A stretch of 63,041 bases of DNA, counting the filler, from Folioceros fuciformis (Eukaryota): the NCBI GenBank assembly GCA_049999805.1. It is 3 parts of 2 records of this genome, joined end to end, with 100 filler letters (N's around TTAATTAATTAA, not from the genome) between each part and the next. Parts side by side here need not be neighbours in the genome. Positions count along the whole stretch, not along the records: positions 32,014 to 57,153 come from JBNGIO010006379.1; 2 more parts are not named here. The stretch is one strand, 5' to 3'. Of this stretch, positions 1 to 63,041 are shown one piece after another. The notes below the pieces were generated by a model. That model ran no database searches. It was given only the letters and a program-made list of their open reading frames with translations, and was not told the origin of the DNA. Every line of letters starts with the position of its first letter. Within the stretch, counting starts at the first letter, position 1. The translations under genes and the position numbers were made by a program.

Positions 1-726
1 ATGGGAGGCCTAAATCACGCCCGTGGGAGGGGCGGTGTGGCAGGCCCATTCTGGTGCGCAAACCGACCAACCCGTGGAGCCAGGAAGCTCGCTACCGAGC
101 TCCCTTCGGACCAAGCAAGCAAAGCTTGAGGAAAAACGGACACCCGTACACTCGGGGGCCCCGGGCCGGACACCCCGCCTCTGAACACGCTCGCTCCTTC
201 ACGCTTGCGGAACGGCACGCCACCCTTATCTTGCTCCTTATTATCATCACCTAATCTCACTGTACTGCATGTAGATTGCATGGGGTAGGCCCGGCAGGGA
301 TAGTGGTAGGACATGGCCCACCCTTGCCGTTACCCACTTGTACATATCTAGCCCTTGCTGGATATTTCTCACCCCCTCTTCCAAGATACTCGCTCCTCTG
401 ATTCCGCTTCATGTGTGTATCTGTACTTCCTACTTATGCGTAATCTGCATGCATCTATGTCTGTGTCTGTCTGTGCCATTGGGTGAAGCTTGCCGTGCCG
501 TGCACAGGCCATTAAGTGCCTGTACCTGTGCCTGCACTGCACAAAATCTTTGATTTTCTCTGTTTATAAATCATCCCTCTATGGGGTGTATCAAATTCTG
601 GTCTGCATCCAAACAATCTGGTCTCCTTGTTTTTTAAGACTCAAACTCTCTCTCCCTCTCTCATTCAAAATAGGCTAACATGTCTTCCTTCTCCTTGCCT
701 TGCCCATCAGCCACTTTGCAGGTCAA

Positions 727-796
727 GGGTTTAGGGTTTAGGGTTTTAGGGTTTTAGGATTTTAGGGCTTAAGATTTTAAGATTTTAGGGTTTAAG
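727..796 (+). repeat. Degenerate interstitial plant telomere-like (TTTAGGG/TTTTAGGG) array
   Basis: gggtttagggtttagggttttagggttttaggattttaggg... read directly; lies about 290 bp upstream of the ATG at 1082. Confidence 0.85.
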
Positions 797-1081
797 TTGC
801 ATACACGCTAATCCCTGCAATGGAAGAGACTGTCCGCTAATGGAAACTTTATTATAGAAATAAGGATTTTTAGTAGTAAAATATGCCCAGCAGCAAATTT
901 AGTATCTTTGGGTTCCCATATATATGTACCTACCCATGTAGCTATTTTGGTCCTGGGATATCACCACGACGACTTGCGTCAGATGCACATATTGTATGTG
1001 GAGTGGCTATTTACATAGTTCAGCAGCGCGGATCCTAGGTCTCCACCCAAAATCGTCTTATTAGTAGAAAGGCGGGAGCTC

Positions 1082-2235
1082 ATGAGAGGAAGGCGAGCCC
1101 GCAGAAGGGCTGCCGCCCAGGCGAGGGAGAGGGCGGTGGCAGAGACGGAGCCAGAGTCGTCGCCGTTGCCTGCTCCAGCTACCGCAGCAAATTTGAAGCG
1201 CGGGAAGGTTACTTTGCGTGAGCAGAGTCTGCTGGATCGGGGAATCGAGAGCTCGTTGCCGCCTGGGAAGAAGGCGGCGCGGCTCCGCATCCAGCACTTG
1301 GAGAAGGTGGCGGCATGGGCCAGCGCCACCGTTCCGCCTCTCGGTGCGTTCCTCGGGGCTCGCCTGGCGGCCACCTGCGAGGTGGAAGGTCTGCCGCCTT
1401 CTAATGCCACGCTCGATTCCACCTGCCAGAGGTGAGATGAATGATTTAATGCCCTGCCCTTTCTTGCCTGTCTTTTTCAGCTGCGGATGCATGGCGTTTG
1501 GGAAATGTCTCACAGATTTCGGTTCGTAGGTGTGAATCGTTCCTCCATGTTGGCGTGAATTGTTCCGTGGAGGAGGAGGATGAGGAGCGCAAGAAAAAAC
1601 GCAAGGCCAACAATGGCAAGGGCAGACGTTGCGACTACCTGCTCTATATTTGCCACTACTGTAACCACCGCAACGGGAGGCCTGCACCTGGCCGTAAGGA
1701 GCGAGCCGAGTTGATGCGGAAAACCCTGGAGTGCAAGTCCGCCGCGGAGCTCACTCCTGACATGGGTGTGGCACCGCAGAGTGAGGAGGGAACGGAGCGG
1801 TCAAGTCATGAAGAGACAGGTGTGCCTGCCGGGGCTCCAGCTCAAGCTCAAGCTCAGGATCCGTCTCCAGTTCCAGTTCTGGATCCAGAGCTGGGTGGTT
1901 GGAGTCCGGAAGTTGAGAGAGACGGAGATGAGGGGGTCTTGCCTGCTCAGACTCCGACTGTGACAAGCGTTACGGATGACAACAAGGAGAGATTTGCAGC
2001 AGGTGCAGCAGAGGCGCCCTCTGCCCGGCCTCCAGCTGTGTCTTCACGTTTTGCTGCTCCTGCACCCAGTCCCCGTACTCCCACTCCTTCGGGAAGTGGC
2101 AAAAAGAGGAAACGGAAAGGATGGACGTCCTTGAAGGAGATTGCTTCTCAAAATGTGAAGCAAGGGATGGCAGTGAGGACGCCCATCTTGTCTATGGGGA
2201 ACTTGATGCTTTCAAACTTGTATTCATCCTCTTAG
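1082..2235 (+). CDS. RNase P/MRP Rpr2/Rpp21/Snm1-domain zinc protein, 2 exons (1082-1431, 1530-2235), 351 aa
   Basis: GT-AG intron 1432-1529 joins TCQ/R to CESFLHVGVNC...LLYICHYCNHRN, giving the CxxC...CxxC pattern of Rpr2/Rpp21; basic KKRKRKGWTSLKEIA tail. Confidence 0.8.
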
Positions 2236-2460
2236 AAAATGAAATCTGGAGGAGGACATCAGCCCGTGCAGGAGAAGATGTCTTCTTTGGCACTCGAAAT
2301 TGTAAGGACGTCTTATTGGAACGTACAACTTGTGAGTATCCACCACGTTCTGCCGAAGGTATCTGAAAGCCCTGAAAGATTACAGGATGGAGACGAACTT
2401 GCAATACTGAAAGGCTGACCAGGAGGAATGAGAGTCATGTACTTGAACTCCAGGGGCTAC

Positions 2461-2850
2461 GACTTTGTAGCCAGCAGTTTGGGCAACATGCACGCAATTT
2501 GTGGCAGTATGGAAGACTCGGTGACGACGGTGCTTCACCGACTTGCTCAGGAAAATGGAAGTGGGATTACCTGGACTTGCATGATAGCAGGAAAAGATTC
2601 AGAATGTGTTGCAAGCTATGGGCAAGCAATCCATGTATACTTGTTTGTCGTCGGCCAGGTGCCACGACTTTGCAGCCAGGAGTTTGGTCAACTTGTACGC
2701 AACTTTAGCCAGCAGTTTGGTCAGTATGTACGCAAATTGTGGTAGTTTAGAAGACTCGCTGGCGGTGCTTCACAGTCCTCACGAAAAATGGAAATGGGAT
2801 CACATGGACTTGTATGATAGCAGGACAGGATTCAGAATGTGTTACAAGCT
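2461..2850 (+). pseudogene. Degenerate PLS-type PPR fragments (two tandem motifs, frameshifted)
   Basis: FVASSLGNMHAICGSMEDS...ITWTCMIAG and LASSLVSMYANCGSLEDS resemble the plant PPR consensus SLVxMYAKCGSLEDA...VxWxxMIAG; frames are broken. Confidence 0.6.
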
Positions 2851-3849
2851 ATGCGCAAGGAACCCCGACCTGGGAACGAAACTCTTTGTACTTGCGTTGA
2901 TTGGGATAAGTATTGACAGTACGCTGAGAACAAGAAAACATCAACCCTCCTTTTATCACTTGATGCTGCTCTATTACCCACTGATGTGTATACCGATCCT
3001 GAAGTTTTTATTTATAATAATGGAGAAACACAGGTAGATCATGGTGTGGGAGTTTTTGGTATGGCTCATGTAAGTTATAGGTAGATGAGGATAGTTGATG
3101 TGTTTGGGCCTCAACATGGTTATTGCTAACATCCTCAAGAAAGTTTCCTTGGCGGGACCTCGATTTTTCCTTCATGACTGTGTCGGTGTTTGGTTGATGC
3201 ACCGGTTGGCTTGCCAACTTCTGAAGTAGTTTATCATAGAGGTGTTCCCTCGTTGTGTGCTTTTCCACGTTCCTAGTGTGACAGACGTAAGCTGGCGTAT
3301 GCTACGGTCGGTCAAGCTACCCGCAGCCCATGGGGGTGTCTTGTCAGAGTATTTTGTGCGTGTTTTGTTTTTTATCAACAAAAGTGTAAATACAAGTAGT
3401 ATGTCTGCTGACCTTCGTGAAATTTTCCCAGAACATAATTTTTTCGGGCTAGATCCTGAAGGGGGAATTCGAGGGCTAGCTCTCGATGCATTGATGGGCC
3501 CCTGCATTTCTCTCCACTGCCAGGCGCTCAGTTGAAGACCGTCTTGCATTCCATGCCTCCTTAGTCCAGCACTCGTATCTGCCACCTTCCTCTCGCCCTC
3601 CTTTCCCGGCCAAAGCTCCTTCAACCCTCGCTGCTACAGACTCCGGCCCTGCGTGATCCATGACAGGCGGTGCTCTTGAGGTACAGACTGGTGCCTTCAC
3701 GTCCTCCTGTTGCCTTGGGTCTTCTCCATTGACAGCCACCTGGTTCGCTCCCATCAGCAAGGGCGTATACAAATGGAGATATTTGACAGATGGTTGGGAT
3801 AGGTCATGCTCCAATAGCACGCATCTATGCATGGCAGGAGCTGGATCAC

Positions 3850-4000
3850 CATGTACCAACCAGGTCCGGTAGTGACCCGCCTTCGAAAAAATATGTGGAG
3901 TTACCGTCTCCAAGGCAGGCAGTTTGCAGGGTAGGGCGTGCACGAAAGATGCTGTCTTGTATGATGAGTTCCAGCAGCGTTGTACACGTAGCCCGACCAT
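3850..4000 (-). mobile_element. Possible CACTA transposase-associated domain remnant
   Basis: RCWNS...VTPHIFSKAGHYRTWLVHGD resembles CxxCxN...VxxHL...YxxWxxHGE; weak, no TIRs found. Confidence 0.25.
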
Positions 4001-4134
4001 TGCTCAGGAGTTTCCCCAGTAGCTTCCCCTGGAGCATCTCCCCTCTCGCCGTTTGGTATCCGAGAGACATCTGTGAGGCCACCTGAGCTTGTACTTGCGT
4101 AGGAGTCGGAATCGAGGCGCAGTGCAGCAGCAAA

Positions 4135-4788
4135 ATGGGGGCGGATCTGGAGCAAACCATCAGAGCCCGGCACTCCTCTCGCAAGTTTCTGTCCCAACCG
4201 GTGCCACGGGCGGTGCTGCTGGAAGCCCTGGAGCTAGCACAGTGCGCACCGTCCAACTCCAATATCCAGCCATGGCACGTGGTGATTGCGGAAGGCCCCA
4301 GGCGCGACCGGCTGAAAGACGCCTTGCTGAAGGAAGCTAGTAAGGGGGCGCCCGACATCCCTCCGCTGCCGGAAGAGTTCAAGCACTACCGGCAGGAGCT
4401 GGGGGCCAAGGTCTACGGCGCCATGGGAATCGCTCGAGACGACAAAGCTGGCAGAACTGCGGCGGTGCTGCGGAATTACGAATTCTTCGGGGCGCCTGTA
4501 GTGGCTATCATCTGCATGCACCAGGCTCTGGGCCGCGCGGACTCCATGAGCGTCGGGATGTATGTGCAAACCCTGTTGCTGGCCCTGACCGCCCGCGGCG
4601 TCGGCTCCATCTGTGAGGTCTCGGTGGCCGGCTACCCTGACGTAATTCGCAGGGAATTGGACATACCCCCGGAGCTGGCCATCATCTGTGGTGTAGCCAT
4701 CGGCTACTCTGACCCTGAATTTCCTGGGAATGCTGTGCACATAGATCGTGCTCCTGTGGAACACAACGTCGTCATTCTGGATTCCTGA
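4135..4788 (+). CDS. FMN-dependent nitroreductase (NfnB/PnbA-like), intronless, 217 aa
   Basis: RHSSRKF FMN-binding motif, APSNSNIQPW, RNYEFFGAP, SVGMYVQTLLLALTARGVGS, GVAIGY; intact ORF with caaaATGG start context. Confidence 0.92.
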   Translation: MGADLEQTIRARHSSRKFLSQPVPRAVLLEALELAQCAPSNSNIQPWHVVIAEGPRRDRLKDALLKEASKGAPDIPPLPEEFKHYRQELGAKVYGAMGIARDDKAGRTAAVLRNYEFFGAPVVAIICMHQALGRADSMSVGMYVQTLLLALTARGVGSICEVSVAGYPDVIRRELDIPPELAIICGVAIGYSDPEFPGNAVHIDRAPVEHNVVILDS

Positions 4789-6251
4789 TGACTCCGTTTC
4801 CTCATGTACCTTGGCTTCTTCCTGGCAAGAATTCATCTCACTACTCTCGCTGCGTCCTGTTGCCCTCATTTATCCAAATTAGTTGAGGTTACTGCTGACT
4901 CCTTGTCCCAGGGGCACACGTGCGAATGTCAACGGTAAGGCAGTGAAGAGTCGAGTTCCCGGCAATGCTTGATGCATTTCTCCTCGTTAGGAATGCCTCC
5001 CTTTTCAACTGGGCTGGCGACTGGCTAGACAGTTAGAAGTGTCAAACACCAAAAATAGGCCTGCACGCATCCCGCCTCTGCCGTTCGTAAGGACAGCTCG
5101 CAATCACCTTCCCTTCTCCCAAAGGATGGCCGGCACTCACAAGTACAGAAGCACGCACTCCAATTTGATTTGGACTGGATCAAGTTCCCATCAGTTTCCT
5201 CCTCAATCGCTGGCTCTCTTAACCCACACACACTCCTCCAATCTCTCGGCAAAGGCCTACCTGCCATACCGAAGGTGTTGCATGACATAGGATGATGACG
5301 CGCTTTGTCTACGGAAGATGCGATCCTTGCTACGACATCTGTTTGCTCCTCTTCTCCTGAACAGATTAACAAAAATCGTATCGCAACATAGAATAGCAAA
5401 AAGGACAAGAGTGGTAGATAACCAGGTGAGGGTCCAAATGTATCAAAAGTATCCAGTAGAGCCCACTTACCCAATCAGGATAGCCTGCTAACCCAAACGG
5501 AATAAAGCGGTAATTGAAAAGCCTACATGTTTCTCCGTCACGCGTGAAGGAAATGCAAATGCATGATGGATGGGGAGCAGGTTCCATGAAAGCGTACAAC
5601 GCGCAAGAGAACCAACAAGTGGACGAGGTGCTGGTTCCCGGAAGGAGGCTTATTTGGTCCCCAATTCTCTCACGCATCATCGGGATGCATTAACTGCGAC
5701 TTGCATTTGGCGAGACAGTGGAGACTGTGCCATCTTATGCGTGGCTGACACGCATAAGATGGCAGGCTGTGAGTGTGAAGAAGAAAGGTCCAATTATGTA
5801 CTGTGCGGGAAGGGGGTCCCATAATGACACGTTGTGTTGACCCTTAGTTGAGCCCCGTGCGCGTCGGGGACTCGGGAAACATAGTGTTGCAGCCTCGAGC
5901 TAACGTCGGGAATCGTTTGTCGGACACGCCAACTGATCAAATCGCGTGCCGTGCTCCGCAACCGGTTGGTTCCTGCTCCGACTTTCCGTGTCGGGGATTG
6001 GCTATGACTGATTGGCCTTCCAACCGGGTGCTTACCATATCGGTTGCAAATCTGCCGCGGCCGACGCTACCTCGCTCTTTAAGCTATTGGTCTGGATTTT
6101 GCTGCGTGGGCAATCCGATCCACAATAATTCCGTTCCCGAAGACGCCGATGTGGATGGACCCAGCCCACAGTCGCATCGTCACCGTGCTTTAAAACCTGC
6201 AGCCTGCTCCTCCATCCCCTCGCAGCTGCCTTGGCTTTCCCTGCTTCCGCG

Positions 6252-9257
<3,006 letters not shown>

Positions 9258-9523
9258 CCCGTGGGCAGGTGGACAGGACATGTCTTGCAGGAAAAATTTT
9301 CCTGCACAATTCTTTGAAATTGGTAGGGGTAAGTAAACAACATTACAGGTAGGGAAGCCTGTATGTAGATATGCAGACGTAATGACTGCATGGCCCTCTC
9401 ACAATAGAGGAGAGAAAGCTTTTCTTTTAGCGGAGGTGAAGGGCTTCAGGACGGCTTTGTTAGCCACTCTCTTATTCTTCGACATTGTAGGTCAACACTG
9501 TTGGACTTTGGACTTTATTATTG

Positions 9524-10011
9524 CTACTCATCTGCCCATACCACGGTATCGACTCCAGAGGCGGGGAGCTCTTGCTGAATGGAGCGTCCCTGCCAAATGA
9601 GATTGAAAGTAGCAGCAGATGAACCCTGGTTACACACCACAACGATCTTTCGGCCAGCGTTCAGGAAAACGGCAGCGATGAAGTTGCTATCTGCGATGGA
9701 GGGGGTGGACGCAATGTGCCAAGCCCCTGGCCGCACAAACCTGGCGAAGTGTGCGATGGAGTAAAACTCCTCATTGAACGTCACTTCTTGGGTGGTCTGG
9801 TTGATGGTGACGACACCTCTGCAATTGGCGCACCCGCCGGTATGCGGATTCCCAGCAGGATTCAACGCCAGGCTCCGCAGCAGCACCGGCTGCGCCCAGC
9901 TCCGGACGCCTCCGATGAAGAGCTTTTGCATGTTGTACACCATGTTGGCCCCGAAGTCCGTGTACGCAAACGTTCCGGTGCATTCAATGAGGAAGATGCT
10001 ACAAAAAGGAA
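9524..10011 (-). pseudogene. GH30 glycoside hydrolase, C-terminal part, bacterial type, intronless
   Basis: IFLIECTG...FIGGVRSWAQPVLLRSLALNPAGNPHTGGCANCRGVVTIN...NEEFYSIAHFARFVRPGA matches the microbial GH30 C-terminal consensus (TECSG...RNWAK.VLLWNLALD..GP..GGC..CRGVVT...H.SKFV.PGA). Confidence 0.8.
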
Positions 10012-10016
10012 GATGT

Positions 10017-10216
10017 TATAAAAAGTATGCAGGGTCATGAGAATCATCAGAACAGGTAATTACACTCGGTAGTGTTTTCGCTTAAAAGAGTGTCTCAGCC
10101 CTTAGGCTGTTGGTGTGCAAGCTTGTGCCTGTTCGAGTTCAAGAGACACGACTCTTCAGCCAGGTGTGTTGGTCTAACCGAATGCCTACCAGGTGATGTC
10201 TGTCAGAATTCCTATA
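10017..10216 (-). repeat. 3' LTR (TATA...TATA termini)
   Basis: Direct repeat of 14822-15021 with 6 mismatches in 200 bp by manual comparison. Confidence 0.92.
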
Positions 10217-13200
10217 CTCCCCCTAGACATAACATGTTAGGCTGAGGGAAAAGTTACGGGATGAACTCCAAGTAACTTCATACAGGCTATGTGCTTATCC
10301 CTCGGTAAGCTCTTGGTAAGAATATCTGCCGCCGTATGTTCAGTTGGGCAGTATTCTAGCTTAATTTCACCTTCTGCGCATTTCTCACTAACATAGTGAC
10401 ACTGCCGATTGATTATCGATCTTAAGTATCACGGGCTTGACTTGTGTTATGCCAAGCTCCGCTAAGTAGACGAACTCTATCTGCCACACGCTTGGTAGCT
10501 AGAGTAGCTGCCATGTATTCAGATTTTGTATAAGAAAGAGCTATAGCAGTTTGCCTCTTAGAACCCCAATCGATGACAGCATTGCACAACATCAGCGCGA
10601 ACCCGGAGGTCGATTTCTTCGAGTCCACATCTCCCCCCCAATCGGCATCCGTGTAAGCGAATAGCTGAGGGTTGTAAGGAACTTTGTCCACAGGCCCGCT
10701 ATACAGGAGCCCATGGGTCATGGTACCTTTAAGATAGCGCAGGGTGCGTTTAAGCGCCGACTAGTGAGCCGGTCCTGGGTTGGCCATTTGCCGGCCCAAA
10801 ACACGGACGGCATGGCTAAGATCGGGCCGTAAAGTGGTGCGTATCCAATTGATACAACCAACCGCCTCTTGATAAGGGATTGACTCCATATACTTATGCT
10901 CTTTTATCATCCTTGGGTGCTTGTTCGGCACTCAAAAATGCGCCCACGGCGAGAGGAGTAGCAGCGGGTTTACACTCAGACATATTGAACTTATTAGTGT
11001 ATTCTTAATGTATTGGGTTTGACTTATGTAGCCACCTATCATTGCGATTCTGAGTAACTTTCATGCCGATACAATAATGTATATCCCCGAGATCGACCAT
11101 ACCAAATCTGGACTTCAACATGGTGATGCTCTTGGCTAGCAGGCCCAACTTATCATTGCTAGCTAAGATGCAGTAATCAACGTAGAGAGGTAGGATGACA
11201 AGCACAGTCCTAGACCTAAGAACATAGATATTGCCATCAGATGGGCATTTGACAAATCCAAACTCAATGAGGACCTCGTTCATCAAGTCATACCAATCGA
11301 TGGCGGACTGCTTAAGACCATAAAGTGCTCCTTGCCCTTCTCTACGTATGCCGCGAGTTCACGCATGTAAATTTCTTCCTTGAGGCGACCGTGTAAGAAT
11401 GTCGTCTTAGCATCTAATTGGACAACTTCCCAATCATGTATAGTAGCTAAGGCCAAGATAGTGCGAAGAGAACTTATCTGTACAACGGGAGAGTAGAGGT
11501 GGTCCGCATCGTAATCAGCACTGGCCCTTTGAGTGTACCCTTGGGCAACAAGACGAGCCTTATAGCGCTCCATTGCGCCATCAGCCGTGTACTTAATTTT
11601 AAAAGTCCACTTACTCCCCACGGCCTTGCGGCCTTCAGGCAGTTTGCAAAGACGCCATGTCTTGTTATTCTGGAGTGACTGGAACTCATCATCAACTGCC
11701 TTTTTCCATTCAGCTCCTTGCGGGCCAGACATAGCCTCCTTGTAACTCGATGGCTCTTGAATATTCGATGAAGCCATGAGTGCTTCAGCATAAGTAAGAA
11801 CCGCGCGCTTCGTTAGGGAGGCACTCAAGTGAGGACTTGAGGTAATATGTCCCGCCTGAGGAGAATGTATAAAGTTGGAAGTGAATGAAGCTTGTTCGAG
11901 ATTGTCACGAACTTTCCAGCTTGGTTGTATTATCCTGGTAGAATGTAGAAGTGCAGGGGGCTCTTCAACCGATAAGGGCAAATCCGGAGGGTGAGTAACG
12001 TCTTCAGCGGGAAAAGGAAAGTCAGGTTCATCTTGACCACAAATAGTGTCACTGCTAGATGGCAAAACGGGGTCAGGAGGTTGAGCAATTGGTGGAGTAG
12101 CAGGAGCGGCCGCGATAAGCAAGGGGGCAGGAGGCAGCATAGCCGTAGCTGGAGGGATAGGCGGAGGCAGCATAGCCGTAGCTGGAGGGATAGGCGGAGG
12201 CAACACGGGCACAACTGGAGGGGTTGGCAGCTGGGCAACAGCTGCTGGCTCTGGGGCTTGACGGGGTGAATAGAAGCTCCCACTCATCCTCCCCCCAAGC
12301 GCTAGAGCTCAAATCATCCCCTTGAGTAGAATTTGGAGAAAATATGTCACTCGAGGAAGGTACTTTCACAATTACAGGAGAGGTTAAGAGCGGCTGCTCA
12401 TTAAATATGACGTCATGAGCAAAGACGAGACGTTGAGAGCCCTTCAAGTAAATACGGTATGCCTTCACGGTCTCTCCATATCCGAGTAAGATACCTTCCT
12501 GAGACTTGGAATCCAATTTCTTGCGAAGGGCCTTGGGAACATGGACATAGGCCTCACATCCAAAAATACACAGATGACTAAGGTTAGGCTTACGGTGGCT
12601 CCAAGCTTCATACGGGGTCAGCCCCTCAACTGCCTTCGTAGGTAGTCGATTCAGAAGGTAGTTTGTTGTGTTAAGAGCTTCAGCCCAAAAATGATTTGAG
12701 AGGGATGAATGCTTCAACATGGACCTACCCATCTCAACTTGAGTCCTATGGCGCCTTTCAGCGACTTCATTTTGCTCGGGTATATGGGGAACAGTGGTCT
12801 GTCTAATAATACCATGTGATAGACAATGGTGTTTAAAAGCAGCATTGTTAAACTCCCCACCACCATCACTGCTAAGGATCTTGACCTTTCTATTGGACTG
12901 AGTTTCTACTTCTGATTGCCAAGAGCAGAAAGTAGAAAATGTGTCTGACTTGGTGGACAGATAATACACCCATCCATAACGGGTGTGGTCATCAGTAAAG
13001 GTAACTTGATAGAGCGAACCCTGCAAGGAAGGGGTCTGCATGGGGCCTAGAAGATCTGTATGAATTAGGACTAGGGGTTCAGGGCTTCTATGGGAACCAA
13101 TAGGGAACTTCTTCCTCTGTTGTTTGCCCAAGGCGCAGCTTGGGCAAATTATAAGGTATGCAATAGACTTCAACGGGAAACCTACCACGTAGTCATGTTG

Positions 13201-14821
13201 CAGTAAAGCTCTCATCCTTTGTGCACTGGCATGCCCTAACCTGAAGTGCCACATGCCACATGTTGCTAGATGGTGAGGACACAGAAGAGCTAAATGAGGT
13301 ATTAGGGTGAGTCAAACTACCCACCTCTGGTTGTTGAAGGACATCTCGCTCATGAAAAATGGGACTCGTGCCTAAAACGAACAGCCTGCCGAATCTGTGG
13401 CATGTAGCCATAAGTTGGCGAGATTGATCAAACAGAGTGCACTTGTTAGGAGCAAACACGAAGGTAAAACTGGCCTCAAGTGCTTGCCCAACAGAGACGA
13501 GATTCTTACTCAAATGAGGAACGAACAATACATCATGAAGCTCTCTTACCTGTGCATCGGGTAAGGTAATAGCAACAGCACCAGTGCCTCGGATTGCACG
13601 CCGGGAATCATCACCAAGATACACATAACTCTCAACAGTGTTAGGGTGAAAAGAGACAAACCACTCTCTGTGCCCAGTCATGTGCTGGGTCGCTCCAGAA
13701 TCAATGAACCAGGTGTAAGAATCCAAGGTGATGTTCAAGCAGACAACGAAGAGGCAGGCACCGTGGGTGGCGCTACTAGAAGATTGATTCTTCATGTCTG
13801 CAAGCCTCTTGCGACAATCGCGTATGTGGTGACCAGGCAACTTGCAATAGAAGCAAGTCCCTAGTTTATGCTTTTCATTAGGGCTTTGAGGAGGGGGTGT
13901 GCCCCTGCTGGGAAAGCCACGCGAAGGACATCCTCTAAAGGGGATAGATCTTCCAGAGTGCTAGTACTATAGAAAGCAATGCCCTTAGACATGGAGGGAT
14001 TGCCTCCTTTACGGCGCTGCTCCTCTTGCTTTGACAGCGCAATTGTCTCATCCAAGGGCCTGGGGTTGGCAGTCTGTGTCATGACTAAAGCAAACCACGA
14101 GGGTGGCATGGATTGGAGCATCTGCACTGAGGCATCATGGTCAGACACAGTGGTGCCTGTGAGTTCCACCACATCCTTGAGGTTCATAAAGATGTTTATG
14201 AAGTGCTCAACGGATTCAGACTCCGCCATTCTTAGATTGTAGAACTTTCTTGTCAAGTAGCCCTTGTTGATAGCGTTGTCAAACACGTACTTGCTCTTCA
14301 GGCAGTCCCAAACCTCCTTGGAAGTCAATAGGTGCCTCACAAGGTTCATCTATGCGTCTCTCATGTAGAGCATCAGATTTGCATGAGCTTTTCTGTCCTT
14401 AAGGTCCCAGTCTAATTTACTGCCGGGTCCATTCGCAGGTGTGTGGTGTATCGTTCCACCTGGGGTTGCAGGTGGAGTGAGAGGGCGCTTCTCACTCCCG
14501 CCAACGACACTAAAGAGGTCTTCTCGCAGGAGAAACACCTCGATCTTCCTGCTCCAAGGGGGGTAGTTGGACCCATCGAAGAAATTCACCAATTTGCTAA
14601 CGGAATCGGAGGACCCCATCGCATAGAAGTCTGCCTGATTACGGGAAGCAAACGTACAAGTGATAACAGGTATAGGTCCAAGGGTTTAGCCTCTTGGGTG
14701 CAACACATTGAAAATTGTCATTTATTGTTTTGTTGAGCAACTCATCCTTTGTACAAAGTTGTCTCAAGTAGCAGTGCATTCTACGCCCAGCTATAGGATC
14801 AATGGTACTACTCTGATACCA

Positions 14822-15021
14822 CATAAAAAGTATGCAGGGTCATGAGAATCATCAGAACAGGTAATTACACTCGGTAGTGTTTTCGCTTGAAAGAGTGTCT
14901 CAGCCCTTAGGCTGTTGGTGTGCAAGCTTGTGCCTGTTCGAGTTCAAGAGACACGACTCTTTAGCCAAGTGTGTTGGTCTAACCGAATGCCTAACAGGTG
15001 ATGTATGTCAGAATTCCTATA
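14822..15021 (-). repeat. 5' LTR
   Basis: Direct repeat of 10017-10216, adjacent to the tRNA-iMet PBS. Confidence 0.92.
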
Positions 15022-15026
15022 GATGT

Positions 15027-15093
15027 CTTTATCGGCGTCCTTATCGGCGTAGGCGAGGTGCATGGATTCCATAGCCGAGAGCTCGCCACCGTC
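15027..15093 (-). pseudogene. Upstream piece of the same GH30 gene, on the far side of the Copia insertion
   Basis: Reverse strand reads DGGELSAMESMHLAYADKDADKDI, matching GH30 YxGxxSxxSxxHxAYPDKxIYFTE just before the nucleophile. Confidence 0.7.
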
Positions 15094-15643
15094 TTAGCGT
15101 CTAAATGATTACAAAGGAGGGGATACCATTTCTAGTAATATTTTCAAAAATATAGATCAATTAAGTAGAACATGTCATCATACATCAATTACATAGAACA
15201 AGCCACTCTACATCAACTACAGAGAGTAAGTCACTATCATTTCACTATGGAAACCCTACATCCCTACATTGTATGGCCTCTTCTACATGTATTCACTAAG
15301 AAGTCTGGCATAGTATTCACCAAGTTGGCGAATATTATTATGCACTTCCCTTTCAATAACTATAGTGTTTATCTCAATGCTTCGAAGTAGGTCCATGAAA
15401 AACCAACCACCTTTATGCCCTCATTATTGATTTTCGATATTTCTCCTAACTATCTTCTATTCATCACTCTTAAAAAAAAGTGTGAAAAGAAAGACCTTTT
15501 CATTCTCATCCTAATGTAGTGCTCATGATAACTCCCCATTTCGTAAACCCATCCCTCATCATCTTGCAACTAGCCAGGCAAATATTATTAATGAGCTATA
15601 TAGATTTAGTTTTCTATTTATATATTTTTGTAGATTAAAAAAC

Positions 15644-16072
15644 CTAATTACTTATGACAATTTCCAATAGATCCGCCACGTTAGATGTAGGCTCATTAGG
15701 TGTAGGCTCACATTCACCACGTAAACAAATAGGCTGTCTATCAAGGGGACAATTCATTGCAGTGTGAAACCATTGATCAATACATTGGTAATGAAAGGAA
15801 TGAGAACAATGTGGCAAAACCCTAACTTCTTCTCTTTCTTCCAAGGGAAAGAGACATATTGAACATTCTTCTTCATTGTCTTCTACCTTCTTATACAAGG
15901 TTCTTGGAATTTTTTCCTCCAATAAGGTAATGCCGAACTTTGGCTGTTCTTTATTTCGTGGCCTCAAATATGATTCGATAAAAAATATCAATTGAACAAA
16001 ACTCCATCCACATACTAGAAACAACAGAAAGCAACCAAATGTCAAAGAAATAACAAATATGATATTGAACAT
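15644..16072 (-). CDS. ATL-like RING-H2 E3 ligase with N-terminal TM helix, 142 aa
   Basis: Hydrophobic N-terminus; CSICLFPLEEREEVRVLPHCSHSFHYQCIDQWFHTAMNCPLDR (last ligand C replaced by D); intronless. Confidence 0.85.
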   Translation of the reverse strand: MFNIIFVISLTFGCFLLFLVCGWSFVQLIFFIESYLRPRNKEQPKFGITLLEEKIPRTLYKKVEDNEEECSICLFPLEEREEVRVLPHCSHSFHYQCIDQWFHTAMNCPLDRQPICLRGECEPTPNEPTSNVADLLEIVISN

Positions 16073-17559
16073 CTTTGAAATGGAAGTTGTGTTGCAATGG
16101 CTTCCTTTGGATTTTTAACTAAATTGCCAATATGCATACACTATCAATGCCTTTCAACTATATATATTGTGCATCAAGCCAATATACTTCATAATAGATG
16201 CTTGTGTGCAAGAAACTATCACACCAGTCTCACGTACTTAACTTTACTCTTCACAAGCTCTCGTAGATTAGCTAAGCTCTTCGTAGCTTTCTAGTAAAAG
16301 GTTTACAATTAAGTCTATGAAACAAGGAATGATGATGCTTTATGTTTTGCTTTAGCCCTTATATACCTTAACTAGGTTGACCTCAACTAAGCAGTTACTA
16401 ATACTAACATTGGGTACTAATCATTTCTAAATGCGTACTTCTCACCTCTAAATGTTCTTTAAAGAATCGCAATGCTTGTAGCAACTCCATCCTTCAATAT
16501 AGTAGCTACTTTATTAAAATAAATTCATTTTGCACACATCTTGTATTTTTTACCATATTTATTTACTATTACTAAAATAATGTATAAAATAATATCATTC
16601 GTATTAAAGAATCAAAGACTATAGACTAAGGATTATGGTTCTACTAAACACTTTTTGTTGGTATTTTTTTCTAGTTTTAGCACCTCATACTTGAAATCCA
16701 CCTCCCCATAATAAGCAACCTAAAATGAGTTATTTCGTTCATAGGCATGCTAGTAAGTAAGTAAGCAAGTAGTAGAAATAGGAGTATTATTATTTTTAAA
16801 TTACTTGAACTACTATAATATCCCCGGTTTATTGATTTAAACATACTTTGGTAATCACTTTAGTAGAAAGCGAATGAGACACACCTATTTTGTCTTCTCT
16901 AGATTCAAAAGAATTCTGATTAATTTATTCCCACTTAAATTAAATTGAAATTTTTATAGGTAAGTAGTGAAGAAATAAGTGAATCTATATGTTTACTATA
17001 TCCATTTTTTGAAAAACATGTCGAGGTGTTATGTCCACGTATAGAGAGTCCCTTTATCTAGCAATGTGACAAATTCACAACTAGTGGTTAGGTCTTTGAA
17101 CCATGTGTCCTAGTGGTGGGTGGTGTGATAGAAGATGTTAAGAGGACCTAGAGGATAAGAGGGTAAGTCCAAGGTCCCTAGTGTCCAAGCTACTGATGGG
17201 ACCCTCTGCTGTTATCATACAACTGCTAATGTTCAAGATCATGTTGCAAGTGCTTGTTAATTGCCGTGTTTACAATTGTGGTGTTTCCCACAAGCATCCA
17301 CTTGTTCTTGGCAATTTTAATTTGCAATTAGCACCTTTGTTGATTGTGTTATGTTCATGCCTAAAGACCAATTCTCCAAGCAACTATCGCTATTGCTCGG
17401 AACCATGTTATGTGCTTGTGCTTTTTAATTTTCGCTACCGTTGCTCTACAAGTGTTGGAGCTGTAGATTTCTTACTATTGTTGCCTATTGCTCAGGACTA
17501 TGCTTGTTACTGTAACAAGCATAGTGTGCTCTCGATGCTTGTTTATTTTTGAAAGGTAG

Positions 17560-19640
17560 TTCCTTTTGTTTGGATAAGATACAAGAGTGACAAACAGGAA
17601 GGTGTTTGAAAAAAGTAGGAGGTTCTCTCTAAAACAATCAACAGAGACTATTAGATTAAGCTTGTCTTTATTCACATGTCCTAACCTAGCATGCAAGAGA
17701 GGTGCCTCTAAGATTGAGCACAAGACAAAGGCAATGTTAGAATGTGAATCTATATTTAATTGATAAAGATCATTAACAAGCTATCCTTTTGTTATACATT
17801 GTCCAGGATTAGCCAAGACATACATGCGGCAACAACCAAGTTCAAACATGAATCCATGCGTATCTACCATTTTGAGTAGCTGCCTAGACTAAAAAAAGGT
17901 TTTTGGACATTGCAGGAACAAAGGAGACATCCTCAAGTAGAATATTAGTGCCGTCTGCTAAGGTAATAAACATTGAACTAGAATCCTTGACTTCCACTTA
18001 TCCCTCACCTAGACTAGATGTGTTGTGAATGCGGTGAGTATATTATGATTTTTATATAGTATCATGAGATATTGCTCCTTAATCTATAGACTAGGAGGAA
18101 GATGTCTCCTTGGTTAAAGATAAGCATACTATCAAGACGGTGGTGCTGCTTTTGCGAAACGAAGATCAGACAGCCTTGTTCTTTGCAACAACATGGGCAT
18201 TTGTTCTCAGTTCACGTTTTGGTTGTCTAATATTCCTTTTTCAACAATGTCTTTGCTAAAGGCCTCAGAATTGGCACCAATTGCAAGTTCCCTACCATTA
18301 AATGAAGGGGCTAGAAGAAGACTAAGCAAATGCTCAAAGAGAAGGTTGTTCTTTTTCTCTTTCCCCTTTCTTTTAGCAAACGGTTTGCTCTTAGTAGCAT
18401 ACAACGCTCTCTCTCTTTTAGCTTATCTGTAGTGAGATTTCTTTTCTTGGACGAGTGCACCAACGAATTGATCTAGAGTAAGTGAAGCTGCTTAGCCAGC
18501 TCTCATTGAGACTGAAAGTATTTGTTTTGAATAGACACAAAGTTCTAATATGAAGGTGGAAAGGAACACAACATCTGAGCAACGCCATTGTCCTCAGAAA
18601 TAGTGCTTCCTAAGGAGGCCAAATGTGCCCTTAGAGTTTGAAAGGGATTTGCATGAGCACCTACTGCACCTCCTTCTCTCATCTTTAAGGTATGAAATTC
18701 ACTCTTAGCAAAGACCAAAGTCAGTAGATTTTGAGCATGATGTCTTTCAATTGTTTCCAAGTAGCTGTAGTAGTTTCATGATAGTCCACTTCATCAACAA
18801 TGGTTTCATCTAGACAAAAAAGTAGAATGGTGTAGGCAATTTTGTCGCCTCTATTCCACTTTTCTATCTATGGAGGTGTTGAAGTTTGAGGATTGGGTTT
18901 GTGTGTAGCGCCTTTAGAAAACTCATAGACATCTTAAGCATCTAGAAAGGCCTTCATGTGAGATCACCAACTCTCATAATGATTTGCTTTGTCGTCAAAG
19001 CAATCTTTCTTTCAAATCTTTGCTATAGGAATTATGGGTTGTGGTTGGGATTGCAACAAATCCAGCACCCAAGCCTGCTCTATATTTGGTGATAGAACTT
19101 GACCTTGCTCTTGACATAATGCCTGGTCCAACTATTAATGGTTGTATTGGTGCTATAAGAGCAAAGAGTAGTTGAAGGGCATTAACAAAATCAGTATCCA
19201 AGCAATTGTGCATAGCAAGGTACAATGAGAAGGGAGTATATCGCGCAGTAGCCACATAGCTGCATGCCCTACCTAGCCTGTCCAAGCTAAGTATCTAAGC
19301 ACAACCTACCTGCAATATCCTTGGCCTATGGCCCAGGATCAACAACCTAGCCACAAATTGTCCTTGGCCTATGACCAAGAGCAAGGCTACAAGAAGGGTT
19401 GAGTCTGCCTAAGAGAGGCATGCCTAGGGCCGCAAACACGTAAAATCAAGATGGAAAATTCTCCCAACATGCTGATGCAACAAACCACAAGAACCTCCAG
19501 GAGACAAAGACATAGTGAGGACGAAGTATGGCTATCTCTTAGAACAAGACAAACATCAACAATCCGAGATTCCATGACTGGGTAGCCCACATATATAGGC
19601 AAAATCCCCAAGAACTCTCCATAAAGTGCCTTCTGGCACC
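17560..19640 (-). mobile_element. Heavily decayed Copia gag-protease-integrase fragment, related to the element at 52.5-56.2 kb
   Basis: LHARLGHVNKDKL and GVAQMLCSFPPSY correspond to WHARLGHANKDKL and AVAQLLTSLPSSY; many stops. Confidence 0.75.
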
Positions 19641-20295
19641 GATGGTATGTACTTTATAATACTAGTTCTCCTTGGCCTTTGGTCTATTACCAAATAATAA
19701 CCAACTAAACAGCCTACTTTGTCCTTTTCTTATCTTATCATTTTTATATTTGTTTTGGAATATCTCCACAATGCTCCTTACATGCATACAACACACATGG
19801 TTTACATCCTCTCTCTAGACATATCACATGCATCCACATGTCATCCTTCATCTTTACATGCACACATGCATACATGGCACACACCCAGGCATACATGTCA
19901 TGTGCAGGCCATCTATGGGCCATGTACAGGGCATCATCAAGCACTTTAACATTAGGGCTTATGCCTAGGATGCTCCAGTATCCAGTCATAGAGTCTAAGG
20001 TGCTTTGTTCTTCATACAGCAATATCATGACCAGTACTAAGACCATCTGCAAAGCTCCAGTGTCTAGTCATAAAGTCTCAGGTGCTCTGTTCTTCATTTA
20101 GCAACATCATGATAAGTACTAAGACCATCCACAATGAAGAGTCGTTACCAGTGAGTAAGGAACATCCATTTGCTATACCTATTCAACTAAAATGCTCAAT
20201 TAGACCTCAGAAATATAACTCAATGTAACTACCCATGTTTCGAATGGGTAGATCTTGAAAGAAGTATTGAAGTCCTACTTCCAAATTATCTATGG

Positions 20296-20664
20296 TACCC
20301 TCGTTCAGTCTATCCCTCATTCACACCATTAACGTTCAAGCTCTTACTTAGACACTTCACATTCTACCAAGTTGAAAATGATATTCGCAGGGGAGAAGAT
20401 CTCTTTTGGCCCTAATGGGTTGTTCCTCCACCACTACCACTGTCCGTCTAACCCTCGTTCCGTCTAACCCTCGTTCAGTCTAACCCTTGTTCAGTCTAAC
20501 CCTTGTTCAGTCTAACCCTCATTCAGTTTAACCCTCGTTCAGTCTAACCCTCTTTCACACCAGTAACGTTCAAGCTCTTACTTAGACACTTCACATTCTA
20601 CCAATTTGAAAATGATATTCGCAAGAGAGAATACCTCTTTTGGCCCTAATGGGTTGTTCCTCCA
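20296..20664 (+). repeat. About 135-bp direct repeat (20296-20430, 20531-20664)
   Basis: ...aacgttcaagctcttacttagacacttcacattctacc...gccctaatgggttgttcctcca occurs twice. Confidence 0.85.
20447..20552 (+). repeat. 16-bp minisatellite (TCTAACCCTCGTTCAG), about 6.5 copies
   Basis: Read directly. Confidence 0.9.
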
Positions 20665-23268
20665 ATTTCTGGGACTTTCCATCTCCTTTTCAATCATAGA
20701 AAATACACCAATTAATGAAGTCCAGGGTTATGTCACCATTCCATTTTTCTTGCTACCACCAAAACCCGAGTTCTCCACGCCGCCCTGGCACCCTCTATCG
20801 GGTTGTGTTTCCTGGTGCTTAGCGCTGCCGCTCGATTTATACCTCACACACTTCTTTCTTGCTCATTCCATCTGTTGTTCTTGGTGGGTATAAAATTTAT
20901 CCTAATAAAATCTTCTTAATTATGGAACTATGAAACCATCATGTAGTGGTGAACACAAGCCAGTCCTGGGCCCTAATCAACTTGCTTCTAGTACATCTAT
21001 GTCTGGCACAAAATGTTAACGTTCTCGCTCACAAACCAATACAAACATCACCATCTTACGACACAAGTCACTGCTTAGCTATTTCTGAAAAGTTGCTTCT
21101 CCTCACCTGCTGAAAATGCTTGGAGCCCATGTGAGGCAAATGGGTGATATTCTTTCTTTGAGTTCATTTGTAGAAATAGAATCTAACATATTGCAGCTAC
21201 TCAGGAATCTGCCAGCGGAGGGGAACGGGATTGCAGTCAAAGCGAATGTCCAGTGTAGCCATACCTCCAGCGAATGCTGAGGTCACTTGGCTTTGTTGGC
21301 AAAACTTACTGCCCTGGGCCGAGGTCTGGGATTGGCCGTTCGCATACAATCATGCACTCAATTCAGAAACACAAACTGTTGAGAGCCAATTCAAACCAGC
21401 TCCACAAGCAATGCAAACACTATTGAAAATGCATCAACCCATACTAGGCTGGCAGATGCTCGCCAATTCCTTCGAGTGAGTGATCCAATGATCGGATAGC
21501 CAAACCAGCGAGAAGACGGGTACACACTCCACTACAGTTCACCACAATACCGTTCACACTAGGGATGTCCAAGCTCTTACGTAGATTCTACAGTTCACTG
21601 ACGCAGGTTGGTTTGGCCTTCACATCAGGTTGTACACTCAATCCCTGAGCAAGCAAATACCTGTGCTTCGCCTGCTGTTTCCTTATCTTAGATGTGGCAC
21701 ACATTTTTCTGTCAGGGCATGTTTCATATGTCTCTGTCAGAGACCAAGTACTGCTCGATTTCTCTGGCCATAACTTCGGTCAGGAGAGTGTGTCCACTTG
21801 CTACTGGTCATTCTCGCTGGAAATCAACTGCAGCCAAGGATCGAGAGTGTCCAAGGTTAATCGCAGCCGCCGGCTAGCACATAGAGGAGGAAGCCTCCTT
21901 CTTTTCTTCTGAAGGGCAACCAAAGTCAACAGGAAACGTTAGTGACTAGACATGACAAACCTAGATCTGGAACATAGTAGTAACCCCAATCTAGAGTTGC
22001 CTCTCGCTGCAATCGCCCGAGTGAACAGCTTGACATCCTCATTCCACCTTTGTTGGTGTGGTGGCAAAACAATGGGCCTGAATCGGAAGCACCAGCACCT
22101 GTGAGGTACCGAGCAGTAGCTGCAAGGCAGTGGTGGTAGGAAATCTATGGCTCTAGCACATGCATCCTCCTGAGCAACATGCAGCATCGGTAGCATCCAG
22201 GGTCCCGAGCAACAGCTAGAGTTGCTTGGAGAAGTGATGGTCAGGCAGGAACACCACACAATCGACAAAGGCGCCAATTGCAAATTCAAATAACCAAAAC
22301 AAGGGGATGCTTGTGGGAAACACCGTGATTGTAACACCACGGTTGACCAGCATTGCAAGACGATGCTAAGCATTAGCAATAGTATTGTAGAAGCGGAGGG
22401 GAAATCAGTAGCTTGTCTCATAAAAGGGGATATCATACTAGCACTAGTACAATAATAAGAATAACAATAATAGTAATACCACTACTACTATTTTTACTAT
22501 TAGTAGTAGTCTCGCAACGAATCAATATTTGGGATATGATAGCATGCCCATCACTAGAATAAGACATTATGGGGTCCTTGGATATCATGTATGAGGTGCT
22601 AAAACTAGAAAAAAGACACCACCAAAAAAGTGCTTAGTACATCCATAATCCTTGGTCTACAGTCTTTGATTTTTTAATAGTAATAACTTTATAGAATACT
22701 TTATTTCATTAAGAGCACATGAAATATGGTAAAAAGTAGAGGATTTATGGAAAAAGATTTTTTTTAAATAAAACACTATATTGAACCTTGGAATTGCTAC
22801 AAACATTAGGATTCTTTAAGGAACATTTAGTTATACAAAGTATGCATTTAGAGATGTTTAGAACTCAATTTTAACATTAATCACTGCTTAGTAAAAGTTC
22901 GACTAGTTGAGCTATATAAGAGCTAGAGCAAAACATAAAGCATAAAGCATCATCATTCCTTGTTTGAGAAACTCAATTGTAAACCTTCTACTAGAAGAGC
23001 TGCCAAGAGCTTAGCTAATCTAAGAGAGCTGTAGAGAGTTAACTTAAGGTGTTGAAAGAGTGAAGTGCGTGACACTGGTGTGCTAGTTTCTTACACATAA
23101 GCATCTATTGTGCAATATGTTGGCTTCATGCACAAGATATATATACTAAAGAGGGCATTTGAACCGTATGTATGTTTGAATTCAAGCTCTAAATTCATAA
23201 ACTGTTAAGAATTTATTAATAAATCTCTTACAAAAGGAAGCCACTGCAAGAGAACTTCCATTTCGAAG

Positions 23269-23670
23269 ATGTTTAATTCCATGTTTGCTATTGCTTTAGC
23301 GCTTGCATGCTTTATTTTGCTTCTATTATGTGGATGGGGTGTTATTCAATTGATATTTTTTATCCTATCATATTTGAGGCAACGACAACTAAAGTTAAGG
23401 ATGAACTTATTGGAGAAAAAAATTCCACGAACCTTGCATAAGAAGGTAGAAGAAATTGAAGAATGTTCAATATGTCTCTTTCCCTTGGAAGAAGGAGAAG
23501 AAGTTAGAGTTTTGCCACATTGTTTTCATTCCTTTCATTGCCACTGTATTGATCAGTGGTTTAACACTTCAATAAGCTGTCCGCTTGATAGACGGCCTAT
23601 TTGTTTAGGCCGTGAATGTGAGCCTACACCTAATGTGGCAGATCTATTGGAAATTGTCATAAGTAATTAG
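23269..23670 (+). CDS. ATL-like RING-H2 E3 ligase, 133 aa, inverted paralogue of 15644-16072
   Basis: TM helix; CSICLFPLEEGEEVRVLPHCFHSFHCHCIDQWFNTSISCPLDR; same C-terminal NVADLLEIVISN. Confidence 0.85.
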   Translation: MFNSMFAIALALACFILLLLCGWGVIQLIFFILSYLRQRQLKLRMNLLEKKIPRTLHKKVEEIEECSICLFPLEEGEEVRVLPHCFHSFHCHCIDQWFNTSISCPLDRRPICLGRECEPTPNVADLLEIVISN

Positions 23671-24471
23671 GTTTTTTTAATCTATAAAAATAAATAAATC
23701 TATATAGCTCAATAATAGTATTTGTATGACTATTTGCAAGATGATGAGGGATGGGTTTACGAAATGTGGAGGTACCATGAACACTACATTAAAATGAGAA
23801 TGAAGATTTTCTTTTTGCACTTTTTTTCTAAGAGTGATGAATAAGAAACAAGTAGGAGCAAGAATGGGACAAAAACGAACGGAGATGGTTGGTTTTCCAC
23901 AACCTACTCCTAATCATTGAGGACAAACACCATAATTTTTGAAAGGGCCTAATAAGATAGAAAACCTATCTACTTCTCAAGAGAGAGATATATCATGATT
24001 AGGACATTAGAGGCTAACCTCTAAAGCATAATGACTGCGAATAGTACCTCGCTCGCCTTTGCTACTACCTTGGCCCTGCAACCTTGTTGGCACCGGATGT
24101 CCAGTGCTCAAGCCTCGCCGATGCCAGTGCTTTGTTCNNNNNNNNNNGGATGTCCAGTGCTCAAGCCTCGCCGATGCCAGTGCTTTGTTCTTGTCCTACC
24201 GGACATTCGATACCCTGTGTGGCTAAGAACAATATGCACAAGGACACAAGTATTTAAGAACAATATGCACAAGGACACAAGTATTGATAAGAACCATTTC
24301 CGGGAGTAATTAATGTGAATTATGTTTTAAACTTAAGCATTCAGAATGGTGAAGGTCTTAGGGTGCCGAACACCCGATCCACAATCAAGCAAATTCTTTT
24401 GGTATATCAAGAAAATGGCAATTCATTGTGAAAGTGATGAAGACCCGGGGAAAATGAACTTGGGGAATTAG

Positions 24472-26040
24472 TGTTAGGCTATGCTGATTAATTATGCTAG
24501 CTAATTAATTAACCTAGGTAATTAGGGTGATTATTAGATAATCAGCCCGAATTAGCCAGGCATGAAACGTGTTGGTTTGTTTAGGGCTCGGAAGCGAGGC
24601 ATGAAGGGCAAACATGTGATGCTGGACGATGGAGAACGTGAGTGATTGGGTAGCTTGGGCATCATTGCGCAAGATGGCTATGAGGTTGCGAGCGTGGGCG
24701 GCATGGCGCCGACGATGTGGAGTGAGACCGCGAGCACACCCGGGAGCAAGAATGACACAGATGAGTACCGGACTGCGGGGCTTAGCTAGGTAGTTGTTAG
24801 AAGTTCTCAGGTGGCAGCCTGCTGCGGCGCGTACCTTGGACCTTCCCGTGTACCTAGCTAGGGGACATGTGATCTGCTTTGTGACTTCCCAGGAATCTGA
24901 GCAAGTCGTGAGTGTCATGTCGTGTGTGGTCTGAGTGTGTCGTGTTGATGTTGGGTTGAGGACTTACTGCAACTCGCCGAATCTGGTTTGCTAGGGCAGT
25001 GTGTTTGAGGGTGAATCTAATTGCAAGGATGGGGTTTGGTGGACTGCAGCTGAGACAAGGAGGCTCCCATCACGAGCCCAACACGGGTCTCACCCGTAAA
25101 CTTGAGCTAGTTCCATGAATTCTAATCGAATTGGACTGGAGGGCTTCGTGTGGCCTTCATGTCGACTGTCCGGGATCACATAGGGTGAAAGCTCACTTCG
25201 TGGCTTATACCAGGGGGATCGCTATTTGTGGGCGATGCTGAGACGGGGTTGCGGTGCTAAGGGCATGGCGGTTCCTTTGCGAACCCTCACCCGATGTTTT
25301 CTAGTTGAGCACGGCACGAGGTGCTGAGAAAATTACGAAGCTAGGCTCACCCAAATCGAGGATTGCTGAGGTGCTAGGTTCCAGTTGCACGAGGTAGCAA
25401 ACCAGGCTCTAGAGCTTGTGCGTGGAATCAACGCAGCGCGGGCTGTGGACCGGGGGCATCGCAGAGACTCATCGAGCTGGGGCTGCCGGTCATCTTGTGC
25501 GTGCAACGATGTGGTGTGAGTACAAGCTAGGTCCAACGCTAAGTGTCCGAGCTGGGCAAGCTGCCGCGACCTTCCACTGAGGATTTGCAAACTTGGGGCT
25601 CTCGTGGCGGTGCCGGCAAGCGGAGAGATTCAGGTCATGATTGCTGGAGATAAGAGGGTCTGCTAGTGTTTCGAGTTGGCTGATCTGGCTGGGCTGCACT
25701 CGTGGGTGTTGTGAAACTGGGATTGCGCTACGATGGTTCATTGTCTGCAATTTTGCCCAAACACTGGTTTTGAGTGAACGAGATATATCAACGCTCCTTG
25801 CAATGCAACATTGTTGCTCTCGTGTGGTTTTAATAAGGACTTACCAGAATCCCGTTCATCCCTGTTCATTTTCTTTACAGTCATGTTCATAGCAACCTTC
25901 TCGAAGAGTGTGAGGTTAGGTTTTTCATTTGCATACGATTTTGCATTACAAATTTCTACCGGTAGAATCGCGATACAAATTTGGCATTGATTAAAATGAA
26001 TTTCATGTGTGTTGTTTTGTTTTACACTCTTCCGCGTAAA
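24472..26040 (+). mobile_element. Possible LTR-like segment of a retroelement
   Basis: GC-richer non-coding block from tgttagg to ...gataca, followed by PBS-like aatttggca; no second LTR or coding domain seen. Confidence 0.2.
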
Positions 26041-26997
26041 GTAGCATAATATTTAAGCCATGCCTATGGCTAAAAATCAAAGGGCAAAGTAGCCAATTTA
26101 TGTCATATGTATTTGCACACAGCTGTTGGTGGTGCATGTAGGATGATGTGCCCAATTTTTAGTTTTAGCTATAAACTAGTTGATTTAAGAGAGTTGATGC
26201 TCTAATTGTAATCAACCATTAAATGCTAAACCTTTTCTCTTCCAACGGTTTAAAAGATGGGGAGAAGAGAGAGATGCCCAAGTTCTTTTTGCAATCCTAA
26301 ATCCAGGCAAAGGATTAGATTCCTTCCAAGGACATAATAATTTTCAATTCATGAGTTTAATGAAGAATGTGACAATTTCCAAGGCACGAGTGATCACTCT
26401 ACGCAAGTTCAATAGCAAAGGACCGGAGGAAAGTTGTATCCTCGCTTCTAGTAAAGAGTTGGTGTGGTACCGCTCACACCCATGGAGAGGATAAAGTTTT
26501 TCAGGTAGCACCTTTATCGGCTTTGGGGCTTTGATTCAACTCGAATCAAATTTTCTTTTCATATTCACTCTTCCAATCTACTATTTTATTTATAGCACTC
26601 TAGGACGTGATCATAAGCATAATAGTCTATTTTGGGCCCCTTTGTAATCGATGTCACCATCTTACAATGAGAGTTGTCATAATTTGAATTTGAACTTTCT
26701 TCCACGAAAAAAAACAATTTTCAAGATTGCAGAAGACTAAGGAGAGGAGACTTCTATAGTTCTTACTAGCATAGGCATTCCTTTGCATCCTCTTTCTCAA
26801 ATCGAGGTTGTTCATCGAGGCCACCATCAAACTCTTATAAGAGGTCTTGGTTAGAACAGGTAGAGGAGGATTGTCTAGATCATAATAATAAGATCCTTAC
26901 AAGGCTTACTCATTCTAGAGTAGATGAAATCGAAGTCATGTTAGTTCAAAATTTCTCACAACTTATTACTAACACTTCAACGATTATTTAAGACAAA

Positions 26998-27357
26998 GTG
27001 GATATTCTTAAACATGAGGTGTTGTTACTCAGTAGCCGCTTGGATGATATGAACAATCATCGTAATTCACTTGTCAATTCTACTATAACCGTGGATATTC
27101 TTAAACATGAGGTGTTGTTACTGAGTNNNNNNNNNNNNNNNNNNNNNNNNNNNNNNNNNNNNNNNNNNNNNNNNNNNNNNNNNNNNNNNNNNNNNNNNNN
27201 NNNNNNNNNNNNNNNNNNNNNNNNNNGATATTCTTAAACATGAGGTGTTGTTACTGAGTAGCCACTTGGATGATCTGAACAATCATCATAATACATTTGT
27301 CAATTCTAATGTAGCCGTGGATATTCTTGAACATGAGGTGTTGTTACTGAGTAGCCG
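26998..27357 (+). repeat. 93-bp tandem repeat (at least 3-4 copies, spans an N gap)
   Basis: gtggatattcttaaacatgaggtgttgttact at 26998, 27091, about 27227 and 27318; unit translates as VDILKHEVLLLSSRLDDMNNHRNSLVNSTIT. Confidence 0.85.
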
Positions 27358-27360
27358 AGA

Positions 27361-27520
27361 CTGAACGAGGGTTAGACTGAACAAGGGTTAGACTGAACGA
27401 GGGTTAGACTGAACGAGGGTTAGATTGAACGAGGGTTAGACTGAACGAGGGTTAGACTGAACGAGGGTTAGACTGAACGAGGGTTAGACTGAACGAGGGT
27501 TAGACTGAACGAGGGTTAGA
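27361..27520 (-). repeat. 16-bp minisatellite (CTGAACGAGGGTTAGA) x10, reverse complement of 20447-20552
   Basis: Read directly. Confidence 0.92.
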
Positions 27521-28120
27521 CGGAAAGTGGTGAAGTGGTCTAGTTCGTATGTCGGTTGGCTTCCGAATCACGGGAACATGCGGAGGAGTTGGCCGGCGCT
27601 TGCCGGCCTTGCCTTTCGTGGGATCCGTGCAGTTTCAGCCGCACTTGCGTTGCTTCAGTAGCTGGTCTGAGTTCGTTTTCAAGGATTCCTTCCTGCGGAT
27701 TCTGTGTGCGATTGTATGCGAATGGCCGTACCAGCCCAGCGCAAGCAGTTTTGCGTACAGGACGGAGCGGGCCATCATTGGCTAGCGGTATGGCTAGAGG
27801 GCGCTTCTCGTTGACCGCAAGCCCGTTCCCCCAGAAGCAGATGCCTGAGCTGCATCCAGGTCTGCTTTGCTTCCGGTTGCTCCCACGATGGCGAATCCGG
27901 GATGCGGAGTTGGGCACTTGCCCCCCGCCCCGATTCTGGCACGGATTGTGGAGTTCCCATATCTTGAAGTGGGCCAAGTCAGGCCAAGTCAGGCCAGGCC
28001 AGGCCGGGGTAGGCCTGGCCAATGGTGTAGTTGATGGCTTGTGGTAGCAGTTTGCACATCCACCTTCGCCTCTGATTTGTGGCTGACAGAAGGTGCCAGC
28101 TGCTGCTGCTGTTGCTGGCC

Positions 28121-30972
<2,852 letters not shown>

Positions 30973-31913
30973 TAGCTCGGACTCGGGAACATATGTTTCC
31001 AGTTCGAGACCGTTTTTCCTCCCATTTATCGTGATTCTTATGTTTTATCTTAGTTTGCCAACTTGAACGTGGGTGACAGAGGGGAAAAGCTGGGGACGGG
31101 GAGGGTGGTAGGGGGTACTGTATTCCAAGACCTAAGCATGGGTTGTTGTACCTATGGTTGGCCTGATATATCTTTGTGAGTGGTTTCCTGCAGGAGGAGG
31201 GCCCAATTTATAATCAATACAAGGGCAATGTTGGCAATCTTTCGTCCTTCCGTGTTAGAACTTCTTTGTGTTCTAGAGGCTGATCTGCAGGCTCGGCTCC
31301 TGGAGAAGGTTTCACGTGTTGGATGTGCGTGTAACTGGATCTACTGGATACCCGTCTTGAAGAAGGTGTGAGCGCTGGATCATATATGAGTGACGGTCGA
31401 AGTGTGTGGACCCTCACGCATATATGAATCCCTGGCCCCGTCCTGGACAGTCTACCAAATGACGGGGCACAATCCCCGACAGCCCTTGCTTGCGTCTCTG
31501 AAGCGAGGAGATACTTGTGATCGACCACCTAACCCAAGCCTGAGCATCTGAATCTTGCAGTAAGATCACCATTCCCTGCAAGATAGCCAGCCCAAGCTAC
31601 TTCTGACGCTGCTCTGGCATATTGGTCAATAAAATTAGAGCAGCCAGAGTTGCAATGCAAGAACATGGACCCTAAAGCCTGCTCAGTGGGAGGAGGCTGT
31701 GTGGTTCTCTCGCTCTGGTTTCATTTGCTTTTGTGTCTGTTTTGCAGCATGCGGTCATAGTCCGGTCCCGCCTTACTTATTCTGCCTGGGGCACACTATT
31801 GTACCGATTCCTCTTTATGTATTTTGATATAAAACGCTTACAAAAAGTAAACTGAGAACGGCCTTCCGCACAGTATGACCTCTGGTGGGCAACCCCGCAC
31901 TTGAACGAAGTCA

Positions 31914-32013
31914 NNNNNNNNNNNNNNNNNNNNNNNNNNNNNNNNNNNNNNNNNNNNTTAATTAATTAANNNNNNNNNNNNNNNNNNNNNNNNNNNNNNN
32001 NNNNNNNNNNNNN
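31914..32013. other. Artificial contig linker N44-TTAATTAATTAA-N44
   Basis: Six-frame stop spacer inside Ns. Confidence 0.95.
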
Positions 32014-32223
32014 ATACACATACGGTGAGTCAACACACATTGGTCCCACGTCAAGACCAGGAAGCACCCGGTGAACGAAATCGAGTTCAAAAAATTTGTA
32101 TATTTTCAAAGACGTCTTTCTGGGAAACAAAAGGCTTTATAAACTTATATGAAATTCTATTTCCGTGATAATAAATTGCTTCTTACGCGTCCTGTGAGCA
32201 ACTTAGATGGCTAGGATTACTCC

Positions 32224-32849
32224 TTAGGAATTACTCCAAACAAGATGAAGAGTAGTTGTCTCGTTCTCGTAACTTTCCTTGAACATTTGTAAAACTCCAG
32301 TGGTTGATAACTCCAAGTAAAAAGTATCTGATTTTGCTATCGAGAGATTAGAAGGCTTTATAGACCATTGAATGCTTCCATCCCGCCGATAAACCACAAT
32401 GCTGCCTTTGTTCGTAAGATAGAGCTTATCAAATTGGTAGGTTGTCTCTGCTCTACCATAACGCCAAATAACTGTAATTGGGTCCCAAAAGAACCTACCC
32501 ATTTTTTCTATTCTCACCTCACAAGTGCCGGCTAACAAAAACTGATATGGGCCGGTCTCTAAGTCGGTATGGTGTNNNNNNNNNNNNNNNNNNNNNNNNN
32601 NNNNNNNNNNNNNNNNNNNNNNNNNNNNNNNNNNNNNNNNNNNNNNNNNNNNNNNNNNNNNNNNNNNNNNNNNNNGGTATGGTGTTCTCGATCTGCTGCA
32701 TCTTCGTTGAAAGGATTGAACTGCATGTAATCATCCTGCCTCAAAATGCTTGTTCCTTCTCTTGCAACAACATGGAAGATGTTCTTCTGATCTTGTATTC
32801 GGACAACTAAGATTGATAAAATCGTAATCCAAATCCCCCGCATTCCCAT
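32224..32849 (-). CDS. Secreted bulb-type (B) lectin-like protein, about 171 aa if the gap is collapsed
   Basis: Hydrophobic N-terminus; LYLTNKGSIVVYRRDGSIQWS, LELSTTGVLQMF and VWSNS fit the B-lectin pattern; ggtatggtgt repeats on both sides of the N gap and merging it joins the two ORFs in frame. Confidence 0.55.
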
Positions 32850-33368
32850 GGAAATATTTGAGATAGTGAAGGTTTAATTTTGATTATGAGAGTGGTAAAA
32901 TGCAATTAGAGATGTAACTTGAGATGTTAGAAAAGCAAATCGAAAACAGAAAATTAGAGATTTCACAACGTCGTTCACCCGTCATCTTTTAAGCCGTAAG
33001 CTAAGAATCAGGTATATTTTGGATATATAATATTTTAACTTCTCGTATATATCTTGGATTATGCAGATTCCATTTTCTAGAAGTCTGAACATTCAAGATT
33101 GAGCGTCTCCTCGATTCACACAATCTGCACCGATATCCGTGGAGGAGGAAGGAACGAAGTTTGTGCAACTAGTCCATGGCGACTGCTGGGACATGGTGTG
33201 CTTATCCCCAAGACTGCAGCTTCTAATACTCCAGGATTTGTGTTGAGGTTCTGAGAGCATCGCTGAATTCGCGCCATGAATGAACACGTATCGATCACAT
33301 TACAACAGAAAAGGTTGTGCAAAAGTGATTGGTGCACCGACGGTGATCAATGCTACAGAAGGTAGGTG

Positions 33369-34795
33369 TCATGAGCAGGTACTAGGTAAGGATGTCATGA
33401 TCTCGTCCAGGTGATCAGCCAAGGGCGAGTCCAGGTAATCAGCCAAGGACGAGAAATCCAGATCCTGTACAGACGAGTCTTGACCTTCCTGTGTCTGTGA
33501 TGCCGCTGCCCCCGTGGTAGGAGGGAAATCTGGAAATCCATGCGGTACCCTTTGCTTGAGGGCATGCAGGACAGGAAGCATTTCTTCTGATTCCGAGTCG
33601 GAAGAATCAAATGACTGCGTTGGTTGGAGGCCTCTGTAGCTGTACTCGGTCATGACGTAGCGCCATTTCACCTCGCGTCTGCGCTTTCCTGTCCCCTGAT
33701 CAAGCCTCTCTCCGGCTCGAAATATCTCGGCAAGGTCCGATTCATGCCCGGTCCTGGCTAGGGTGGCCTTATAGGAAAAGGACTGCTTCTGAACAATCCC
33801 GTTGTTGGACAATTTTGGAGTGCTCGACTGTCTCCAGGCGAGTTGATCCCTTGTCACACGTTCCGTCTTTCCTTTGCACACCGTTTGGGCTCGGAAGGAG
33901 ATGAAATACAGAGGGGACGGCCCTTTGTGCTCTGTCCAGTGGCAATAACTTGAGAGAATTGTAGTCCGCCGCTTATCTGAATTGAATCAGCTGAAGTTAA
34001 GTTTACCTTTCAGAAGCTCCCAGGGGTGTAATTTATAAAACTCCACGGGTCGTCGACCGGACGCGAAGATCTCCTCTCGCATCCTTTTCCCGCCGGCATC
34101 TTTCGGCCAGGAACTCTCGATAGTATCCAGCATTCGATTTAACGTGTCGGTTTGCTTTGAAGATAGAATGCACTGAAGCACATACAGTAAGTACGTCAGG
34201 CAGGCTGGCGTGATGCAGCGAGAAGGCAATCAGACGTGAGAAGGCCAAGGACCGTTGATAGCAAATCATGGCCGCAATACTCTCGTTAGAACTGCTTCTA
34301 AACGCATTCTATTCTCGAGAGTCTAGGAATCACCTTCAACAGCAGCTGGGATGCTACTTCCTCTTCCTGTGGAGCGGATCCGTGCCACTCCTTGGCATGA
34401 GTCCAAGTGCAGAAGTCGTAGAACCGACAGGCGACATCTGCAAGGGGGACAAGACGGGGCTCAGGGCCCCTTGCTTCAACTATTCATGATTACTCCAGCA
34501 ATGCAATGCAGAATGCACACTAGTATCTACCTTCCTGATAGCTTGCGGCCCTCACAGCTGCAGCCCGATTACATCGGGGGAGCCTGCAGATCGGTCTACT
34601 GCGCTTGGGGCAGCTAGCTGCAACTAGTTGCATCTGCTCAAGAGCGTGACTCTTCGAGCAGAAATTCTTCCCTGGGTAACACGGCTTCCCACATCCCTCT
34701 AGCCGGCACAACTCCAGCTGGCTGCGGAGTATTGCGCTCCATCTGCCTTCATGTTCCTCCAAATCCAAAAGCTCCAAAAAGCTTGACGAAGACAT
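33369..34795 (-). CDS. Divergent NAC-like protein with two N-terminal Cys/His zinc-finger-like motifs; exons 34795-34531, 34437-34334, 34172-34007, 33931-33369; about 365 aa
   Basis: GT-AG splicing gives EFYKLHPWELLK / LYFISFR / ERVTRDQLAWRQSS / KQSFSY / RYVMTEYSY, i.e. NAC subdomains B-D in order; phase-1 intron after PWEL as in canonical NAC genes. Confidence 0.6.
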
Positions 34796-37700
34796 CAGTG
34801 CCAGGATGCAGCTTCTGCATGCACTCTACACTGGACAGGATGACAAACAAGCAACCTTGCTGGAATGTCTCTGGAATGGACGTGCACACTACACTTGGGC
34901 AACTTGGGAAGTATGTAGTCCTCTTCTCCTTCTTAAGCTCCTGGCCTGGCGTGGTCGTCGTTTGACCAGGGGCATCCACAATTTCACGCCTCTCCAGCCG
35001 CAAGTTGCAACTTGCTAATCGCACCAGATTAGTGCGCAGAATCTGATACATTAACATCTGCGTTCCCATTTTTTTTGCTGCTCAAGAACCTGGGCTCCAG
35101 CAGAGCTAGATTCTCGCGTTCTTAATTCCACTCTAATTAGCATGTGGGTACATTCTGCGGGGCGTGATAAGCGCCTTCTGTGTCTGCGCAAGGGAATCTG
35201 ACAGACTGAGAGACACAGACCAGTCGCCACAGAACGGCACACGAATTCACGGTTCAATCCACATACACTAGTAGCCTAAAACTTGCTTTACCATATATAT
35301 GTCGCACATCTCCCGTAGATGCTGCCATTAAACAGCTACATACACATGTAGGATCGCCGAGGGGGAGGTTCCCGGTTCGAATCCCATCCGGGACCGTGAG
35401 GTACAAAAAACTAAAATATAGCGTATCTCCCTTCCCACGATGGGAGAGTTCCCACGATGAAGACGGGTAAACCCGGAAGGCCTCCACAAGCATCACACTG
35501 AACAAAGTGGACAGTTTGGCAACGGAACGGGTGATATGGCGATGATTTGAACCGGCCGGGCCGCGATCTGGCAGGACGGCCAAACGGAACGGGAGCGAGG
35601 GATGATGATGGCCTGGCCGACCCTACCCCACCCCACCCGCCTGCATGCATGCCCGTGGAGGCTATGCATGCCATGATATCTGGCACGGCCCATGAAATGG
35701 AAACTCCAATCCATCATGGGCCTCCAACTGCCGTGCCGTCGCCATCAGCCATCAGCCGGCAACGGGCAACGGGCAACGGGCACAGGGAAACGGGCATCCG
35801 CCGTCGCCCGTTTTGCGTCCCAACCCGGACTCCGCTGTGTTCCGTTGCGCCCAATTTCGCCACCAAACGGGTACGTACAGTATGTTCGCACGCTTGATGA
35901 GAGCCAGTGGACTGTACTGTACCGCGTGGAAGCTCAAGCCAGGGCGACACGATGGGGACGGGAAACTGCTCGCCGCGGCGCCACTCCATCTTTTTTGTTT
36001 TGCTATGCTGGTCACCGCTGTGCCCTAAAAAGGTTGCCCTCGACTTCCTCTGTTCGACTGTCTTGGCCGCTTGCTGTCGGTACTGCAAAGGCGCAACAGG
36101 CCAAACGTCGTTTGTCGTGTCGAAAAATGTTGCTGCGCAGTCCGTTAGCTACACCTAGCCTCAACCCCCTACCTCCTCCACAGAGATGGATTCGAATTCA
36201 ACCTGCTTGGAATTTAGCTGGCTTGGATCTCTTCCTGGACACTGCTGCTGCTCGATACATCCAGAGCAATACGACGGTTACAGTCCACAGTCGCTTGTGA
36301 CAGGCAACTGGTCGCCGCTGCTGACCGAGGATGACACCAGCGCCAACGCTCAAGCAACATCCCTGTGGTGAGGTCACACCCGCACAGTCACATACAATTT
36401 CAAATCTGTGGTCCTGACTGGGACAATGCGGAGCAGATGATGCGTCAGAGCTCGCACGGGAAGCGACAGCGACGAGTTCAAAGCGCTTCCCTTCGACGTG
36501 CGATTCCCTGGCCGCCGTCGCCAGTCCGCCTCCTACTCCGTGACCTTGTACTGCTGCTGCTCTGCCTCTGTGTCTCTGCGTCTGCCCGCCACTCTCACAG
36601 CCAGGTCGTAATTAGGGCGCGGCGACAGCCAGCTGGCCAGAATCCAGATGCTGGACGTCACAGCATGCTGGACGGACGTCCACAGTTAGCAGAATCCGCC
36701 GTATAATTTCCCTATGATTTCCCTATGTATCTTCCTCAAGGCCAGCCCAGATGACTCTCGCACCAGCTTTACACCCTCCCGCCTCCAGGAACCCGGATTG
36801 ACCTGACCATAGGTAGCAAGCCCCTGACAGAATGATAGCATGATCATTTTATTTGCGGCCTGATTATCTATCTACATACGAGCTCCAATCCGACAATGAT
36901 CTTCGAAAACGAGACATGGAGCTTTCCGGAAGCATGAAGTCAAGCGGCAGCTAGCTGACCTTCTTACATGTTTGCTATTTCCACAACAAGGGTGAGCACT
37001 GCAAATACTTGGATACACATGTGTATCTAGATACTACTGCCTCCAGAACCTTCTTCCGGATGTTGTAGACTCAGCGGCAGGCAATACCATAGTCATCTGC
37101 TTCTGCGTGGTGTAGTATCCCTGAACAACAACAAAAGAAAACTTTTCCGGGCGTGTTGCATGTAGGACTCTGTAACATCCGTCCATGTTTGCCGGAGCCA
37201 GTGACAGAGCACCAGTGCCAGAGCATACTGGCAACCCTTTCACACACTGCTTGCACATCAACTAAGCAGTCAGGGAATCTGTGTACCGACACAGCAACAA
37301 GGCCCATACATAAAACATAGTGTACGCCTTCCGTCTCCAGGAGTCTCCAGAGCAGATATCACATCGGACAAGGGCCAGCGAAAACAGCAGGCGCCAGTTC
37401 CTCCTTTTGTGACTGCTCCCGCAAGTCCAGTAAATGCGCAACAAACATCGGAACCGGCGGACGGAAGCCAGCCAGATCTAGTGAGAAAGCGCCAAACCAT
37501 CTGCGGTTACGACAGGACCGGAACTCGGTTGGAAGCGGCCAAGCCCGTCGGGTGTGACCATCCCTGCCCTGCGTCCTCGTCCTGCCAGGGCCCCCGTTCC
37601 AGTCTTGAAGAGAGGAATCAATCTGAGCGCTGAGCGCAGCACAGAGAGCGGGCATACGGCCTGGATCGGGCTTACGCGTCACCGCAGCCAGTGTAGATGA

Positions 37701-38586
37701 AGCAGCCGTTGCCGTTGCGGGACAGTACAGCGTCTCAGCAATTACGCAAATTATTCCTGGCCAAGCCTGCCACTGGCCAGTCCGCCATCATTCAAGCGAT
37801 GTGAGGACAAGCGGCAGGCCTCTGTTCGATGCTGCGCTGCTCCAGCAAGCACGGCTCGCTGCCACAGGCCCCTGGGAATGCACAGTCACAACAGTACCAA
37901 ACACTGGCAACACTACCCGAGCCTTTCTGGCGTCGGAAAGTACAAACCTCACCTCCCCCACCCATGCTCCGCTCTACTCTGCTGCGCTCAAGCCTGGGGC
38001 TGGGAACTCGGCCCACTCCCACCTCCTCCTCCACGCCCAACCACCGGAAGCAAGAGGATTTTCGCGTAGGCGACCTGCCACCCGTGGATGCGAGCGCGCG
38101 AGCGCGCAGCTTAAGACGTCATGCGAATCGCTCCCCCGGTACACCAAGATCCCGGTTTCACTGCCCCTCCGCATTGCATCAAACGCGTGTGGTCTTAGGT
38201 CAAGCCCAAGGGCCTGACGCATTGGGATCATGACTTTGACTCCCGCCATCGCCACCACCTACACCTCCCTTGCCCTATCCCACTTCGTTGCACCGCGCCA
38301 TTTGGCCATGCCCCATCCCCCATCCCTATTGTAGCCTTTGCCTCACATCCCAACACTCCTCTCTGCCACCGCTGGGATTCCAATGCCGTGTAACCCACTG
38401 GGAACTCCATGTCCGTGGAATGTCATCTTCTCCTCCAGCAAGAGTCTTCTTTTCACTTCCTAAAGCTTACATGTCACGAATGTTTTTGTGCCTCACAAGT
38501 TCTGAGTGGTATCACCATTTTACAACTCACTAGAGCATGCCATTGTGTCAACTTGCCTTTGTGAAAGTGAGATCACAGGATGGGTC

Positions 38587-40464
38587 TCAAGGATCATGGT
38601 AAGATAGTATGGAGTGAAGAAGATTGTTGAAACTGATCCCGTTGTTGTTCTTCTTTGCCACATTCTGCAAATGGAGAGTGAGCTTTTGTCCTTCATTTGT
38701 GTCAGGGTCTATTCGCCCAACATTAACCAACCTTCGAATCTGTGCTCCATGTAGTATTGTGCGATGCATATATCCCGGGGCAAGTTTGTGAAAGGAGTGT
38801 TTCATTGCTTCCAAATGTTCATAAGGCATACTTCCTCTCAGCTTGTTTTGAAACTCTTTTTGAAACAACTTTCCATCCTTCTTATCCTTGTCTCTAAGCT
38901 TCCGCATTGGTGCAATCTTTGAATAAATTGATAGGCTAGGATGACGAAGGTTTATTCTTTTGATTGTGAGTGGTTTTATGGGAAGTTTGGTTCCAAGTGG
39001 CTCTCTGGGAAGTACATTGTCTGTAAATCTATTCCAGAAGGTCTTTGAAAATTCGTCAGGTATGTTAGCCATGTTAAACATTTTGTACTCAGCGTCTTCC
39101 AAGGGAGACATGGCACCACTATAAGGGAAATCATTCACCCACTCTCCTTCCCATTTTCTCCTCTTTAATGGCCAACAATATATGCCCCACCCATCTCTTT
39201 GGTCTTTCTTCCATGCACCCATATAGCATCCATCATTTATGTAGTAGTAGGTTCCAATACCATGCTTCCTACCTCGCCACCATTTTCCTTCATAGATGGA
39301 GCCATCTTTGTATTTCATGCAACCATGGCCAAAGTGCTCACCATTTTTCATCTCTCCACGATATTCTTGGCCATTTGTGTGGTACAAACATCCATATCCT
39401 GTTTTCATCCCATACTCCCATTGCCCATCATACAGTAGTCTTAAGGCTCCCTTTCGGGACATCGAATCAGGGACCCAGTGTTGGCCATGCCCATGAGGTA
39501 AACCTCCAACTACATCACCAAGATATCGCCCACCTGCACTACCCCATAGTAACATAGAGCCTGATTCATCATGGTAGTCAGAAGCCTTTTTCTGGATAAT
39601 AACTTTTGCAATGGCTCTGGAGAAGTAATCTGGAGTGAAGGTCCGCATAGATTGCTCAACCAAATGGAGGTTAGGAGCATCTATATCTAAGTGGTAGGAA
39701 GATGGAGGGATGCCTGTGAACCCTCGTCGCCACCTAGGCTTTCTTGTTCTCCAAGGCCACTGAATAGGGGTCTTTGGTCGTGACGAGGGTGGTGTTGGCA
39801 CATCTGACATGGGCCGAGACCCATCCTCTGGTGCTTGCCTCGATGTTTGAGATCGGTTTTCACTTGTGCCAGTGGCTCCAGAGGAACTAGCTCTTCTCTC
39901 GGTAAGTTGAGAAGGGGTCAATTGAGCTGTAGTACTAGACGAACCTCGTGGAGTCCAACCTGTACTAGAAGAGCCTGAAGGAGGGCTGCCTGCTGATGGG
40001 GAAAAGGAAGGAGGACTTTGTGAATTTGATGGAAGACGGGATTGTAATTGATTGAAGACTGAAGGAGATAGAGGTGTGGAACCTCTTGGAATGCTTGATC
40101 CTTGGGTTTGAGGCCTAGAACCTATTGGAGGACTTGAACTAGTGGTCGGAGTAGAACCTTGAGGAGGGCTTGAGTCTGACAACGTAGGTTTGCTTGATCC
40201 TATGGTAGATGGAGTTGATCCAGCTGCATAAATATAACCCTCTAAGTAAGCTCCTTTACTATACTTATCCAGAGTGGTACCAACAAGAGATATTGTAGAA
40301 GTTCTTGGATCAACAAGATCAATCTTTGAATTCTTCCGAGATAAGGAGCTTTTGTGAGAAACACCATTCCCAAGCTCTTGAGCTCTTGATTCATCTACCT
40401 TTGAAGGCAATTTGTCCTTAGAAACTTGTTCTTTATAAGATTGTTTATCTTTATCAAGTTCCAT
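38587..40464 (-). CDS. MORN-repeat protein with Ser/Pro-rich N-terminus, single ORF
   Basis: About six YxGxWxxGxxxGxG repeats (YDGQWEYGMKTGYG, YEGKWWRGRKHGIG, YMGAWKKDQRDGWG); first ATG at 40464. Confidence 0.88.
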   Translation of the reverse strand: MELDKDKQSYKEQVSKDKLPSKVDESRAQELGNGVSHKSSLSRKNSKIDLVDPRTSTISLVGTTLDKYSKGAYLEGYIYAAGSTPSTIGSSKPTLSDSSPPQGSTPTTSSSPPIGSRPQTQGSSIPRGSTPLSPSVFNQLQSRLPSNSQSPPSFSPSAGSPPSGSSSTGWTPRGSSSTTAQLTPSQLTERRASSSGATGTSENRSQTSRQAPEDGSRPMSDVPTPPSSRPKTPIQWPWRTRKPRWRRGFTGIPPSSYHLDIDAPNLHLVEQSMRTFTPDYFSRAIAKVIIQKKASDYHDESGSMLLWGSAGGRYLGDVVGGLPHGHGQHWVPDSMSRKGALRLLYDGQWEYGMKTGYGCLYHTNGQEYRGEMKNGEHFGHGCMKYKDGSIYEGKWWRGRKHGIGTYYYINDGCYMGAWKKDQRDGWGIYCWPLKRRKWEGEWVNDFPYSGAMSPLEDAEYKMFNMANIPDEFSKTFWNRFTDNVLPREPLGTKLPIKPLTIKRINLRHPSLSIYSKIAPMRKLRDKDKKDGKLFQKEFQNKLRGSMPYEHLEAMKHSFHKLAPGYMHRTILHGAQIRRLVNVGRIDPDTNEGQKLTLHLQNVAKKNNNGISFNNLLHSILSYHDP

Positions 40465-42111
40465 ACTTGCCAAGTTGCTAGATCTCAACTTGTGCTGCTA
40501 TATCACCAAATATCACTTGATTATCCTGTGGAAGATGCAATCCTAACTTTGAGATTATCAAGATTGTTAGAGTAGTTTACTTATTTCAATGCAATCTTAG
40601 TGAACAATAGAAATATTCACTCACCTCAAAAGTGCAAGCAGCATAACGTTAAGTTCTCTTTTATCACTCAATGTGGACATGTGTTCAAGTGTTCAATTCT
40701 GGAGTCTCACAACTGCAGCCTTGTTGAAATGTGCTATAAGATCTGAACCAAAAAACAAACAAGAAAAAGAAGACAGCTATGCAAAACTTTGATCAGCAAA
40801 GAAGTAATGCACCACTACGNNNNNNNNNNNNNNNNNNNNNNNNNNNNNNNNNNNNNNNNNNNNNNNNNNNNNNNNNNNNNNNNNNNNNNNNNNNNNNNNN
40901 NNNNNNNNNNNNNNNNNNNGACGAGGCCAAAGGACGCTCCGATGCTTCCGTTTACCCTGCCCTAACGGTTTGGCCAGGGAAGAGTTGTGCCAGTTGCGCC
41001 AATTCGACGAATCCGGTGCCGCGGCCTGCGAACCTTTGTCGGGGCAAGGACAAGGAGGCCACATAACTTCACACAGGTGCTAGCTCCTGCGGCTGCCACC
41101 CATTAAGCCCCCACCTAACACTTCCGTGTCATCCACTTAAATGGGATTGCGACGGCGGGTAAAGCTAGCCCGGGCGGCTGTTCTCCCCTCACCAACAAGC
41201 TTACAAGTGCGCTCCCTGCCCACAGCGCTCGGAGCAGGAAAAGTGGGTAAGTATAGCCTTGGCGCCACCCGCCTCTCTTTCTCCCCGCTTGGGCACCGCA
41301 GCCATCTCTTGGTCCAGTGCAGCTCCCGCGCCCCTGGAGCTCCTTAAGCTGGACCGCCATTGCCCAGCGCTTCTGTGTGCGCCATTTCCCGTCGCTCGCA
41401 TCTGCTGCCTGCCACAAGTATGTGGGCTGCTGAGGTGCAATTTGAGGGAATGTGCTGCTAGGGAGAGGTGTAACCATGTCGCTCTCGCTCTGCGTCCTGC
41501 TCATCGTCGTCTTTCTTCTTCTCTGCGCTACGATGCTGTGCCTGCTCTTTGCCGCGATCTCCTCTGCTGTTCACAACATTCTCAGAGGAGCATTGTTTAG
41601 CTGAGGGAGGCTACGTGAGGCTGCAGAACGTCCTGTAATGAATCAGCTGCATCGCGCTGCTGAGAAGACTCGAATTGCTGCCACCTTCCACTGAGTCGCG
41701 TGTTGTTGTGTTTGCTGGTTCTTTTGAGGGGAAAGAGGGGTGAAAGCGAAGGCTGGAATCTGTGCTTCTTTAGGCGGCCACTTCGGCGTAGGAAATTACA
41801 TGAGGACTGCATGCCTGCGTCGAGTCCTGTCCGGGTACTGCTGAGCTTGTTCTCTTCCGAGCATCTTCCGGCTCTTTCTTTGCGGGGGGAGGCTGCTGAG
41901 GAAGGCTGTCAAGTGGTCGCAGGAGAAGTGACACCGCGTGCCTAAACCTGTGAGGTTCAGGTGTCCAGAGTGCAGGCTTCCCAGCCACTGAACAACGTGG
42001 AGTGTGACCTGATAAATGCGCTTCAGAGTGTGTAGTGTCCTCGGTGCACAACTCGCTACATTCGTTACAATCTGTGAGGTAGATTGCTGAGTCTTCTGGC
42101 TTGCTTCATCG

Positions 42112-45100
42112 ATGGATCAAGGGGGCGGAAAAGTGAACATGCACAGCTCATTGTCGGCCCTGCAACTTCAGGCGGCTGTTCCCTGTTATCCAGCTTTTGA
42201 CGCGAGCTTCAGAGGACCATACGTGTCAGGAGACCGCGATGGTGAGAGTTGTATGGACTCTGTGCTCCGCATTCTCTACCCTCCCTCAGTTGCGGAGAAC
42301 AGCTTCGATCCATCCCCGACGGAAATGAGGTAGAGCCAATTCGATCAGCTCGATGCAAGCATGTGACTACCAACTGATACGCTCGTATCACTTGATGCGC
42401 TTGCTCCCAACTTGAAAGAGAGCTGTCCGGGCATCTCAAGCTTCATACCTTCTTGATCGGACTGCTTGCTCCTTGCTTTTGGAAAATCGTCACTGTGCAA
42501 TGCCGTCACTGTTTCAGCTTAGCTCAGTCTTATCGGTGGCACTCAGCGACTGATTTCTGTGTATTTGTGCCAGTTGGAATAGCGAACTAGACTCAGCGTT
42601 TGTTGCGCCTGGTTTTGATGAACTGGCAGACAGTGTGACGTTCGACATTCGCCGCACACGATTCTACCAGGTAAGGATCTCTTCATGTGGAGGAGTAGAA
42701 GCTTCTTAAGGCCCTCCTTAGATGCGCTCCGTATCAATCAGTTGACAGTTGCTGGCGGTAGTATGGTAGCCGCTGGCTTTCAACGATGCATACTGCAGGT
42801 TCGCAGTGTCATCCAGTCCAGCCTGAGGAAGCCACCCTTTTTGACACCTCCCATCATTGCTCATTCGCAGGGTTACAATATTAATCCCGGAGCTGACATC
42901 TCTCACCAAATGGCCTTTCACCGACGGATACAAGTTCAACAAGTCCCGGGCAACCACAACATCCAGGAGCATATGACATCCGACCAAGGGCTCCCCTCAG
43001 CTCTGCAGAAACTAGTGCAAAAGGTGAACGGAGATCACGAAGACCGTGCTTCAGCTCCTGCAGGCTGTTGCGGCTTTTCAGATGCTTGTCTCATTCAGGA
43101 CGCACTTGATCCTGCCTATTTCAGTTTCTCTTCAGTGACCACGGATGCAGACATGGAGAGCTTGCATTCTTCTGGTCGTGTCACTGACCCTGCTTTAGGA
43201 GGCTCCTACATCCATCAATCTTGCAGGGAGGTCTCCCGTCTGCACTACAACTTCTCAGAGGCTTGCGAGCTAAGTGCGGTGGTGCACAGCAGTATCTCTT
43301 TGCGACACAAGTCCGCAACTGGTTCTCTGGGCAAAGAGCAGAAGAATGGCTCAGGAAACGTTTCTTCAAACTCTGAAGTACATGATGTGGCAAAAGGTTG
43401 CTGCAATCAGGGCTATGGTGGTTTATCCCTGGTTCAACAAGATCTCCAGTTTGACGGATCAAGACAGACTCAGCTCTATATCACATCCCAGGTCTCTGAT
43501 CAGGACCCGACCGTGAACCACCAAAACTGGCCTCTTTCTGATGTAATCTTCAGCAGTAGCGATGCTCCTCGGTCCCCATCAGGTGATCTGGCGTCAGTCT
43601 GTGGGGTACGTCTACCCGCAATGCCAGCAACGACAGATGAAAGAGGACCCTTCCGACGTCTTCAACCTTCAGTTCAAGACACCTCGTGGAACACAGGACT
43701 GTCTGATCATCAATATGGTCTGCCTCAATCAGGGCCCATGTATAATCTTCCCCAAGACGAGCGTACGGTCGGGCTATCAGATTTGTCGAAGGCGCTTATC
43801 CAGAGAGGCAACCAAGGGGCTCATGATATGTTGGCATTGACAACGGACTCTCACCTACGACAAGTTACGACGCTAGCAACTAAGCGGCCCAGGAGGTGCT
43901 CACCAGTTATTTCTGAGTTCGGAGTTTTACCTGTTTTCAGCACCATAGTCTCATCTGAGATCCAGGCTTCCGAGTTCTCTGTCTCTACCGAGAGTAGTAT
44001 GGGCCTGGCACATGTGCAGCCCGGCAGCGACCCCGACGGGAGTATACTCCGACGAAAGCGCAAGGCCGTGAGCGATGAAAGCTCCTGGTTTGGTATTCTG
44101 CATCACGAGTGGTCACCGGCCACAGTACTGAAATGCTCCACAGAGCAAGCGAAGTCAGCCCATGAAGTCTCCATCCAGCAGGTCAGCTCCCATGTGTGCG
44201 CATCTCGACTCACAGTGACGCAAGAATTCCAGCCTGGTACTCCAGAAGGTCGGGAGTTGAGAGCTGCTGCTAGTTCGTTGATGGACTTGTGCACAGAGCT
44301 TGTGCCTCCTGTGCCTCTGGCTATGAGGCGTCCTCCCAAGCTGACAGACTTGGACATGACTCGTCTGATTCAAGCATACAAACAATTGAGTGCGAGTCAT
44401 GTGCTGCGCACACTGCAACAGTTCCCTTTCGTTAAGGAGGCGGACGTTTATTCGGTACATCCCGCAGAACTAATCTCAGGTGAGGTTCCTGCCTTCTTTC
44501 GTGCCGGCACTTCCTGATTGCAGCTAGATTGTTATGGTGGTCGTACTGAATCAATAGACTTCCAGGTACAGGTGCTGGACAATATTTCTTCAGCGAGACT
44601 AAGTATGGGAGCATCAAGAAGCCAACGAGGTTACGCATCACCCAGAATGGTCACCGGTGGAAGCAGCAAGGGAGGACATACGCCATTCAAGAAGGAGGAC
44701 GAACTGTGGCTTTCAAAACATATTTGAGTTACGTTCCCCTTAAAAACAACGGGAAACAGGTTTACCCTCAAATCTCCTCAGGTCCAGAAGAAACCAAGAG
44801 CTGCAGTTCGGCACATGGGGACGGACACGTTGGCGTGCCCCTGGCTGTTCCTGTTTCAGCACCTCTAAGCACGACTGCACTCCGGTGTGTGAAGCAGACA
44901 CAGCCTGCTTCTTCTAATAAGCAAAGCACAGAAAAGGGGGACCCTTCTACCTGGGTATGCTCAAAACTGGCTCCTCATAGGAAGTGGGCATTGTGGACGA
45001 TGGAGGAAATTGCTTTAGCCGAGGACGTGGAGATGGAAAGGAGAACATTCAAGAGAGGTGGGCTCCCAAGACCTTTCCCTGTGCTGTGCAAGATAGGGTG

Positions 45101-45377
45101 TAGAACCCCTGTGGAAGAGCATGGATGCCGCTCCCAGGAAATCCCATTCGCAGTGCCGATAACTCCACCTCCTCAGAATCCCTTGATCCAGGCAAGAACA
45201 AGAAAACTTCGGCAGCATGTCAGAAGAGTTGCCAAGAAGGCACGCTACACATGTTCTACTGTTACCATAGCGACACCACCGCCGTCGGTTGGGCGAACAG
45301 AAGGCTCTTCAACAAACGGAACTTATGGTGGAGCCCCATTTCGTGATCCGGCAACATCCGGTAACTTTCTTTTGTGA
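42112..45377 (+). CDS. Divergent NAC-like protein with domain in the C-terminal third; exons 42112-42329, 42574-42670, 42799-44479, 44566-45377; about 935 aa
   Basis: Spliced product reads PKLTDLDMTRLIQAY / VKEADVYSVHPAEL / QYFFS / RLRITQNGHRWKQQGRTYAIQEGGRTVAFKTYLSY / WTMEEIAL / PVLCKI, i.e. NAC A-E; phase-1 intron after subdomain B; RRKRK NLS-like motif. Confidence 0.75.
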
Positions 45378-46374
45378 TGCGTGAGGCCCTGCTGCCTACA
45401 GATGGACCAATAACGCTTTGGATGTTTGCATGTATGTCTGCGGACCTGGAGATGACATTGGCAGATGCGATCAAGAGTAGATGTTTTATTGTGCCAGGAG
45501 GAGTGGATGACAAACCGCCTTTCTAGTTGTTCTGATTCCATTAGCTTATGTTGCCAGCTCTAGTATTTCGTGTAAGGCAGCTCAGCAGATGTTTTCGGAG
45601 GCTGGCACGTTGTACTGTTTTTAACATATATTAATATTGTCTGCGCTTCGAAGTTAAGGTTGATATCGTTAGTGCTCAATACTACTACGAGCCAGCACAT
45701 AGACTTGCAGCAGAGGCAACCACGAGGAGGACTTTGGTGCCGTAGCAAAACAAACTTCTGGCGCTCCCTTCTGATAACATCGGAAGGTGTTGTTAAGGTC
45801 TGCGAGAAATTGAACTCACTTGCAGGGCATTGAATTTTCATCTATTCTGCAAGATTTCGCTGGAGATCTGGGAGCGGGAACGAAACTCTCAACTTTTACG
45901 AATCTGCGAGCAGTCTCGACTAGCGTGTCTTAGTGGGTCCAAAGCGCAAAGCTGTGTAACACCTCAAGCTTTCCGACATAGAAAATGTTACATAAACGCG
46001 TTTGTATGTATCTAAATCTCTGGAAATTCCCTTGACATGCTGGCTTACAGTGTAAGAACACCAAGAAAATTTCCAACTATGTACAGTGCTCAACTCCTTA
46101 CAACTACTGGGGCCTTGTCTCCGGTACGAAAGTGCGAGTATGCTGTTCCACCATGACCCGAGTGTGTGATGCAGGAGGAGCCTTCAAGGATGATGTGTGA
46201 TCTGAATGACCAAAGGCATGTAGATGTATGTTTCTTTGGGAGCAGATATACAGTATGCTGATATATTGGGCCCAATGCATGTATTTATTGTCATAAGTTA
46301 CATGCTGAGAATGTACAGTTGCAGAGTGTTCGGGTTCGGAGGACTAGAAATCCTGAGGCCTGCCTGTACACCGG

Positions 46375-48193
46375 TCAAAATCTGAGAGCACATATGACCG
46401 GGTACGACTCAGGCTCTTTGGCCTGCTTGAGGATCTTCCTCTCTTTGTCCGCGTCGTCCTCTAGGAAGATCTCATACATCTGATATCTGTTTTTCCTACC
46501 ATTCTTCTTAGGCTTGTTTCGACTCGATCTGCTGGCCATGTCTTCCTGTTCGCCGTCCGACTTCTGGACCCTTGAATTTGCTGCCGTCCTGGCTTGTCGA
46601 CGGCCCACGCAGTTTCGTAGTCCAAAACTGAAGTAGGTTTTGCCGTACCTTACTCCAGCATGGCGGAAGAACTTGGTTTTGCCTCGCTGCATCCACCTTC
46701 TGGCTTGGGCCGCGCATGAGCCCCTCAAGCGACCGAGTGGAGCAGACCGGCATCTTGTAATCTTCCTGCCGTTATTCACGGTGCTGTAGCTAGTGTTGAC
46801 GACGAAAAACGCGGGGCTCTTCGTCTGCCGGGAGAACTCTGCAATTCCAACACAGCAGCTGGTGCCCATCACAAACTGTAGATGTCTCACTCCGACAGAA
46901 GCAAATAAGCGAGGCATAATTGAAGACTGGCCGGCCTGTCCAGAACGCGAACTTGAAAAGCATACCGTCAAGGCGTTCTTCGGTGAAGCCATAGATATCC
47001 TCGTGGTTGAAAACGTGGGCGTCCTCCTCCACGTGATGATCCCATTCGCCGACTTTCCTCCTCCGAGCGTTGAGCAAGAACTCCACAAGCATATCGTCTG
47101 GTATGGCGTGCCAGGAGGATGGTGATATCCCTCCTGAGCTTGCCTCCGACATCTTCAACCCCTCATCCTCATCCTCATCCTCATCCTCATCTTCATCTTC
47201 ATCCTCATCCTCATCCTCATCCTCATCCTCATCCTCATCCCGATCCCGTTGAGATTCTTGTTGCACTGTATCGATGGATCCCTACATTGTCAAGTCACGG
47301 AAGGAGTGACGTGAGCATCGTAAGCAACTTCAACACAACTCACATTGTACACCCTAGGCCCTACACGCTTTACTATCTTCACTTCGCCACACGGCGCCGT
47401 GCTGCGACGTGACACATTACTGTAACAGCGATGAAATTACCGGATGCTCTGCCTTCACTTCGGTAGAGAGGTGCGATAACAGCATGGAAGTCGCTTTCGG
47501 CCTCCGGCATTTCTTATCCCTCGACTTTTTCGGCACGACCGGTTGTGGCGAGCCGGAAAAGCCATCTTCTTCAACCGGCTTGGGTCCGAGTCCGAGTTCC
47601 GACCCGGACCCGAACCCGGACCCGGACTCGAGGTCGCCGTCCTCCCCCAACACCTCCTTCATGCAAGGATTAACAATGTCCTCGACATCGAGGTTGAGCT
47701 CCTGGTCCAGGTCCAGGTCGCTCGACAACTGCTCCCATCTCTGCGGCACAGATCCCACCAGCGCTGCACCAGGGAGCTCTCCCACAGGCAACGCGCTCTC
47801 GCTACTATCGCAGCTGAAACCGGCCCAGGCCTCGTGCCCAGGCGATTCCAGCAGCCAGGAAATAATGCGAAGCATATCATGATCGTCCGCCTGTCGCTCA
47901 TCCAGAGCCGTCACTTGCGGCTCACGCTCCGGATCTTCCACAAGGCAGGAGGTGGCAAATGCGATCCCTTCCTCGTCATCGAACACCGCCTCCGCCCCCG
48001 GCACAGCGGAAAGCTCACCTGGCTGGCACTCGACCTCACACCAGCTGTAGAGGCACTCAGGTACCAGCGTCTGCACCTTAGGCAGCAGGTGCGAGTAGAA
48101 GTGAGTGGCTCCATGAGCGGAGGCCGACAGCCCCGACACAAATTGCTCCACCAGCTTGGAGCTGGCCGACGCCGCCTTCTCGTCCACCAACAT
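46375..48193 (-). CDS. Divergent NAC-like protein with acidic N-terminus and C-terminal domain; exons 48193-47441, 47281-46966, 46838-46375; about 510 aa
   Basis: IPDDMLVEFLL / HEDIYGFTEERL / AFFVV / RRWMQRGKTK / GKTYFSF / NRYQMYEIFL / PVICAL, i.e. NAC A-E; both introns GT-AG and frame-preserving. Confidence 0.7.
47161..47246 (-). repeat. (GATGAG)n coding repeat, poly-DE tract
   Basis: cctcat repeats on the plus strand, inside exon 2 of the 46375-48193 gene. Confidence 0.9.
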
Positions 48194-49271
48194 GGCTGTG
48201 CTCTAGCTCTTGATCCTCCGCTACGCAATGCGCCTCCTGCGATTGCTTTGAGCTGGTCGCGGCCCAGCCGCCGGAAGCAACGGTCATAGTCGCTGGTGGC
48301 GACTAGCCACCGGAGCGTCAAAGTACCGGCATCCGCTGCCCGCCTTGCCCTGCCCTGCCCTACGGGCTGCAGCGGAGCGGGCAGCAGTGGCGACGCAGCT
48401 CATCATGTAAGGGTCGGTACATGGGCCTATGTATGTACATACATCTGCCGCATTACGTTACTCGGACACGTGTAACAACGCCCCGTCGCCTTTGCTCTCG
48501 GCTTTCACGCTTTATTTCACGTTCGCGGAGCGTGCACCGCCGCCGCCTCACGCGCACCTTTTAACCCCCACAAATTACAATGCGTACAGTGGTATTGGCC
48601 CTCCTGTATCCCGCCTTCTAATTTTTCATTTCACGTCTCTGCGGAAATGCATTCCCACGAAAACACTACGGTCTCCCGTATGGTTCACAAGCTGGGAAAA
48701 CACACTTTATCCTGCTTATCATTTTTTCTTATGAAACCATCTTGTCCTCTCTATACCCGGAGATCTGGTCCATAGGTGCATAGAGCACTAGAGATGTTAT
48801 GCACCGATAGCTTCCTTTATGACTAACCTTGGAAAGACCAACACCATGTCATTGAGAACCAACCCCATGGACCGAACTGGAAGAAGTTCCATCACACTTG
48901 GTGCTAAGAAGCTAGAGCCAATGAAAATCTATTGGTACCCTATTGTCATGAGGCAACTGTCGTAAATAGCATAGTAAGGGGAGAAGTGTGCTTATGCGCC
49001 ATGAGCACATGTTTACTTAGAAGAAAAGCCTAGCTTTTATTCACAGGCTTACACAGTACATGCCACAGATTATGGTTATAACCTAACTAGGATCACAATA
49101 GCAAGTTATTCAGCCTGTAATTGCGGATGATTGAGCACCACCACAACCTATCCGTGACAACTGATCCCGGGGGGAAGAGGCTTCAACCTCAAAGCCAAGG
49201 AGCTATAGTGTATGATCGCAAGCACAGGCACGGAGTAGGTCAGGAGAATGGGAGAGGTTGGCAAGGGGTTC

Positions 49272-50860
49272 CTAAGAGGCATCACTAAGAGGGTAACCTT
49301 TCCACAACACTAAGAATTCATACCCACGATGAACACAACAATGGCAAAGAAGGCTTTGTACTTCGTATGCAAGCTCATCACAAGTATTGATTGGGGCTGG
49401 GACAGAAAGTGGGGAGCCATAATAAGGTTTGAGCAAAAAAACATGAAAGATAGGATGAAGGCGAGATTTGGGAGGGAGAGAGAGCTCATAGGTCACAAGG
49501 CCAATGCCACGGAGGATTCGGTGAGGACCAACAAAGCGATGGGAAATCTTATGAACCTCGAGAAGAGACAGATTCAGGCAGACAACAAGACATAGGTACT
49601 AATTGCAAATTCCTAAGGCTGATCAGATGATTGGCAGACTAGGATTGGCGGTTTTGGGTTGCATGGGTGAATTAGAAAGCTTGTTGTTGAATCTGGACAC
49701 GTTGGGTGAGGAAATCTACAGCAACAGGGACACAAGCAACAGAAGGCAAGGAAGTAGAAACTAGGGTACGAGGGTGAAAACCTTTGTTGAACTAGAATGG
49801 AGGCAAGGAAGTAGAAAATAGGGTAGGAGGGTGAAAACCTTTGTTGATCTAGAATGGAGGTAAGGAAGTAGAAAATAGGGTACGAGGGTGAAAACCTTTG
49901 TTGATCTAGAATGGAGACAAGGAAGTAGAAAATAAGGTACAAGGGTGAAAACCTTTGTTGAACTAGAATGTAGGCAAGGAAGTAAAAAATAGGGTACGAG
50001 GGTGAAAACCTTTGTTGAACTAGAATGGAGGCAAGGAAGTGGAAAATAGGGTACGAGGGTGAAAACTTTTGTTGAACTAGAATGGAGTAACTCTGGTCGA
50101 AGAATTAGGGGCATTGTTGTATGCAAATTCGATGAGGAGAAAGTCCAGCCTATGGGCTTGATGCACAACTGCATAAGCATGAAGCATATCCTCTAAAACT
50201 TGATAAGCTCTCTTCGTAGCACCATCCACCATCCGTCTGAGCATAAAAGGCCATAAACATAGAAAGCTTGGTGCCAAGACCACAATGAACTACTTGCCAA
50301 AAGCAAGATGTAAACCTACAATCACGATCACTCATAAGAGAGAGGGGGAGGCCATGGGCGCGATAAACTACTTTCAAAAATAGGTCAATAGTTTGTTCAG
50401 CAGAGCATGTCTCAATTGTGGAGGCAAAGAGCACTTAACAAGTAAGCTTATCATTAAAAACCAACAACGCAGCAAAGCCTGTTGCAATTGAGGTAACCCG
50501 GTGATGAAGTTAAGTGTGACTTGCTCCCAAGGAAATAAAGGGATAGGCGGGGCTAGAGAAAGCCAATAGTGCGTTGGTGATAAGCTTTGTTACGTTGGCA
50601 CAAGTTGCAAAGGAGAACATACTCTTGGATGTCTTGGTTAAGCTAAAGCCAAAAATAGAGTTGGCCAAGAGTGGCAACAGTACGATTTATACCCTCATGT
50701 CCTATAGATAGAACATCATGGGCTTTAGAAATCAAAGCCCATCAAATGTGGGGAACTTCAGGGATGAAGAGCTAATGCTAGTACTAAAGTAAACTATCCC
50801 GCTCAATCCAATCAAGGGAGCCAATTCGAAGGGCTTGAAAGGCAGAGTGGGCATCAGCAT
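49272..50860 (-). mobile_element. Decayed Ty3/Gypsy chromovirus integrase plus chromodomain
   Basis: HDVLSIGHEG...CNLCQRNK HHCC motif, HGLPLSLMSDRDCRFTS, EFAYNN, YELSLPPKSRLHPIFHV, FLVLWKGYPLSDAS. Confidence 0.85.
49744..50087. repeat. 57-bp tandem repeat x6 inside the integrase remnant
   Basis: aggcaaggaagtagaaa...gaactagaatgg units at 49744, 49801, 49858, 49915, 49972, 50029. Confidence 0.9.
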
Positions 50861-51789
50861 GGGTTTTGGGTTTAGGGTTAAGGGTTCAATCCAAAAAAAA
50901 TAAAAAATTGGTGCAGTTGATCAAAATCTACAAATAATGCTCAAAGACAACTAGATGAATAGTGTTGTCGAACCTCAAGGCGCTTCCGTGACTTCGGCCT
51001 CCACTCACTTGTTTGCCCAGCAAGGGCAAGGGCAAACAGTCCTTCAGTGGCTGGGGTCCCACGAGATCAGCAATTCTCTCAGCCTCCCCTACATCCAAAT
51101 GCGACCAGGTTTGGGTTAGCACAGGCTCTAGGACCCTGCTTACATAATCAGGGACGACACAAAAGGAATTCAATTAGCCACCTGCCTGCCGAGACACCAA
51201 CACCACCATCACCCTCCGATCTTGGGGATCTGAAGTTGATGCTCACAGTTCAAGAGGCTAGGAATCAGGCCCTCACAAGACAGATTCTCTCCGAAATCTC
51301 TCTGCTCAAAGCCCAAATATCCATTTTGACACAGCAATTTGGAAGCTCTAATCTGCAAGAGGGATCAGAAGTCAACGACGAGCACAGTGGTTGCCGTCAC
51401 ACCTTATTCTGAGGCCATAGCCTCGATCTCCCTGCCTCACCATCCTGCACAGGAAACGGGAGATCTCAAACGGCACCAGAGTTTTTTTGAAGCGTCGCAT
51501 GCTTGTAGGAAGGAGCTCACCGAATCATGCCGATGCCTTGCAATCGAACACGCAACCTTCTGAAGCGGTGCGAGTAGGCCGAAACGGTGCAAGCAGATCC
51601 TGCCAGCGTGTCGATCTCAGAACACACATCTGTGAGAACCTGCTCAGCCTTGCCAACCCTCCTTTGCAAGCACAGCTGGGAAATCAAAGTTCAGCAGAGC
51701 CCCGCCCTGCAACAAGCACAACCTGGAAGAACAAATTAGGCAGCCCTGCCATCTTCAGGCCTTGCCGGAACCGAGAATTGCCAGTTTAG

Positions 51790-52230
51790 AGGGGCAAAGG
51801 GCCAGGCGCAAGCGCCGGGACACTGGGTGGCGGAATTGCCCACCCACGCCCAAGGCAGCTGCACCTTATGCGGCCCATCTCCCACCCACAGCACTTTGTG
51901 GGTGGTGTAGGAGTCCATGCAGAAGCGCTCCACAAGAACATTTGCCGCTGTGAGCATCAGGTACAGGCTAGACGCATCCTACTTCAAATTTTCTCCCGCC
52001 AGGGCCTGGAAAACCAGCCTAGGCAGGTCCGCTCGCTTGAGGTTCTTCCCCAGTCACTTGCTGCCGCCTGCGCCTCTGGTGCACCACATGAGGGTGTGCC
52101 GTCGCCACGTCCATACTCGCTCACTAGCACTGGCGGTGGCACCGTAGCAGCCCCGGCCTCGCCTTCACGAAGGAGGGGAAGGAAGGCGCCCTGGAGTACT
52201 GGCGCAAGTGGCTCGCTGCAGCCAAGCACA
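51790..52230 (-). pseudogene. EXORDIUM/PHI-1 family gene fragment
   Basis: LYLMLTAANVLVERFC...PWAWVGNSATQCPGACAWPF matches PHI-1 VLTxxDVxVxxFC...YAWVGNSxxQCPGxCAWPF; upstream part has stops; truncated. Confidence 0.8.
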
Positions 52231-52499
52231 AGTCCTCGCAGATCGACTGCAAGATCCTTAGCCTGGAGCGTGCGACAAGTTTGAAGCCATCCTCCTCAAG
52301 AGAGGCCTCTCCACAGACCCTGCCGGACGGCACCCGAGATGGCGATGCCGACCGCATGAGCTCCAGCAACAACCACATGAGCTCCCTCAACCCTTAGTGC
52401 CTTTTGCCGACGCGTCCTTTGCATGTCTGCAGCCTGAACCTGCAGTTAGGTTGCTGTTTTCTCGAAGAGGAGGTTGCCATACCCTTGCTACCTAGACTC

Positions 52500-55400
52500 C
52501 ATGGCTGGCTCCCTAGGCTCCGGTGGCATCCCTAGCCATATTCTGGCAGGGGTTCTATTCGGTGGGCCAGCAACGGCCTCCTCAGGCACACCTTCAGCAT
52601 CCTCGACCTCCAAAGTGCTTGCAGCATCAACTCTCGGCGCCACATCTTCGAACCCTGCGAATACCACTTCGACCACAATTACGGCAACTACTTCTCCACA
52701 ACGCCGTTTCCCACTTTCCCCTCCTTTATGCCAGGAACAGGTTTTTCCAGTGCGCCAGGAGCGGGATTTTTCAATCCTCTTCCAAGCTATGGAGCTGGTC
52801 CCGGGAATTCTTTGCCTATGACAGGAGTTGGATTCGCCAACCCGTTGTCGAACCTTGGAGCTGGATATGGAAATCCCTTGCCTGGGCTAGGACTTGCTTA
52901 CGGGCCTCCTCCGCCTGCCTTGCCAGGATCGGGAGCAGGCTTTAATTTTCCTATACAAGCATATACACCAATTTATCAGCCATCGTATACAGTTGAGTTC
53001 AAGGAGCGGGATAGGTTCAATGGAAACAAATACCCCGTGTGGAGCGTGCGCATGCAAGCAGCACTTGATGCTAGGCACGTATGGGGCGTTGTGAGCGGAC
53101 ACTTCCAACAACCTGGAGCTACCGCAAATCAATTCAATAAGGACAGATGGGACAACGCCAACAACGTGGCTCGAGCTCTCCTAATAAGCGGCCTTGACGA
53201 GGTACTAGTTCCAGATGTTGCCTATTTAGCTAAAGCTGAGGATATATGGAACCAGCTTTCGCAGACATATGATGTGAAAAATATACTAACCTTATGTGCT
53301 GTAAGAAGTGAGCTTTTCTCTCTTCGTATGCGTGACAATGAAAAGGCAACTGTTATTGTGGGGAAGTTTAGGCACCTTAGATCACAGCTGATTTTATTAG
53401 GGTCTACTATGTCGGACTTAGATGCTGTAGCCCAACTCCTTACAAGTCTTCCTTCAAGCTATCAGCCTTTTGTCTCTAGCTGCGGAGCCTCGCTTAGAGA
53501 TGCAGGCAGAGCCGCAACTACAGGACACATAGTGCAGATTATCTTCACCGATGTTGTAGGAGCCTTGTTCCAAGAAGAGCAATCACGTAGTGGTTCTCAT
53601 TCCCATTTTGGGGGTACCAAAACAGATAAAGTCCTTTTTACCTCTAAACCTCGTTCACAACACAAGGGTAGAAACTTCTCTACACCTAGCACATCTAAGG
53701 CTGGAAACACCAAGCCAAGTCAAACCAAGAGGGTTGGAGCCTGCAACTGGTGCGGCTCTCCCGGCCATTGGGAGCGGGAGTGTCATAAAAAGAAAAATGG
53801 AGAACCTAAGAAGGCCGAGAAGACTTATAGAGGGGCTGAGGCCAACACAGTTTCCAAGGACAAGACAACACAAGGCAAACAGCCCGTTGTGATGACGACT
53901 TGCTTGTCCACATCCAAGCCTCCCAAGACACATGATGCTTGGTACTTGGATTCTGGGGCTACATCTCACATCTATAACAACAGAAGTTTGATGAGTAATT
54001 GTACTCCCGCAAATACATCTGAGAAGGTGCTGTTAGGTGACGAGCTCACCTGTTTAGGCCTAAAGATTTTGGGGAAGGGTACTTGTCATTTTCTTAAGCC
54101 AGATGGTAGCCTCATTCGGCTTGATGACGTTTTATATGTTCCTAACATGGCCAAGCACTTGTTATTTGTTAGTCAACTTATGCACATGAAGTGTTTTGAT
54201 CTAACCTTTACGCCTTTTAGCTGCTTGCTAACCACCAGGGGCCCAACGAGTTCCGTGGTGGCCAGAGGCCTTTTAGAGCATGATCTCTATAGGTTAGACC
54301 TTTCATGTGCGCCTGCTAGAAGTGCTCATGTTGCTTCACAGTCACAAGCCCACCTAGCTCAGCTTTGGCATGCTAGACTAGGACATGCTAACAAGGACAA
54401 GCTCCTTAAGATGTCTAAGTTAGAATGCTATAGAGAGCCCTTACCTAGGTGCTTTAAGGAACTTCCTTTGTGCGACTCTTGCATAGTTGCAAAGCAAAAG
54501 GAGTTACCCTTTCCTACCAATGTCGCTTTTAGGTCAGCTAACATCCTAGATCTTGTCCATGCTGATATATCTAGCAAGATACATGTTCCCTCTCTTGGTG
54601 GCTCCCTCTATTATTTAATAATAACAGATGACTTTAGCCGCTATTCTTGGACATACCCAATGAAGAGGAAATCAGAGACCTTCCAATTCTTCAAAGAATG
54701 GATCATCATGGTTCAAAGGCAAACAGGATGTTACCTCCGATGCTTGAGGGCAGATAATGGTAGTGAGTTTGTTAACTCTCCATTTAATGATTACCTTGCA
54801 GCTCAAGGGATCACACGTCAGCTAAGTATCTCATATACTCAACAACAAAATGGAGTAGCTGAGCGCTGCAACCAGACCTAGCTCAACATGACACATGCCA
54901 TGCTAGCTTGGTCAGGCCTCAGCAACGCCTACTGGGCGGAGGCAGTTGTTACTGCCACATATATCTTGAATCGACTTCCAACAATAGCTGTGCCTAATCG
55001 CACTCCTTTTGAAGTGATGTGGAAGCGGAAACCAAGTCTACTTCACCTCAGGGTATTCGGCTCACCAGCTTACGCCTATATCCATTCAGAACAGCGTAGG
55101 AAGCTCAAGGATAGGGCAAGACCTTTGGTTTTCATTGGTTATGGAGAAGAAACCAAGGCATATAAACTCTATGACCCTCCTACTCGATCGTTGATTTTTG
55201 CTCAGAGCGTCACATTCAAAGAGCTTGTCAAGCCTGTGCTTACGACTTTTGCTTTGGATTCTGAGTTCGTTACTTCTTCTCCATCGGCACCTGATTCACC
55301 TACAACTATTGACCTTGATTTTGATGACTCCCCCTCCGAGTATCCACAAGATGCTTTCTATGAACTGCCCGTGTCTTCTTCGGTAGCTGGCAGTTCAGGG

Positions 55401-56182
55401 GGTGGATTTCCAGCATCTATAGTACCATTGATACCTACGTTGCCGCCCTCCCAACCTACTATTGTTTCACCTACTAACCCTACTGATGTTGAAGAGCACG
55501 AAGCAGATCATGTTTCTGAGCCATAGCCACTTGAGTAGGACACACTTGAGCAACTTGAAGCAAATCCTCTTTCTGATAAGGATCTTGAACCAGGTGCAAA
55601 CGCTGATCAGGATGACCAAGTTCTTGACTTGACCGATGATGTTGTCAATACAGAACCAGATGGTGCTCCCATTCAAGTTGAACCTATTGTTGAGGAAAGG
55701 AGATATCCAAGCCGGTCTCGTCCATCTCGAGATAGCTGGACTTCCGGACCCTATAAGTTAGAGGACTTCCGTCTCCCACGATCTGCTAGGCTATGTGAAG
55801 CCTCCTCCACCAGCACACCTCACCCAGCAAAACCTCAAACCTACAAGGAGGCTATAAAAGGTGCACACAGACACCATTGGCTTCCATCAATTCAAGACGA
55901 GTATGACTCCTTGATGAAGAATGAAACATGGGAACTTTGCCCCTTACCTGCTGGAAGGAAAACGGTGAGCTGCAAGTGGGTGTTCAAACATAAGCTGAAC
56001 GCACAAGGGGACATAGCACGTTACAAATCACGTCTTGTTGCTCGCGGCTTCTCACAAGTAGCAGGTGTGGACTTCAACGAAACTTTCAGCCCTGTCGTAA
56101 AGACACAATCCATTAGGATGATCCTAGCCCTTGCAGCTGCTAGAGACTGGGATCTGGAGCAAATGGATATCTCAACAGCCTT
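52500..56182 (+). mobile_element. Ty1/Copia gag-pol, truncated within RT
   Basis: CNWCGSPGHWEREC knuckle, WYLDSGA, WHARLGH, QQNGVAER, KSRLVARGFSQ; stops at 54879 and 55524; no LTR identified. Confidence 0.9.
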
Positions 56183-56960
56183 AAAGTGCGAATTCCAACA
56201 AGAATGCTTGGAGTACTTGGGGCACATTATTGATGTTGAAGGCATCCGTGTAGACCTTGTTAAAATTCAGGTTATTAGGGACTGCATCCGTGTAGACCCT
56301 ACTAAAATTCAGGTTATCAGGGTTCCTTAGCAAGTATAAGATGTGTTTCTCGGTCTTGCATCATATTATCGTAAGTTTGTTTCACAATTTGCTCATATGG
56401 TTGCCAGACTTAGAATTGAGGTGGCCCTCAAGATAACGCTTTTCGAGCTATCCACATTGCTTTGGTGAGTGCTCCCGTATTGGCACAATCAAGTTGCTTA
56501 TGCAACCCAAATCCAACCTTCCCTTGGATTGTGATGACGCTTAATCCAATCCGAATCCAACCTTCCCTTCTATTGTTACAACTAATGCCTCAGATCTTGC
56601 GATTGGTGCGGTCCTTCAATAAGTCTAAGGCCAAGGCTGCCAACCAATCGCTTACTTCTCACGGAAGTTGAAGGGTGCCAAGTGGAATTGGATCACCACT
56701 AAGAAGGAGACTCTAGCTCTAGTCTTGGCTTTAAAAACATGGCATTGTTTTCTAGAGTGTGCCCCTTTTAAGCTTGAGATCATTGCCCTCTTGTTTACTT
56801 CCAAACGGAGCCCACTCTCTGTCGCAAGCAAGCTCGGAATTGCTAAAGTAGCTCAAGCCACCAGGCCCCAATTGATATTGGTATTGAATACCAATATCAA
56901 ATTCCATATGTTAAGGGTCATCATAATCAAGTTGCTAATGCATTAAGTAGAATTCAGACT
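56183..56960 (+). mobile_element. Decayed Ty3/Gypsy RT-RNase H fragment
   Basis: KCEF...YLGHII, FLGLASYYRKFV, TNASDLAIGAVL, KETLALVLALKTW. Confidence 0.8.
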
Positions 56961-57153
56961 AATGCCTTCTCCGAGTTGTTAGTTCAACCAATTGGCAAGA
57001 TAAAATTACTAGAGCTCTTACACAAGATGTCAATATTCTAGAGATACTAGAAGATGTAGACAAGAGCAAACTTGTCATAGAAAAAACAAGACAATTATTT
57101 TAAGTGATCAAAAGAGTGTCTTATATACATAAGTTGTTTAACTCTAAGTGACC

Positions 57154-57253
57154 NNNNNNNNNNNNNNNNNNNNNNNNNNNNNNNNNNNNNNNNNNNNTTA
57201 ATTAATTAANNNNNNNNNNNNNNNNNNNNNNNNNNNNNNNNNNNNNNNNNNNN
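57154..57253. other. Artificial contig linker N44-TTAATTAATTAA-N44
   Basis: Same spacer as 31914-32013. Confidence 0.95.
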
Positions 57254-60200
57254 TATTGAATGAAGGATGTTTAATTAGTATATGCTGGTTATGATTAGTT
57301 AGGGCACCCTTCATTAGGTTATGTTAATAATTAAAAGATGTAGCTGTTCGCTAGGGTTGTGCCTTTTCATTAGTGCCTTTTGGGCTTGTTTAAAAGACTT
57401 ACCTTCTTTATGAAAGATAACAGTGTATTCTTGAATATGTAGACAATGTAATTCAATTCTATTTGATTTGAATAATCTGTAAATCCCATTTAAAATAACA
57501 TGGTATCAGAGCAGATTATATAGATTGCATTTTAATTAATGCACATTGAAAAATGCATTTGAAGAAAATGCATTTAGAAATAATTTTGTTGTTTTGATTC
57601 AAGAAAGAAAATGTTTTCTTGATCAAGAATGCAAAATTCAAAAGAATACATTTTTTGTGTTGTTTTCTTGTATAGGCATTTAACAATTCCTGGCAAAATT
57701 AAGGAAGTGATCTTGGCGCACATTTTCTGAATTGCTATCTTAGCAATTTCAGAGGAAGTGCGCTAGGACAACTACCTAATCTACAGGTAGATTGTTAACA
57801 TTTTATATACAATACAATGATAAATAGAAATTACAAAACAACACACATGTTGGCCTTATGAATGGCCAACCGGTTGGAAGGACATCAATGGCATCCCCGC
57901 CCCGCTGAGCGAATTCCACAGCATCAAAATCGCCGCAGGGGGCAAGGTGCGCAAGCTGCAAGGAACATCATTGTTGATCAACTTAATCAACATGTGGCTG
58001 AATGGATTGCAAGGAATCAGCATCAGCCAGTGCTTGCGTTGGAAGTAAGGGAATCCTACAATACCTTAATTGAAGTGATATTCCCTGACCAGCACCACTT
58101 GATTATAGCCCTTCCACCTCGTAACCCTGATAATCTCCCAGAAGTGCGCGTACAGAGAGCTTTTGATGGAAATGGTCATCATAGAGGCTTTCTAACAACA
58201 CACGTTGCACCTGCCACAAGTGTCACTCAATTAGTCAATAGAATTGAGGCACATCAAGAGCACATAGATACACGTTTCAGCAGTATTCTGAGTCAAGTCT
58301 CTGCAACTAGTATAGATGTAAGAGACTTGCAAGAATAGATAGGGCATTTGGACTTTAAACTTCTTACCTTGTTAAAGCCACAATTACTTGCTAACCTAGC
58401 ACACAGGGGAGTAGCCTGTAAACACGCTAAGAAAACAAGTAAGAAGCATATGTTTGGTGTCCCAAACTCTTGCCCTTCCTGCTTAGTGTATGCATTCAAT
58501 AAGTGGGAGATTAGAAACCAAAGAGTAGCAAACAGAGTTAGAGAACAAGAGTTTGCTATCAGACCTGCTAATGCTGTAAACATACTCTGACTCTGCTGAC
58601 CTGATAGCATTTAATTGAAGTCTCAAAGGTTGAACCCCTGCAACAGCCATTATAGAATCTTAGTATATCGGGAGTAGCTAACCCAACATACAAAAGAGGA
58701 AAAATGGCAACCATAGCACCAGACCCCTCTACTAGTCTAGGTGGGGAAGGGTTCAAAGAAAAAGATAGGTTTGGAGGGCAGGATTACGACATATGGGTAA
58801 TCCGAATGAAAGGGGCCCTACAAAACAAGAAGTTGTGGAAGGTGGTCAATGGGGATGAACCAGCCCCAGCGGCACCTGCAAATCCAACACAACCTACTAA
58901 TGCTGAGAGAAGAGCACAAGAAGCATGGGACTCAAAGGATGAAGCCGCCATGTTTCTAATCAGAAGTGGTCTTACCTCTGAAATGCTAAGACAGACTTCA
59001 GGATGCATAACCTCAGCAGAAATCTGGACGAGACTTCAAGACCTGTATTCAGGCAGCAATCAGACAAGTCAAATGACAGCAATGAGAAATTTGCAACTAT
59101 GTAAAATGAGAGAAGGAGACTCAATTGAAAAACACCTTGGATACTTCAGAACACTTGTGTCCAAGCTAGAGAGTGCTTCAAATGATATTATAAAGGATGA
59201 CATGCTTATATTATATTTCCTGATATCCTTACCAGATTCCTGGTCACACTTTGTGACATCTTTTAATGCTTCCAAGCTCCAGACTGAAAAACTAGCAAAG
59301 GCTTCAGGTGTTACCCTGCAAGAGACAAGCTTTGCTGAGTTAGTGGGAGCCTTATTACAAGAAGAAGCAAGCAGATCACATGGTAGACGATCTGGTAAGC
59401 AGCAGCCCTCTTCACATCAAATAGAGGACGTGGAGGAGGAAGACCCTTTAACAAGGGTGGTGGTAGTACCTCAAGAGGTGGTGGTTCTCAAGCACGAGGA
59501 ACCAACCAGAAGAAGCCAAAAAGAACAGGAAACTGCAATTGGTGTAAATTACCTGGTCACTGGGAGCGTGAGTGTAGGAAAAAGCAAGCTGGTGTTCCTC
59601 GCAAGGAGGGTTCGACCAGCGCTGAAACTCATGTGGTTGTGAAGAAACAGCCAACACCCTCAGCTCTTACAGTCGGTACTACAGTTTTTGCAACAAGTTC
59701 TTTCTTGTATCCAGCCAGCCTGTCAGCAAATACCAAGAGTAAGCTTGTGTTAGATTGGTATCTAGACACAGGGGCAACAGCCCACATTTGCTTTGACAGA
59801 GGTTCATTTCAGACATACAAAATTTACAATGATCAGTATGTATACCTAGGTGATGATAGATCCCTAGTGTCTCCAGGTCGCGGCTCAATAGACCTACCAG
59901 TTCCATCAGGACATGTGTTAACACTGCATGATGTTTACTTTGTTCCTGACATGACACGTAACCTAATTTCAGTTAGGAAGTTGAATTCATACAACCACTG
60001 TCACATTCTGTTCACACAAACAGAATGTCAAGTACTAGATGCTTTTAATCATAGCAGAATACTTGCCTATGGGTCCTCAGATAGAGACTTGTTTCGTCTC
60101 CACACAGACAGAAGTGTACCAGCATCATATTTGACACAAGATGCAACTGCTGTATCTGCAAAACAGATAGAAAAATCTATGTTATGGCATAGGAGATTAG

Positions 60201-63041
60201 GTCATCCACATTCAGCAAAACTTCAGAAGCTTGCTGTAAGCAATCTTTACCAGGATGGTCCTATAGGGCAGTTGGCATCACTCCCATTGTGTGAGTCTTG
60301 TGTTCTTTCAAAGAGACATCAGGCAGCCTTTAAGAACAAGGCCCCACATAGAGCCTCTGAAGTTCTTGAGCTTGTACACACAGATTTGTGTGGTCCTCTT
60401 TCCCAGCCGTCAATAGGAGGGGGAAAATACTTCCCGACCTTCACTGATGATAAAACCAGGTTTGTTACAACCTACATTGTTAAACAGAAGAGTGAGTGTT
60501 TCAGTCACTTCAGACATTATATCAAATATGCTGAAAGATGGACTGGAAGGCAACTCAAAATCTTGAGATCAGATAATGGGGGAGAGTTCATTTCTGATGA
60601 ATTCCAATCTTACTGTGCATCTGAGGGAATAGGACGCCAGCTGACAGTGGTGTATACACCTCAGCAAAATGGTGTTGCTGAACGTGAAAACCTAAGCCTG
60701 CAAGAGATGACATCGTCATTATTACATCAAGCACAGTTACCATTGCCATACTGGGCAGAAGCTTTAATGACTGCAACTTACCTGAAGAATAGGTTGCCTA
60801 CTTCTTCTGTTGAAGGCCAGACTCCTTTTGAAGCTTTCACAGGGCGCAAGCCTTCTATTCTCCATCTGCGCACATTTGGCTGTGTTGCATATGCCTTTAT
60901 ACCTAAGAAAAAGAGGAAGAAGCTGCAAGACAAAGCCAAAAAGCTATTAATGCTAGGCTATACAGAGGGCATTAAAGCCTACAAACTGTATGATGTTCCC
61001 AAAAACAAAGTTGTTTACGCCAGAAGTGTTACCTTTGATGAAGGCCGCACTTGGGTTTCAGTGGGAGCTTCCCAAGATGTTGGTGTTGCTTCCTTTGATG
61101 ATGATGTTTCCTTCGATCAGTCTGAACATGGAACACAGGTTGTCCCTTTGGAGGACATTGCTCCTGTAGGAGGGGAAGATCCAGCCGCTGATTTTGAAGT
61201 TGTTGATGTTGATGACCTTGCGGTGGCAGAACCTGCACCTGTCAATGAACCAAAACATCAGCAGCAGCAGGGCATACAGGACCAATATCCTCCTGCACAA
61301 CCTGCTCCTGATCTAATTGAAATTGCAAACTTACCTGCTCATTTAGATAACCATGATGCAGCCCCTGACCCAGTTGCAGATCAGCCTGATGAGCCCGTTG
61401 TAGAGCCTCGGCGTTATCCTACTCGCCATAGGCAGCCTCCTGATTTTTACCAAGCTCCGGACTTCAGGACTGCTTCTTCTCATGTCGCTGTCCATGCTGA
61501 CACTCCATCTCTTGATCCCATCGAGCCTCAATCATATGAGGAGGCCTTAAGCAGACCTGATCATAAGGAGTGGGAGAAGGCAATCCAATCAGAATATGAT
61601 TCACTGATTGAAAACGGTACATGGGAATTAACAGATCTACCTCCTGGCCGGAAGCTGGTTACCTGCAAGTGGGTCTTCAAGCTGAAGGTGAAGGCTGATG
61701 GTACCTTTGATAGGTACAAGGCCCGTCTAGTTGCAAGGGGCTTCTCACAGATTCCTGGAGTTGATTTCCTTGAAACCTTTTCTCCAGTTGTGAAGCTGTC
61801 CACCCTCAGGATCATCCTTGCAATATCCACATACTACAATTATGAACTGCAGATGTATGACGTTAAGACAGCCTTCTTGTATGGAAAGCTGGATATTGAA
61901 ATCTACATGCAGCAACCACCTGGTTATGTGGTGAAAGGAAAAGAGCATCAAGCTTGCAAACTCATTAAGTGCATTTATGGCTTGAAACAGTCAGCCATGA
62001 AATGGAATGCAGCCCTAGAAACAGAGTTGCTAGAACTAGGGTTTATTAAAAGCCAAGCTGACAGCTGCCTCTACATTTACCTCAAAGGGACTGTCACTTG
62101 CTATCTGGCCGTCTATGTTGATGACTTGATTCTGTCAAGTAACAGCCAAGAGTTCATAGTTAGTATCACTGATGTACTAGCTACGAAATTCAAGATGAAC
62201 TGCCTAGGACCCCTACAAAGCTGCTTAGGGATCCATGTGCAGAGGAACAGGAAGACACGGGTGATGACACTTACACAACCTCGTTACCTCTTAGAGTGTG
62301 CAGAGCACTTAGGGCTCAAGGAAGCCAAACCTGTATCCACACCCATGCCTTTCGGTCAGAAGCTCAGCAAGCTCATGTCTCCTACAACTAAAGAGGAAAA
62401 GGAGCAAATGAGGGGAGTCCCTTACAGGTAGGGTGTAGGGAAACTTATCTATGCTAGCAATACAACGAGATTGGAAGTGGCATACACTACTAGTGTGCTC
62501 TCGCAGTTCCTTGAAAACCCCGGAAAAGAACACTGGACGAACCTGAAGCGTGCCTTCCGTTACCTGAAGGGCACTGCCAAGATTGGATTAGCATACAAGT
62601 ATCAAAATGGCAAGCAACTGGATTTGGAGGTCTTTACCGATTCAGACTATGCTGGAGATGTGGACAGTAGAAAATCAGTCTCTGGCTACATAATTTCAGT
62701 TGCTGGTGGTCCCGTGTGTTGGTCCAGCAAAAAGCAGCCGACGGTGGCTCTGTCTTCTACTGAAGCGGAGTATCGTGTCTTGACAGCAGCTGCGAAAGAG
62801 ATAGTGTGGTGTAAGTTATTGTTCAAAGAGCTGGGTATCTAGATACCTAGTTGCACAACAATTCACACTGACAATCAGGGTTCGATGGCCTTAGCCAAAA
62901 ATCCAGTGTTCCATGCACGAACAAAGCATGTTGAAGTGGAGTACCACTACATTAGGGGACTGGTGACAGAAGGGAAGATTAATTTAAAATATGTTCCGAC
63001 TCAAGACAACCCGGCGGACATACTTACAAAGTCTTTGAGCA
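57254..63041 (+). mobile_element. Ty1/Copia element: 5' LTR end, PBS, long leader, gag-pol running off the window
   Basis: ...taaCA (57500) then tggtatcagagc PBS; gag from 58704, frameshift near 59400 before CNWCKLPGHWEREC; WYLDTGA, YVDD, FTDSDYAG; TAG stops at 62429 and 62840. Confidence 0.93.
57862..58590 (+). pseudogene. Extra ORF upstream of gag (242 codons with one internal TAG)
   Basis: ORFs 57862-58338 and 58348-58590 are in the same frame, separated by TAG 58336-58338; coiled-coil-like stretch then CKH...H...CPSC. Confidence 0.5.

What the first reader, a model, noticed from the sequence alone, without database searches (positions are those of the whole stretch)
33369..48193. Cluster of three very divergent NAC-like genes with non-canonical architecture
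Seen: three spliced genes within 15 kb whose products show NAC subdomain-like motifs in the correct order. All three have a phase-1 GT-AG intron directly after the subdomain-B motif (PWELLK|, HPAELIS|, EERLD|). Established: canonical NAC factors have an N-terminal domain, a WKATG recognition motif and an intron at that position. Here the domain is central or C-terminal, the motif is WRQSS, WKQQG or WMQRG, and subdomain D carries an insertion. Inference: a lineage-specific, fast-evolving NAC subfamily with altered DNA specificity, easily missed by annotation.
Basis: partly seen in the sequence, partly recalled or inferred. Interest (0 to 1): 0.8.

Follow-up and report, generated by a model that had tools for sequence, protein, structure and literature searches.

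The report
Three divergent NAC transcription-factor genes
Three neighbouring plant genes encode very divergent versions of the NAC DNA-binding domain; one belongs to an old, already annotated but unstudied clade (Marchantia MpNAC10), so this is a modest extension of a known family.

Summary
The observation largely holds. Gene 1's junction has no cover. Gene 2 (911 aa) has relatives in Marchantia (named MpNAC10), Calypogeia, Diphasiastrum and Selaginella. Four of them pass Pfam NAM's cut-off (33-44 bits, cut-off 27). A model of the Diphasiastrum relative matches only NAC crystal structures (13 of 13 Foldseek hits at E<=0.001). Gene 3 is a clear distant paralogue (45-49 bits against the gene-2 clade profile, 0 of 500 shuffles; hhalign E 3e-6). 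Gene 1 is a weaker one (16.5 bits, E 2.7e-7 for one target, only with a 75-nt intron). Neither is seen by Pfam. The domain is not N-terminal, WKATG is replaced by WKQQG, WMQRG or WRQSS, and a long loop separates subdomains D and E. The reading 'lineage-specific and missed by annotation' fails for gene 2, whose clade spans liverworts and lycophytes and is labelled NAC in databases. It may hold for genes 1 and 3. DNA binding and altered specificity are inferred, not shown.

The parts
41324..45856 (+). Gene 2 transcript as covered by one 4003-nt contig of run X1
   Evidence: table 8, record 3. The contig joins across three GT-AG introns.
42112..42329 (+). Gene 2 CDS exon 1 (start codon at 42112)
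   Evidence: The longest ORF of the spliced contig is 911 aa. The joint 42327/42572 has GT..AG ends.
42574..42670 (+). Gene 2 CDS exon 2
42871..44479 (+). Gene 2 CDS exon 3. It encodes a long N-terminal region with no relatives, then NAC subdomains A and B from about 44332, ending in HPAELIS plus one base (phase 1).
   Evidence: No Pfam family was found. No homologue was found among 8000 scored candidates.
44566..45377 (+). Gene 2 last exon. It holds NAC subdomains C to E (to about 45104), the WKQQG motif at 44658-44672, a D-E loop insertion of about 90 aa, and the stop codon.
   Evidence: Pfam NAM scores 20.1-20.9 bits, E 5e-4 to 9e-4, below the cut-off of 27. The piece aligns with P0001-P0006.
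47441..48193 (-). Gene 3 exon A (start codon at 48193), an acidic N-terminal region with no known domain
   Evidence: ORF and predicted GT-AG intron 47440-47282. A contig covers 47622-47881. Pfam finds nothing.
46966..47281 (-). Gene 3 exon B. It holds a poly-Asp/Glu run, then NAC subdomains A and B from about 47131, ending in EERLD plus one base (phase 1).
   Evidence: The contig joint 46838/46966 has CT..AC ends, which is GT..AG on the minus strand.
46375..46838 (-). Gene 3 exon C. It holds NAC subdomains C to E, WMQRG at 46695-46681, and the stop at 46375-46377. The spliced product is 510 aa.
   Evidence: It scores 45-49 bits against the gene-2 clade profile. hhalign gives E 3.3e-6.
34531..34795 (-). 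Gene 1 putative exon 1, holding a Cys-rich module and the first part of a second one
   Evidence: Model from GT-AG sites with matching phases. A contig covers 34676-34871. There is a weak Pfam CxC6 hit, E 0.0079 and below its cut-off.
34334..34437 (-). Gene 1 putative exon 2
   Evidence: It has no RNA cover.
34007..34172 (-). Gene 1 putative exon 3. It holds NAC subdomains A and B, ending in PWELLK plus one base (phase 1).
   Evidence: It has no RNA cover.
33369..33931 (-). Gene 1 putative last exon under the 75-nt intron model. It holds NAC subdomains C to E, WRQSS at 33836-33822, and the stop at 33369-33371. The model product is 365 aa.
   Evidence: It scores 16.5 bits, E 2.7e-7 with Z=1, and 0 of 500 shuffles reach that. 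The atlas's nearest clusters are all NAC. Pfam finds nothing.

Best explanation
The region holds three paralogous genes for highly divergent NAC (NAM, PF02365) domain proteins. Gene 2 belongs to an old land-plant clade whose Marchantia member is annotated MpNAC10. Genes 3 and 1 are more diverged local duplicates. Shown: homology among the three, the NAC fold of a clade member, and splicing of genes 2 and 3. Inferred: they act as nuclear, sequence-specific DNA-binding regulators that place the edge strand of the NAC beta-sheet in the major groove. In ORE1 the base-contacting residues of WKATG are Lys102 and Thr104 (PMC10203392, passages). Here Lys is kept and Thr becomes Gln in gene 2. In gene 3 Lys becomes Met and Thr becomes Arg. 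In gene 1 Lys becomes Arg and Thr becomes Ser. A different target sequence is therefore expected. The long N-terminal regions, and an acidic run in gene 3, would take the regulatory role that the C-terminal region has in canonical NACs.
For: Family search: a profile of the three C-to-E exon pieces found 5 proteins at E<=0.001 among 1.84 billion representatives. Of these five, P0002, P0003 and P0005 pass Pfam NAM at 34.9, 43.9 and 39.2 bits (cut-off 27). P0001, which lacks the N-terminal part, scores 19.0 bits. P0004 has no hit. P0006 scores 33.2 bits.

Names: MpNAC10 for the Marchantia cluster and 'NAC domain-containing protein' for Selaginella.

Solved structures: the clade profile hits 3 distinct PDB sequences at E<=1, and all are NAC domains (3ulx E 0.0031, 1ut4 0.072, 3swm 0.076).

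Fold: the AlphaFold model of P0003 has ten-residue block pLDDT means of 85-98 over most of residues 71-170 and 201-240, with one block (91-100) at 72. It gives 13 Foldseek matches at E<=0.001, all NAC chains with TM(target) 0.54-0.72; the next match has E 0.025.

Gene 3: 48.9 bits against the gene-2 clade HMM, 0 of 500 shuffles reach it (maximum 4.7), E 3.3e-16 at Z=1. hhalign gives probability 88% and E 3.3e-6.

Gene 1: 16.5 bits, 0 of 500 shuffles reach it (maximum 6.2), E 2.7e-7 at Z=1, and the alignment runs across the junction. The language-model neighbours are NAC clusters (0.90, 0.88, 0.88; 10 of the ten best share one family).

Gene structure: an exon split of A-B then C-E occurs in known NAC genes (PMC4488383, passages).
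Against: None of the window's own pieces reaches Pfam's NAM cut-off. Gene 2's last exon scores 20.1-20.9 bits. The exons of genes 1 and 3, and gene 1 read through with X at the stop, give no NAM hit even at E<=10. The spliced products themselves could not be scanned or folded.

Gene 1 is the weak point. hhalign of its last exon against the clade gives E 0.033 and probability 1.6%. I chose the intron model among three in-frame options (30, 75 and 84 nt) and scored two of them (30 and 75 nt). Its fold model is poor (mean pLDDT 59) and was built with the family alignment. It gives no Foldseek match at E<=0.001, although ranks 1-11 and 13 are NAC chains at E 0.007-0.24. The atlas recognition value is 2080, below 2300, so that hit counts only as a lead.

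Gene 3's last exon has no atlas neighbour (0.76).

The tool marks run X1's RNA status as a guess. DNA binding, dimerisation and nuclear location are untested.
Confidence: 0.75

Rival explanations
1. One reading: one lineage-specific, fast-evolving NAC subfamily that annotation misses.
For: Genes 1 and 3 escape Pfam. They have at most one database relative, P0004 for gene 3. Between the same pair of sources, gene 3 and P0004 share 37% identity while gene 2 and P0001 share 52%. Gene 1 and gene 3 sit on very long tree branches.
Against: Gene 2's clade is present in two liverworts and two lycophytes. It carries PF02365 hits and NAC names in public records.
Confidence: 0.3
2. Gene 1 is a decaying pseudogene copy rather than a working gene.
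For: An in-frame TGA lies between its two NAC-like ORFs unless a 30-nt or 75-nt intron is removed. No contig covers that part. It is the most diverged of the three (17-21% identity; branch length about 10). Its motif WRQSS has also lost the Gly.
Against: A complete four-exon model has GT-AG introns of 93, 161 and 75 nt, matching phases and a 365-aa open frame. A 205-codon open frame follows the junction. The 75-nt model restores continuous similarity across the junction.
Confidence: 0.3
3. The proteins keep the NAC fold but no longer read DNA sequence. They would act instead as dimerising partners or inhibitors of other NACs, above all genes 3 and 1.
For: The base-contacting Lys and Thr of WKATG are both replaced in gene 3 (Met, Arg). 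In gene 1 Lys becomes Arg and Thr becomes Ser, and the Gly is lost (residue roles from PMC10203392, passages).
Against: Basic residues around the motif are kept: TRLRIT..RWKQQGR in gene 2 and TRCR..RRWMQRGK in gene 3. The strand itself is among the best conserved parts of the clade.
Confidence: 0.15
4. The similarity to NAC arises by chance, or reflects another fold of the WRKY/GCM type.
For: The window's pieces stay below Pfam's cut-off. Single-sequence phmmer against PDB found no NAC.
Against: Orthologues pass the cut-off. The clade profile and the model hit only NAC structures. Shuffle controls give 0 of 500.
Confidence: 0.05
5. They are members of the VOZ family, which combines a zinc finger with a C-terminal NAC-like domain.
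For: [quoted passage not shown] Gene 1's model carries Cys-rich modules upstream of the NAC-like part.
Against: The profile search returned only 5 proteins, whereas VOZ proteins are common in vascular plants (my own knowledge). The Marchantia member is named NAC, not VOZ. Genes 2 and 3 have no Cys-rich module. No VOZ sequence or model was available for a direct test.
Confidence: 0.05

Closest known systems
The MpNAC10 clade: Marchantia polymorpha MpNAC10 (P0008/P0002), Calypogeia fissa (P0006), Diphasiastrum complanatum O6H91_03G103800 (P0003) and Selaginella moellendorffii D8QQ31 (P0005)
   Same: Gene 2 shares 38-51% identity with these over the domain. It shares the motifs ADVY..HP, YFF..TKY, RWKQQG, KTYLSYVPLK, WTMEEI and PFPVLC(K/R)I. 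The domain is not N-terminal, and a variable D-E loop is present.
   Different: Gene 2 has a far longer N-terminal region (about 590 aa, against 75-315) and the longest D-E loop. Genes 3 and 1 share only 17-28% identity with the clade and change the motif further.
Canonical NAC domains: ANAC019 (1ut4, 3swm), ORE1/ANAC092 (7xp3) and rice SNAC1 (3ulx)
   Same: The fold is the same: a clade model matches these and nothing else at E<=0.001. The order of subdomains is the same. An RPxR-like basic loop and the Trp-Lys of the recognition strand are shared. An intron lies between subdomains B and C.
   Different: The domain is not N-terminal. WKATG becomes WKQQG, WMQRG or WRQSS. Two residues are inserted before the motif, and ten more in gene 3. 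The D-E loop is long. The usual second intron between D and E is absent, because C to E lie on one exon. The GFRFHP strand of subdomain A is barely recognisable.
NAC genes whose domain is split A-B then C-E and does not start in exon 1 (for example JcNAC094-096 of Jatropha; PMC4488383, passages)
   Same: The exon layout of the domain is the same.
   Different: No sequences were compared, so relatedness is untested.
VOZ transcription factors
   Same: A NAC-like domain lies downstream of another region. Gene 1 also has Cys-rich modules in front of it.
   Different: No direct test was possible. The searches found no VOZ-sized family.

Membership tests
NAC / NAM (Pfam PF02365) | Score at or above Pfam's gathering cut-off (27 bits): gene 2 | tested here: inconclusive
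   The last exon alone scores 20.1-20.9 bits. The spliced protein could not be submitted. Four clade relatives with the whole domain score 33.2-43.9 bits.
NAC / NAM (Pfam PF02365) | Score at or above Pfam's gathering cut-off: gene 3 | tested here: not met
   There is no NAM hit at E<=10 for either exon or for its relative P0004. Only exons were tested, not the spliced product. Gene 3 is linked to NAC only through the gene-2 clade.
NAC / NAM (Pfam PF02365) | Score at or above Pfam's gathering cut-off: gene 1 | tested here: not met
   There is no NAM hit at E<=10 for the exons or for the read-through with X at the TGA.
NAC / NAM (Pfam PF02365) | The NAC fold: a twisted antiparallel beta-sheet flanked by helices | tested here: met
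   This was tested on the Diphasiastrum relative P0003, not on a window product. All 13 of 13 Foldseek matches at E<=0.001 are NAC chains. The gene 1 read-through model is weak (pLDDT 59): ranks 1-11 and 13 are NAC chains, but at E 0.007-0.24.
NAC / NAM (Pfam PF02365) | Subdomains A to E in order | tested here: met
   B, C, D and E align in all three genes and in the clade. Subdomain A is recognisable only as the helix, matched by Pfam from profile position 9-12 in the relatives.
NAC / NAM (Pfam PF02365) | The conserved WKATG(T/K)D recognition motif | tested here: not met
   The motifs are WKQQG, WMQRG and WRQSS. The clade has W(K/R)QQG.
NAC / NAM (Pfam PF02365) | Domain at the N-terminus with the regulatory region C-terminal | tested here: not met
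   The domain spans aa 593-821 of 911 in gene 2, 302-510 of 510 in gene 3, and about 131-305 of 365 in the gene 1 model.
NAC / NAM (Pfam PF02365) | Intron between subdomains B and C | tested here: met
   Contig joints show it in genes 2 and 3, both phase 1. In gene 1 it is predicted only. The canonical layout comes from PMC4488383 (passages). The exact position and phase in canonical NAC genes were not compared.
NAC / NAM (Pfam PF02365) | Dimeric, sequence-specific DNA binding | not testable with these tools
   This needs DAP-seq, EMSA or SEC-MALS.
VOZ | Conserved zinc-finger Domain-B followed by a NAC-like region | not tested
   No VOZ sequence or model was at hand. The only support is the architecture likeness of gene 1.

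The most novel reading that the evidence does not exclude
The MpNAC10 clade is an ancient branch of the NAC superfamily. It is kept in bryophytes and lycophytes but not found here in seed plants, and it has a rewired recognition strand. In this genome it has produced a local trio that is diverging fast enough for two members to have left Pfam's reach, each with a different pair of base-contacting residues, and so with new DNA specificities. One member (gene 1) has independently gained a Cys-rich module in front of the domain, as VOZ proteins have.
Probability: 0.3. Interest if true: 0.55.

Novelty: new member of a known kind. Interest (0 to 1): 0.35.

Why it matters
[quoted passage not shown] One recent study lists nine Marchantia NACs (MpNAC1-9; PMC12085091, passages), although public records also name an MpNAC10. 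The MpNAC10 clade and its still more diverged local duplicates show that the family's sequence range, domain position and recognition motif are wider than the canonical picture. They also offer natural variants for asking how the WKATG strand sets DNA specificity. This refines a known family and does not define a new kind of system.

Tried and rejected
- phmmer of the three C-to-E exons against PDB gave 0, 0 and 19 weak rows (E>=0.11), none of them NAC.
- Gene 2's 536-aa N-terminal exon had no homologue among 8000 scored candidates.
- No whole genome is held for this window.
- The look-up of sequencing runs listed no holder on record as RNA. X1 is 'RNA?' by the tool's guess.
- X2 and X3 laid nothing on the region. 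Gene 1's NAC-like part and most of 33000-41300 had no contig cover. I do not count either as evidence for or against expression.
- Word-index searches with clade alignments recovered only 4 and 3 proteins already known or closely related, and missed the Selaginella protein. They say little about how widely the clade is spread.
- A maximum-likelihood tree of seven domain sequences was unresolved: 0 of 4 inner branches had support.
- The atlas look-up for gene 3's last exon gave nothing, with a best score of 0.76.
- Earlier-findings look-ups by place, by sequence and by words returned nothing.
- The 30-nt intron model for gene 1 was rejected in favour of 75 nt, on length and on profile score.
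- I could not map the organism of the window. I could not check whether P0001 and P0004 lie on one contig; each is listed on a single contig of 8890 bases.
- Supplementary tables of PMC12085091 and PMC4488383 were not opened. They may list whether MpNAC10-type genes were included.
Full report
**Setting.** The window is eukaryotic and plant-like. It holds three Copia-type retroelement stretches, a glycosyl hydrolase family 1 exon, a nitroreductase ORF and a MORN-repeat ORF. There are eight runs of N. No whole genome is held for it.

**The observation.**
- One public run (X1) holds 76% of the sampled words of 42600-47300.
- On 33000-48500, five of its contigs were laid and showed four joints, all with GT..AG ends. 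The tool only guesses that X1 is RNA. Contigs that lack GT-AG-bounded stretches are what spliced transcripts give.
- Gene 2 (plus strand) has introns at 42330-42573, 42671-42870 and 44480-44565. Its spliced ORF runs from 42112 and is 911 aa.
- Gene 3 (minus strand) has a confirmed phase-1 intron at 46965-46839, right after EERLD. With a predicted upstream intron (47440-47282) its product is 510 aa, starting at 48193.
- Gene 1's NAC-like part is not covered by any contig.
  - Its two ORFs share one frame and are separated by one TGA.
  - In-frame GT-AG introns of 30, 75 or 84 nt are possible.
  - A full model has four exons, introns of 93, 161 and 75 nt, and a 365-aa product.

**Are they NAC? 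Direct tests on the window's pieces are weak.**
- Pfam NAM hits only gene 2's last exon: 20.1-20.9 bits, E 5e-4 to 9e-4, against a cut-off of 27.
- The exons of genes 1 and 3 give nothing at E<=10. Gene 1 read through with X at the stop also gives nothing.
- phmmer against PDB sequences finds no NAC.

**Indirect tests are strong for gene 2.**
- A profile of the three C-to-E exon pieces (A1) was run against 1.84 billion representatives. It found five proteins at E<=0.001.
- P0002, P0003 and P0005 carry the whole domain and pass Pfam NAM at 34.9, 43.9 and 39.2 bits. P0001 lacks the N-terminal part and scores 19.0 bits. P0004 has no hit. A sixth protein, P0006, scores 33.2 bits.
- Their sources are Marchantia polymorpha (a cluster member is named 'protein MpNAC10'), Diphasiastrum complanatum, Selaginella moellendorffii (UniRef: 'NAC domain-containing protein') and Calypogeia fissa. 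P0001 and P0004 are unnamed.
- The clade profile hits only three distinct PDB sequences at E<=1, and all are NAC domains.
- In the AlphaFold model of P0003, ten-residue block pLDDT means are 85-98 over most of residues 71-170 and 201-240, with one block (91-100) at 72. All 13 Foldseek matches at E<=0.001 are NAC chains, and the next match has E 0.025. This fold test is on a relative, not on the window's protein.

**Genes 3 and 1.** An HMM was built from gene 2's spliced domain plus P0002, P0003, P0005 and P0006.
- Gene 3 (spliced) scores 48.9 bits on its C-terminal 220 aa, and 0 of 500 shuffles reach it (maximum 4.7). The full product scores 45.5 bits, E 3.3e-16 for one target. hhalign of gene 3 plus P0004 against the clade gives probability 88% and E 3.3e-6.
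- Gene 1 under the 75-nt model scores 16.5 bits. No shuffle of 500 reaches it (maximum 6.2), and E is 2.7e-7 for one target. The alignment runs across the junction.
- Gene 1 under the 30-nt model scores 7.4 bits, and 1 of 500 shuffles reaches that.
- Against gene 1:
  - hhalign of its last exon alone gives E 0.033 and probability 1.6%.
  - I chose the intron model after the fact.
  - Its fold model is poor (pLDDT 59), was built with the family alignment, and has no Foldseek match at E<=0.001. Ranks 1-11 and 13 are nevertheless NAC chains.
- As a lead only, the protein atlas puts gene 1's last exon nearest to NAC clusters (0.90, 0.88, 0.88). It gives nothing for gene 3's last exon.
- No fourth copy was found among 1543 six-frame ORFs.

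**Anatomy compared with canonical NACs.**
- The alignment to ANAC019 and SNAC1 pairs ADVY..HP..L with DLYKFDPW.LP, YFF..TKY with WYFF.PRDRKY, RPTR with RPNR, and RWKQQG with WKATG.
- The tail PFPV(L/I)C(K/R)I aligns weakly with VLCRI (-1.6 and -1.4 bits).
- The ORE1-DNA structure paper (PMC10203392, passages read) names Arg91, Lys102 and Thr104 as the base-contacting residues. Lys102 and Thr104 lie in WKATGKD.
  - Gene 2 keeps the Lys and has Gln for Thr.
  - Gene 3 has Met and Arg.
  - Gene 1 has Arg and Ser, and loses the Gly.
- The domain is central or C-terminal.
- The D-E loop is long, about 90 aa in gene 2. In the modelled relative P0003 the corresponding loop is shorter and of low confidence (blocks 171-200, pLDDT 50-66).
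- C to E lie on one exon, so the usual second NAC intron is absent. The A-B then C-E layout is known in some NAC genes (PMC4488383, passages).
- That these changes alter DNA specificity is inference.

**What is known already.**
- A 2024 survey lists nine Marchantia NACs, MpNAC1-9, all placed in canonical groups (PMC12085091, passages).
- The term MpNAC10 occurs in no paper of the searched library.
- So the clade is labelled in sequence databases but, as far as these searches reach, unstudied. Whether it lacks seed-plant members is not settled, because the word-index searches were insensitive.
- VOZ proteins are a precedent for a NAC-like domain downstream of a zinc finger (PMC12652378, passages). 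No direct test against VOZ was possible.

**Verdict.** The finding is a real cluster of three NAC-domain paralogues. Gene 2 is a member of the annotated MpNAC10 clade. Gene 3 is a secure divergent paralogue. Gene 1 is a probable divergent paralogue that may be decaying. 'Lineage-specific and missed by annotation' is wrong for gene 2 and open for genes 1 and 3. The novelty is modest.

Noticed in passing
window 38587-40497 (-): A single 636-aa open frame with MORN repeats (Pfam MORN 43.9 bits, 5 stretches) lies between gene 1 and gene 2. No contig of X1 covers it.
   Followed up: no
window 34334-34795 (-): Upstream exons of the gene 1 model carry two similar Cys-rich modules of the pattern C-x4-C ... 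FC-x3-H. The only hit is a weak Pfam CxC6 match (E 0.0079, 16.9 bits against a cut-off of 27.5). A 196-nt contig of X1 covers 34676-34871. A zinc-binding module in front of a NAC-like domain would parallel VOZ proteins.
   Followed up: partly
window 47153-47253 (-): A coding GA-rich repeat gives a run of about 30 alternating Asp and Glu residues in gene 3, just upstream of its NAC-like domain. The read-laying tool skipped it as a repeat, so contig cover is cut there.
   Followed up: no
window 41324-42111 (+): The gene 2 contig starts 788 nt upstream of the first ATG of the long ORF. This is either an unusually long leader or a merger with an upstream transcript.
   Followed up: no
window 35600-38250, contig at 37123-37697: This G+C-rich stretch (54-55%) has long overlapping open frames on both strands and one 575-nt X1 contig. 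The one frame tested (35677-36300) has no Pfam family. It looks like a transcribed unit of unknown nature.
   Followed up: no
window 11283-13960 (-), 52536-56330 (+), 58656-62842 (+): Three Copia-type LTR retrotransposon stretches carry gag, protease barrel, integrase and RVT_2 domains. The first two are broken into several frames.
   Followed up: no
window 4087-4788 (+), 7463-8461 (+): A nitroreductase-family ORF (93.6 bits) and a glycosyl hydrolase family 1 exon (135 bits) lie here.
   Followed up: no
P0001 and P0004 (unnamed Logan proteins): The gene-2-like and gene-3-like proteins of another organism are each listed on a single contig of 8890 bases. They may be neighbours there too, which would date the gene 2/gene 3 duplication before the split of the two organisms.
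   Followed up: no
C-termini of the gene 1 model (33369-33460), P0003 and P0006: By eye, all three end in a short acidic-hydrophobic motif (D/E-rich, then spaced hydrophobic residues, then Pro). In the P0003 model this is a helix at 304-314 of moderate confidence (block pLDDT 65-66). It may be a shared activation or interaction motif. No statistical test was made.
   Followed up: no
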